Source: Amphiscolops sp. MND2022 (taxonomy: Eukaryota). From it: a stretch of DNA of 64,000 nt. This document shows, one piece after another, positions 1 through 64,000 of the stretch. The notes beneath the pieces are model-generated. The model ran no database searches. It was not told the DNA's origin and was given only the letters and a program-made list of their open reading frames with translations. Position numbers and translations under genes: made by a program. The first letter of the stretch is position 1. Each line of letters begins with the position of its first letter. The stretch is from positions 51,708,001 to 51,772,000 of the forward strand of contig OZ076414.1 in the NCBI GenBank assembly GCA_964187785.1. The letters are read 5' to 3'.

Positions 1-364
1 TCATGAGGTCTTTCACTGACAAACAGTCGAACCGAAAAGGGGATTGGACTCCGTGTTGCTGATATTTGCAAACGTCCAACAGGCTGACTGTGTCGGGACC
101 ACACCAGAGGCAAGCAACAATGTCAGGCCTGGTAGATATGGCGCCGACAAGAGAGGAGATCAGGCCCAGTTCAGCAAACGTCTTTCCCTGTGTCAGACCA
201 GTTCGTTTGAGGTACACTCGGACCAGTTGTCCACTGTGCCAGAAGCGGATGTAGAGGTGGTGGAACGCGCCCTCACTTTGGAATTCCAGCGTATAATATC
301 CTGTTGCAACTACTTGATTGCCAATGTCGTCAATTGTTTGGAGAAAGAGATGATGAAACAGCAC
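1..364 (-). CDS. Next exon of the BED/hAT-like gene, open to the window edge
   Basis: 106-nt intron 365-470 (GTAAGT...ttttctttaatAG). The exon reads VLFHHLFLQTIDDIGNQVVATGYYTLEFQSEGAFHHLYIRFWHSGQLVRVYL... with no stop to position 1, resembling the first beta-strands of the hAT catalytic domain. Confidence 0.65.
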   Translation of the reverse strand, partial: MLFHHLFLQTIDDIGNQVVATGYYTLEFQSEGAFHHLYIRFWHSGQLVRVYLKRTGLTQGKTFAELGLISSLVGAISTRPDIVACLWCGPDTVSLLDVCKYQQHGVQSPFRFDCLSVKDLM

Positions 365-470
365 CTATTAAAGAAAACATAGTCATTGGTGGTTTTTGCT
401 CTAAAAGATGGAGTGAACGAACAAACTCAAAAGGGACTTAATGTCGTCTGAGCTAGAGTAGTATACTTAC

Positions 471-2750
471 AGAAAGGCGTTCTTTGCCCCAGTTGAAATC
501 CTTAAACAACGCCTGGTGGTTCACGACAACGCCTATGTCTTTCCACAATCCACGCAGAGCACGGATGTCACCGAAGGTTGGAAGGTAGTGGCCAAGAATT
601 GAAATCTGCACTCTTGCCCTGTTGTCTGAGGAAGATGCCATATGTTGTGCTCCGGCCATAAATTCGTGGTAAAACGGCAACTTTTCACCAATATCCACGA
701 GTTCAGCATCGACGAAATGTTTGAGTTCTTGTTCTAACTGGTACGGCGTAAGAACCTTGCCGTCCCTGCGACGGACCTGGTGTTGAACAGCCTTGGTGTG
801 CGGATCAATGGTTGATAGATGTTCGTATCTCCACCTTTGATCCTTTCTTAGATGTTTGTCTGTGGAATAGTGGCGAAGAATTTCACGCGCTGCTTTGCCA
901 TAAATTGACACGTTGCCCTTGCAGATCTGACAGTAGAACTTGTATTTGTTCCACTTAGGGTCAACGGGTCCAGATGCGAAGGTCCTTGTCCAGGTCATCC
1001 CCTGAAAGTATTCTTCCTTCATTATCTTGCAAGACCTCGTGACTCGTCTGCGTGGGGTACAAGGCTTGCGGGGAATTTTGGGCTTCCGCCCCATGGACTG
1101 TTGGTCCCTTAATGCTTCCTCTTTCAAGGAGGCCAACGTTTGTGCCCCAGGGCTGGCAACCTGTAGGTGTGGCTCAGATGACGATGGGTCCATGTGGCTA
1201 ATATCATACCTCTGTGGAGGCTGGGAAATGGCAATTAAGGAAGGAGGGGTTCGTTCATACCGGTATCCAATACTGTTGGAGTCATTATCACTCCTTAGTG
1301 CTCCACTAGTTGAACTCCCTGCCCTATCAGTTTCTCGATCAGAGAAACCATCAACTTCTGAGGAAGGAGTGACTCTTCTACCAAATGGATTTGCAGGGCC
1401 ATATCTGTTGGTGATATCACTGCTTAGATTCAACCTCCTTGCCCGTTCTATAATGTCTTCCATCATGGAGTAAGACGCCCGGGCACTCTCATCTGCAACC
1501 ACCCTAAGGATTGACTGAACCTGATCAGCATTTAGAACCAGGGTAGCATGACCTCGGGGCAATTCTACTGTAGCCGCCTCTTGAAAGTAGTGGTTAATAA
1601 TAGCCCTACTGGTATTACACAGTCGGTGTACCCCTGAATCCTTAACGTTCTGCCCAAAAGTTGTTTCCTCAGCTTCGGACCCAGAAGAAATGTCAAATGA
1701 GTCACATGGTACTCCTGGTGGAGGGAATAGTGCTTCGGCGAGAGTTGATCTAGCGGCACCAAATGATGTTACATCAGATTGGACTGACGTGTCGTTTCCA
1801 CTAATATGGCCCTCGAGACACTCAGTCTCTGCATTGGACGCACTACTCTCAGTAGCGAAGACTTCATCCTCTTCATTGACCAGATCATGACGAGCCTCCA
1901 CAGGTACATCAGGCGCGGTGAGTGATCTTCCAGGTTCAACAATGATCTTGGGTTTGTTGGGGGAAACTCTGCCTAGACGAAGGCGTGGGTCAATGACGTA
2001 ATTGTGATCAGAGTCCAAGTATGCAACAGTTGGAGGGGCAACAGTAACAAAACTCTCGAAAGTCGGTCTGTTCAGACCAGCATTAAGTGGAAGCGCTTCA
2101 GTACTACTCTCTTTCGCCCCTAGGATGGTGACTTCTTGGACGGGCAAACTATATTCTTCCCCTCCAAGTTCCTCCATTCGTCTGGTAAAATAGGTCTGGC
2201 AACTCTCTTGGGAACTACCTGATTCGGGCAAAGCATCGGCCCCACTAGCCTCATTAGTCTGGCCGGATGTAGGGTCCACAGGGTTGCCAACGACTATTTC
2301 GTCGATTTCCATCAATTGGAGTTTAGTATCAGTCTCCATCGCAGTTTGACTTTCCACAACTTCTTCGCGCTGTACATCTACAATAGGGACTGCCGCGGAA
2401 GTGGATATCACTGGTTCAGGCTCATTCGACCCCACGTCAATCACCAAATTTCCTTGGAGGACATCCTCAATCTCAGGCGATTGTAACTCTGGCAATTCTT
2501 CTTCCAGCTCAGTGGACGTTGGGGGCACTTGCTCATTTTGCTGAGCAGCATCAGGACCATGAAGATCCTGGTTGTCAGCGTTTCCACCAGAGGACGGTTG
2601 GTCGTTATGCTCTTTATCTAAATGAAAAGAGATAAATTTACGCGGTTCACTTCCTGCAAACAAATCCATCTTGCCGCTATTTTGAAAATCTTCCGGAAGT
2701 AAGTTTGAACAAAGTTTCTTCATGAAATTTTTCACGATGGAGGAAGTACT
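471..2750 (-). CDS. Large exon of a spliced BED-type zinc-finger / hAT-transposase-like gene (acidic low-complexity N-terminal region, then Zn finger)
   Basis: 760-aa ORF 453-2735 contains FYCQICKGNVSIYGKAAREILRHYSTDKH (C-x2-C...H-x5-H, the hAT/BED finger pattern). Phase-0 GTAAGT donor at 470 after ...GKERLS. An in-frame TAG acceptor at 2752-2751 gives an exon start at 2750. Confidence 0.7.
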
Positions 2751-3826
2751 CTAGCTTAACCTGAACCCTGATCAAGTTCAGTCTAAGCAATCATTTAAAA
2801 GAACCAACCTGACGTTACTTCCATGACGGGAGAATGGAAATCTCAGTCTTCTAGAGGGTGATTTTGACCTGTAGTCCTTCCACGATACCACTGCTGGTGG
2901 ATGAAGGCTGTTGGGAGAGTCTGGTGGAGAATTGAATGTACCTGACGATTCGTTAGTTGAGGTTGATTCAGATGCTGGGTAAGGTGACTTTGAGGAAAGA
3001 TTCACGAGAACAATAAACAACTCAATTAAAGAGATTCAAGAAATTTGTGAAATTGATGAGTGTAGGATATGAACCTAAAGTTCTGACTAGACTGCTGACA
3101 GACACAAATATGATATTATGTATTCTTGGTTAACTCACTTTACACTTGTGATACAAACGATTACTTCCCTACTCTACATGATATACTTTACTTTACGACC
3201 GAAGATTAGTCTGATAAAAGGACGTCGTGGCTAACTATATCTTTCATTATTAGCTGATCAGAGTACCATAGATACAACCAGGCAATCACTGCTTTTCATG
3301 TTTGGAACCTGCCAGTGACATTCATGAAATTTACTTTATTTCAATTCATTTCATTTCATCATACTCACTCTATTATTTGGCCATATTTCATTTTGCCAAT
3401 CATTCAATTATCACCATAATTATTCATGGCTTATTATTGGTTACTTCAGCGGTGACGCTCAGCGGACCACCGGTCTTTGATGATCTCAATGTTTACTTGT
3501 TGTTATGAATGAATAACACTTTCATTCATCATTACATCTTAATGAAGTGTTAAACAAATAAACTGAGGGCTACTTGAAAGCGAATTGACTAAAGGGGACT
3601 TCCATTCAGGGAAGGAGCTAGAATAAGACTTTCTTAAAGTGGAAAAGTTTATGATGAATTAAGGAAAATGCGCGAAAACTTTCCCCCTCCTGATATTTTC
3701 CCGCGACCCTGAGGATTTGGGGTCGACCAGACGAGAACAATTCATTCGATCAAACCTTGTTAGAGCGATACAGTTGTTTCATATCTTCTCGAGATTGCTA
3801 AGAAAATACTCTTACAAAGTTTCAAT

Positions 3827-4645
3827 ATGGAAATGAATTTGCAGTTCAACTTAGAGGCACTAACTACACCGGCGATAAGTCCTAGTTATTTTTCCTCGGA
3901 TGAGGATATGGACGTTGATATAGAATCAGTTGACGCAACCGGTGAACCGTCAGGTGATAGTGACATCGAGGTCATTGCTTGCTACCGACATGTCCCGGTC
4001 CCCGAACAAGGATCAGTAGCGGGACGACAGATGACAACTGAACTGTCTGATTGTACGGACAGCGAGTTCCCACCTTTTCCTTGGGACGACTTCGAAGACA
4101 TGCTGAGGATGACTGAGGATCAAGTGGACCCGCTAGACAGAGGAGCTGGTCCTAGTGGCGCCGCTCAGACGGGAAGCCCCCCGATTAAACATTGTGGAAG
4201 TCTCACACCCTTAGTAGATACTCCTCTCTCGCCCCCACCACACGAACGCGGTCCGACTTATGGTCCGTGTGGCGATAACTTGCCCCCGCTGCTTGATCAA
4301 CTACTACCACTGAGTTCACATATACAAGGGATCAGCGTAAGAATGGCCTCCCATTGTGGGCAGCCTAATACAGCAACATATGGAGATTGCATAGTGTGTG
4401 GACGAAGCTACGAGCAGATAAAAGAAACTGCAGTTTTAGATTATCTTGAGAATACTACTAATCTGCACGAAACTTATGGCGAACGATTGAAAAGAAGAGC
4501 AGCCTACTTAGCAGGAATGGACCAAGGCACTGTACTTTTCGTCCCTAGGGGAATGTCGCAGGCGGCCGCCTGCGACGGCAACTATTATCAAATACTAGTG
4601 GACGGAGATAACACCAGCCCACCGCCAGGTGTTTTGCCAATTTAG
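3827..4645 (+). CDS. Retrotransposon extra ORF ('ORF3'), 272 aa, acidic/Pro-rich N-terminus plus CxxC domain; function unknown
   Basis: Homologous to 45009-45533: PLVDTPLSPP/PMVDTPMSPP, DCIVCGRSYEQI/DCLICGKSVEQI, RRAAYLAGM/RRMAFLEGM, SQAAACDGN/SQASACDGN. The last ~30 codons lie inside the LTR. Confidence 0.8.
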   Translation: MEMNLQFNLEALTTPAISPSYFSSDEDMDVDIESVDATGEPSGDSDIEVIACYRHVPVPEQGSVAGRQMTTELSDCTDSEFPPFPWDDFEDMLRMTEDQVDPLDRGAGPSGAAQTGSPPIKHCGSLTPLVDTPLSPPPHERGPTYGPCGDNLPPLLDQLLPLSSHIQGISVRMASHCGQPNTATYGDCIVCGRSYEQIKETAVLDYLENTTNLHETYGERLKRRAAYLAGMDQGTVLFVPRGMSQAAACDGNYYQILVDGDNTSPPPGVLPI

Positions 4646-6144
4646 AACATATTAGACTTATGGTCTATTTAGCCACACCCAAAACTAATGTTAGTACGGA
4701 AAACTTGGTTGATATTATGTTTTAGTTGATTAATATTTCATTTTGTGCCTGATTGGAATTTTTGCTAATTGTTTTGTAATTTGCAGTGTAAAATTGATAA
4801 CAGCTGTAAAAATGCAATTAATTTGCTAGCAATCGGTACAAGGAAACGTGTTCAAATACTTATTTGGTCTCGCTCAGCGTACACTCGGTCCAAATAGTAT
4901 TAACCAATCACAGTGCTTCCTTTGTGCTATACTTGTGCTTATTATACTGCCGCCGCATAGACTTTCAGTCCAAAGCGGAATTAATCACGTGACCTATCCA
5001 TGTACTGCAATTTGAGCGCTGGTGATGAAGCCAAATAGACTTGTAGTACAATTTATTAGAATGTTACTATTATCCATTCATGTAGTGTTGCTGTTTAGTT
5101 AGAAGCATGTAAATAGTATATTTAAAGTTAGAGAATTTTCACAATACCAATATTAGTAAACTGTTTGTCTGATTCAATCTCGCTTATCCGCTTCCCTTTG
5201 ATGCTATTTTTATCATATAATCATGATGAAATGATGACGTAATGTCTCTAGACTTGCCCTAAAACCCTATAAAGTGCTATTTTTAGAAGCATGACACGCA
5301 TAATTTTGCGTGTCACCCTGACCAAACTATAAATAGCAGGGACACTGAGGTGCAAGGACAATTCTTTTGATGAACGAGATACAATTCAGTTGATACTACA
5401 TTTCTTAGACGCGATATTGAGAATTACTCAGTTGACGTTCAGTTGATTGGAATAATTCTGTTTGTGACAATATACAATTGACCTTAAAATCACGCAACCT
5501 TTTCAATGCCTTCAACAAGAAAGCAAAAGGCTAAAGAGAGACACTCTAGACAGTTAGACATCATGTCTGATGTTAAAATGTAGATGTCATGTTAGGAAGT
5601 TATTCTGGTAATATTGAAGGAAATGACCACAGTGAGAATGAATTGAATTTGGATTCAGAGTCCGGTAGGCTACAAAGAAACTCTAATGTAACCGGAGAAG
5701 ACTTTAGATCACTACTCACAAACAGTAGAGAAAACAGTGAAATTACCATAGAAACAACTAGATTGATCAATGATGAAATTTCTAGTCAATTGAGCAGGAA
5801 GCTTAATGAGATTAAAACAAGCCTGAATTCTCAGATACAAAACGCAATTTCAGCTGCAATTACTAATACAGTGCTTCCTTCTATTCAAAATACCCTCGAT
5901 ATGCAGGGGGAGCCCAATTTTACCATTGTGGACCAAAGGTCCAATGAGCTACATCAAGGTTTGAAAGCAGCCAGCTCAGCCAGCAAGGACTTAAGGTCTA
6001 GTGAGCGACAACGGAACCCCGGAGCTGAAATAACACAGGAAACCTGGGGTAAACGTTCTAAAACGTCCCCAGTAGAAGGAAATCATAGACACATGTCTAG
6101 AGATAGTTCAGTAGATTCGTATAATAGTGAACAAAATAACGACA
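4554..6144 (+). mobile_element. 3' LTR (~1.59 kb) of a Ty3/gypsy element whose 5' part is outside the window or deleted
   Basis: PPT AGGGGAA directly before TGTCGCAGG at 4554; ends ...AACGACA at 6144. Contains a frameshifted gag 5' region (ATG 5506, MPSTRKQKAK...; ORF 5589-6152). Confidence 0.8.
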
Positions 6145-6429
6145 GTTACTGAATATAACAAAAAATTAGAGGACTATCTGGTCCTAAAAGAGCCTTTTCT
6201 CGCTCTTTTAAAAGTGTATCAGTGCCGAAAAAACTAAAGGATATACCTTTACACTTGTTTCGTAGGTGCTGTAAAAATGAGGAAAACCTGAATGGATGAT
6301 TCTTTAGCCTCTGTTCGAACACTTTTGTTCTTAAGCTAGTTCACATCGGCCGTCCTATCTGTTGTGTCGCATTCGTATATGTAGAAAGTTCTAATAGTCT
6401 GACGATTTTATTTACCTAAATGCACCGAC

Positions 6430-6689
6430 TAAAAACACTGTACATCAGCACTGAAGCAACCTTTAAAAATAAGACCCCTAATTTATCAATATGTGAGCTG
6501 AAATTACAAGACCACCCATGCGAGCTTCCTAGTCTCAACCATCTCTCATAAAAGAACAAATCCCACATTCATGAAAATCTTCAGCTTTAAAATGACAGAA
6601 CGTGTTTTTTTGTGCGAACTGTGTTTGTTTCTACAATATGCTGACAATTTTCAGATGTGCTTATAAACAATGCGCCCACAGAACAATGC
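6430..6689 (-). pseudogene. Degenerate terminal exons of the MFSD11-like gene
   Basis: MFS-like peptides (GIVL.., LKIVSIL*, LKIFMNVGFVLL, FFYERWLRL, LAWVVL, VASVLMYSVF) appear only by switching frames and crossing stops. Confidence 0.45.
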
Positions 6690-9600
6690 CTAAAACATTT
6701 AAAAATAACAATATTTTGAAGACATTAGCCAGAGTTCTTGTTTTTCGAAAACCTTTTGAATCAATCACCAGGCATCGAACTTCGAAAGGTAACAGTAACC
6801 GATTTATACTGAGGATACTTTAACCTAAGAAAGGACTGGCTGTTTAGTGATTTTCAAACGATTTTTTTACCCCGATAGAACAAGCAAAGGAAGAGTGTGC
6901 TGTGTATAGTATGGTAGATCGTAAGTCCTCCCAATGTTGGCATCGATTGGTAACACCAGAAACAGCAAGTAGTAGCCAATCAGACCAGTTGCCATGCACA
7001 GCCACGAGAAAAGCCCGTTGTCTGATTTTGCAGCTGAAACCAAATATTTTATGGACCTATCCATTTGAGCAGTAGTAGAACCGCAATAAACTTTTTACTA
7101 AAAATGTCGAGATCTAGGACAATTCTTTCAGGATCTTGCAAGATAAACTCTGACACTATTTCGCAAATCAGATTCTTATTCTTGAAAGGAGAAGACTTCT
7201 GAAACATGCAAGCATCAATTCAATTCACAGATCAGATATTTATTTCAAAATCTTGAAAGATTCCGTCAAAATAATGCAATAACTTGATTTGCTAGACTGT
7301 TGTAGATATTTCCTGATTTCTCAACTGCGGTATAGCGATGAACTTATTCAACTTTATCCGTTGTAGCGTCTAGACTAATGGCCGGTTGTTTATACAACAT
7401 TGTAACACCGTCTCGCTCGACCGATATTTAGAGGGCATTTGAAATACATGTCTAGAATGCTAGATATTCACTGAGAGTTAAGAAGCTACGGAGAGAGACG
7501 TTTCATAGCAAAGAGATCCGGAATTGAACTGTAAAATTGCAAACTTTATTTTAATCTAGAATAGCGTTAATTTCAGAACAAAACATCAAACAACGAACCG
7601 ACAAGCTTCACTAGTGGAATTTGCAGTCCGCAACTAATTTGTTTTTCCGATTAATCAAGATTTATTTATTGGGTCCAATTTAGTTGAATTGGGTACAATT
7701 GAAAATTAACAAAAAAAGTCAGGTCAAAATCAATTATGAAAAGACGTGTTTTTTATTTTCACTCAGAATAACAGATAGCCCATCCACAAATGTTTTCAAA
7801 TATTTAACATTTTCAGATGAAAAAAGATGTTACTTACAACTGAGCCCTGTATATAAGAATGAGGCCGTGATTTCTCCAATTCCCACACAGAAACCCATCA
7901 CACCCATTATTTCTTTGCTGAAAACAAAAAGGTTATATGGAAGAGGTCCGCTAAAATGTATCTGACTTCTACTACCCTAGGTGAAATTGCTGGAACTTTT
8001 TACATGCTGCAGGCCGGCATTCAGGGTTACTTTTATAAAGCCTAGAAATTTCAGTAAGCTTGAGGTTTCAGGTGGTAAAATTTATAAGATTACACAGCAG
8101 TTTACACTATTGCATTTAAAATTGAAAATAACTTCCTTTTCACTGCCGGCACGATGACGTTTTCACAACAACTCATTTGATGTGATAATAACCACTTCTC
8201 ACTCTTCTCAAATAGCGTGCTAAATATGACGCTAACTTTCAGTTTATTACGTGACTGAAATAATGTTGCATGGAAATGGAGGTAAAACTGATAGCAACAC
8301 AGAAAATTATAACAGTTTCTTGAAGAAACCCGCAAAACTTCCATGCTCGAATTTGGCTCCAAATTTAGGATGCTTCGTTCAAGCAGATTGATGAAAGTCG
8401 AACAGAACAGGAAAATATTTTCGCATAAAAGTTTCTGCGAGAGTTTTAGAAAATCATAATAAAAGTTGCAGACAACTTCAAAGGGCATGCAAATGTTCAA
8501 TCATTTTCAACAAGGGTACGTTTTCAAGCCGTACATTCCTTTCTTGGTTCTGGGAGGGGACGTTCAAGGGACAAAATATCAACTATTTATTTTGATGAAC
8601 GTCAAAGACCGCAAATGAACTTCAGACATGTCTAATTATACTTCAAGCGTTTGATAACACACAAAACTATCGGAAACTTTTTTCCGATGGAATAATCATC
8701 TTTAAAATGGCCTAATATATACCTCTTATCAATGTATAAAGAGTACCCCACTGAAGTTTGTGCCACTCCCATCCAGAATCCACACTCCATGCCCAAGAAG
8801 AGAGCAGTAGAGTAGAGACAGAGAGCTCTCCAGTCTTTGAACGTTCGAACCATTGCCCACATCATTTGTGACCTTTGAAACAATTTTTGAACCATATTTT
8901 GGGCAATTCCGTTTTTTTTTCAAACAGTCGCAAAAACAAATCAACATTCCAGGATTGCCACCCCAGAAGTAAATCAGAAATTTCTTGGTTTATCAGAGCT
9001 GGGGCCCAAACTTTCTTAGTCTGAGTACAACTATGGCCCCAGACTACGAAACTTGAAAATTCTCTGGTATTTGGAACAGTTCATTGAACGAACTTGACAC
9101 GGCATTTTATTGGTATTTTTTGTATTTTGTATGCAAAATGGAATTTCGCCATCCGTATCACCTCATAACTCACCGATCAACTGGAGAATAATATTTAAGG
9201 ATGAAAAAGGGCAATTTCTAGCAAAACCAATATACATGCATAATTGATCAAAAAATTAGTACAACATGTTCCGAGTTACTAGCAATTACCAAAATCACTC
9301 CAGGAAACTACTTCAGGAACATTACAACCACAAAGTATAAACACTTCTACCAATCCAGAAGATCCACTAATTTCTTAGTCTGAGGTCAGGTCTGGGCCAA
9401 AGATTTCGTACCATGATCTTGTCCGAGTTTTCCTTCTGTCAGAGACTAAGAAAATTTTGGAATGACCACCCAAGTTAGGTAGCCTAACTAATCTACACGT
9501 AAAACTACACCGAACTCTAATCTGTTAAATCTGAACTCACACCGACAGTTATTAATTTTTCCGTCAATGATTCCGCCTCATCTTCCGCCAAACTTCTGAA

Positions 9601-12600
9601 TAGATTTTTTAAGATTCTCAAATATCTCAAGATTTTTGTTTTAGGCCATTAGGCGAGGATACTCCCCAAGAAGAACGGTAACCTGAGGGCCGACTCTAGC
9701 AAATAAGTTTGATGGCATTCACTTACAACGCTGCTAAGTTGCTCTGACCCTCTGTGTCAATAATTTGCACGTGACCTCCTCCTCCGTGACCCTCAATGAC
9801 CTTGGGGTCACTTTCGTCCAGACTAGAAGGGTTGATGTCACATTTGTCGCTGTCCACGAAAAACGAAACAATTACACCAATGACACCTACTGCAGTCAAG
9901 GGAATTGAGACGGCGTATCTGAAACATTCATGAGGAACATTTGAAAACATCAACTTCAGGTAGTACTAATCTACGACTGTAGAATGTATTTTCTTTTGAC
10001 TTTCTATGGGTTCCAGTCGGTAGTGATACACCGATACTTCATGGCATTCCATTCCGGGCCTGATTTGGTCCACTGATGGCAATCAAAATTTTCACACCAG
10101 GCCAAGTCTGGACCAGTCTTGGCCAGGGATGGAAACCGGCATTTGAAAAACTCAAAAACTTCCAAAACTCAAAAACGGCCGCTCTTGTCTCATCGATGGA
10201 ACACTTCAATCCACGAATCGTTGCGCCAAAATTTGGTCAAAGTGCGTTTATTACTTTCCACCTATTTTCCATATGGGTAATTAAAATATTTGAATGAAAC
10301 GGGTTTGCCCCAGCTCCCATTTTGGATTAGTATTTCGATTGTGAGAATCAGTTTTCCCAACTAGCTATTTTCAATTTTTGATCTCATTTTACATGATCAG
10401 CATGTTCTAAAAGTATCGAAACATTTGATTCTGGAATGTCATTTTAAAATCATCAACCACGCATGATTATAAAGACAATAATAAACAAATAAAAATAATA
10501 AACTAATCAGTTTAAGCAGATTCAAGACTCAAGTTTTTCATTCGATTTTGGAGATATAGTTTCAATCATTGGCGAATTTATGTAGGAATTTAATTAGAAC
10601 TCTAACCGAGCAGCATCTGTGATTTCTGATTGACCTCTGAAAGCGATGTAGACGATTGTGTTACTCAACAGCAGACTGGCCATCTGGAAAAAGTACCACA
10701 AACCACTGTTCTTCGCCTCCGAACCTTTGAATCTTCTTGACACCCTAATAAACATTCCTCTTGTTGAAATGGCTCAAGGGTCCCTTTGAGTCTTCTCGTT
10801 ACTGGGCAACATTTGTGGAGTTTTCACTTCACCGAAGGTTCCTTTGATCGTTTTCCGACTTTTCAGAGTTATGTAAAAGTCATTTTAAACCAAGGGTATT
10901 TTTCAGCGCTGAGATTTTTCAGAATCTTTGTGATTTTTAGAGCTTTCAGCAAATCGCCAACTTGAGACGTTCTCGTGTTTTTTCTCATAAAACTCGGTTG
11001 TTTTTCTTATTCGTTTCCGCCCCGGCGATTGATCTGTGTTGCGTTGTTTCCAGATTCTGCCAAATCTCCACTTTTTTCCACTTTATATGTGTGGAAGTCA
11101 TATATAAAGATGTTGTGGAACGTTGTGGAAGTCATGTGTGGAAGTTATATATAAAGATGTTGTGGAAAGTATCCCGGTGCTTAGCGGAAGTTTGAAAAAA
11201 AAAGCGCTCCCATTTTTCCCAGCACGCTATATCCGCAGTTTTGACATTATAAGCTAAGTAAATTGCGTTTTACTAAGGGCGGGGGCGGATGTTTGAATCT
11301 TATTTGTATTCGACACTATGCCTCTTTTTTTCAGAGATTTTTTCAAACGAAATTCCCCGTTTTAATTTTTAGCGCGCAAAGAGGGGCATTTCAAGTTTTT
11401 TTTAAGCACCATGAGACTTACAAATTTTTTTCTCCAATTTTTTTGGTTTTTTTGAGGTTGTTTGTAAGGAAAACCCTTTTCCAATCGTAATGGTAACCTC
11501 ATTGATTTTTTTGGTCCTGCGGTACAGATGGGAATTTTCTCAATAATTGTGGAAAAGACCTACGGTATTTTCCGTCACTGAAAGACGTTTCTTCGAAAAG
11601 CATTCATGTTTGGTCAAAACGTACCCTCTTCACTTTCATGAATGTTTTAGTTTTTAAAAAGGCATTTTGCTAGATCAAAGCTCCATTTTCGGCACAATGA
11701 GAATTTTTCCCGAGGAAAATTTTCCGAAAAAAAAATTAAAAACAAAGGTTTTTGTTGTTTCAAGGTGGAGAAAATGTGGTTTTCAAGTTTTATGCTCATC
11801 CATTGGGTATGTTTGGGCACAGTAAAATATATAAAATTTTAACAATAGTGTCCTTTGCTTATTCGGGAAACTTGTTTTTTTTTTTTAAAACAAATGCGAG
11901 TCGCCGACTTGGGCCGTTCCCGGCTTGTTTTGTTTCACGGAAAATACCCAATCAAGAGCCAAAGATGTCTGTTTCAAGCTTTTTTTGATATTTTTCGCAG
12001 GTTTTGTAGTATGCATTTCCACAGGGATTCAATAACAAAACAGTTGGCGACTTTTTTTCAAACATACATAATTTGGAGACACTTTCAGTGGTTTTCGAAG
12101 TAATGAGTGATATGAATACAAGACGCCCGCTAAGCATCGGGATATTTTCCGCCTTCTTCGCCTTCACCAACTGAACCATAGCTGTTTTGGGAGGGGGAAT
12201 AGGATTTAAAGCAGAAGATCTAAAATTATTGATTTTTGATCTTATTCCCTTTAGATATTATTCCCGTCCTGAAATTTTAGATCGTATTCCCTTTAGATCT
12301 TATTCTCAGTTTTGATTTCAGATATTATTCCCCCTCTAAGCTGTTTTAGTTACTACTTGGCTATTTTATTAGTTAAAATAGTCAAGTAATAAGTGAGGTC
12401 GATGAAGAAACTGAGAGGAGATTTGGCAGAATTTGGGAAAAAAACACAGCACAGATTATGATTCCCCTCTCCCATTATATGTGGGTGCAAAATAATAAAG
12501 ATGTAGCTAATTTAGATCTAAAGGAAAATATCCCGCTGCTCAACGGGCATCTTGTTCAACATCTCCAGTAGTCACGAGTATGACTTGCATCAGGCATGGA

Positions 12601-15600
12601 GGCGTTTGAATTGGAATGTTGCTTCATTTTATTTTTTAATTTTAATAATTATCTGGCCAGAGATTTTGAAGTCTGGGTTCTGGTCTGGGCCAGAGACGTT
12701 GTGAACAATGTCAAGATCTTGCCCCCATCTTGCCCCAGACTAAAAAATCTCAAGTGTGGAAACCTTGTTATTTCAAGAACTTGAAGAGAATCATGTCTTA
12801 CGTCGCAATAAGTACATTTCCAACTGACAAAGAGACGGTGTTTGCAAATCCACCAATAGCACTGAATGCATAAACCACTGGTCTCAGCGGGTAGATCAAC
12901 ATCACACTCTGCAGGGTGTAGCCCACAGACCACAAGACTAAAACACAAAATAATGGGAGAAAAACGTTCTTTTTTCCTGGAACCCAATAAATACAGCCAG
13001 TATCAACGATTCCAAATCGCTGAACAGCTATATAGAACATACATGGTGTCACAGCCTAGAGCTTGTGTTGGGTCCGTAATGCAACGATAAAGGCAAATGA
13101 CCCACCCATCTACAGCCAAATCAGAAAATTCGTCAATTTATGAAACTCATTTTGTATCTATTTATGTATGAATTTTGATTACTAGCGATACTTGAATTTG
13201 TTTGTTATTATTGCTAGCCACAATCGTAAAACAATAATCATTCATAAATAATTTACCAGTTGTTACAAGGCGTTAACTTATTTGACACATAATACCGCTT
13301 AGTACGAACTCTGGTGAAATGAATAAACTATACCCGACTTCTACGAAACATTAACGCATACTGACTTGAGTATTTGAATTGAGTTGCTGTACTAAGTTTG
13401 CAGCATATTGCAGTACGATTTCGCATTTCCAATACTTTTAATCATGACATTTGGAAGTATGATTCATCATAACAATCTGATCACACGTGCTGTAATGTGT
13501 TGGAATAATTACTTGTACTACATATGAGTCATACTACATGCTGTCACGATTTTCTCATTAACGTTGAACAGATCGGTACAGTTAGTGTAATAACCAATCA
13601 AAACGCAGGAAAATATTCGTCATGCAGGAATCTATTTACAGAAGTGATGTAACTTACAAACCTATTTTTATACCAAATTGGGTACTATTTTTAGTGATTA
13701 CATCATTATGATGTAAGCATGACATTCCAAAAATTGGCTGTCAAGTTGCTAACTTTAGCCCAAATAAAAAAGAATAATCAATCAACAAAAAACTTCAGAC
13801 CGATCAAACTTTTTTTTCATTCCTTTCAACCTTTTGTTCTAACTTTGATAATCTGACATTATGTACAATTTCTTCAACTTTATTTCAACCCTGTTTTACT
13901 TTAATTTTAATTGAAATTCTTCTCTCCAAAACAGCATTTTAACTTGACTAAAATGGGTCTAAATAAGAGAAATAGAAGATCTAGATGAGGACAATCACCC
14001 TCGCTTGAGAACGAGTTGAGAACATCCGAAATAGAAACATCACAAGGTAATGAAACTGTTATCGAAACTTTAAGTAACTTTGAAAATGTTCATTCAGTAA
14101 GGGACGATGGAGCAGTATTAGATAGCGGAACACAGAATGAAAATGAAATGCAAATCTGGACCCAAAGAATATCTGACAAGACGAATAAAGAAGTAGCAAA
14201 CTTAAGGAAAGAGATGGACGAAAAACTAGAGAAAGTGCTGAGAGAGATGAAAAATAGCAGAAGAACACAATCCGTACCAAGCAGGAGACATCAAGAGCGA
14301 AACACCCCCAGAGCGGAAACCTCAAATTATATAGATAACGAAGGCGGTAAAGAAAACGCATCTGAGCCAAAAAATCAGGAAAATGAAATACGAGATAGTC
14401 ATTTCAGACCATCTAATATGAATGAACTTAGAACGCCAATGCAACCTCTGAGTATGCGAAACATTGATTTAAATGACTCTGTGGTCATAAATGAGGACCG
14501 CACAGGAGAGGATTATCACACATGGTTTTTTGAATGGTCAGCCCGGGATTCAGTTCAAACGTGCACTTTCGATTGAAAGTGATAACTTCAATATTTCGAT
14601 TGTGATTCTCTATCTGAAAACATATTTTTGAGGTCCGAACAACTGCTCATCGATCAAAAATTTCGGGTTGGTAAACTTTCTTCATTTAATTCTCAGAATT
14701 TCAATTATTAACTTTTATTAAGGTCATCAGGAGACCTACTAGCTTAAGCAACTCAACTTTTCCATTTATGTACAAGCAATTTTTTGTTCTGATTGCTCAT
14801 AGTTCTTGAGTTGCTTAAGTTATTATATCTATTATCCTAGTATACAAGTCTGATGACCATAACAAGGCGCCCGCTTAGCACCGGGATATTTTCCGCCGTT
14901 TTCGCCTTCACTAACTAAGCCATAGCTATTTTGGGAGGGGGGAATAGGATCTAAAAAATAAGATCTTAAATTTAGTAGTTTTAGATCTTGTTCGCTTTAC
15001 ATCTTATTCCCGTCCTGAAATTTTAGGTCTCATTCCCATAAGATCTTATTCCTTTTTTTGACTTTATATCTTATTCCCCACTCATAAGATATTTAGTTAC
15101 TTGACTATTTTAGCTACTAGCTATTCAAGTAACTAAGTGAGGTCGGGAGGAGATTTGGCAGAATTTGGAAAAAACGCATCACAGATCATGATTTTCCTCC
15201 CCCAAATTTATTTGTGGGGTCGGAAAATAACAAAAGTTGATAATTGAACTGATGTGAATTATATGAGGAAAGTTTAACAATCCGAAACTTTCGAGCAATG
15301 AACGGAGTTGTTCGGACCTCAAAAATTATGAGTCATCAGAAGAAAAATTGCTTGTACTTGAATGGAAAAGTTAAGTTGTTTGAAAACATATCAGTTGTAA
15401 ACTAAATGCCCTGACAACTTATAAGTGCATGCTTGATATTTCATCGCATGTTTCATTTCGAGGACTGAAAATTTATTCTTTAAGGTTGGCCATTCTTGTG
15501 ATCAGTATTATAAAAGCTGTTTGCAAATCAAAAGTTACATGCATCAATCAATGTCTTGTCTTATAAGTGTTTGAAAGGCAGTAGTCGAAGAATCTGTTCA

Positions 15601-18600
15601 ACATATCCGTATGAACAAGGTGCCAAGAGAAAGTCAAAGTTGAGTAAAGACAATAAAGTTGAACAAAAACAACACAAATTGTTTACTTTTCGTTATTGGA
15701 ACATTAGAACTGAAAGCAAAGTGTTTGACCTCGTACCGTGAAAAGATGCACTAGAAATGAATGTAACAAAACGTGGACCCCACAAAATGGCCGATTTGTT
15801 TGAATAATTTGTTCGGCCGATTTAATAAATGTAACAAAACGACTGATTTTGTAAATGTAACAAAACAGTCGATTTTAAAGCGTAGCACAAGGACCTGATC
15901 AGCTAGCTACGTGGGGGAGCGAAGCGAATGCCATCCCGGGTTGACCACCATACGAAATGTAGAAATGAAATCAGTTCAGCCATAAAATGACCATACAAAA
16001 AGATCTATGGTTATTTCATGAGAAACATGTTTCCTATACTATGGTCATTTCATGGAACGAATGGTTTCCATAGTTAGTTCAAAATTCCTCCATAGTTCCT
16101 CTGTCTAACACGGTGACTTTTTTCGGTTTTTCATCTTTAAAACTTCAAAAACATACTTTAAAAACATGCATTCCATGAAATAACCATACTTTAAAAACAT
16201 GGGTTCAAATTATGAGTCCTATATGACTTGTTTTTTGTGAGGATAGTAACAGAAGAGCAGGTTTCATCAAAGTGCCATACTTCAAAAAACATGATTTCCA
16301 TAAGAGGGCCATACTTAAAAAATATGGTATCCATAGAATGACCATACTTGAAAACATGGTTTCCATAAAAGGGCCATACTTGAAAACAAGGTTTCCATAA
16401 AAGGCCATACTTGAAAACATGGTTTCTATGAAAGGGTCATACTTGAAAACATGGTTTCCATAAAAGGGCCATACTTGAAAACATGGTTTCCATAAAAGGG
16501 CCATACAGTTATATGAAATCATGCAATTCATACATTGATCATATATGGAAAACATTAAAGTCATAACAAGAACATAAAATGTTTTTTTTTTGTATGGCAA
16601 CTAATTTCCATATATGGAAACATTTTATGGTTTGCATGTCAGGTTTCAACCCGGGATTCATTGAATAGCTCTCGTTTTGACGAAGGCTTACCCGGGTAAT
16701 ACAGCCAATTATTTTTACCGTTTCAGAGACGCTAATTTTGCTATATGCAAAAATCGACCTTTTAGTTACGTTTTCGAAATCGGCCATTTTGCTATGTCGC
16801 CATTTGTAGTGCATCCAACAGAACATAATTTTCATAATGCAGAGAAACTTCCTACAATTTTGAGAAATCAATTTTGATTCTTTTGGCACTGTTTTTCATG
16901 ACAGTTTGATGTTTCCATAGAGGCTCATAGAGCTTTTTTCTTGACCTTGATATTATTGGAAGCCAGTGGAAGGGAAAAGGTTCAAAAATTTCAGAGGAAT
17001 GTGGCATTCAAACTTTTCATGGCATTGGCAATTTAGCATTTGTTACTTTTCAATGTTTCCTAGGCATATAAAGGCGTATAAATCACAAAGATTATGTATT
17101 ACAAACTCCATTCAACTCAGTATGGATTCCACTACAGAGGTTGACTGAATGCTAGCAGAACATTATGTTCAGTGAATAGTGAAAAACGGCTTTAGATAAT
17201 TCTTTCTATCGGATTTCAGTTTTCTGCAGCACATTATGTAGTGATATTCCTCAACGTTTACGATGTCACAACAAAGTGAACATCCAGTTCTTCGTAAACC
17301 AAATAATTTCTCTGCAAATTGCGGGAGTACTAGTGGTGCACATCTGAAGTCAGTGTGATTCTGTTTTCTTGCGGATATTATTCAAATAAGCGTCAAGATT
17401 AAACTTTGGGAGCGGGAGCGGATCACTATGCAGACGGTTAAACAAGTGAACTCCCGTAGAACGCTTATTCTATAAGCAGGTTTTCGAAAGCAAGTAGCTT
17501 TTTACTGTTATTATCACATCGTTGGACCTAATTGTTTGAAATTACTGAAATATTGAAGCGACATAGTTTTTTTCCAGAAACTATTTCTTACTTCTATACT
17601 TCAACGAGTGTTCCAACACGATAGGATACAAGAAAAAGTACTAACCCATCGCTTATGCGAGGTTTTGCTGAGGTTTTAAACAAAAACAGTGATTTTCTAC
17701 AAATGGGTTGTTCATGATGAGTCAGCAGAATTGAGTGTCTTTAGCTTTTCAGTATCCTAATTTTTTTCCAATTGAAAGCTGTATGGTCGCTTTCTTGCAA
17801 CTGATAAGTCTCTCATCGGCGCTGGATGTGAGTTAGGTTGAAGCCTTTAAATTTACACGTTGTCATCGTTACCTAGACTAACGCCAGTGATCGGACTGCT
17901 TTTTCATTTTTGTTTCTTTTTCTCTGAAATCCTTTGAATTCAATAGTCAAGACTGTTGGAACTTCTGAGCTATTTTTTTAAGCAGAGTTATTTTTTTTAA
18001 ATTAAAAAAAAGAACTAGAAAACTCAGAAAGTTACCGGTGGTATATTTTGTAGAATGACACTGCAGTTTCCACTAATAAAATTAAGCTTCTCCAGTAGCA
18101 CCCCGAGGATGACCCTAATTTGCAGTTTAGAGCATGCCTAAGGTCATTTTGCATTGAAATGACAGTAAAATTGATAACAAAAGATTTACATTTGAAAACA
18201 AACATGTTTCTCAATGAATCCTTTAAAGGCCTTAAATTACCGCCAAAGTTAGGATGCTTTTTCAAGCAGCTTGATAAAAGTGAAATAGAGCAGGGAAATA
18301 TTTTAGCATCAAAGTCTCCGCACGATGTTTAGAAAATTTAGTTGGTGACCACTTTAAAGGACATGCAAAACAATAGTGAGCAATTTCAACAAGGGTGAGT
18401 TGTATTCGATCGTGATAAATAGGGCAACCGCGATTTGCCTTTTATTTTTTAAAATTTTGCCCTTTATTTGCCGCCCTTTATTTTGAAATTTGCCCCTTAT
18501 TTGCCCTTTATCGGCAGGCGTTTGAAAGCGAGGATTTAACAAAAAAGTCAAATTCGTTTGTTAAAGTGAAATGGTACAATAAATGCAAATGTAATTCTTG

Positions 18601-21600
18601 ATATTTGTAACATCAAAATTACGGTCCTTGGCTAGCATCTTGAGTTGCTAAATGGTTATTTCTGAGAAACTCCTGTACACAAACTCGCACGGCTCGTATT
18701 TCTCAGAAAAGGGGTGAATATATACGAAAAAGTACAAGATTCGATGTATTTTGCCTTTTTTGCCTTTTATTAAACTTTTTGCCCCTAACCCGTATTTCTG
18801 CCCTTTTTGCCCCTATTGCCCTTTTGCCCTTTTTGGTTGCCCTAGTGATAAATAAGACGTTGCGATGCATCAGACGATGCATCAGACGTTACGATGTCCA
18901 ATATGATCAATGCATCAGAACATCATCGCACTTGGTTTAAATTAAAGAAAAACGTGATGATAGTTTAGAAAAAAGAAACAACTAACTCATGAGATGTTTG
19001 ATGTGAACATATCGAACCAAAAAAGGAAGTAATAACGGAGTGGGGATGCAGACAGCCCAGTTGAGGGTCTGGGTTTTGTATCCATTGATAGGCGGGTCAG
19101 TTGAGTCCAGAACTATCACCTAAGGTCAAAAACTTTACTAAAACTAATCTGCTCTTTTCAAGTTTTATAAGTTAAGAGTTGAATTTCACCATGTAAGTCG
19201 CTTAGTTGGTTGGGTGAAAGGATGTGGCATATGAAACAGCAGTTGTCGACGGATTTTTTGTTCATTTTCATTGAATTATGTAATCGTCATTTATACATTT
19301 CCTTAACGCTCTTCATAAGAATCTTGTCAAGATTCTTACCGAAGATTCAACCAAAATACAAGATTCCTATTATTAAGAATTTCAAGAAGTTTCTCATTGG
19401 GATTACACCATACTCCCCTGTAACCACTCAACGATGCTATCTTTTGAGCACGTCGTTTCAACAATATTTGTATCCGAATGACGTGACTTGTGACAACTAT
19501 AATGATTTCACTTTTATTCAGCTTCAAAAAGTATATTCATCTCCATGAAATGAAATCTCTTTTGGACTATTGTAAGAAAATGGGATTAAACAAAACATGG
19601 TTTGAAGTCTTTTAAAACGTAAAACTCCTACAAATTTGAGGAATTGGTGCAATCTCTGCCAACACGCAATATAATTGACGAACTATTAGGCCGACAAATT
19701 AGATTTTTTAATGACTGTTGATCCTTTTCGAAAAAAATGCCTCCGAACAAACACTTCTCGACCAATCAGAGAATTCCTCCGATCTGAACTCATGAGACTT
19801 TCATGCAATTCCACTCATGGAACCACATGATCATCACAATTCCATGGATTACATGCATAGAATCATATGATTTCATGCATGGATACGTACAGAATAACAT
19901 AATACTTCGAATGGAATCATATGAACTCAGCGCAATCTTGGATAACAGTTATGATAACGAACGTAGTCCAAAGCTACACCAATTGACAAAAATTTTCTCG
20001 TTTTTGTCGGGTTATTTTCCAAAACAAAGTTCATGTAAAATCTATTTAGAATAGTGAGACTCAATTTAAAGGTCTTATCGTGTATATAATTAGAGTGGGT
20101 CTTTTGTTGTCCAATGAACACCGAAGCTGTTTTCAAACGTCAACTGACTCATAGAAAGAATAGATATTTTGGTCAGTTCACTAAAATCACACTTCTATAG
20201 GTAGTATTTATTTAAGGAGTGAGGAATTCGTGCAATCTTTGCCAACACGCAATTGATCCGACGAACAATTAGGCCGAGAAATTTGATTTTTTAATGATTG
20301 TTGATCTTTTTTGAAAAAGGGGCCTCTGAACAAACACTTCTCGACCAATCAGAGAATTCCTCGAATCTGAACTCATGAGACTTTCATGCAATTTGACTCA
20401 TGGAACCACATGATCATCATCACAATTCCATGAATTACCTACATAGAATCATATGATTTCATGCATGGATACGTACAGATTAACATAATACTTCGAATGG
20501 AATCACATGAACTCAGCGCAATCTTGGATAACAGTTATGATAACGAACGTAGTCCAAAGCTACACCAATTGACAAAAATTTTCTCGTTTTCGTCGGGTTA
20601 TTTCCCAAAACAAAGTACATGTAAAATCTATTTAGAATAGTGAGACTCAATTTAAAAGTCTTATCGTGTATATAATTAGAGTGGGACTTTTGTTGTCCAA
20701 TGAATACCGAAGCTGTTTTCAAACGTCAACTGACTCATAGAAAGAATAGATTTTTTGGTCAGTTCACTAAACTCACACTTCTATAGGTAGTATTTATTTA
20801 AGGAGTGAGGAATTGGTGCAATTTCTGCCAACACGCAATTGATCCGACGAACTATTAGGCCGACGAATTAGATTTTTTAATGACTGTTGATCCTTTTCGA
20901 AAAAAATGCCTCCGAACAAACACTTCTCGACCAATCAGAGAATTCCTCCGATCTGAACTCATGAGACTTTCATGCAATTCCACTCATGGAACCACATGAT
21001 CATCACAATTCCATGGATTACATGCATAGAATCATATGATTTCATGCATGGATACGTACAGAATAACATAATACTTCGAATGGAATCATATGAACTCAGC
21101 GCAATCTTGGATAACAGTTATGATAACGAACGTAGTCCAAAGCTACACCAATTGACAAAAATTTTCTCGTTTTTGTCGGGTTATTTTCCAAAACAAAGTT
21201 CATGTAAAATCTATTTAGAATAGTGAGACTCAATTTAAAGGTCTTATCGTGTATATAATTAGAGTGGGTCTTTTGTTGTCCAATGAACACCGAAGCTGTT
21301 TTCAAACGTCAACTGACTCATAGAAAGAATAGATTTTTTGGTCAGTTCACTAAACTCACACTTCTATAGGTAGTATTTATTTAAGGAGTGAGGAATTGGT
21401 GCAATTTCTGCCAACACGCAATTGATCCGACGAACAATTAGGCCGAGAAATTTGATTTTTTAATGATTGTTGATCTTTTTTGAAAAAGGGGCCTCTGAAC
21501 AAACACTTCTCGACCAATCAGAGAATTCCTCGAATCTGAACTCATGAGACTTTCATGCAATTTGACTCATGGAACCACATGATCATCATCACAATTCCAT

Positions 21601-24243
21601 GAATTACCTACATAGAATCATATGATTTCATGCATGGATACGTACAGATTAACATAATACTTCGAATGGAATCACATGAACTCAGCGCAATCTTGGATAA
21701 CAGTTATGATAACGAACGTAGTCCAAAGCTACACCAATTGACAAAAATTTTCTCGTTTTCGTCGGGTTATTTCCCAAAACAAAGTACATGTAAAATCTAT
21801 TTAGAATAGTGAGACTCAATTTAAAAGTCTTATCGTGTATATAATTAGAGTGGGACTTTTGTTGTCCAATGAATACCGAAGCTGTTTTCAAACGTCAACT
21901 GACTCATAGAAAGAATAGATTTTTTGGTCAGTTCACTAAACTCACACTTCTATAGGTAGTATTTATTTAAGGAGTGAGGAATTGGTGCAATTTCTGCCAA
22001 CACGCAATTGATCCGACGAACTATTAGGCCGACGAATTAGATTTTTTAATGACTGTTGATCCTTTTCGAAAAAAATGCCTCCGAACAAACACTTCTCGAC
22101 CAATCAGAGAATTCCTCCGATCTGAACTCATGAGACTTTCATGCAATTCCACTCATGGAACCACATGATCATCACAATTCCATGGATTACATGCATAGAA
22201 TCATATGATTTCATGCATGGATACGTACAGAATAACATAATACTTCGAATGGAATCATATGAACTCAGCGCAATCTTGGATAACAGTTATGATAACGAAC
22301 GTAGTCCAAAGCTACACCAATTGACAAAAAATTTTCTCGTTTTTGTCGGGTTATTTTCCAAAACAAAGTACATGTAAAATCTATTTAGAATAGTGAGACT
22401 CAATTTAAAGGCCTTATCGTGTATATAATTAGAGTGGGTCTTTTGTTGTCCAATGAACACCGAAGCTGTTTTCAAACGTCAACTGACTCATAGAAAGAAT
22501 AGATTTTTTGGTCAGTTCACTAAACTCACACTTCTATAGGTAGTATTTATTTAAGGAGTGAGGAATTGGTGCAATCTCTGCCAACACGCAATATTGATCC
22601 TACGAACTTTTAGGCCGATAAAATTGATTTTTTAATGGTTGTTGATCTTTTTTGAAAAAGAGGCCTCCGAACAAACACTTCTCGACCAATCTGAGAATTC
22701 CTCAGATCTGAACTCTTGAGACTTTCATGCAATTCCACTCATGGAACCACATGATCATCACAATTCCATGGATTACATGCATAGAATCATATGATTTCAT
22801 GCATGGATACGTACAGAATAACATAATACTTCGTATGGAATCATATGAACTCAGTGCAATCTTGGAAAACAGTTATGATAACGAACGTAGTCCAAAGCTA
22901 CACCAATTGACAAAAATTTTTCTCGTTTTTGTCGGGTTATTTTCCAAAACAAAGTACATGTAAAATCTATTTAGAATAGTGAGACTCAATTTAAAAGTCT
23001 TATCGTGTATATAATTAGAGTGGGTCTTTTGTTGTCCAATGAATACCGAAGCTGTTTTCAAACGTCAACTGACTCATAGAAAGAATAGATATTTTGGTCA
23101 GTTCACTAAAATCACACTTCTATAGGTAGTATTTATTTAAGGAGTGAGGAATTGGTGCTGGAGGAGTGAGTAATCCACAAGCATGGAACATTTTCATGAT
23201 ACTCACCTATCAATCCTAAGCATATTATTTGGAAGTTACATTCATCGGAACAACGCGCGAGGAGTGTTAATTCCTTACAGTATAGGGGACATTACCGTTT
23301 TAGGATGAATTTCACACACTAACACCTCTTATCCAATGAACAGAACAGTTTGAGAAGAATTGAGTTCGACGTTTAGGGTAAATTTGTAAGTAAGCTCTTG
23401 TTGTTTGGTTTTACACTGTTAAGTTGATTCTTGGAAAACGGATGATGGAAAACGCTGTCAAAAAATTCAATACAATGAAAACTTTCTATTGTCTGTTTCT
23501 GTGTCTGAGAAAAAGTTTTTTTTCAAAAATTTAACGTTAATTTCAGCAAAAAGTTCCACTTTTTTGCCGTGTATTGCGAGTTAAAACTGTCTAAAAATCG
23601 CTGCGCATTTTCTCAATCACGAACACTTATCCAAATTTGACACTAATGTACATACAAACAAGCTGGGAACGGCATAACTCAGCGCCATACCTAAGGCTCA
23701 AAAATAGCAAAAAGACTTTGTAGTGTCAAGTATTCTTTTCTAGAGTACCCGAAAAACCCAAAAGTTGGACCGAAATGACGTGTTAACAGGGGATCCTTTG
23801 GGCTTTTCCAGGATCCATTTCGTTGCAATATATCAAAAAAATGCAAGGGGACCCTCTGAAGACACAATGCCGAAAAAACTGAAAGTGGGACCTTGTAGTC
23901 TCGCCCGGTAATCTATGTTACGCTGAAAAAAAGGAACAACTTTTTTTAGTTGAGTTCCCTGGGTGAAATGGTTCAATTTGACACCTTAAAGTTTCGTAGA
24001 ACTTTCAAGAACTACTTTGGTCAGTTCGTGTGGATTAAAAAAGAGTCACTGGTATAGTCGCGTTTCACTTCATGAAGCGCCGACTAAAAAATAATTTTCG
24101 AAAAATTCATTCCTTACGGCAATGTTGCTGGCTCCGTACAATGAGACACTGATGAAGAAGAAACTCAAGTTGACCGGGAGAAGTGCTCTGAATGACTCAT
24201 CCTTCGTGACGTAATTGTAGGAATTCCGGATATAGGTTGCCAT
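6430..24243 (-). CDS. UNC-93-like / MFSD11-like MFS membrane transporter gene, multi-exon; 3' end probably decayed
   Basis: Phase-compatible GT-AG exons: 24243-24118 (MATY...NLSFFFISVSLYGASNIA), 23273-23207, 18072-18036 (tentative), 17343-17282 (tentative, weak donor), 12937-12802 (VGYTLQSVMLIYPLRPVVYAFSAIGG), 10744-10607 (KNSGLWYFFQMASLLLSNTIVYIAF), 9918-9727, 8872-8723 (FLGMECGFWMGV), 7917-7838 (GVMGFCVGIGEI), 7033-6871. Motifs are collinear with MFSD11 as I recall it (GRNSGIFW, TGLELTFFSGV, FIGIGEI). Confidence 0.8.
8945..10438. mobile_element. Two small putative DNA-transposon remnants with CATTCC...GGAATG ends (8945-9464, 10050-10438)
   Basis: Short terminal inverted hexamers. Internal motifs tttcttagtctgag/ctgggcca of the first copy recur at ~12650-12750. 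No TSD found. Confidence 0.35.
12120..12480. repeat. Dispersed repeat, copy 1 (copy 2 at ~14866-15210; inverted terminal piece at ~11170-11188)
   Basis: Both copies start cgcccgcta/tagcatc/ccgggatattttccgcc and share tandem AGATCTTATTCCC-like motifs. Confidence 0.7.
13047..14520 (+). mobile_element. Ty3/gypsy solo LTR (1474 bp) in an intron of the MFSD11-like gene
   Basis: TGTCAC...TATCACA flanked by a perfect 5-bp TSD CATGG (13042-13046, 14521-14525). Internal gag-like ORF (ATG 13953, MGLNKRNRRSR*, continuing 14016-14520). Confidence 0.9.
14866..15210. repeat. Dispersed repeat, copy 2
   Basis: Collinear similarity to 12120-12480. Confidence 0.7.
16270..16510. repeat. Minisatellite, about 8 copies of a ~31-bp unit
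   Basis: Unit consensus GGGCCATACTTGAAAACATGGTTTCCATAAAA is directly visible. Confidence 0.9.
18420..18844. mobile_element. hAT-superfamily MITE
   Basis: TIR TAGGGCAACC...GGTTGCCCTA; perfect 8-bp TSD GTGATAAA on both sides; subterminal TTTGCCC repeats. Confidence 0.92.
19638..23158. repeat. Tandem array of six ~585-bp units with an A/B dimeric higher-order structure
   Basis: Unit starts at 19638, 20221, 20807, 21390, 21976, 22560 and a 13-bp partial at 23146. Identical spurious ORFs recur at a 1169-bp period. Confidence 0.97.
23790..24090. repeat. Dispersed repeat (second copy at ~35325-35640)
   Basis: Shared blocks atatcaaaaaaatg..ggg..ccct, caatgccgaaaaaa, tagtct.gcccggta, agttccctgg, gcgccgactaaaa. 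Confidence 0.75.
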
Positions 24244-25815
24244 TGTTTCCCAATGTTGTACTCCGCAGCTACGTACCGTAGGGTTACTAATAAACTATAA
24301 CACTCAATTAGCTGCAGCCTGACACCACTACTTTTTGTTTGTAGCTTTTATTGACTTAAAGCAGTTGATAAAGAATGGAACAATCGTGCAAGTCTTCTTA
24401 TTAAAGAGTACTTAGAGATTAGAGTAGACTTGAACTGATATTGAAACGAAGGATTCTGACAGCGTCCAAGATTTGAGGCTTCAATAGTCAAAGCGTCGAA
24501 ATTTTGTAAAATAAGACTTGAGTCAAAAACCTGATTGGGTGAAATTAATGTGCAACAAGAACTTTTATTGATTACGTAATTGCATTTTAGGGATGCAAAA
24601 TGTGATAGTGGTGTCGATTAGGATTAATCTCAGAATCGTTTGGTACCTTCAATCCACTGCTGTTCAATAGAATTGGTTTCGAATGGTGCCTTCCTTTTAA
24701 AAGAGAATGACTTTAAAATTTAAGTTTTCGACAATTACTTTTCGGCGCTTTGAAATCCCTGTAATTGAATTTAGGTAGAACTTTATAATTATTAACGAAT
24801 CAAAAGTTGAACGATCAACTTTGAGTCGAGTTTGAGAAAATACAAGTTTCTTATTGGACAAATAGTCGATGGCCATCTCGATAACTAACAATATTGCATC
24901 TCAAATAACGACATTTCAGTCAAAAGTCGAACTTAGTTTTGGAAGCAATGCTATTTCAAGCGACAAAAGATTAGTGCTGCTTTATAACGCTTTCTTTATC
25001 CCTGCATGGAGAAAATATTATATACATTTTTTTTGAGTTATTTAAGGTTATGACAAGTCGAAAATATACCAAGACTTCAGAGGACTTTCATCCTTGAAGC
25101 AGCGATTCAGGATACAAAACATGTACCTGATACTTCAAATCTATTTGTCTTCTGTGGTATTGAAATTATAAATTACATTGATGTGCTGTCATAAAAGCCG
25201 ATTGAACTGTAAGCGGAAACCAGTTTTCAAAACGATCCAACTTCAAGGAACTTTCCGCACTCAATTTGTTCATTAGATTGATTTGAATCTCGAACTTCAA
25301 CTCAGCTGTAAGATATGAAAACCATACGTTCTATGTTCTATTGATTATTGATTTCCGCCTAGTTACAAACCTGATTTGCATTGCATCCACCAAATGATGG
25401 CTCTGATTGATTATCCACTAATCGCTATTCCGCCTCGTATAATAATAACCCCCTAATAAAAGTTGCACTATATATGAGAGAGAAAAATGAGAAAAACGAG
25501 GGCAACTTCGTCAGCTAGAAGACAGGTTTGCCTAAAATGCATTTTTCGTTTTTCCCCTGTACACAAGGCTGTTTACCTTATATTTGATTCAAAGCTGCCG
25601 CACCTAAAGAGATGGGGCTTTTAAGCACGGGACGGACTCCCATCGACAGACTGACACTTTTTGCCTCCTTATCGCTCACGGAAATGTCCTGTTAGACGGA
25701 GACTTAGTGTAGGATTCTTGACTTTTTCACACATTTCATGATGTTTCTGTATTTTTATATCATCCTAAGTTTTGACAGTTGAGATCGCTTTTTGACACTA
25801 ACGAAATCGACTTAC

Positions 25816-28800
25816 TGTAACGGCAAGCTATTATTGGTCGCTTAACGCGTTAACAGAGGTGGGGGAACCTGCAGGAATGGGTGAATCGCTCGGGACAGGC
25901 GCCCATCGCCACTGATCCATTTTGCCTCCAGGGGTGAAATACGTCCCGGGGCCGAGGGTGCTTCGACGAATACTGTCCAACCGGTCCTAGTCTTTGATTG
26001 CTAATAGTAACGGGCATATTTCTGACTCTCTAAAGACCACCGCTTAACTAGCATATAAAAACAATGCCAAGAATAAGGTAAATTTCCAGTTCCAGGGTGA
26101 CATGTGAATAAGATCTAAAATTGGGGAATAAGATCTAAACTAGCGCTAACGCTACTGAATACAGCCAAAATTACTGAAAATACATGAAAACAGGCATGAA
26201 TATGGCGAACCACAGAGCTACAAGCTGGGGCGCAGGGGCTCCAAGCACCAAACAAGGATCTTTAGGCGAAAAGACTCATTTTTACGGTTTCCGCTACAAA
26301 GGGTAGCATAATGCTGAAAAGCGATAAAACCGGTGTTAGCACCTCAAAAAGAGTCTATTTTCGGATGTTCTTGCCGTCTCTGGCTTCTCTCATGGCGGCG
26401 CGCCCGTGTTTTTGCTCGTTCTTGCTCTTTGTTGTCGAAGTACCTGCCAATTTCGTGGAAACAGCGAAAAGAGCAATCACATACTCAGTGCCACGTCACA
26501 CATCGGATTAGAATTTTTGACAAAATTTCTGAACATGTCAAAGTTGCAAAATCGGTTGATATTGCTGTACCAGATCTTGCCGTTACATCACTCCCCGGGC
26601 TTTATGCATGACGTCCCTGTCATGCGGAGAGGCTGGCATTGAATACATCGCCAGATCATGAGTGCAATCCACGGGGGTCTCAAACTGGTGATGTTGCAAC
26701 GGTCCAGTGGCACTGTCATCTTTTGCTGATTGGGCAACCATGAGGTCTTGCTTCTTGCCATCCAGAGAACCTGCATCGTCCAGAAACTGTTGAAACAGAG
26801 CTAGCTCGAGAGCTAGAAATTCAGTACTCATAAATGCACCTTGAAATTGATCAAATCCAAGATTCCATACATCAATAAAAAAACACCACTTTTTTAGCAC
26901 GAGTTTTCTGCAAAAGTCTGAATAGGATACTGCTAGCACTTTGGTTTTTGGACGTCTAAAACTTTTTTTACGGAGCGCTCACGCTCCAAAGCGCTCGTGG
27001 TTTTCACCAAAAACATCTTTTCCACGGCAATAAAACTTCAGTTTGCTGCACAGTTAAAAGTTCTTTTCGCTAAAACTTCTTTTCAGTGGAAAAACCACTG
27101 TTTAAAAGGAAAACAAGCTGTTTCGTAGATACTTTTTTTACAGTTCGGCTTGGTTTGGGCAACACGCACTGATGTGCAGCTCCATACCTGTATAGAGTTC
27201 AGTAGCATCTGTCAAGGAGCGCATCAGAAGCAAACTACGAACTGCTCGTAAGAGTAAGCACTGGAGTAAAGCAGACAAAGGTAGATCAAATCTTGCCATT
27301 TGCAGATCAGGAGCGCGCGCGCTCCTTATTTTCCCGGATATCTTGTTGGAATCTGGAGGAAACTTCTGGAAATCTTGGAAAAAAAAACAAAAATAGCACC
27401 TTTCGGGCGTAGCAATACATGTAGAGTTTGTGGGTTATTTATTGCACTGGGGCTCCCCGGGCTTTAATCCTTGAGCACCTTCAATAATATAAAGATAGCA
27501 ATGACTAACAAAAAATGCGAGAGAATGGATTGGGCGTTGAAGACACCCCTCCCCCCTTGAAAAGAAGTGGAGTGGGATTTGGACTGGGTAGACATCACCA
27601 TCCAATAGCAGCAGGACATGCAACAAGCATGAAGCATCAGGAAATCCGATAAAGAAAATTCCGGAGACTGGGTCTATCTCAAGATTGGAATAGTTGTTCG
27701 GAGGACGGCCACACCTATGTCCCTTCGGTCGAAGCGACCATGGTAGAACTTGGCGTGGTGGACGGCCATCATAATGGGACAACAGAACTTTTTGCCATGA
27801 GTGCTCAACGTCTGTGCGCGGTGGTCGACCACGTCTATGACCAGTTGGTCAAGTTTTAGCGAAGCCACCAGGCAACCAATTGATAAAGACTGGCGGGTCC
27901 ACCTGAATAAAATCCCGTAGCCCACCTTTAGCAGAATGTGATTCAAAGGAGTCTTTCAGCAAACTCGGTAGCAACTTCGTAGTTGATATTAGGGATTTTG
28001 TTCCAGTGAAGTGAGAGTTGCTTAAAGAATCCTGCGATAAGGAAATGGAGGATGAGATAGATATTCGCTCATTCTTCGTATCACTTGAGTAGAAGTTGCG
28101 CTCGCGCAACCCATTATCATCGGCGTGATGTTCAGGCAAAGTGTCAGCAATACCCATGGTTGTAGTGTCCAAAGATATTGGGTCCACCACCATGTCTTTT
28201 GTTGGCGGTGTCAATGGTTCTGATTTGACGTCGTTTGAAACATTGATATCGGCATTTCTGAGGTGTGCCTGCACTTCTGCATTTATCGACTGCATTTGTG
28301 CTAGCGCTCGCGCTAGCAGTTTCTCCCTCCGAAACTTCAGATCCTCTAGCTTCGTCGATCGGTCATGTTCACCTACCATATGGGAACCATTTTCCACCTT
28401 CATGACTGGTTCATCGTCAGGCTGGGCTACACTGGTGCCCTTCCCCCCTTGAAAAAGGAACGGAAGGCCTTCCAACGTTTCATTTCAGCTTTAGATGTAT
28501 TCCAGAGTGCGTCGCAGGCACTCAACACTGCTGACTTGAACTGTTCAGGATCAAATTTCGAAGTCCTAGAGGAGTCCATAAATTATGACCCCTGCCGGCA
28601 ATTTTTTTTTGAACCGTGGCATTCGCCTCGTTTGCACCCAAGAAGGTCTACTGGGCCCCTTCCGTTGAAAAATGAAGGCTTTTTGGGTCTGCCTCTTGTA
28701 CAGCGGAAGTATTGACGATTTACAGTGACAGATTTTCTGGTGTTCTTTGGAATTTTGTACAAAACGTGTGTCTGAACAGAATCAAATTCAGTTCTATGAA

Positions 28801-31800
28801 TCGTACTGGGTGGAAAATCACACAGCTTATTTTGTCAGTCACACAAGGTTGAAAAATAACCTACCGCAGCTCATAATTGCCTCCAGCTTCAAGCTAGAGC
28901 CTTTTTCAACGATTTTTGGACTCTTCGACTTTTTTCAAAACTTACTCAAGTGGCTTGTACAAGCGCTGGAAACGTGGTATCGGGCTCAAAAGTGGTCACG
29001 GGATCACACGTACAACCCGCTACACTACAGAAACAATCAGTGAGAGTTCAGACCACTGCGCAAGATTTAGATCCGGTACTGACGTTCCGCATCACCGTGT
29101 CTCGATTGACACGATTTTTCACCTGCAATCAAAGACTCTCGTCCACAGTGCTGAGCTCTCACTTTTTTCAGCAATGGTGCACCAACTGACACTAGTAAGA
29201 ATAGTCCAGGGCAATGTAATCCCAACTTCCCAATAAGGTGCGCCGACAATTCCAAAAAAATGATCCAATTCGTTACAATACACAGGATATCACAACTTCA
29301 AGTAATAAAATGCTATGATCCAGCAAGGCAGCCCACTCGATACTGATCAAATATTACACGCACAGCCATGAACGAACTACTGGGAGTTCAAACTAGGAGT
29401 TTTCACAGTTTTCCAACACGTAGAAATGACTTTTTTCTCACTTTCCCAGTTTTCGTCTCGGTGAGACCTCTAACTGACACAATGAATATGCACGTCCGAG
29501 AAGCGTCGAAATAAGTTCCAAGGGTCGCAGTGTGCTGAAACGTATACAACATTTCAGGATTGATGTACTGACCTAAAAAATGAGTCCAGAATTGGGGTAT
29601 TAGGATCCAGTCACAGGTCAGAGGTTTTCCAGATATTTTTTGGGTTTTTCAGCTTCACTTGAAAAAAACTCCAGAGGCTAGCGCTAACGCTAGAAACGCA
29701 GGATCGACTTCAAAATCAACCACACAAACCCACGTAAATTGAGGTACACGGCAATAATAGCTGATTTGCGCTGAGATGACCAGGTGAAGTTTCAACACAG
29801 TACAGACGTTCGGTATCACTGTGTTCCAAGATGTACTGTTTTTCACGTGTCAACCCAGATTCTGGCGAACTGCAAAGAGCGCTCACGCTCGTTTTTCGGC
29901 AACAATACGATAAACTTGCACTGGTTACGATAGTGGGCAGCAATTTGGCCCGATCTGTGGCAGCAATTTGGCAGCAATTTGGCCACTCTTTGAATAAGGT
30001 GTTCAGGCAATCCCACAAGACTTCGTAGAATTCGCCTTCTTGCGCAACTTCTTGTGCAGTTTGTTTTGTCAATTTTTCAACAGATGCAGTACCAATTGAC
30101 CCCAAACTTGACAGGCGCTGCCAGTGGGCACCAACCACGCTGTTAGAATAGTAAAACAGACGCTGGTAGGCTTGCAGGGGGTCTCCTCAAAGATTTGGCC
30201 CTCTGCTTGTCTCGGTGAGGACTTAAGAAAATTGATGTTTTTTCAACGTCCAAGATTTTTCAAAACACGTTCTAAGGCTCGTAGGCTGTTTAAATTTGCA
30301 CAGCGTTTTCCCACAAGCACATTGGGCTAGAGAATCAATCTGGTTTAGGGCAAAAAGTCTGCAGTCACCCACAGGAAGTATTTCAAAGAATTTTTGGATT
30401 TTCCACAAATCGCACCACAACACTCAAGAGTCTCGTGTTTGCGCTGGAAGCGCCGTATCGAGCCCAAAATTGACCAGCAGATCTTATTTACACGTAGGTT
30501 TACGAAAGTGAACACAGTTTTGAGCTGCGCCCCTTCTACACAGTTTCACCTAGGTATAGACGTGCGGTACAACTATGTACCGAAATACACTGTTTTTCAC
30601 GTCTTTTTCAAGATTGCGGTCCACTGGAAAAAGCGGTCCACTCAAAACCTCTGCAACAACGTAAGAACTAGCACAGGTTACAATGGTGGGCTGCAATATA
30701 GCCCCACCCGTCGTCTAAGGTGCCCGGGTTACTTGGAAAAATTAAGAAAAAACTGCCTTTTTGCGCACCTTTTTGGGTTCCACGTTTTTCCTATTTTCTC
30801 GACAAGTATCACACAGATCGGCACCAAACTTGGTAGTCTATGCCAGTGGGCACTTAAAATGCCACTAATTTGGTCGAATTGAAGCGCGAGCGCTTATTTA
30901 AGTTTTCGACCCGATATGGACGTCACACACGAAAAACACTGTTTTTGACTACTTTTTTCACAAATTGACCAGGAGGATCACCTCTGAAAGCGATACGGCG
31001 AGCAAAATGGGACCAACGTGTTGCCCCACTATCCATAGCACTGGGATAAACCCTCAATTGGTTGTGACCGTTAGGTATAAGGCACTGACAGTCCTGCAGT
31101 TTTGGATTTTTTCGGCTTTTTTCGCTTCTCCGAAGTCGAAACGTCAGAGAGTTTTTCTCAATTTTGGCGTGCGATACGCTCACCAAAGTTTCGGCACTTG
31201 CGCTTATTTTGGTGGTGGTTACGAAAGTGTAACCACTTTTTGGCTAGGGTTCAGGAATCGATGACCCGACCCTAGCTCAGAGACAGTCCGGTTTTGTGCA
31301 AAAATGATCAAATTCAGTGCGTTTTTCCACTTTTCTCAGCACTGAATGGGAGTTTTTACACGCGGTTTTCGTCACCACGCGTTATTTTTAATACAAAAAC
31401 AGAAATTGAGAGCGCGCGGGATCCCAGGTCTCGAAAACACTGAGTGCGCCAGAGGTTTAATGATGTACTCTGGCACTCCTGAAACTGGCCAAAAATCAGG
31501 GTTTTTCGACCTGTTCTCACCATGAAAACGTTACAAACTCTCTTAAATCCTATTTTTGGCACTGTGGAGTGTGTCCCAAACTAACAGCAGCACGGAAGAG
31601 GCAATTACATCACAATCCAGCACTCTCCCAGTGGCATTTCATAGTGATTTTTTTGCCAATTTCGCCAAAAAACGGATTTTTTCATGAAAATGTGTCTCAA
31701 AAAGGACTCCAACGGCCTTTCTGGTTGTCGTTACACTATGTAGCCTAACCCTCAAGGTTTTGGGCTGCGTTCTATTCCTTTTTGCAACTACTGTGGCTAA

Positions 31801-33391
31801 TACTTCGAGCGCTCGCGCTCGTACCAAGAAAAAAACTCAAAAATGCCAAAAGTCACGTTTTTGCGACTTTTGCACCAAAAATCGCACTTTTTTCACTGAA
31901 AACAGTTGCAAAAGCACACACTGAGTTGCAACAAGGAGAAACAAGCCTTGCCAAATGAATCCCCGTCAAAAAAGTGTATTTTCAAAGTTTTCGCCAACCA
32001 TGAGACATTTGAGCGACATTTCTGGTCACAGGGGGTACATATTCACCACGCTTTTTCTCCACATCTAGACCAGATAGAGACACGCGTTTCGGACCATTAG
32101 CTTTGTCTGCTATTGCACTTGCTGTCGACCAAAAACCATACCTCTAGGACGGCTCCACGAGAAAAGGGAGTAGGATGTAGGCAACACACGATTTGACCCC
32201 TCTGCCGCCCCGCTGGCTCGTGGCTAACCATCCACCAGTCACCTTCTTGCATGGCATCAAATGGCTGAAAATAGCTCAAAAAAACCGTTAAACACCCGTA
32301 GCCACGTGCTACGGTCCTCTACACCTGCAAAAAAGATACCCGCTGATGGGAACCTTGCAATTTTAGACGATATCTGTCAACAAGTATCTGTTATCTAAAT
32401 ATACCAAAGGTACTCGGAAAAATCCCCTGAAAGACTAGAAAAACACCAAAATACAACGTCATAACATCTAAAAAAGTTGGAAAAACTCTGGATAAACGTC
32501 TCCTTCCAGAGTTTTATAGTTCTTGGCGTCCAATACCAGGGGGTCAGAAATTTCAAAACCATATAATAGGGCAGTAATCGGAAGCGATCCCTCTGTGGTC
32601 GCCAAAAAATGAGGTCTTATGTAACGGCAAGTTATTATCGGTAATTTAACGCGTTAACAGAGGTGGAGGAACCTGCAGGAAAGGGTGAATCGCTCGGGAC
32701 AGGCGCCCATCGCCACTGATCCATTTTGCCTCCAGGGGTGAAATACGTCCCGGGGCCGCGGGTGCTTCGACGAATACTGTCCAACCGGTCCTAGTCTTTG
32801 ATTGCTAATAGTAACGGGCATCTTTCTGACTCTCTAAAGACCACCGCTTAACTAGCATATAAAAACAATGCCAAGAATAAGGTAAATTTCAAGTTCCAGG
32901 GTGACATGTGAATAAGATCTAAAATTGGGGAATAAGATCTAAACTAGCGCTAACGCTACTGAATACAGCCAAAATCACTGAAAATACATGAAAACAGGCA
33001 TGAATATCGCGAACCACAGAGCTACAAGCTGGGGCGCAGGGGCTCCAAGCACCAAACAAGGATATTTAGGCGAAAAGACTCATTTTTACGGTTTCCGCTA
33101 CATAGGGTAGCATAATGCTGAAAATCGATAAAACCGGTGTTAGCACCTCAAAAAGAGTCTATTTTATGATGTTCTTGCCGTCTCTGGCTTCTCTCATGGC
33201 GGCGCGCCCGTGTTTTGGCTCGTTCTTGCTCTTTGTTGTCGAAGTACCTGCCAATTTCGTGGAAACAGCGAAAAGAGCAATCACATGCTCTGTGCCACGT
33301 CACTTATCGGATTAGAAATTTTGACAATTTTTCCGAACATGTCAAAGTTGCAAAATCGGTTGATATTGCTGTACCAGAGCTTGCCGTTACA
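25816..33391 (-). mobile_element. Non-autonomous (LARD-like) LTR element: two ~772-bp LTRs and a 6-kb internal region without recognisable gag/pol
   Basis: LTRs 25816-26587 and 32620-33391 differ at a few percent of sites and have perfect 12-bp TIRs TGTAACGGCAAG/CTTGCCGTTACA. PPT GGGGAGTGA abuts the 3' LTR (26588-26596). PBS-like TGGCGACCACAGAGGGAT at 32604-32587. Confidence 0.85.
27849..28590 (-). pseudogene. Frameshifted ORF of unknown function inside the LARD-like element
   Basis: MDSSRTSKFDPEQFKSAVLSACDALWNTSKAEMKRWKAFRSFF joins, via a frameshift in a purine run at ~28445, the 208-aa ORF containing a helical segment (LEDLKFRREKLLARALAQMQSINAEVQAHL). Confidence 0.45.
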
Positions 33392-34220
33392 TACCAAATG
33401 CGGACCTCCACTTGTTTTGAGCGATATGGACTAAAACGTCCTAGACAGATGCGCAAGGGTATGGCGCACAGCGTTTAGCAGGAACAATTTTCCAAAATTT
33501 AAAAGGAGTTGAGAGATTGACCTGTAAAGTTGCAGTTCAGTTTACCAAAAACTAAAAAAATACTGAAAAAAGACTTTTCCAATAAAGTGAAACCAAATGT
33601 TGTTGAGACAAGCTGATGTAAAGTGCAAAACACTTCTGCTGTCTTGGGCTATCGAGCTATATAAATTTCCACGCTGTTCCTTTCAAATTGAGCGAGTACT
33701 TCCAAATTTAGAATTTTTGCTGAAATGAAAAACTCATTTTCGATTACGACCCTTGAAGGGCCTTTATCACAATGAAGGATTGGCAACAGAAAGGGTTTTT
33801 ACTTTTTGCGATTGTGAGAAGTATTTCAGTCATGGTTTGCTGCCGAGATTTGACAAGAGTAGTGTGGCTCCTGACAAAAACTGCAAAGGTCTATCATTAG
33901 GCCAAAGTTAGAGTCGTGTTTGCAAATGTGGGAAAAATTGGATCAGTCAGACCTCTTTATTATCTCATTGGAAACGAAGTAAAAAAAACTAGTCATGATT
34001 GAAAGGAGGTGGAACTAAGATCGACAAGTGATGAGAAAACGCACTTCTGATGAACCTTTAACAACGAAGTAAAAAAAACTCCCACCTAACACTTAGTCCG
34101 GCCCCAAAAAAGGAATGATGACAAATTACGAATACCTAAGTGACTGAACTTCCAAAAATGTATCTTTGGATCAAGTGTGTGGCCGACCTCAGGACCGCGT
34201 TTGGGACGAACGGCTGCCAT

Positions 34221-34520
34221 CGCGAGTGAGGAAAGACACCAAGATCTCCGTTGTGGCACCCGTTCTCAAACGCCTAATTGCGCGTGAGGTGGAAGTCTGA
34301 TATCGCCGACAAGATTCATAAATATCAGCAACCCAATTGAAGTGAAGTGGGACTCCGAGACAAACGTTGTGATACCCTGTTGCCGCTACTAGTGAGATGG
34401 GCTTCCGAGACCTTGTGTTGTAACAAACCCGTTCCTGTCATGTGAGAGGTGAGGCTCCGAGACCGTCACTGGATCATTTTTGTTTTTGAATCGCGCGTGA
34501 GGTGGGACTCCGATACAGTC
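34221..34520 (+). repeat. Six degenerate ~20-bp motifs (GTGAGGTGGGACTCCGAGAC) separated by dissimilar ~30-bp spacers
   Basis: Motif starts at ~34226, 34284, 34342, 34392, 34442 and 34497. Confidence 0.75.
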
Positions 34521-35324
34521 GTTGAATTACAATTGTTGTCACACCAAGACCGATAGAGAAGGTTTGCAGCTGGTTTTTTGACCGCTGCAAAGATTTCATT
34601 TATTCCACACCCTATCCTTACAGATAAACAAATCCGCCTTGCTGAAACTACTGTTTATTCAACCTTTGTGCTATAGGCCTTTCAATATCATCCTTAGGTA
34701 GACCAACCCTTGAGAAGAAGTCTCATATTCAATGTTGGAAACAATCAGTGAATTCCTAATCACACATACCACCATCGCCTTCGATCGCGTTTGTTTGTCT
34801 TTTCTTTCCGAGTTGATAAAAATTCATGCAGATACTCAGCCAGTCCTGGTCTAGTGCATGGTAGCTAAGGTTTATTTGAGTTGTTGTGGAGCATATGTTA
34901 ACAAATTGTTAAAGCTATTGAAAACCATTTTGCTTGGCGAAAAATACACTTAGGTTAGCGTTTAAAATCATGACCACAAAAAAAGGTATCATTTCCTTGG
35001 AAATGTTCGTAAAACAAGGGAAATATAAATTGTAATAATAAATACAAGATGCTTGCTAAGCACAGGATAATTTCCGTTGTAGTCAATCCGCGGTAAACAA
35101 GATGCACTGTTTGACTAGAATACGGATAACTCTCGTTTTACGGAAAATATACATTACACTAGATGATAAAATCCACTTTTCCGGCATATGTATCGTAATG
35201 ATGAATTTGATGCGGCGAAAGATTTATCGCTACTGATTGAAAGTTCTATCTTTGTTTCATCATCAAACTTTAAAATTTATATAGTATGCCTTCTGAGTCT
35301 GTTGAGTCTGTATGACGTCACAAG

Positions 35325-35640
35325 GGGTTTCCAACATCCATTCTGCTGCAAAATATCAAAAAAATGAAGGGGGCCCTTTGGAGAAAAAAGTCTTTAAAAA
35401 GTTGCACAATGCCGAAAAAAAGAGAAATGTGGGACACTTTAGTCTGGCCCGGTATTGTATGATACGCGGAAAAACGAAAATTTTTTGGCTCAGTTCCCTG
35501 GACCAACAGGTACAATTTAGGATTTTGTATAACGTTTGGTACAACTATTTTGATCACATCAGACGTATCGAAAAAACACACTGTTGAAAAGCCATGACTA
35601 TAGTCGACTCTTTTGGCAAACAAAGCGCCGACTAAAATTG
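35325..35640. repeat. Dispersed repeat (partner of 23790-24090)
   Basis: Collinear similarity by eye. Confidence 0.75.
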
Positions 35641-35786
35641 AGGGGGTTGGAAAAATCCGACAGGAAACAGGGAGAAAAATAAGTCTGGACTTCATGGCGC
35701 CAACGTAAATTATTTGACATATAATCCGAAAATAGTGTATATCCCAAGTAACTTTAGGTTAAAGTCGTTGCTGAAACAAAGCTTCT

Positions 35787-37524
35787 TGTCGCAGGCTGCC
35801 GCCTGTGACGGTACTTTAATAACGACGACAGCGACAAGCCAGGAGACATTGCCCGGAACTTTGCCTACATTTTGAGCAAGTATATTTTGTATTTCAAAAC
35901 TTACTTTTAGTAACGATATTTGCTCTCAAACCATTACATTTTCCAATACGTTGCAGTTTATATTAGTCTGTTAATATTACGGTTTGGGATAGGCCAAATC
36001 AGTTTGCTGATGTATTTACTGTAGAATAGAATTAAAATGCAAGATTGATTTGATGCAATAACAAACAACAAGCAAGTTAATCGCGAGAAGGAAACGTGTT
36101 CAAGTGCGGAAACGTCCTTTCTCGGCGACGTAACTTGCTGTACATTGTCAGCCAATCATATCATTCCTTTTGAATTATTGGCGCTTTTATTATATAATGG
36201 CCGAATAAGGCCTTTTGACTTAACACAGTGCACGCGCTGCTGGTACTCATGTCAAATGGCCAGTTCCGGCCAATTCATGCATTATAGTATTTTGTTGTCT
36301 AATTAAGCAAGTAATTACTCGAAGCTAACTTTCCATGATTTGAAACTAAATTAAAGCATTTGTAACGCTTTAATGTCTGTACAATCTCAACCTAAAAAGA
36401 TGGACGATTAAGGCCATCTTACCATGTCTCTTTGAAAGTTGTGTATTTTATGATTTTGGGCCTATTCCGGCTCTAACATGAAAGTGCGTTCTCATATATA
36501 TTTGGATTGTATTGAAGCAATATACACGTGATGATGCATTCCATTCTCAATAACTCGTGTCGGCACGTGCCTTCACTACACTCCGCTGTAACGAATGTGA
36601 GCGGAGGCATTTGTTGACGCTTTGATATGATGCCTTAGTTAATAACTGTTTTGATACTTCTGTCTTGATCAAATGACCTTTGAATGCCATTCCCTAAATG
36701 TCCCCCAATAATATGCAGTTGTCGGGACATTCTCTGTGAAGTAATAAATCACATGATCCCATTTTTCTTGACTAGTTATGTGAAGTATGTGATTGTCATC
36801 CCCTCATGAGTATATATACTGATACTCGACCTGAGTGAGACACAATTCATTTGAAACGCTACTAGTGAAGATTGAATTACAAATGGCTTCGCTGTTATTT
36901 TCCGAATTGAATAATTCATTGTTAATTCGGAACTGTTTCTATGCCTACTACTAGAAAACAGAAAAAGGCAAGAAAGTCGAGAGGACTCGAAATGCTGTCA
37001 GATATCGAGAACATAGACATTATGTTAGGTGAAAATCACTTTAATGCAAGAGAGAGAAGGTAGTTTGAACAGTAACTTGCCTAGGAGGTCTAGAAGCTTC
37101 GCAAGCAATGAATCTGAGAATGAAAATGGAAATGTAGGTAGAAATCAGAGAAATGATCACTCTAGAACAAATACCGAATATGATCAAAATTCAGTTACAA
37201 CCAACTCTAGTGCTGAGATTAACAGGTTGTCAGGTGAATTGAGTTCCCGCATTTCACGGGAAATGGACGAGATGATCAATTCTGTGAGTGTTCAGATACA
37301 GAGGGCCATAAGCGACGCGATAAGCACTCAGGTAATTCCTCAAATCCAAAACGTTATTATGGACGGATCGGGACACGGGACCAGAAAAGGAAGGGACGTT
37401 CCGGCTGAGAGACCGGAACTGCCTTCCGAAGTTCAGCGAAACTTAAATGCAAAAAACAACTTAAGAAATGAACAAGATGGGAATCAGTCAGACAATGATT
37501 TCCCTGGTTTAAATGTTCATGACA
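35787..37524 (+). mobile_element. Ty3/gypsy solo LTR (1738 bp)
   Basis: Starts TGTCGCAGGCTGCCGCCTGTGACGG (same start as the LTR at 4554), ends TTCATGACA, perfect TSD CTTCT. Internal gag 5' region (ATG 36941, MPTTRKQKKARKSR..., frameshifted into ORF 37029-37652). Confidence 0.92.
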
Positions 37525-38106
37525 CTTCTGTCCAAAATAACATCGGAACACCTGACTTTTCCTCAAAATATTTCAAGTCGAACGATGCAACTTTCGTAGG
37601 AACTTTACAGGTAAAATTACTTGTGAGAGTTTCGCATTTTTGCAAGAAATAACAATTTTTCAACTACGCTGTTATAAATACCTTCAAATACTATCATGCC
37701 AAGGGAACATGCCGTATATATATATGCCTGTAGTGTCTGTAATATGCTTTTCAGATTTTGGCGATTTTTATTTTAGCCGCACCTACGTTCTTCAGAGTGG
37801 TAATTATCGTTTCAAAATAATCTTGATTCAAAGCAAAGAACATGTTCTTTGTTTTAAACGAGAAGTATTTTGAAATGATAATTACCTTTTGAAAGTACGT
37901 AAATGCATTTGATTACTTTAAATGGTAAATTCAAATTGACGATAAAAATTATTAATAGGTTTCATGAGTACAAAATATCAGATATAAAGACGAAACTTTC
38001 GTTTTTTTTCAAGGAACTTATTTGCTCAGTACCATTTGACAGAAAACTCCAGTCGATTGTGATAGAATGCTTGCGGCTACATAGGCAATACCATTGTTTT
38101 CTATAG

Positions 38107-39009
38107 ATGAAGTTTAAAATTCTGGTGCGAGTTCTTTTATCGTTCTGTATCCTGGAGAGGTGTTTTCAACTCTCTACTTTACAAACTCCTCCAACCCTCA
38201 GATGGATACCCTTCCTAGATTTTGTGGACGGGAAGCGTTTCTCGGGCCGCGTTATAAACATTATCAAATCACCTTCCAGTAGATATTGTGGGATGAGATG
38301 CACAAGACACCCTGAATGTCGTTCTTTCAACATGTGCTCCCACCTCTACTGCGATCTGAACTTTCATGATATATATTCTGCCCCCAATGGCACTGATCTG
38401 CTGCAAGACTCCCCGAAGTGTGCTTACCATGGCATGCAGCGCGAGGATCATCCAATCTGCTCCGAGAAGGGCGAGCAGAAACAAATGCAGGTAAACAACC
38501 TCGGGGTGTGTCAAATTGGGCTGAAAAGAGTGGATAGAGAATGGACAGAATGGGAAAAGGAGACAAAAAAAGACCCATTTTCGTACCTTGAATTCATGGC
38601 AAGGAAAATGATAATAGATGTAGCTCACGGTGGAATTGAAGGCGATGACAATCGAGAGAGGCTCTATTCTAAGAAATGGTTTTATGAAAGATCATGTCCT
38701 TTCCATAAATGCCGAAGTCAATGTGTTTCGAAGGGCGGGAGTTTGATTGGTTATGATCTTGCAAGTGCAATCTCTGGTCAAATTTGCGATTTTGACACGG
38801 ATGGTTCCTGGATAGATGTGTGCACGGGGGATCAAGGCGTCTGGAGGACCGGCGAAAGTATTCTCAACGAGGTGGTGTGGAGTTTCTTGGACGATGTTCC
38901 CGAAGACGAGCAATGCTGTGTTTTCAAATCCTGCACTCCAGGGGGATTTAGTTGTATTAGAATAAGTGAAGGAATAACTCATGCCATCTGTATTTTGCCC
39001 CTTGCTTGA
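38107..39009 (+). CDS. Secreted cysteine-rich protein: signal peptide, PAN/apple-like domain, C-type-lectin-like C-terminal domain; single exon, 300 aa
   Basis: Hydrophobic N-terminus. CGMRCTRHPECRSFNMCSHLYCDLN matches PAN Cys spacing. C-terminal CRSQCVSKGGSL...SWID...C...C is lectin-like. Intact ORF. Confidence 0.75.
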   Translation: MKFKILVRVLLSFCILERCFQLSTLQTPPTLRWIPFLDFVDGKRFSGRVINIIKSPSSRYCGMRCTRHPECRSFNMCSHLYCDLNFHDIYSAPNGTDLLQDSPKCAYHGMQREDHPICSEKGEQKQMQVNNLGVCQIGLKRVDREWTEWEKETKKDPFSYLEFMARKMIIDVAHGGIEGDDNRERLYSKKWFYERSCPFHKCRSQCVSKGGSLIGYDLASAISGQICDFDTDGSWIDVCTGDQGVWRTGESILNEVVWSFLDDVPEDEQCCVFKSCTPGGFSCIRISEGITHAICILPLA

Positions 39010-39527
39010 AATGCTACAAAGACTAACAGGAAACTGAAATCCTCTTCCGTATTGAGTTTTCTATACAATGCTTATCTCTATTCGATTTTATCTCGATAAA
39101 AAGGATTCCTCACGAAAAGCCTTTGTGCTTGTAGGAATTCTTTTCAGGGGCTTTTATATATATATATTTTTACTTTGAAATTATGGAATATGTATAACGC
39201 CACCTGATAAATTCAATTATTATAATTATTAATTATTATTCACAGTTTTGAACTATTCACCGTCACCATTTGAACGTTGCTGATTGGATGACAATGGCCT
39301 ACTGAGAGAAAGCATGTTTCTTTTATCAGAAAGTAATCAAATATGTGCAAAAATTGCTCACTTGAATGAATAAAGTGAATGAATGTCAAAAACTTTGATT
39401 CGGTTCTGAGCAAAGAAACAAGCCAGATGCTGAGTAGCAAACTACCTTTAAAAGTGTCAAGAAAACATTTTATTGGCCATTTTTGATCAAGTTTCCCTTG
39501 AATAATACAAAAATTCACAACTATGCC

Positions 39528-39760
39528 TGTTGCGACTAAGGTCAGTGTCGTTGTTTTGGATAGTTCTAATTCTAACGGATTTGGTAGGAGAATAGAAACT
39601 TCTAAATTCACTTTCAGGGAATAATTCATTTTCCCTACTACTATTTTCTCGTGCTTTAGGTTTCAGTAGATTCAACAGTTCGCGTTGGGATTCTACAAGT
39701 AGACTATTGTAGCGGAGATTTGGCTTGAGAAGGTCCTGCAACCATGACGTCTGGTTCTCC
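39528..39760 (-). mobile_element. Truncated 3' end of a gypsy LTR (another family)
   Basis: Encodes ESQRELLNLLKPK...ESEFRSFYSPTKSVRI...DLSRN and ends AGTCGCAACA; similar to 41615-42050. Confidence 0.6.
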
Positions 39761-40596
39761 TAAACCTCCATTTTCAACCAAAATTGGGGAAATTACACCT
39801 TCACTTACAATTTGGGTGCTTTCTTGAAGAACCTTTATTCTCTTTTGTTTTTCGTTGTCATCATTATGAAAAGATTTTCTAGTTTGTCAGTTTTGAGTCG
39901 AGATTTGCAGAGTTTTTGTTTTAGCGAAACAAAGTTGAGTTTGATACAAGATCGCAGAAGAAATGAGCAAATTAACAAATGCAAACATTCTACACCCTCC
40001 TAACATCATTTGATCACGAAGGCCACCAGGAGAACTGTTTCTATTGAGTTTAATGGGACGAGTGTTACCTCGTCCGGAGCTCCTAAGACGTCGAGTCGAA
40101 TTCGTCGCTCTGGGTGGAATACAATGTCGTTGTACGGCTTGTCTACTAAATACGGTCTTTTGAGTATATTTTTAACGTGATCCGCCATTTTTGCTTATAG
40201 TGTTTTCTCTATGAACTATTGGGCTTCAAAATTGAAGGCATCTTCGGGAGTTTTTTGCAAAATATCTAGAACTTCATTCAACTTCTGCGTGGTGGATTCA
40301 AATTTGAGAGCGTACCACCCACAACGTGCTGTTGCCATAGAGGTAAAAAATCCGAGTCGTCGTTTAAACGCTGTCCTTATCTCTTCGATGAAGTCCTTTT
40401 TAGAGTTATCTAAATTCTGAACGGCTGTAGTGCGTCATCATGGAGTCGGTAGTGGGAGTATTTGATCTAGATCTATCTACCTCCAAGAGATCGTTCCGAA
40501 ACAGATCTTCAGACAGCTAAAACTTTTCGGACTTTCCGTCGAATGTTGGTAGCGACGCAGTGAGTGCTTTCGGCATAGGCAAGGTGGGGTTATGAC

Positions 40597-41481
40597 TAGG
40601 GCTACTATAAAAGGCAAAAGGGCAAAAGTGTCAAAAACGGCCAATTTTCACGTTAGGGGCAAAATGAAAAATAAAAAGGCGAACACGGCCAAATATATAT
40701 AGATGATAGTAATATTGTTCATTAATTACTTTGCAATCCAAGGTAAAACACGTTTTCTCAAAAATGCGAGACATCATTGGCATCAGGTAATTTTTCTCAA
40801 AAATGTCTCTCTCCCATTGGCTTGGTAATTTTTTGCAGAGAAAATAGTGCACCTTCCTGAAGCCGAAACTTGTCGGAGTGCAGTAAAGGGTGTCAAGCGT
40901 GGAACCAAAAATTCAAAGCTGGGAAAATTGCGGCTAGTTGGTGCAAAACGCAAAATTGCTAATCTCAACGTGGATTTGCGCCAGGAACTCATTGAAGTAA
41001 ACATACATTATACCATGCCCGAGAAGAAATGGAAAATGGATCCGCAACACTTGAACAATGTTACAATATTGTAAACCAATTTGCATTAAAAATGGACGAG
41101 GATGACCCTAATCGCCAATACACGAAGAACCTCTTGGCGCGTAGTTACGATTTGAAGTGCATTTTGGAAGACATAATTCTAGTTTTGACGTCAAGCGAGA
41201 TTTCGATATTACGAAGTTCAATCGGAACCTCAGCTGACGTTGATAGCAGTTCCAGTAACCTGAATAAACTTCTTCGAAAAGATCGAGACTTTTGTCCAAA
41301 AAACGTTGAATATTACATATGCTTATTTTGCAGCTTATCGATTTGAGAAAAACGAATATTATTGAAAAAACGTTTTTAGCGAGAAATTTTTAAAGGTAAA
41401 TACAGGGCAAAAGTCGGACTTCTGGGGTGATAAATGAATGGCAAATATTGAGTTTTTAAGGGCAAGAAATTGGTTGCCCTA
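40597..41481. mobile_element. Non-autonomous hAT element (885 bp), same terminal type as 18420-18844
   Basis: Ends TAGGGCTAC...GGTTGCCCTA; perfect 8-bp TSD GTTATGAC; internal ORF remnants at 40847-41346. Confidence 0.9.
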
Positions 41482-41614
41482 GTTATGACTCTCGTCTAGG
41501 GCGAAAGGTTTCCTTGCCACCGCAGGACGTTCTTCTGACGGAAGTTGACTCTGCGACCTTACTTTTTGATTTTCTTTGCCTTGTTTGTGGAGTCAGTTTG
41601 AACTTCTGTCACTA

Positions 41615-42400
41615 TGTTACGATTTAGGTTCGTGTCGTTTTCTAGAGGAGTGTAGAATTTCCTAAATTCACTCTCCTGAGCAAATCCGTTTTCATCGCAT
41701 TGAATTTTCTTTTGTTTTAGGTTTCCACATTTCCAACAGCTCTCTTTGTGAACCTGTCGGGAATCCCTTCATTTCCGAGAATCTTTCCACCTTTGAAGAA
41801 GTTCTTAAACTCTCTGGAACGCCATTGTCAACCCTGGATGACTTGGTGTTGGAAGCACCAGCTACCATATCGTCCTGCTCACCTAGATCTTTTATACCAA
41901 TTAAGGGAATCTACTGTTTCACTTACGTTTTCAGTATTCCCACGATGATTGTTCTTTTTATGGTTTCCGGTAGACATTTTGAAAAAAGTTTTGATTCGGA
42001 TTGTTTTATTCAAGTAGGCTTTAGTTGTAAGTTAATTTCGACAACGTCGATGTTAGCAGTACAAGAAACTGAAGATTGATGAAACTTTCGGACAAATTCT
42101 GAGTATATTTACGCTCCTAGCAATATTTGACAGTACCAGCGTACCAGCAATTTTTTGGAACATTTAGTACTTTCCTTTTTTGCCATGAGAGCCATTTTAG
42201 GATATCGACGTACGTCATCACTCTGTCAAAAAATATCGCGATTTTTACTCCATCTATAGCAAACCGGAAGTAGCTCTTGAACTTTCATCGAGCTTTCCTG
42301 ATGTTTGCTTGGAATGGAGGGTATTGTGACGCGGATTTGACGCTGGCGTGGACGATTAATACGCAATAGACAACTTATGACTAATTTCTGAAACATGTAC
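41615..42400 (-). mobile_element. Degenerate gypsy LTR carrying a gag-like 5' ORF (far boundary uncertain)
   Basis: Ends CGTAACA at 41615. Frameshifted peptide ENVSETV..DLGEQDDMVAGAS..SQRELLEMWKPK..ESEFRKFYTP is homologous to 39528-39760. Confidence 0.55.
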
Positions 42401-45008
42401 ACTCGCTTGACGCTGAGAAGGAAAAACTGACGGCTGTACTGAGAATAATGATTGATTTAATCAATTAACTTTAATGTCGATTGTTTATCATAACAACAAC
42501 GTCAATAGGTTGATAATTTTGTTACGAACATTATCAATCGTAATAAACATGCGCTAGACGTAACCAAGAAGTCTCGTATCAAATTCAACGAAAATAACAG
42601 ATCACATTCATGTCTAGCTATAGTCAACATTTTATATAAAAAATGGCAACAGTTAACATTTGTATTGGGTTCAACAGCATTTAAAAAGTTATATCAATTT
42701 CAGCGGAACATGGCAGGCTCTTTTGTGGGGAAACTGATTATATATTCCTTTGTACTACAACGGACGACATATGGCGGGCTACGCCAATTATACATTGAGA
42801 TTGAACAGCATCATTTTTAAAATCGAAGCAACACTTTTATAAAACACTCACAGTATAGGACAGTTTATACCCCGATGGTATTCAACAGTGATTGAAAATC
42901 GTACGTGCAGTTGTATCACATAAACATGCTAATACACGGTGACGTTCAGTTTGAAATCTGTTCCTCTAAATCTAAAACACTTATCCTCTAAATCAAGCCT
43001 GCGAAATTGGTCTTAAAACATAATTCCGAGAGGTTTCATTCTTAGTCGGAGGAGAACCAACGTAAAGTATGATACCCAACATTTCAAAAACAATTGAAAA
43101 TGAATTGACGTGAATTTAAACCGGTTCTGACTGGTACTTCTTTTCTAAAACTAGTAAAATCATAAAATTTAATAAAATTCAATGAAAGCGCCTAGTTCTT
43201 TAAATTTGTAACGTAGTGTTGACATATATTTGAAGCCAAGCTTGGCTAACTGTCGCTGTTGACTGATTTCCAGCTAGCTGCCAAGTTTACAACGTATTGT
43301 TGACGTAAAAGTGGAAAACTAGCCTTACCTCGACCGTGATAAGTCGTTAAAAGTTTTTTCTCTGAACTCGTTTACGCGGTTGTGACGTCACGTATATAGT
43401 TATTTCAACCGGCGTTGCTGTAATTGTTTAACGTCCTAAATTGCACCAATTGTTTTTCAGAGTTGCGATCCAGCTGCCCTCTCTCAGAATGGCGTATTGC
43501 TTTAAGGCTTTTTTCTTTCGTGTTATTCCACTTTTAGATTTAGCTATGATCAATTCCAAAATGTAAAATCCATTTAAGTGAAATAATTGTGAGAACTCTG
43601 ACCTAGGGTCTCTCTTAGATCTCCTACAGATCGTGAATCCTTCTTTGCAATTTTTATTTTAGGCCCAGATACGCTTTCCCTGTTATCCTGGCTATTCGGG
43701 GACGAACTGGCCTCAGTGTCCCTGTGCCCAGCAGAGGACATGGAACTAGCAATGTTTTGGATTTCTGGAATGACTCTTTCATTTATAGCTGTTGTGACGG
43801 CTTTATTTATTTGATTATGCATCATTGACATCATAGAATCCATTTCTTGAGACAATCTGAGATTAAACTCATTCGAGAAGGTTTCAAAGGAGTGTCTGAT
43901 TTCATTTTGTCTCAGTACATCATTTTCATGCTGATAATCTCTATATTCATTCTCTAGGTACGTGTGTGTATCAGCGTCCCCATGGACCGATGACTGATCT
44001 ATAGCTTCAGCTAATTCTCTTTCTATGGGATTATTATTGTTATTTCCCAACATCACATCTAAGTTTTCAAAGTCGGACATCATGTCCATTTCCCTAGATT
44101 TCCTAGCTTTCGCTTTCTGGCGTCTAGTAGAAGGCATAAGAGATTATTGCAAGAGGTAAGAATTTAAATTAAGTTCTCAGGCTTGCAAATTCAGTGTGAG
44201 ATTACTCAGTATCAAGTAACAAGCATGTAGTAAGGTCAAACTTCTTGTGTCCCGGGACTAAATGTCTCCGCTATATATATATATAACAAACTACATGACA
44301 CGCATAATATTGATCATCATATTCTAATAATAGCCTTAAGGGCTTCTAAAAATAGCAACAGCTCTAAATATAGTAACGGTTAACTAGTGACATCATCATA
44401 CATCAAAAGGCCTTTCCCGACAGTTATTGTGGCGGGAAGACTGAAGGTCCATGCGGACAAGCAACGACATACATGTATGAACGCAATAAACTACATGTAT
44501 TTCAACATTTTCTAATTGCATGAAATATATCAAAGGCATTGATGGCGTACTATTAAGCACAGATTACATGTCCTCTAAGGACTAATAATTCACTAAATAA
44601 GATAATAAAGCACCGGTTATTATGCAATTCATAACACTTTCCAGCAAGCGCTTTTGATTTGGTAAACGGCCTCAGCGTCCAATCGACATGAGTGGACCGA
44701 GATATTATTGACTGGCGGCATGTGGCCGTTCAGTCCCTTTAATCTAGCAGCATAATACAGCGCCGAATAAAGAAAGTACTGCACTGTGATTGGTTAGCGA
44801 GTTAATTGGACTGGTGGACCAAGGCGACAGGCGAGAAAACATTTGAACGCGTTTCCTCTACCTGTACGCCTTGGTGTCCAATTTACTAGCAATGTACAAA
44901 TTAGCGCCGGTATTACGTAATACTAAATCATCATTACATGATATTTTATATTCAAAATAACTAAATTACATGACTTTTGAGATACAAATGCAGTTCATTT
45001 AAAAAGTT

Positions 45009-45585
45009 TCAATTTAAATGGATCGTGTTGGGTAAAGCTTTTTGATAGTTGTGGCAAATAGAGTACAAGTTGCCATCACAGGCGGACGCCTGGGACACTC
45101 CCCCTGGGATTAGCATGAAACAGCCCACCTTCATTCCTTCTAAGAACGCCATCCTCCTGGCATTGAATTGTTCTGGGGACTCCCCTCGGACAGCCGTCTT
45201 GTGCATGTAGTCAATCACTGCTTCATCTTGAATCTGTTCCACAGATTTTCCGCAGATGAGGCAGTCTGTGCAGCCCGTGATGTAGGGATTGTCGTCGCTA
45301 GGGCCTTTAAAGTGTATTCCACTTGGGCATTGTTGTTTATTACTAGTAGAGGGTTCTACTATTGCCCTCCAGTCTCCTGTAGGGTATTTATCCACAGCAG
45401 GGGGCGACATTGGTGTGTCCACCATTGGAATTAATTGGCTGCAAATATTAATCGGATGATCATTTTTGAGCCTTGGGTCCCTTGCGACTGGCCCTCTCCC
45501 CATCCCTAGATCAAAGTATCCAGCATCGAACATTGGTCCTGGGATGTATGAGAGCCTGGGGGTCCCGGGACGATCTTCTCCCTGT
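45009..45585 (-). CDS. 5'-truncated ORF3 homolog ending inside the 3' LTR
   Basis: See alignment to 3827-4645. Crosses the PPT (AGGGGGAG, 45105-45098) as PGGV and stops at 45009, inside the LTR. Confidence 0.8.
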
Positions 45586-48500
45586 TGGCTTTCAGAAGGC
45601 TGCTGATATATTGAACAGCATCTTCTTGATTTTCATTGAGGAGGTGCCATGTGGACACTGGGTCTATTGGCCTGACGTGTTTCATCTGCTCCGGCGTCAT
45701 TACTGAGAAGTTGGCTATATGCATCCCCTTTTTGAGTTTGTAGGGTTGGTCAGTAAAATTATTAATGTGTATCCTCGTGGTCCCTTCATCGAGTGTAATT
45801 ATGGCAGCGCAGAAGGTTATATCATTTTCTTCATTTAGATGTTCACTGGGTTGTAAAATCCCAGTGACAGCATTTTCTGCGTAAATTCTGGATTGAATGG
45901 AGATGATTGTACGGTCATTTGGCGGAATTGTGACATCCTCAGGGTTGAGGATGGGCTCCATGACGTTCGAGTATTTGTGGTCAGCCGTTTTCAATTGCAT
46001 CGAGAAAAAGGGGAAGTTGAGTATGCCTTGGCGCATATCTAGGACTGTGTGATTTCTTTGTAAGAACATAAGTCCAATTATGGGGCTGGATAGTTTTTCC
46101 ATCACAATGAAGATCTCATGGAACTCAATGTCCCCTACTTCAAATTTCAATTCCACTGTGCTTTTGGGTGTCTCTAGGTCACCATTTGCGACCATGATTT
46201 GGAAAGATGGGGCAGGTCCCTCTTTGACTATGGATTGAGGCGCTAATAGCCGTATTTTCCTGAGGTCTGCTTCTGGGATTGCGCTGGAGTGGGCCCCAAT
46301 GTCTATGAGTCCATCTAACGTTAGTTCTCCAAAGTCCATTGGAAAATATAACATCCGCCTTTCAATTTTAAGTCCAAGATTAGTGGAAAGAGGAACGTAT
46401 GATGGTTCACCTTGTTGTTCCACTAAAATATGCAAGAAGGCTGTTTCATCCAGGAGGCTATTGGGGTCTTGGTGATCTTCTTGCTCTGGAGTTTCCCCTA
46501 TTTCTCCTGAGATTGCTTCAGAATTTGGTTGCCAAAGTTCAATGAGGGCCCTAGAGAGTTTGGTGTCCTCTATTTGGGGATCGTCCTCATCGTCTGTTGG
46601 GGGATAGTCTTCGTTCCGGAATTGGAGATTTCGTTTGTCATATAATTCATCATCCCAATACGGATCTTTGCCATACTCAGCGTCAATGTATTGAGGGTGG
46701 TAGTCTTCGACCAATGGTAAGGGACGGAATTGAGTCTCAAAGTCTTTAGTGTAGTCAGTTTCGTAAAATCGGTCTGGGCGATCGTTGTGTACTTGTTTAT
46801 AGGTTTTGATGCAAGCTTTCTCCATCTGTTGCTGCCAGACGACGGATGGGGTGCCTGTGGTATCCTTTATATAGTGTCGGAATGTTATAATTGGAGGGTC
46901 TGAAATGACATACTGTCGAACCGACATATAGTCATGTATTTGGAGTCGTGGCAAAATTAGTTTTTTGAATCTGTCTTTTTTGATATTGGATTGGCTTGAG
47001 CTGGTGGTCGTCGTGTCACCTGGTGTTTTAGGTTTGCTTTCTGAAGTTGAGGCGTTTGGGTCTTTTTGCTCCGCTTGTAACCTCTTGGGACGCAGGTGGG
47101 CACCTGCGCCTTGCCAACATTTTTCAGTTGAATGGTTCTTTTTCCCGCATGTGTCACAAGGTTGGTAAGTAGGACGCTGTGGTTTTTTGCCATCTTTTTC
47201 CTCCATTTCTTTCTTTTTCTTGAGTTTAGGACAGCTTTTGTAAAAATGTCCGGTTGCCTTACAATAGGAGCATTGAGCGTCTTTGTTGGTATTGATGCCG
47301 GTAGAGAGCAAGTTGCTTTGGTTTGTTGACGCCGAGGCCATAGTGGCCATTGGCAAGTCATCGGACTCTTCTAATGCATTAAGTTCTAGCTCTCTTTCAA
47401 GATGAGCGACTATTTCTTCATACGTCCCGTTCTCCAACCGGGCCATTTTGACAGATCGTTTTAATTTTGGTGGAAGTTTCGCATATGACAAACTGTCAAT
47501 CATGCTTTTTGCATTTTCACCAAAAGCTTTTTCAGCTCCTTGGTTCAGTTCTTCCAAGAAGTCCGGCAATTTCATGGTACTTGGGTCGAACGTCAGTCGG
47601 TGCCATTTGTGTTTTGCCGTCGCTTGGGATTCCGGTTTAACGTACTTTCTTCGGAATATGACCAGTACGTCTTCCAGAGTCTGACGGTTGATGGAGTTTA
47701 TGTTCCTAAATGTCTGTAATGCCCCTTTTCGTAGCAATGAATGGAAATGGTTGATTTTCATCTGTTCTGTCATTGCAGGTTGCATTTTGATCATCGTGTG
47801 GAACAAGTCCTCAAAAAGCTCAAATTTTTCGCTTTTTCCGTCAAACGTCATTGGAGTTGTTTGGACAGGTCTGATGGTCATAGTTTGTGGTTTATTTTGC
47901 AAATTGACTAATACATCAGCCAATCTGTTGAACGGGTCCTGCTGTGGCTCTGGGACCTCGGGGTCTGGGGCTGGCAGAGTCGCGTCTAGGGAGACATTGT
48001 GGTTGGAATGTTGCCGCAGTATCTTCGGATGCGTGGGTTCGTTTCCCACTCCTGTCACCATGTGAGAACTCTGACCTAGGGTCTCTCTTAGATCTCCTAC
48101 AGATCGTGAATCCTTCTTTGCAATTTTTATTTTAGGCCCAGATACGCTTTCCCTGTTATCCTGGCTATTCGGGGACGAACTGGCCTCAGTGTCCCTGTGC
48201 CCAGCAGAGGACATGGAACTAGCAATGTTTTGGATTTCTGGAATGACTCTTTCATTTATAGCTGTTGTGACGGCTTTATTTATTTGATTATGCATCATTG
48301 ACATCATAGAATCCATTTCTTGAGACAATCTGAGATTAAACTCATTCGAGAAGGTTTCAAAGGAGTGTCTGATTTCATTTTGTCTCAGTACATCATTTTC
48401 ATGCTGATAATCTCTATATTCATTCTCTAGGTACGTGTGTGTATCAGCGTCCCCATGGACCGATGACTGATCTATAGCTTCAGCTAATTCTCTTTCTATG

Positions 48501-48610
48501 GGATTATTATTGTTATTTCCCAACATCACATCTAAGTTTTCAAAGTCGGACATCATGTCCATTTCCCTAGATTTCCTAGCTTTCGCTTTCTGGCGTCTAG
48601 TAGAAGGCAT
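45506..48610 (-). CDS. Gag-protease fusion ORF (1034 aa), truncated by an internal deletion
   Basis: Capsid-like region (FDGKSEKFELFEDLF...), two CCHC knuckles (CSYCKATGHFYKSC, CDTCGKKNHSTEKC), aspartic protease motif LIDIGA. The reading frame changes character at ~45585. Confidence 0.92.
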   Translation of the reverse strand: MPSTRRQKAKARKSREMDMMSDFENLDVMLGNNNNNPIERELAEAIDQSSVHGDADTHTYLENEYRDYQHENDVLRQNEIRHSFETFSNEFNLRLSQEMDSMMSMMHNQINKAVTTAINERVIPEIQNIASSMSSAGHRDTEASSSPNSQDNRESVSGPKIKIAKKDSRSVGDLRETLGQSSHMVTGVGNEPTHPKILRQHSNHNVSLDATLPAPDPEVPEPQQDPFNRLADVLVNLQNKPQTMTIRPVQTTPMTFDGKSEKFELFEDLFHTMIKMQPAMTEQMKINHFHSLLRKGALQTFRNINSINRQTLEDVLVIFRRKYVKPESQATAKHKWHRLTFDPSTMKLPDFLEELNQGAEKAFGENAKSMIDSLSYAKLPPKLKRSVKMARLENGTYEEIVAHLERELELNALEESDDLPMATMASASTNQSNLLSTGINTNKDAQCSYCKATGHFYKSCPKLKKKKEMEEKDGKKPQRPTYQPCDTCGKKNHSTEKCWQGAGAHLRPKRLQAEQKDPNASTSESKPKTPGDTTTTSSSQSNIKKDRFKKLILPRLQIHDYMSVRQYVISDPPIITFRHYIKDTTGTPSVVWQQQMEKACIKTYKQVHNDRPDRFYETDYTKDFETQFRPLPLVEDYHPQYIDAEYGKDPYWDDELYDKRNLQFRNEDYPPTDDEDDPQIEDTKLSRALIELWQPNSEAISGEIGETPEQEDHQDPNSLLDETAFLHILVEQQGEPSYVPLSTNLGLKIERRMLYFPMDFGELTLDGLIDIGAHSSAIPEADLRKIRLLAPQSIVKEGPAPSFQIMVANGDLETPKSTVELKFEVGDIEFHEIFIVMEKLSSPIIGLMFLQRNHTVLDMRQGILNFPFFSMQLKTADHKYSNVMEPILNPEDVTIPPNDRTIISIQSRIYAENAVTGILQPSEHLNEENDITFCAAIITLDEGTTRIHINNFTDQPYKLKKGMHIANFSVMTPEQMKHVRPIDPVSTWHLLNENQEDAVQYISSLLKANREKIVPGPPGSHTSQDQCSMLDTLI
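48044..48060 (-). promoter_or_regulatory. Primer-binding site, tRNA-Leu type
   Basis: TGGTGACAGGAGTGGGA immediately after the LTR-terminal CA; one mismatch to the canonical tRNA-Leu(CAG) PBS TGGTGTCAGGAGTGGGA as I recall it. Confidence 0.85.
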
Positions 48611-49620
48611 AAGAGATTATTGCAAGAGGTAAGAATTTAAATTAAGTTCTCAGGCTTGCAAATTCAGTGTGAGATTACTCAGTATCAAGTAACAAGCATG
48701 TAGTAAGGTCAAACTTCTTGTGTCCCGGGACTAAATGTCTCCGCTATATATATATAACAAACTACATGACACGCATAATATTGATCATCATATTCTAATA
48801 ATAGCCTTAAGGGCTTCTAAAAATAGCAACAGCTCTAAATATAGTAACGGTTAACTAGTGACATCATCATACATCAAAAGGCCTTTCCCGACAGTTATTG
48901 TGGCGGGAAGACTGAAGGTCCATGTGGACAAGCAACGACATACATGTATGAACGCAATAAACTACATGTATTTCAACATTTTCTAATTGCATGAAATATA
49001 TCAAAGGCATTGATGGCGTACTATTAAGCACAGATTACATGTCCTCTAAGGACTAATAATTCACTAAATAAGATAATAAAGCACCGGTTATTATGCAATT
49101 CATAACACTTTCCAGCAAGCGCTTTTGATTTGGTAAACGGCCTCAGCGTCCAATCGACATGAGTGGACCGAGATATTATTGACTGGCGGCATGTGGCCGT
49201 TCAGTCCCTTTAATCTAGCAGCATAATACAGCGCCGAATAAAGAAAGTACTGCACTGTGATTGGTTAGCGAGTTAATTGGACTGGTGGACCAAGGCGACA
49301 GGCGAGAAAACATTTGAACGCGTTTCCTCTACCTGTACGCCTTGGTGTCCAATTTACTAGCAATGTACAAATTAGCGCCGGTATTACGTAATACTAAATC
49401 ATCATTACATGATATTTTATATTCAAAATAACTAAATTACATGACTTTTGAGATACAAATGCAGTTCATTTAAAAAGTTTCAATTTAAATGGATCGTGTT
49501 GGGTAAAGCTTTTTGATAGTTGTGGCAAATAGAGTACAAGTTGCCATCACAGGCGGACGCCTGGGACAATAATGGTCTTAGTTCCGGCGTAGCTTGAACG
49601 TCTTGACAAAAATGTGTGGA

Positions 49621-50334
49621 TGTCGGAACGTGTACAGTTCTTATCTGATGCTGTACTTGGTTTGCTCCCTTCTCCAACATTGGAGGATAACTTCTCAGTT
49701 AGAGCCAATACTAGTCCAGTAAGATCGCTAATTTGTTTATTCATGTCCATAAAGCGTTGATCGATCGATCTTTGTTCTGAAGTGCAATCAGTACGGATCA
49801 GATTTCCGTTGTCTAACTCATCAATTTGGTCTCTCGAAAGGACCTCAGGGACACTATATTCACTTTCGGTATCACTATTTCCATCATGTTTATGTAGTCC
49901 TCTCATGAATACTGGAATAGAACTTCCTGTTCGGGAACGCGTGTTGACCATTGTGAAGAATAATTGAAGTTTTAAGATTTTATTGTTTTGATGGAGGTTA
50001 GTTTTAATAACTAAATGAAAATGAAATTCGCTCGTATATTTCAAGTATGTAGGTGGTAACTAATCGTCAAGGTAAAAACTATTCCACTGGAAGCACCTAT
50101 TTGCTTCGTGGTAATTATGGCGACGTTGGTCACTCGACCACATCAACCAATCATAATGTGGTATTCATTCACACCTTGGTAGGTGATTGCGCAATTTGCG
50201 TCTAAACTTGTCATAGCACAAGAATGGTGTGCAATCGTGTTACTATGGCTACATGACTCACTAAGTAGTACACTTGGTAAAATGATGATGGTAGTATGGG
50301 CTCATTATAGCACTGTAATAATAATACGTTCACT
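49621..50334 (-). mobile_element. 3' part of another gypsy LTR, running into the assembly gap
   Basis: Ends ...GTTCCGACA at 49621. Internal ORF MVNTRSRTGSS...KNCTRSD (ATG 49951) has no stop before the LTR end. Confidence 0.7.
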
Positions 50335-50534
50335 NNNNNNNNNNNNNNNNNNNNNNNNNNNNNNNNNNNNNNNNNNNNNNNNNNNNNNNNNNNNNNNNNN
50401 NNNNNNNNNNNNNNNNNNNNNNNNNNNNNNNNNNNNNNNNNNNNNNNNNNNNNNNNNNNNNNNNNNNNNNNNNNNNNNNNNNNNNNNNNNNNNNNNNNNN
50501 NNNNNNNNNNNNNNNNNNNNNNNNNNNNNNNNNN
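50335..50534. other. Assembly gap (200 N)
   Basis: Direct observation. Confidence 1.
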
Positions 50535-51454
50535 ACAAAAGCGTTTTTGTTTTCTGACGAAAGTCGTGCTTCCCCTTCTACTTTTTCAAAGGTTTTTCGC
50601 AGTGCATGAAGGATGTTTTTCACTTGGCATTTGGTCCGTGAAACAAATGTTAGCTTGAATCAATTAACTAATGTCGTTTGACAAGCATCTAAGTAGGCTT
50701 CTAAGTAAGCATCTAGCTCATCGACTCCTGAAGTAATCCAAAAGAAGTCCAGAACAATGATACGGCAGACATTGTATGCGTCTGGTTCTGCACTGCTTGA
50801 TTTTCCCGTTCCGATGAACCGAGCATGTCTGGATATATCTCTGCACAGGATAATTCAGTGTTACCCGAACTCGACGGGGCTTGACATTTGTGGTTTTTCA
50901 TGGTGGTTGGGCAATTAATCGATCAATTTATCTCGTCAAGAATATTGACGTGGTATGGGAAATGGTTTTCATTTTCATCTTGTATTTTCAACAGACCCCA
51001 CGAACGGCTTTGATGTTTCAAAATTTCAAATGTTGTTCTGCGACTCAGTTCGATATTCAAAGACAGTATTTGGTGTTTCTGGTCTTCGTTTATTCGTATA
51101 GATATTCAAAAGCGATTTAGTCTGCCGCTATTGTAAGACTTTGACTTGATTCGAGAGTTCTTCGAAGATAGAAGTCGACCATTCTTCGACTCAATTTCGT
51201 TCACATCATTCCGTCGTTCTCGTTCTTGATGTATGCGCTCACGAGATGCAGCTTCACTATGGCGGCAGTTAACTCAACGGTCGAGATTATGTCCTTTCCG
51301 CTATATAAAGACGTGATAAAGACGTGTGTGTTCAGTTGAAGAATATTTGTTTCGAGTGCTTCATTTCGTCACGTTAGCGAATGACTTGCTCAATTTTCTG
51401 AAGCATCATTTTTCCCAGAACACTTCTCGGTAACAGGGTGTCCACGCGTCCGTT

Positions 51455-52160
51455 AAAAACTATTTACCTGACTATGCATCATAGACATCATTGAGTCCAT
51501 TTCTTGGGACAATCGAAGATTAAATTCATTAGAGAAAGCCTCAAAGGATTGTCTAACTTCAATTTGCCTCAAAGAACCATTTTCGTGTTTAAAGTCTCTA
51601 TATTCATCTCTGTGGTACATGTTTGTATCAGCGTCCCCGTGGGATGAGGACTGATCTGTAGCATCAGCTAATTCTCTTTCTATGGGATTATTATTCTCAC
51701 TTCCCAACATTACGTCTAGATTATCGAAATCGGACAACATGTCCATATCTCTAGATTTTCTAGCTTTTGCTTTCTGTCTTCTTGTGGAAGGCATAAGAGA
51801 TAGTTGCAAGTGGTAGGAATTTGAATTAACTCTATTTACTTGCAAAGGTGAACAAAACGTTGTAACAGTAAGTAACTACTATCTGTTGTAACAAATTCTC
51901 AAAAGTGGTCCCCGGGACTACGTGTCCCGGCAATATATACTCAAATTTACATGACACTCAACAGTTCAACAGTCACGTTCTAAAAATAGCCTCAAGGGCT
52001 TTTTAGAAATAGTTACTGCTATAAATAGTAACTGTGGCATCATCATGATGTAATCTACTTCAAAGGGCTTTCCCGTCGGTTAGCGTGGCAGGAAGCCCGT
52101 GAGTACACAAAGGTAAGCAACAGTATACATGTACAACACAAAACAAAATACATGCATTTC
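51455..52160 (-). mobile_element. Truncated LTR fragment of a sister family of the 43588-49568 element
   Basis: Encodes MPSTRRQKAKARKSRDMDMLSDFDNLDVMLG...; the upstream non-coding DNA is also similar to 44140-44500. Confidence 0.85.
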
Positions 52161-52169
52161 AGCATTCAG

Positions 52170-55100
52170 CAACTCTTCATGATTTTATATGTGGATGTGT
52201 CAATACACTTCCATCAACCTGGCCCAGTTCAATTGCTTTTGGGCGCGGATGTGTACGAGGATCTCTTTCTGGACGAGAGGAAGAAGGCTCATCGGCTTCA
52301 CTATCGCAAATCAATTTTCGGCTGGGTGGTCACTGAAGTGTTGGGTCATGTGCGTCCCTACCAATTTCAATCGTTCCAAGTTGCAGTGGAATTGGACCTT
52401 GCCCGCTTCTGGAAAGTGGAGGAGATTCCTCGAGTGAAGCCGATATCCAAGGACAATCGGCAATGTGTGGAACATTACGATACGACGACCTATGTGGCAG
52501 ATGACGGCCGCATCACAGTTCGTCTCCCTTTCAAAAATGAGGCAGTCCCTCAAACAACTTTCAAACAGCAAAGCAGAGATTGTTCGCCATGGAGCGAAAC
52601 CTCAAGGATCACGGTGATGTGAAGCAGCAGTATCGTGACTTCATCAAAGAATTCGTAGACATGGCACTTGGAAGAAGCTCCTCAGACTTCAGGCTTGTGT
52701 TACTACTTACCCCATCACTGTGTGTTCAAGGATTGTACGACGATAAAGCTTCGTGTCGTGTTCGATGCAGGCAACAAGTCCCCAAATGGCTATTCCCTCA
52801 ACGATTGCTTACTGCTTGGACCCCGCTTACAAGACGAAGTGTTCGACATTCTCATTCGCTTTCGTCTACACCAATATGCCTTGTCGGCAGATGTGGCAAA
52901 GATGTACCGACAAGTGGCTTTAGACGAATCAGATCGTAACTCTCATCGAATTCTGTGGCGTGACTACGTGACAGATGAGATCCGAGATTTGCGTATGACC
53001 CGTGTGACGTACGGTGTTGCCAGTTCCCCCTACCATTCATCCCGAGCACTTCAAGGCAGTGGTAAAACGGTAAAACAAACGGACCCAATCCCAAAACAGT
53101 GAATGTAATTCTCAATGATTTCTGGGTTGATGATCTACTCAGTGGAGCTGATACTCTGGAGGAAGCATGCGTGCTTCAAGACAACTTGATTGAAACCCTG
53201 AACGAAAACTGTCTCCCACTACACAAGTGGAGCAGCAACGAACCCCAACTGGTCAATCGTCTTCCCAAAGACCTTCAAGAAGCTGGCAAGGCATACGAAA
53301 TCAACGACACAACCCATCAAATCAAAAACTTGGGAATGACGTGGCATCCTCTAGAGGATCACTTTGTTTTTACAAGTAGTAGTGAGTATGTTTCAAACGT
53401 TACAAAACGAACTTTACTCAGTGAGGTTTCAAACATTTTGATCCAATTGGCCTCATAGGTCCAGTTCTCGTAGCAGCCAAGATCATCATTCAGTCGTGCT
53501 GGAAGCTGGATCTTGAGTGGAACGATGCAGTTCCAGACGATGTGTCACGGGCATACACAAACTAGAAAGATGGCATGGGCACGCTCTCACAACTCAAGAT
53601 ACCCAGGAAGGTGCTGCCAACCCACTTGTACGATGAAGGCTCATTGCAAGTCCTCTGTGATGCTTCCGAAAAAACCTACGGTGCTTGTGTTTATCTGGTG
53701 TCAATCAAAGTTGACATTGTCTCTTCAACCTTTATTTCTTCCAAATGCAAGGTGGCGCCGATCAAACCATCAACTCTCCCTCGTCTCGAGCTCCTAGCAA
53801 TACACACTGGTGCCAAACTTGCTACAGTGGTCAAGGGGGCACTATCAAAATTGAAGCACGAACTGAACATCTCAGTGTTGTACTCAGACTCAACGATCGC
53901 ACTCTCGTGGATCAAGTCGGATCCCTCTCGATGGAACACATTTGTCTCCAACCGTGTCTCTCAAATTCAGTCAATGTTGCCAACGTGCCGTCAGAAGAGA
54001 ATCCAGCAGATCTGTGTTCACGAGGATTGCTAGCTACGCAGATAGTGGCTCAACAGAAGTTCTGGCTACAGAACCCACGTGGTTGGGATCATCCTTTCCT
54101 GATCAACCTCAGACTATCCTGACAAAGAAGGAAGCACGCCAAGAAGTCAAATCCTTGACAGTGTTAACTTCGCCAAGTAATTCGTTCGTAGACCTGGACA
54201 ATTTCAATTCACCAGTGAAGTTGTTAAGAACACTAGGCATTTGCAAGGTAGCATTCAAGAAAGATCTCAAGGCGATCTTTGGTCGGAAGGAAACGGCTCT
54301 CGCCTTATATGCGGTGGTCAAGGCAGATCAGATGGTGCACTTTAAAGCCAAATATCGAGCCCTCTTAAATGGCGAGTCCACCAACCCGAAGAGTTCAATA
54401 CCACCCCTTTACCCATTCATGGACAACGGCGTCATCAGGGTCTGCGGCAGTTTGCCCCATGGGTACTCAATGACTGACGATCAGCGGTTCCCTTTACTGG
54501 TGTCATACCATAGCAAACTGGCTACACTTGCAATCAACGATGCCCACATGCGAACCCTTCATGGTGGTCCCACAGCAGCAACAGTGGCAGAAATGAGACA
54601 GCAAATCTGTGTCACTTAGGCAATGAAAAAGTGTGTCACGTGCTTCCGCTTCAATTCAGGGACAACGCAGCAGCTCAGGAGTGACTTGCCCTCCAGTCGC
54701 ATTGAAGCTCCCGAACATGCTTTCACTTGTGTAGGCCTCGGCTTCGCAGGACCTCTAACATTCAAAAACGGAGCTGAATGTGTCAAGGGTTACGTAGCTG
54801 TTTTTATTTGTTTTGCATCAAAGGCTGTTCACTTAGAAGCAGTATCATCACTGACGTCAGATGCGATGGTGGCGGCTCTGACACGATTCATTGCAAGACG
54901 AGGAATTCCCAGTCAAATTGTGTCCGACAATGCAACCAACTTCGTGGGTGCAAGGGGTAACCTCAACGAGTTGGAGAAAGTGGTCGGGGCAGGGGCACAA
55001 TTCTACAGCAGCATTGAATGGCTAATCATCCCTCCTCGCTCACCTTACTTCGGCGGGCTATGGGAAGCAGCGGTGAAGTCAATGAAGCACCACTTGCGAA

Positions 55101-55195
55101 GAGTTATGGGCAATTCGATGCTCACTTACGAGGAGATGACAACCATTTTGCGCCAAATAGAACAAGTATTGAACAATCGTACAATCGTGCTTTGA
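52170..55195 (+). pseudogene. Degenerate BEL/Pao pol (protease-associated region, RT, RNase H, integrase)
   Basis: VQLLLGADVYEDL; YYLPHHCVFK..LRVVFDA; ADVAKMYRQV; TRVTYG; FWVDDLLSG; CDASEKTYGACVYL; PRLELLA; GFAGP..HLEAVSSL..RRG.P..SDNATNFVGA..GGLWEAAVKSMK. Many frameshifts. Confidence 0.93.
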
Positions 55196-55300
55196 GCTTT
55201 GATAGCCCCCAAAAATAATCCAGATGACATTTTGCGCTATTTATAATTTATAATATTTACCGATTGATGATCACTTATTCACCGCTCAAAGGCCCAATAA

Positions 55301-55583
55301 TGTAAACGAATATAAACAACCTGCTGAAACCTTTTCGTTGCCCTCGGGCTGTAACTGTCATTTATGTTTCCCAATAACCAGTCAACAACCAGCTTTCATA
55401 TTTTCACTCATCGTCTTTCATTTATCATTCATACCGTCAATAAACGTTATCAAATACAGACCTCTTGCCTTGAGACAAGATTCAGATCAAATAGCTTGAA
55501 CTCTATCTTTGAGTTCCTTCATTCTCCTAGTTTGAACTCTTTCTTGAGTTCCCCCGTTATAGCTTGAGAGCTACCCCGAAACA
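55301..55583 (+). mobile_element. Possible short BEL-type LTR
   Basis: TGT...ACA ends and an internal AATAAA, just downstream of the BEL pol. No matching TSD or second copy. Confidence 0.35.
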
Positions 55584-56399
55584 CTAATCAAGATTGTTTG
55601 TAAATTAGACAAAAAGTAGAAACTATGTTTTCAAACCAATTATTTCACAGAGAGAGGTATTGAGAGCTATTTTCCACAAAATTTGTCACAACAGTTTCAT
55701 AGAAACACGAACCTACACTAAATTAGGTTCCGAGAACTTTCTAACAAAGCCATTTCACTTGAATAGCAATAATTTAAGTAACATGGACAGAACAATGAAG
55801 TGTTCCAACAATTTCATCAAGTAGGGGTTCCATTCTGCTACCATGGGACTGTAGCTTCTTTGTGTCAATCATTAGTGTCCTAGCGACTGTGAGCCATAAC
55901 TTAACTGTATAGGCAGTAAACAGTTGTCCTAGAAATCGTCGTTCCGGCTCAAGTTCCCATGTTGAACACTCACTGTGAATCTGTTCAGATCCTGACAGAT
56001 TCTCCAGGATTTGTCGAACATAAACGAGCAAAAAAATACAACTTTGAAACTGATACTAGATGATTAAAAGTGCACTACAAGATAAACACGCCTCTTAATT
56101 GAAATTTTGAAAAACGTTTTTGTGCCAATCTGTACAGATCTGTGCAGATGCAGTCAGATGTTTCAGGATTTGTGAAACAATAACCATACGAAATTGACCA
56201 ATAAATCTCTATACTGTATTCCACTTTTCCAGCAATCACTGAAATTACTCCAGCAAACCATATTTCTGAACTATTACAGCAACAGCACTTTATCAACTCT
56301 CTCTGGAAGTTCAAGTTAAATGGATAATGTAACGTGATTTAGCAATACAGAACAATCACCATAATTGAAGAAGCCCAAACCCAACAAATCAATACATTG

Positions 56400-58420
56400 T
56401 GTCGGTAAAAGCTACGGAAAAGTATTTTGTATTCCGGTACGGAAAGAGAAGGATTGTCTCTTTGAATTTGCTGAATTCGCTGTCAAAAAGGTCGCGATAC
56501 TCAACTTGAAACATCCGCAGAAAAACGTTTGTACTGTTTGGCGACACTAACATTGAATGTTGAATGACTGTTTTCAAAGCCAGAATTTTGTGACTGCGAA
56601 GCTCTGATTTTCTCCCCCAACGGATTTACTGCACGTTCGAGGACGTTTTGCTTCGAATTTTGAACAACTTGAGTCGCTAAGTCGAAAGGTCGAACAGGAT
56701 TGAGCTTCCTGAAGCATTTGACAAATGTGATACTTGAGAAAAAAACAACACCTGACAACATTCCATATAACTTCATCGGTGCAAAATTGATTGCGCTGAA
56801 GACGACTGAACGAGAACTACGACCTATCGCTATTGGGACAACTGGACACCAGTTGTCTGCAAAATGTGTTTGTTATCAGGATTTTGGTTCCCGACAGGTC
56901 ACGTAAGGGAGTCATCAAATAAGTGTTGGTACTAAGAAGGGAGTCAAATCTGCCTTTTAGGTTTTTCGAACTTCAATGGAAAGTATCAAATAAAAAACAT
57001 CAACCTCGAGTTTGATTCCGAATACAACTCTAACAAGAGACAGTTCATGCTTGAAAAAACACTTTTTCGATCAACTCCAATCTTCCAAGTTTTCACACTC
57101 AGCCTGTAGTCAACCAAGTGTCATTTTTTACGGGATTTGAAAATCAACTAGTGTGGAGAAACTGAGCAAGGAGACCTTGAATCACTGGATTAATTTACTG
57201 CAGCCATTCAAGACTTGATAGATTGCATGGAGTAGAAAGTAGATTGATGGTACTTAGACCATGGAACTGGAAGTGACGATTACGGAACTGCTTTATACTT
57301 CTCTTGAAACTGAATTAGAAACTTGGGCTCGCTCAAAATTCATCCTTCGAAATATTCTCCTTTGGGTGATGTCGTGGAAAAACGACCATCAAAAAATTCA
57401 TCTGTGTTTTAAAACATTTGTCTTCTGATCAATGCAATTTCGTTTCGGATCACCGCTCTAGTATCTCTCAGATTACGACTAGTTGTAAAAACTAGGGTAG
57501 ACAAATTGAAAGAAAATGATCGATCGAAAGAAAGAATTTAAAATTTTGGGAAATTAGTTGCCAATCACTTTTTACATGTTGAAAATTTGTTCCCATTAAC
57601 CAAAGCTTCTGCAAACTGTACATCCTGCAAACTAGCTCGTGTTTTTATAATGAAAGTCTACTTAAGAAATACAGGAAAACAGTAAAATACAGGCTTTCCA
57701 ACGTGTACAACAAAAAGGTTGTACACTAAAATTTGACTCTCAAGCTGGCTCTGCTGGCTGGTATTATCGATCTTAAGGGGTATCATCACTGCCGGCCTTT
57801 TCGTCTTCGCTTTTCTGTGCGAGTGACTTTCTAACTACTCTTACTTCGGAAACGCTCGCAGATATTTTGTTCCCAAGAGCGTTTGTCAAATGGTTGGATA
57901 TTTTCAACGAATAGAAGGATCCTCTTGATGGGACTCAGAACAGCTATGACCCTAAGTGTGTTCCTGTGTTTTGCGCCGAAATTGGATAGCTAAAAGGGAT
58001 CGAAAACAATCAAAAGGTGTTAACGCTCATCAAGGCATTTTCAGGTGGCAGTGGTTACTCGTCATACCCTGTAAAAACTTTGGACTGAAGCTTGATGATC
58101 AGCAGCTATTGATAATTTTTGGTAGACGCCTTTGAGCAAACACTATGTAGCTCATATGCCATGGAGCGGAAGGAAACTGACGTCATGCTGATCCTAACTG
58201 AATCATAAAGAAATCGTTGAAATCTCTCGGCTTGCTGGAGCACCGTGGGTTGAACCGAACGGAGAACAAACTCACAGAAAGTGTACCACGCGTCGTTGGA
58301 AAATGGCTTTCTAAGTCATTTTTTAAGTCATAAGATCTGTTGCGACGCATTATTTATAACTGATTTAGTATACATCAAAGGGAAAAAGCAGCCATTCAAC
58401 GGATACATGATTAGAAACAC
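56400..58420 (+). pseudogene. Degenerate CRE-clade non-LTR retrotransposon (RT plus RLE-like tail)
   Basis: GAKLIALK...LRPIAIG...LSAKC, VGTKKG, QGD.ES motifs, and a C-terminal LKSLGLLE.RGL..G.W remnant. Many stops. Confidence 0.7.
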
Positions 58421-59239
58421 AGACTATCACTGACAGCAGAACGCAGTTTTTCATAGCAATTCTTTTCTCGACAAGTGAGATTTCAAAACTGTCAATAGTT
58501 TCTAGTCAATAGGGCATAGGTTTATACAAATTCAACTGAAAAACCGCCGCTGCCCACTACCTATTCGACTGCATCGAGAATGAATATACACAGCGACTCA
58601 GGGAAAAGGTCTGGCTATATCACAATATTAGCCTATTTGTTGTGTTACGTTTATTCAATAGCTCCAGAGAAGGCAATGATTTGAAATTGAGACAATTGGG
58701 CAGCATCTCTGACGCTGTTTTGTTGATTTGTTGCTGCACTTGGACTGAACCTATACGGTGCATAACCCGGTAAGGTAATTGCATTTTCATTTTGGTTCAT
58801 CCTTTTTCTTTTTCGTGTTTTTCATGGGCAAATTATTTCACTGTGGTTATTTTTTGGGGCTAGAGCTTATAGTATTCCTGCATTAAGTTGACTTGAGATT
58901 AAAATCAACAAACGCTTCTGAGCGTCTAGAGCCCTCAGGGTTGATAGACTGGGTAAATGCTAGGCGTTGCAACAGATGGGTGGCCAAAAAAATGCGCCAA
59001 CTTATCAAAAATGGCGGCGCGGAAAGTTCCCGAATTTTTATGTTGTACGTGCTCCTCGGTGAACACTATCCCTCGGTGTCTGCATAATAAGAGTAGACTT
59101 TACATCTTCTTATCATCAGATCAGGTGTTGTTCACATGGAAAGCTTTTCTAAAAACTCACGGACCTTCTTGGCTGAAAACAAGATACCCAAAACTTTTGA
59201 TTTTTAAGAAACCCTGTCAATTACTTTTCGTGGTTCTTA

Positions 59240-60330
59240 TTGCTGTGTTCTCTGGGCAGACAATTTTGTGATGGTGTCATTGAAAAAACAACGAAACGCG
59301 ACAAAAAACAGCAACATAAACGCAAGTCATTTCGACGACTGCGATCCATTTCCGCTCAATTAAACGAACGTAATGTCAAGGCCAGAATCAGAAAAGCTGT
59401 AGGCAACGATAAGGTTGCAAGTTTCACTCATTTTAAGCCACTGACTTCCCCATGCACAAGGCTCCCATATCCTTCCTCAACGGCTCTAGTGGCTTGTGAT
59501 GTGCTTCTGCCTCGCAGTTTTGAAAGATTTGACTGCCAAGTCGAATGGGCAAACTGGATTGAAATTTCTCAGAGACTCAACATTTTTGTCAAAGTGATTC
59601 TCGAGGGAAAAGTACCTCACGAATCTCGATTGCACTTCTCTGATGCGAGTTTCATTGCGCTAAAAAAGCCCGTCGGAGGATTTCGCACAATAGTAGCCGG
59701 CATGTAAGTGCAAGCAGGAGGAAGGCCACTGTTTTGGTCTCACAGGTTTCCCGTTCCCCGATTGAAAGCTCTGAGCCCAATTTAAAAAATTTTAGGAGAA
59801 TGACATTGAAAAGGCTTTCATCGCAATAAAATTACAATTCATGCTCACAAAATTCCGAAATGCACCCTGTAGATTATAAGTACTCACACTTGTCGCACAG
59901 TCAGCATAATTTCCTTTTTACTATGGTAATCAAAACTTTACATTAGGTAATCAAATCTTGTGAAGGAAACCTGCAAAGAGATGCTGAGTTCCCATCTTCA
60001 TTTTCGGATTCCATGCAGGATCTGATTGATAGTTTGGAGTCGAAGCCAATTTTATGGTATTTTGATAGAATTTTTGATGAGGTTTAGCGAACTGTTTCAA
60101 AAGACTTCAGAGCAATTGTTGAAGCCAAAAAAACGCAAGAACTAAAAAATGGAAACAAGAATTTTTCCGTGAACTCACTGAACAACGATTTTTGGCAGTT
60201 TTAGTATCTTTTCAAAATAACTGCCGCGGAGGCAGAACACCAATGAAATACAAATGTATTATTCTTGGTTGACTGCTAGGCCTGAAATCGCACCCAGACT
60301 TATTGCAAAAGATCATTTACGAGCAGGAGA
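59240..60330 (+). pseudogene. Second CRE-like RT fragment
   Basis: DASFIALKKPVGGFRTIVAG; lqrdaefpssfsdsmqdlidsleSK-type remnant at ~59980-60050. Confidence 0.65.
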
Positions 60331-60899
60331 AGTTGCTAGCGTTGTTGAGAAAATTAGTTGCGCCTTGTGTTTTTCGATGTTAAAAATATGTGTCAATGTT
60401 GTTGTACGTCCTGAGAACCAGTACATGTTTTAGTCATCCGGCTCTCCTTGACGATATTTCGAGTAATCAGTTGACTCTGCCCGTTGATAGGAGTGCTTTT
60501 GGGGTTTCATCCGCATCAATATTATTACTTGTCGTCATATTGTGATGTGATCTGTCCCTCGTGCGAAGGACTTTCTTACGACAATTTTTTTCGTAATTCG
60601 TCGAAGAACTTTTATTTACAAAAGCGCTTGAGAAATTACTGACTTTGTAGTTGTTGTTTTGTGGACTCATATTAACTGGAGGGATTTCTCCAAAGGTTTC
60701 AGTTATCAAATAATCAAGTGTTGCGGCATTTTTGACAGCCACACGCAATTGTCCAGAAGCAAAACAAAATTACATTGTAAAAAGTTTTAATGTAGCTCCA
60801 CGTGTAGTCTGGGAAACGATATTGACGTTATCTGGATTTTAAATTGAAGAAAGGAAATAAAGGAGCAGCGGAAGTGATCTTGGGCAGTGGTATAGATTC

Positions 60900-63700
60900 A
60901 GAAACAGCCAATTAATGCATCACAGTACAAGACGAAACTTTTAGGCGAACATTGTAGAATGTATTATATGCTGTTCTAGTTTTCCCATCTTCTTGAGACT
61001 AATATGTGAGAGACTATATGTGTGAGACTATATGAGACATCTAAAACTCAATTGCGGATTCCTAAACAATCTACATTTTCTGACAGGATGAAATTTGATT
61101 GTTCAGGGAAACATTCTGCTGATTGCTTCACAAGTGCAAGACTAAGCGTTAATCCTCGGAACAACATTTCGATAACTTTGATCCAGTTTTCCAGAGCCTG
61201 CGAATTCTTTCAACAATTTTTTCTTTTGACTGCTGTTTTGCTATACACTTCAGATCATTAGCATAGACAAAATTACAAATGTGTTCGACTAATTCAGGTA
61301 AATCATTGGTGAAGAAAAAAACCCTAGGAGTCCCATTATTGAACCCTGTAGAACTCCACTTGTACGGGCGAGACATTTAGAATGTGTGTTTCCTGATTTC
61401 ACATAACGTTGTCTACCAATTAAATAATCTTTGCTTAAGTCAAAAGGACATCCCACGATTCCAATTTTACCATTTTTGCCTGATAACTCGAAAAGCGGAA
61501 CAAGATCGAAAACTTTAGAGAAGTCGCTGTAAAAAGAGAATACATTAGCTCGTGGATTGTCATCGAGACCATCAAAAAGTTCGCGTCTGTAGTCCAGTAT
61601 ATTTGGTAATACCAAACTGTTCTCTACTAAATCATGTTGTTCTTTAGTATGCGCTTCATCAAAAAGACTATGAACATCTTCGTACATGCATCGCTCGGAG
61701 ATTTTGCTGACATTGTTGAAAAAAGTGTTAGGCATATAGATGGAGACAATTGTTTCCTCACCATACTTATTTCGCGAAGTAATTTGATCAGTTTTACAAT
61801 TTTTTGGTTATTTTCTGATAGGCTTAATGTTTTTGAAAAACAATTTAAAGTGATGCTCAGCAGAACAAACGCGAGTTGCTTTAAAAGACGAGGGAATTCC
61901 ATTCGAGCCCCTTGCTTTGAAGATGACCAAACTTTCCAGCAATGATTGTTTTAGTCACTGAAACACTGAAAATAAATATTTAAATTTCCAAAAGAACACA
62001 CAAAATCGTCAATTTGCTGCCCCGGAGAGAAAACTGATTGGCATTACTTCGTCTCATTGACATTTTTTCGGGGTTTGTGTTTGCAGAGTACATAATCTTG
62101 GGTAGGGCAAGATTATTTCTGAGACGTTTCAAATGCTTGTTTTTGAGGTCAACATTTCGCGAATTCAATAGTTTGTTTGGCAATCAAGTTTGTCTGTTGC
62201 ACTCGATTCTAATTTTTTTTTCAATCTCGTGGTGCACATGCTCACGATAGCTGGTTGGCTTCGATTGACAGAGTAAGCGTTTTGTGTTAAGACGTTTAAA
62301 TAAATGCGATGTATCGTTGGAAAATCTTGGTGGTATTCTTTGTCGACATTTCATTCTCCTTAGGGTGAGATGTAGAGTTTAAGAGGTCTTCAATAGTCGT
62401 CATTCATTCTGTATGTTTCATTTAGCAATTTGGTTAAAAAGGATGAAGCAACACAAAATCAGCTATTCGTGGTAGTTCGCATTTCCAAAGCAGTAAAAGG
62501 AATCAAAGACAGGTTTCTCGTGATATAATGTAAAATCAAAATCAACGGCAACTGGAAAGTGATTTGAGAGATCGGAAACTTTCAACAAAGTATATTCGAC
62601 AGACGTAGTGAGTTCCATGTGTTTCGACAATGCTTCATCAAGTATATTTTAGCACAGGTAGCGAAACTAATACCTTAATACCTTGCTGCAGGCTGAGCTC
62701 ATCAAACATCTCCAAGACTTCAGATTTATATGCACTAGAACTTTGATATAACAGAGAGTTGGTTTCAGAAAAATTCAAGTCGTTCATTCACGTTGCCTGA
62801 GACCTAATGAGAGTGACCAGAATCTGGTTCTTTTGCGAATGTTTGTATCCTTTTGATTCAGAAGATGAATCGTATGAGAGGAGTAGTAGATGGGAAAATT
62901 CTGACGGCGTTTTCTCTTTTCTTGAATAGGAATGGATAGTGAAGAAGACATAAGTGATTACTCCTCAGCTACAAAATCATATGCAGTGAAGGGCAGCATG
63001 AGACAAATCAAATCATTTAAAGGAGTAAGAGGTTGATTGAAAGTTGATTCACCGAAAGACTACTGTGAGTACGGAAATACAATAGGTATTCGTGCACTAA
63101 AAAGGAAAATAAATAGGATAAAGATCCTAGAAAAGGGTTTGGTCCACCCAACAGTCGAGGTTGCTATAGTCAGATAGAATAAAGTCGAGGATGTTTCCCG
63201 CTTTCTGAGTAGGTGAATCAATTAACTGCGACAGACAATTTCTTCACTGCTGGTCATAGGGTCCCAGTCGAAATCAGGAAATTTTAAGTAACCGAGAATA
63301 AACGTTGAAAACACCGAATATAGGTTTCCACTGATCTTCTGATATGCATGTATGCTTTCAATATTTTGCGAGACATCGGTTGACATAGTAATCAGATGTA
63401 AATGAAGGATTTTATATAAGGATGAAAAGTTTCAACTCAGTCGCCGAAAGAAAACACCCTACAGAAAAAGCATTTGTTCAAGTGAGATATCCACAAGCGT
63501 TGAGACGCAAAGGTTTGATACTGCTATCAATATGCCTCCCTGCTCATCCTGAGGCCTATTGGATCGTATGATAATGGTGTAAAAAAGGACTAAGAAAAAA
63601 ATTCGAGTCTAAAACTTTTTCATGCAGCCATGTTTCAGTAAGAAATACGAGGACGAATGGGCTTATAGATAAGAGATTTGCATGTTTTTGACGTTTGTAT
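60900..63700 (-). pseudogene. Degenerate APE-endonuclease/RT LINE (CR1/L2/Jockey group)
   Basis: APE remnants GGILIAVS, ILGYLKFPDFDW, QLIDSPTQKAGNILDFILS (63150-63560). RT remnants YSDFSKVFDLVP, SGVLQGSIMG, FTNDLP, YANDLK (61150-61735). Confidence 0.85.
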
Positions 63701-64000
63701 AGACTGAAAGTTGATTTGCAGTTGAGCAAGAGGCATGTTTTTAACGCCAGTCAATTAGTATCCACGGTAATGGATTCCCTTGGTAACGGGTTCTCTCGTA
63801 ATGGAAATTCAATTTTTTAATTTTAAAGGCATCCCTGGACATCCCTTCCTTTATCTTTGATAAACACTTGGACAAAACCTCTTTCCCTATTGCACGTTCG
63901 TTAGACAACAGAAACGTTTTGATGTGAACAGCATTGTGGTAACTGTGGATGATAACTACGGGTGAAGTTTTGTTTGAGATACAAAGGACTTGAGGTTGTT

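Follow-up and report, generated by a model that had tools for sequence, protein, structure and literature searches.

A lineage of Ty3/Gypsy retrotransposons in Amphiscolops sp. carries, on the strand opposite to pol, a multi-intron gene that appears to have come from a DNA transposon. There is next to no doubt that this gene lies between pol and ORF3 with the 3' LTR, that its exon-intron structure is conserved, that it is under selection, that it has been exchanged between elements as a cassette, and that it has no Asp at two positions aligned with catalytic residues. We give a rough probability of 0.45 to the reading that the Gypsy lineage has domesticated a DNA-transposon transposase, introns included, as a swappable trans-acting DNA-binding self-activator or de-silencer. 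The chances are even that it is best described as a purifying-selected antisense Gypsy gene, likely of hAT origin, encoding a predicted nuclear DNA-binding regulator that would aid the element's own expression.

The carrier element

The window, the whole stretch of 64,000 nucleotides that was analyzed (G000:C6:51708001-51772000), contains the 3' LTR of the carrier element. The first-pass annotation had predicted a matching 5' LTR and a GTTAC duplication upstream, and both were located once 30 kb of upstream flank had been added: window positions 4554-6144 match a 5' LTR at G000:C6:51683711-51685299 with 98.2% identity over 1,592 bp. Both LTRs are 1.59 kb long with TGT...ACA ends, and directly 3' of the 5' LTR lies TGGTGACAG, a candidate sequence in the primer-binding-site position. 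The carrier is assigned to Ty3/Gypsy because the intact pol of a close copy (L013) has the Pfam domain order protease, reverse transcriptase (RT), RNase H, integrase. A weak dUTPase-like match (E 0.012, below the cut-off) falls between protease and RT in L013:2012-6535.

The carrier copy in the window is defective, with a 13,969-bp insert splitting its integrase. The insert (G000:C6, approximately 51690292-51704260; L002:2292 to L001:6260) contains no long ORFs, and a 657-bp piece of pol, directly duplicated at 99.7% identity, lies on either side of it; insert and duplication are either a rearrangement or an assembly feature. ORF3 is present in 38/40 copies and is kept across families, with 28-50% identity in divergent copies; its product is acidic and proline-rich, with a CxxC near the C-terminus. 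The gag frame starts within the LTR (window 5577-6152), and the 3' LTR consequently bears the first part of gag. In a close copy on C5 near 5.78 Mb (L020, L031), ORF3 contains a second, nested LTR element that is presumably Pao/BEL-like and has LTRs of 533 bp.

Elsewhere in the window there is a tandem array of alternating 583- and 586-bp units (19637-23050), and there are two sets of long direct repeats, 100% identical at 4.47 kb spacing (43588-49044) and 97% identical at 6.8 kb spacing (25816-32919), which are probably the LTRs of other young elements.

Structure of the antisense gene

The initial description of a large minus-strand gene with a canonical 106-nt intron, separated from ORF3 by no LTR or TIR, is borne out by the present analysis. 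The intron at 470-365 (GTAAGT...TAATAG) leaves one open frame when removed, its donor is kept in 9/9 close copies and its acceptor in 8/9, and the stretch from the gene to ORF3 holds no LTR or TIR. In the nine close copies, 70 of the 72 splice sites carry GT or AG. Between subfamilies, intron cores are 52-54% identical versus 76-77% for exons, and the three codon positions of the exon starting at 364 are approximately 83, 91 and 52% identical. Four database proteins (P0090, P0107, P0178 and P0300) cross the 471/364 junction without the intron and terminate in the next one, being either intron-less relatives or partly spliced transcripts; when P0300 is aligned to genomic copies the alignment breaks at this same junction. 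A genomic copy considered as intron-less, C8_59.3, proved to have an internal deletion.

The large size of the gene stands, but its start in the open frame at 2750 is unlikely. Judging from conservation, translation most likely begins in a 16-nt mini-exon that has its ATG at 2824 and its donor at 2808 and is joined by splicing to 2617. The CAG/GT donor at 2808 is kept in 12/12 aligned families, the YAG acceptor at 2618 in 30/31 copies, and the ATG mini-exon in 23/31, with one also seen in C6_26.9. Because donor and acceptor are conserved together with an in-frame mini-exon, the alternative in-frame ATG at 2669 sits in a probable intron. Over 23 copies this intron contains 81 GGAAG-type (ETS-core) motifs against 5.3 expected, and its motifs may be ETS/YY1 promoter sites. 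A candidate sixth intron further upstream (3308-3231) has GT after its first motif in only 18 of 24 copies.

Beyond the window start, three more exons follow, with introns at L001:9878-9810, 9674-9608 and 9525-9458 and the stop at L001:8314, giving at least five introns in all. The last exon bears a frameshift in this copy; in unbroken relatives the predicted product is approximately 1,340 aa; its N-terminal region is acidic and its KKRGR tail basic.

Table 1. Features of the carrier element and its antisense gene, in window positions
Feature	Position	Strand	Basis or remark
Exon with predicted RNase H-like core	1..364	-	runs on 122 nt before window start
YTLEFQSE strand	272..295	-	position aligned to first catalytic Asp
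Phase 0 GT-AG intron, 106 nt	365..470	-	conservation; junction contiguous in P0090, P0107, P0178, P0300
Long coding exon	471..2617	-	about 500 aa rich in S/E/A/P, then zinc finger and linker
BED-like zinc finger W..F...CxxC-x16-H-x5-H	852..992	-	best-conserved region of the protein
Predicted 191-nt intron with conserved cis motifs CTTGATCA, ACTTCCT, CTTCCGGAAG, AAGATGG	2618..2808	-	donor/acceptor conservation
Predicted first coding mini-exon (M-E-V-T-S, phase-1 donor)	2809..2824	-	conservation, in frame with long exon
Tentative 5'-UTR intron or paired cis motifs (CTGGCAG ... AGCCACG)	3231..3308	-	motif pair in 24/31 copies
ORF3 of carrier	3827..4645	+	ends within 3' LTR; no Pfam match
Short purine run (PPT position)	4547..4553	+	sequence, ahead of 3' LTR
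3' LTR	4554..6144	+	TGT...ACA, 98.2% identity to 5' LTR
Target-site duplication GTTAC	6145..6149	+	identical 5-mer ahead of 5' LTR

A fixed part of a large Gypsy lineage

As the first-pass annotation had proposed in calling it an antisense accessory gene of a retrotransposon, the gene belongs integrally to its carrier. A DNA search of the genome gave 617 candidates, and protein searches gave 7,229 and 4,223, of which 145 and 150 were scored and had mostly open frames. Among 60 copies taken from such match lists to span families, with flanks not known beforehand, Gypsy pol adjoins the gene in antisense orientation in 59 (10/10 close copies, then 20/20, 9/10 and 20/20), and the sole exception, C6_60.1, is a degraded copy amid tandem repeats. 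Position and orientation are the same down to approximately 30% identity. Two LTRs were in range in 33 of the 40 copies with long flanks, 15 of these pairs being at least 99% identical, and 5-bp duplications were detected by script in at least 21 of the 33, a lower bound; the 5-mers are varied, with no single sequence. A HMMER search of 1.84 billion representatives returned 459 matches, 150 of them listed, and the 16 examined are fragments of this gene family. Searching with P0300 gave no close sister lineage, and all 20 sampled matches were inside Gypsy elements. The readings of the gene as a chance ORF or as a single-copy host gene were rejected, the latter since the gene is multi-copy within Gypsy elements.

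The gene is under strong purifying selection. Between subfamilies dN is approximately 0.10 and dS 1.4-3.6, with dN/dS of 0.028-0.087, two of the comparisons being saturated; against the nearest copy dN/dS is 0.13-0.17. Since the copies are dispersed and mobile, we infer that selection acts most simply on the element lineages.

Introns together with a BED-like finger are commonly seen in the genes of DNA transposons, and on that ground the gene might belong to a hAT transposon, still active or inserted recently, that sits within the Gypsy element, or it might be passive cargo. This is very improbable and already largely refuted by the purifying selection, by the constant placement in 59/60 copies, by the missing Asp at two catalytic positions and by the flanks of the gene: a hAT DNA transposon would have TIRs and an 8-bp duplication there, and no inverted repeat pair flanks the gene in this element. 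The nested active hAT was accordingly rejected, and neither of the signs that would have spoken for independence from Gypsy, TIRs of its own or a single-copy locus, was seen.

Cassette exchange between elements

In 35 pairs among 33 copies RT is 90-98% identical, whereas the accessory exons are just 58-77% identical; in the same pairs synonymous differences are near saturation in the accessory gene and not in RT or integrase. The window copy and C3_36.3 differ far more in the antisense gene (62-82% identity) than in pol, ORF3 and LTR (91-97%), so the gene was transferred as a cassette that did not include the LTR. In other pairs the exchange took in, besides the gene, ORF3 and the first kilobase of LTR sequence. 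C13_37.1 versus C3_43.3 and C6_52.7 versus C8_13.6 are mostly 94-99% identical in gag-pol and mostly 56-74% in the gene, ORF3 and the first 1 kb of the LTR, and on these identities they are recombinations of whole 3' modules. The case for exchange is built on pairwise identities and not on trees, because the RT tree is poorly resolved and the last-exon tree is a quick one omitting 7 of the 40 copies.

Zinc finger, predicted RNase H-like core and probable origin

The domain assignments of the first-pass annotation, a BED-type finger and a hAT-like core, hold in part. The finger pattern is real, with CxxC-x16-H-x5-H at 932-852 and CxxC-x15-18-H-x5-H in 48/54 genomic rows, and an ESM comparison leads to zf-BED clusters at 0.82-0.83; however, the Pfam zf-BED model is unmatched, and the sole Pfam model at the finger, zf-C2H2_ZN292, is below the cut-off. 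The hAT-like character of the gene likewise has fold-level and language-model leads but no hAT/BED signal in the profile searches (Pfam, hhalign). The YTLEFQSE segment is present at 295-272, and the suspected loss of the first catalytic Asp extends through the family: with the first two Asp positions aligned by eye to hAT, and the third catalytic residue impossible to place, Asp occurs in 0/59 rows at the first position (E 29, Q 12, V 10, A 5, I 2, L 1) and in 0/61 rows at the second. By these two positions the protein does not have the DDE triad of hAT transposases, and inspection of the protein alignment revealed no CxxH motif after the second.

Profile-level comparisons with hAT were negative throughout. 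Pfam hAT models do not match the gene product, the dimerization domain PF05699 matches 0/20 last-exon members, and hhalign against hAT sets of Tip100 and Ac type only did not rise above noise, the positive control scoring 99.35%. The PF14291 and PF25431 profiles found no match in the same genome, but control sequences gave none either. Hermes is the best or tied fold match of the predicted RNase H-like core and has the longest alignments among the top-ranked matches, taking in the helix before strand 1, although Foldseek with the model of this exon returned nothing at E<=0.001. For the last-exon model, neither the Foldseek searches (PDB and viral) nor the VIA searches (wide and second look) produced a clear match, and no transposase was among the matches listed; ESM Atlas gave no informative match to this exon, no homologue of it was found among proteins of 668-2000 aa, and a metagenome scan found no relatives of the gene.

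The fold-level and language-model leads suggest that the probable ancestor of the antisense gene is a hAT-type transposase whose catalytic residues have since been lost. The gene is rather unlikely to stem instead from a protein of the host or of another mobile element that combines a C2H2-type finger with an RNase H-like domain, such as a nuclease-like protein or an RNA-silencing antagonist. Such a source would accord with the negative outcome of every sequence-profile test for hAT, and with E27, invariant in 59/59 genomic rows, and E29, in 29/59; the E-F-E-T-x-G strand presumably resembles the first motif of DEDD exonucleases. E29, however, is freely replaced by Q, V, A, I or L, E27 gives way to V in the divergent P0300, the Pfam search gave no exonuclease match, and the long Hermes alignment with its helix before strand 1 points away from such a source. 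In favor of that source, LTR elements of rotifers do have DEDDy exonuclease ORF3s, according to the available part of PMC5408684. On balance the gene would act like a domesticated transposase yet falls outside the hAT transposons.

A model for the function of the gene

Very probably an internal promoter near 2600-3300 drives antisense transcription of the gene, and the host splices the transcript. The packaged RNA would be the opposite strand, in which the introns of the antisense gene are copied intact; their persistence follows from LTR replication. Without a DDE center the protein would be unable to cut. By analogy with TnpA and VANC, there is an even chance that the finger and the dead core bind DNA while the acidic N-terminal region activates or de-silences transcription, and the conserved finger, acidic N-terminus and basic KKRGR tail would fit a nuclear DNA-binding activator or anti-silencing factor.

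With the same origin, the protein might instead guide or aid integration by holding the integration complex at selected sites in chromatin or DNA. The conserved, predicted DNA-binding finger would serve this role too, and the available text of PMC7264820 proposes that antisense ORFs of plants function in nuclear import or targeting, but we regard it as unlikely, given the varied target-site 5-mers and the swapping of the gene between elements whose integrases are near-identical while the gene itself differs.

If self-activation or de-silencing by a domesticated transposase is correct, one class of mobile element has domesticated another, and the selection that maintains the gene acts on elements rather than on the host. 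Domesticated transposases are usually attributed to hosts; in this case the keepers would be dozens of diverged element families, many recently active. The gene also illustrates how an RNA-replicated element can keep a multi-intron gene through antisense placement. It poses the puzzle of how a protein made from a separate transcript stays strongly selected in the element that encodes it, and the natural cassette swaps put comparisons between accessory type, expression and insertion sites at hand.

Comparison with known systems

In the mainly open-access literature searched, no Gypsy element with a spliced antisense transposase-derived gene was found described. HBZ of deltaretroviruses is a spliced antisense regulatory gene, small, bZIP-type and LTR-driven. 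The Amphiscolops gene is likewise spliced, antisense, within an LTR retroelement and presumed regulatory, but it is large and has a predicted internal promoter. Antisense genes are mentioned in the accessible part of PMC11963269.

The LTR elements of bdelloid rotifers are also animal Gypsy-like elements with modular captured accessory genes, their ORF3s encoding enzymes such as a GDSL esterase and a DEDDy exonuclease (PMC5408684, in part). Unlike the gene described here, those ORF3s lie downstream of pol and have intact catalytic residues, and the available text of that paper does not contain the words transposase or intron. A review of giant transposons (PMC6431247) mentions neither hAT nor antisense in its accessible text.

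The hAT transposases (Hermes, Ac, Tip100) and their domesticated descendants, ZBED and DAYSLEEPER among them, share the order of BED-like finger and RNase H-like core plus a long helical region, which is predicted here. In contrast, the Amphiscolops gene lacks TIRs, CxxH, profile-level similarity and an Asp at either of the first two catalytic positions; it has a long acidic N-terminus and is kept by a retrotransposon, not at a host locus. Transposases are presented as intrinsic regulators, and Spm TnpA as having arisen from a transposase, in the available text of a preprint (10.64898/2026.08.24.746577) from which the word retrotransposon is absent. Spm TnpA and VANDAL VANC are likewise element-encoded, accessory and non-catalytic, although regulatory activity is a prediction for our gene; in their case the beneficiaries are plant DNA transposons, of the class that encodes them.

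The closest parallel in arrangement is with the aORF-3R of plants, antisense ORFs of Ty3/Gypsy elements that sit between pol and the 3' LTR, often encode TRP28 and have proposed regulatory roles, examples being Retand with TRP28/PF04195 and maize Grande gene23 (PMC7264820, PMC11963269, both in part). TRP28 (PF04195) has no Pfam match in our gene, and the word intron does not occur in the accessible text of those two papers, compared with at least five introns here. The Amphiscolops protein is much longer, has a BED-like finger and an RNase H-like core, and is encoded head-to-head with a sense ORF3. Place, orientation, lineage-wide conservation and a proposed nuclear DNA-binding accessory role are nevertheless common to both, and the gene is a real, conserved and unusual accessory gene of the antisense-ORF kind already known from plants.

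Follow-up and report, generated by a model that had tools for sequence, protein, structure and literature searches.

Near the 3' end of a retrotransposon in Amphiscolops sp. MND2022 lies an open reading frame that could not be assigned to a known family. What does this frame, which we call ORF3, encode, and what might its product do for the element that carries it? The initial annotation was made from the letters of a 64,000-nucleotide stretch of the genome (the window). It described ORF3 as a conserved protein in the env position that might be a metal-binding accessory protein such as a silencing antagonist. Sequence comparisons identify ORF3 as an accessory gene, conserved but not of the envelope type, in a Ty3/gypsy lineage that numbers hundreds of copies.

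ORF3 and the elements that carry it

The frame is open on the forward strand from an ATG at 3827 to a TAG at 4645 of the window, as originally reported, but the start at 3827 did not hold up: the protein probably begins at 3794, and the probable full coding region is 3794..4645 (+ strand; 283 amino acids from an AUU, with the first AUG at 3827). The initial annotation also paired this frame with a diverged copy at 45009-45585, and the two do encode homologous proteins (34% identity, profile E = 6e-70), with the motifs D-C-x2-C-G, RRxA[FY]xxGM, and SQxxACDG in both. In the 1.07-Gb genome, the window protein had at least 142 matches (of 7412 candidates, 142 were scored), the protein at 45 kb at least 150, and the ORF3 of a third family at least 148. 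Further ORF3 families were found in the same genome, and the frames are open in most matches. Among 50%-identity representatives there were 605 profile matches to ORF3 (the best 150 of the 605 were listed). For two relatives, P0064 and P0065, the Amphiscolops genome contains no close match, and two metagenome contigs (L168 and L169) are distant, which suggests that the family is also present in other host species.

We compared 23 elements, each as a pair of 10-kb stretches, and obtained a common layout: 5' LTR, PBS, gag, pol, an antisense gene, a spacer, ORF3, and 3' LTR. The antisense coding sequence takes up about 4.3 kb and is followed by a spacer of about 1.1 kb before ORF3, which is on the sense strand. 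As expected for LTR elements, the LTRs have TG..CA ends, the PBS (TGGTGACAGGAG) is immediately 3' of the 5' LTR, and there are 5-bp target-site duplications. The pol protein has the domain order of Ty3/gypsy elements, with protease, reverse transcriptase, RNase H, and integrase at 227-314, 625-790, 860-986, and 1179-1350 (Pfam positions on L118). A dUTPase-like region in pol is weak (E = 0.0015, under the cut-off). Many 5' and 3' LTRs are 99-100% identical, and therefore the lineage has recently been active.

LTR alignments were obtained for 21 of the 23 element pairs; 18 of them start at a junction within ORF3, 29-30 codons before its stop, and 3 are partial. In the first element of the window, the 3' LTR (4554..6144, + strand, 1591 bp) likewise begins inside the frame, and its U3 encodes the last 29-30 codons, including C260-D-G, and the stop. 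This bears out the proposal that the C-terminus of ORF3 is encoded in U3, and the same boundary recurs in the paired LTRs of most full-length elements. This 3' LTR is 98.2% identical to the 5' LTR (L167 5711-7299), with target duplication GTTAC; the element's pol is split into several frames. A short purine tract at 4547..4553 (+ strand), the putative PPT, lies inside the ORF3 frame, and synonymous sites are suppressed there. (In a large young family, L121, L123, L125, and L135, the 3' LTR is not preceded by a purine tract, near 7400-7415; the sequence there is pyrimidine-rich and codes for F-I-A-P-A-V of ORF3.)

At the other end of the LTR, gag opens within it (near 5506 on the + strand in the 3' LTR of the first element) and continues through the LTR end and the PBS (window 5506-6144, 48061-48610, 36941-37524, and 13954-14520). 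Solo LTRs hold about 190 gag codons and the 30-codon ORF3 tail, and each of them starts with this protein tail. Two such LTRs, which had been reported to open with SQxxACxG, are true solo LTRs with 5-bp duplications. One is at 35787..37524 (+ strand, profile E = 1e-7, duplication CTTCT). The other, at 13047..14520 (+ strand, duplication CATGG), belongs to a distant family; its more complete copies contain the antisense gene as well as a diverged ORF3, with the ORF3 core upstream of the 3' LTR (best E = 2.5e-15). In members of this family (L147-L149, L153, L158, and L165) we also saw units of ORF3 core plus LTR that recur in short tandem series at intervals of about 1.3-1.6 kb. By eye, U3 has a conserved GGAAACGYGTTCAA and CCAAT boxes across divergent families (window 4790-4920 and equivalents).

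The term "env position" fits in that ORF3 is a sense frame just before the 3' LTR, but ORF3 does not directly follow pol: in intact elements, about 5.5 kb with a spliced antisense gene intervenes. In the second element of the window, a 5'-truncated ORF3 of a second family (45009..45585, - strand) adjoins gag-pro because about 9.4 kb has been deleted, from the protease to the middle of ORF3 and including its first ~90 codons. The junction (45581-45591) is at an 11-nt microhomology. This element has its 3' LTR at 43588..45097 (- strand, target duplication ATTAT) and its 5' LTR at 48061..49568 (- strand), which has the same ORF3 tail and gag start and is directly followed by the PBS.

The first exon of the antisense gene (471..2669, - strand) encodes a low-complexity region and then a BED-like zinc finger, and has a GT donor at 470. 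The second exon (1..364, - strand; profile E = 1e-50) extends off the window into L031. When 37 stretches were tested by profile, 35 had this gene before ORF3, the most distant family among them. The two exceptions are L094, in which a truncated first antisense exon persists, and L131, which another element interrupts. The gene has at least four GT-AG introns at conserved positions (the L043 copy is at 4449-8782), is under purifying selection (omega 0.046-0.075), and has conserved ETS-like ACTTCCGG motifs before its ATG. The BED-like finger gave a weak C2H2 match, under the cut-off, and by eye the protein resembles a catalytically dead hAT transposase. PDB sequence searches with the antisense protein were blank, and its last exon folds as an all-helical structure without a match.

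We also recorded other features of the window and of related loci. Tandem arrays are at 19637-23050 and 16287-16531, and their repeat periods are about 585 and 32 nt. An intronless 300-amino-acid ORF at 38107-39009 (+ strand), whose N-terminus is hydrophobic and in which a PAN domain is weakly matched (E = 1.5e-4), is probably a secreted host protein, and a direct repeat pair at 25816-32919, spaced 6.8 kb apart and enclosing internal repeats, is possibly another element. By eye, 51900-55200 (+ strand) contains decayed BEL/Pao-like pol fragments. A different gypsy element (L132 660-2414, - strand) has a 585-amino-acid ORF right after pol that, also by eye, is unrelated to ORF3 or to the antisense gene.

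Translation start and putative internal promoter

The coding signature of ORF3 starts 11 codons upstream of the first AUG and is absent further upstream. This N-terminal extension (3794..3826, + strand) begins at a conserved ATT/ATA and encodes a basic amphipathic segment (IAKK...); I-A-K-[KR] and hydrophobic residues are common to all 16 subfamily representatives. The underlying codons vary, with all four Ala codons in use, Leu as TTA and CTN, and Arg as AGA and CGA. Among 34 elements without a Met in the extension codons, divergence from the ATT on is 0.23, 0.15, and 0.45 at codon positions 1, 2, and 3, versus 0.61, 0.54, and 0.53 in the 30 nt preceding it. All 68 copies have a purine at -3 and a G at +4 of the ATT/ATA, which makes for a strong initiation context. 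Four representatives have an in-frame stop five codons upstream of it, and one (L043) has an in-frame ATG upstream. Together, these observations suggest that translation of ORF3 probably begins at the AUU/AUA.

A splice-acceptor or trans-splice start was considered and rejected. We found no conserved acceptor AG before the coding start in the 16 representatives; the AGs before the AUU are not phase-conserved, and in 2 of the 16 (L101 and L125) they are absent from the open interval.

Further upstream, at 3696..3705 (+ strand), is an E2F-like site that may be part of an internal ORF3 promoter, and an initiator-like TCATTC at 3742..3747 (+ strand), about 52 nt before the AUU, is the putative transcription start. 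The E2F-like site is found at -96 to -115 in 12 of the 16 representatives (the other 4 fail the strict pattern) and in none of 17 other 50-nt windows, and TCATTC is found in 12 of 16 versus 0.5 in shuffles; the representatives share ancestry and the counts are not independent, though neighbouring silent sites are saturated. The E2F, initiator, and start-context assignments, and the SIM assignment described below, rest on short consensuses that we take to be the usual ones. The metagenome contig L168, which is less than 50% identical and did not contribute to the definition of the motif, retains the IAKK extension and, by eye, has GCGGGAAA on the reverse strand; L169 has neither a clear IAKK nor an E2F match. 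Expression of ORF3 thus likely depends on an internal E2F-type promoter and on initiation at a non-AUG codon, a combination that annotation pipelines would overlook.

The spacer between the divergent genes also has AT-rich TTCATT repeats (window 3330-3530), at a similar position in most families, which are possibly an RNA or chromatin element.

Selection and protein features

Of 87 loci with a detectable ORF3, we aligned 68 intact distinct sequences. In pairwise comparisons, sequences of the same subfamily had an omega of 0.17 (379 pairs) and representatives that are 80-93% alike had 0.11 (4 pairs), beyond which synonymous sites are saturated; restricting the set to intact copies lowers these values somewhat. 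A codon model with 27 copies gave an omega of 0.105 (lnL -10398.5, versus -11116.6 at omega = 1), while integrase gave 0.025. ORF3 is under purifying selection, and a ratio near 1, which would have undercut the idea of a functional protein, was not what we found.

Synonymous change is suppressed across about 14 codons at the PPT and the start of the LTR, and this changes how the shared tail is read. The initial annotation took SQAAA to be conserved despite divergent DNA. Instead, the third positions of SQAAA are also nearly fixed (divergence 0.17), so that its conservation mostly reflects a DNA-level constraint at the LTR end. In the following CDG codons, divergence is 0, 0, and 0.56 at positions 1, 2, and 3, and since only third positions vary, CDG is a protein constraint.

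The window protein is acidic (41 D/E and 16 K/R), and its homologues are 260-300 amino acids long. It has neither a signal peptide nor the C-terminal transmembrane anchor of an Env: the maximum 19-residue hydropathy is 0.62, and just 2 of 66 homologues reach 1.6 (1.66 and 1.61). This agrees with the earlier description. A search for a confident match to a known Env or accessory family in Pfam, PHROGs, and PDB and with Foldseek, BFVD, and VIA-align found none. Pfam had nothing for the window protein and no family common to more than one of 28 members; the best PHROGs match had E = 0.096; a 66-row profile against PDB sequences gave two zinc-finger rows (E = 0.41 and 1.4) that were driven by CxxCG; and a search of the ESM Atlas gave no usable match.

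C199 (24 of 24 sequences), C202 (23 of 24), C260 (23 of 23), H176 (19 of 24), and C134 (18 of 21) are conserved, as are E226, R234-R235, and G241. C199, C202, and C260, with H176 or C134, would provide the four Cys/His ligands expected of a zinc domain. Taken with an omega of 0.105 and the lack of a transmembrane segment, these residues uphold the proposal of a conserved, selected, non-Env accessory protein that is probably metal-binding. An AlphaFold2 model from 66 rows (pTM 0.27) is confident only at residues 200-245 (about 46 residues), which correspond to a folded core of C199-x2-C202 and then a helix-loop-helix hairpin (4388..4528, + strand). Residues 247-260, including C260, have pLDDT below 50, and C134 and H176 are also in low-confidence parts; the chain is predicted to be mostly disordered with a single helical hairpin. 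Fold searches gave a best E of 5.6 with Foldseek against PDB, a best E of 0.11 against BFVD, and a best VIA-align Z of 4.7 (rmsd 2.8 over 46 residues, generic hairpins), but with a low-confidence model these do not prove the absence of a known fold.

C134 is followed by a [DE]-[ST]-P-x-S-P-P motif (together 4193..4237, + strand) with putative proline-directed phosphosites, and 43 of the 49 full-length homologues have [DE][ST]PxSP. The acidic, disordered N-terminal half (pLDDT below 50) contains DSDIEVI (3956..3976, + strand), which was proposed to resemble a SUMO-interacting motif (SIM). It has the V/I/L core with acidic or serine flanks, in a disordered region, that we take to define a SIM. 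A generic SIM pattern is found in 39 of 49 N-termini (10 are without it), versus 13 in shuffles (maximum 24). The claim for DSDIEVI stands in the window's branch only: divergent families carry a different SIM-like motif, a hydrophobic core and SSDE. With patterns drawn after inspecting the data, the two forms are nearly exclusive (23 proteins each, and 2 with both), which looks like motif replacement rather than loss. The motif's enrichment and turnover support the SIM idea, and SUMO binding is predicted.

Possible functions of ORF3

We tentatively favor the possibility that ORF3 is a cell-cycle-expressed nuclear adaptor, stabilised by zinc and binding SUMO, that would make silencing of the element by the host less tight. 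A subgenomic RNA would run from the initiator near 3742 to the 3' LTR in E2F-active (stem or germ) cells, and low, leaky translation from the AUU would yield the protein, perhaps along with a shorter AUG form. Zinc would be held by C199, C202, C260, and H176 or C134; the SIM and the S/T-P sites would make binding depend on SUMO and on phosphorylation; and ORF3 would compete with, or remove, SUMO-recruited silencing factors at copies of the element. In Drosophila, SUMO- and SIM-dependent recruitment of SetDB1/Wde is described as silencing transposons (10.1101/533091), and therefore a SIM-bearing element protein could compete there. Transposon-encoded anti-silencing proteins do exist: like the role proposed for ORF3, VANC of the Arabidopsis VANDAL elements is an accessory protein that counters silencing (PMC6719617). 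By the account given there, though, VANC acts sequence-specifically on the DNA methylation of a DNA transposon, and the role of ORF3 would be reached without any similarity that we could show.

There are arguments against an anti-silencing role. The known mechanisms, as described in PMC6719617, are narrow or family-specific, and ORF3 shows no DNA-binding domain that would give specificity. A SIM can also recruit silencing and not just oppose it. An arms race should show positive selection, and the single whole-gene omega is low. On balance, the silencing antagonist suggested at the outset is a reasonable lead.

Alternatively, ORF3 might be a nuclear factor like Rev or CERV that exports or protects the ~14-15 kb genomic RNA and is switched by proline-directed phosphorylation, which we consider unlikely. 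Rev is laid out as a helix-loop-helix hairpin, and ORF3 has a predicted hairpin of this kind, a conserved S-P motif, and conserved cysteines. For animal LTR elements, our literature search turned up one characterised accessory protein other than Env, CERV of the C. elegans element Cer1; it is a lineage-restricted nuclear protein with conserved cysteines, and export of the genomic RNA requires its invariant S-P phosphosite and a cysteine loop (PMC10309623). But the second helix of ORF3 is near neutral (2-6 K/R versus 1-5 D/E) and the protein is acidic, where an arginine-rich RNA-binding helix would be expected. By its description, CERV has 517 amino acids, is made from a spliced mRNA with exons in common with gag, and has H, M, and G domains, the last G-protein-like (PMC10309623), whereas ORF3, with 260-300 mostly disordered amino acids, could not accommodate a G domain and is encoded at the 3' end, downstream of promoter-like motifs of its own. 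Furthermore, a sense-strand splicing conflict is not evident, since the element has its introns on the other strand.

The E2F-like motif is also what one would expect if ORF3 were a cell-cycle modulator that docks cyclin/CDK or pocket proteins and keeps stem cells favourable to transposition, an idea that we regard as rather improbable. Small viral cell-cycle proteins include Vpr, E7, and E1A. ORF3 has 4.9 S/T-P dipeptides per protein versus 3.5 in shuffles (maximum 4.3), an acidic SSDEE tract, a disordered N-terminus with a Cys-rich C-terminal domain, and, in one family, a p21/p107-like R-x-L-F-G (R-x-L-F in others). Full CDK sites, on the other hand, are not enriched (0.59 versus 0.48, shuffle maximum 0.71), and we saw no LxCxE by eye in the alignment. 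A strict N-terminal RxL is present in only 7 of 16 representatives, and cyclin docking is a weak candidate for the role of the extension.

About as improbable is a two-part regulator formed by ORF3 and the antisense DNA-binding-like protein, possibly for self-restraint through SUMO-dependent repression of the element's own copies. The genes point away from each other across a gap of about 1.1 kb and are found together in the 35 of 37 elements mentioned above, and the BED-like finger could give sequence specificity. But the genes have separate promoter-like motifs and swap freely among subfamilies: in three pairs of elements ORF3 is 96-97% identical but the antisense exons are 65-71% identical (as in L041/L039 and L037/L035, with 96-97% and 66-71%), and in one pair the reverse holds. 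For instance, L091 has an ORF3 that is 96% like that of L047 and a last antisense exon that is 97% like that of L043. This reassortment argues against a lock-and-key pair and is easier to reconcile with a target in the host than with a cognate partner.

It seems very improbable that ORF3 is packaged in particles and helps the integration complex to enter the nucleus or to select its target site: it has a basic N-terminal helix, and retroviral accessory proteins that act in nuclear import offer a general precedent (PMC7264820), but a separate promoter and a weak AUU start suggest low abundance, and we found no Gag-binding or DNA-binding feature in ORF3. We can practically dismiss a degenerate Env, or a frame that stays open solely through constraints on the DNA around the PPT and LTR end, since the sense orientation just before the 3' LTR and the synonymous suppression over ~14 codons are outweighed by the lack of a signal peptide, transmembrane segment, or Env family or fold match in the searches above, and by a low omega in all other segments, where synonymous sites are saturated between families.

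How does ORF3 compare with other extra genes of LTR elements? Several retroviral genes overlap U3 through the PPT, namely HIV nef, MMTV sag, and foamy virus bet/bel2. ORF3 coding also runs through the PPT into U3, but only about 30 codons overlap, and we found no sequence or fold similarity to these genes (Pfam and BFVD). Extra ORFs between pol and the 3' LTR have been described in plant Ty3/gypsy elements, as the sense aORF-3S and the antisense aORF-3R of Grande, RIRE2, and Retand (PMC7264820, PMC11963269). Here, in contrast, the host is an animal, there are two divergent genes, and the antisense one is spliced; the sense gene has no transmembrane segment, overlaps U3, and is likely transcribed from a separate promoter and translated from a non-AUG codon. 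In Pfam there was no match to TRP28/Transposase_28. The Vesta and Juno elements of bdelloids, as described in PMC5408684, are also an invertebrate LTR lineage with a non-Env third ORF, and they bear a dUTPase (weak here). Their ORF3s, however, are GDSL esterases or DEDDy exonucleases (PMC5408684), and our ORF3 has no Pfam match to GDSL/SGNH or DEDDy families and no enzyme-sized folded domain (about 46 confident residues). A literature search of titles and the beginnings of abstracts, outside of Repbase, subscription journals, and supplements, found no description of the ORF3 family, which Repbase-type entries could already list. Within this scope, the protein family, its U3 overlap, the likely AUU start, the internal E2F-type promoter, and the back-to-back pairing with a spliced antisense gene are apparently undescribed.

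A bolder and less probable version of the SUMO-binding adaptor, which we regard as speculative, would make the two genes a virus-like cassette: an antisense gene derived from a disarmed transposase, and an E2F-driven, AUU-initiated SUMO binder with a new fold that disarms SUMO-dependent silencing in stem cells. If this is true, an animal retrotransposon would encode a protein that suppresses silencing, whereas transposon protein counter-defences are best known from plants (VANC), and this could account for the lineage's hundreds of young copies across many families. In any case, the size of the family, its young intact copies, its divergent subfamilies, and its clear motifs make the existence of SUMO-pathway or cell-cycle effectors in animal retrotransposons, like those of viruses, directly testable.
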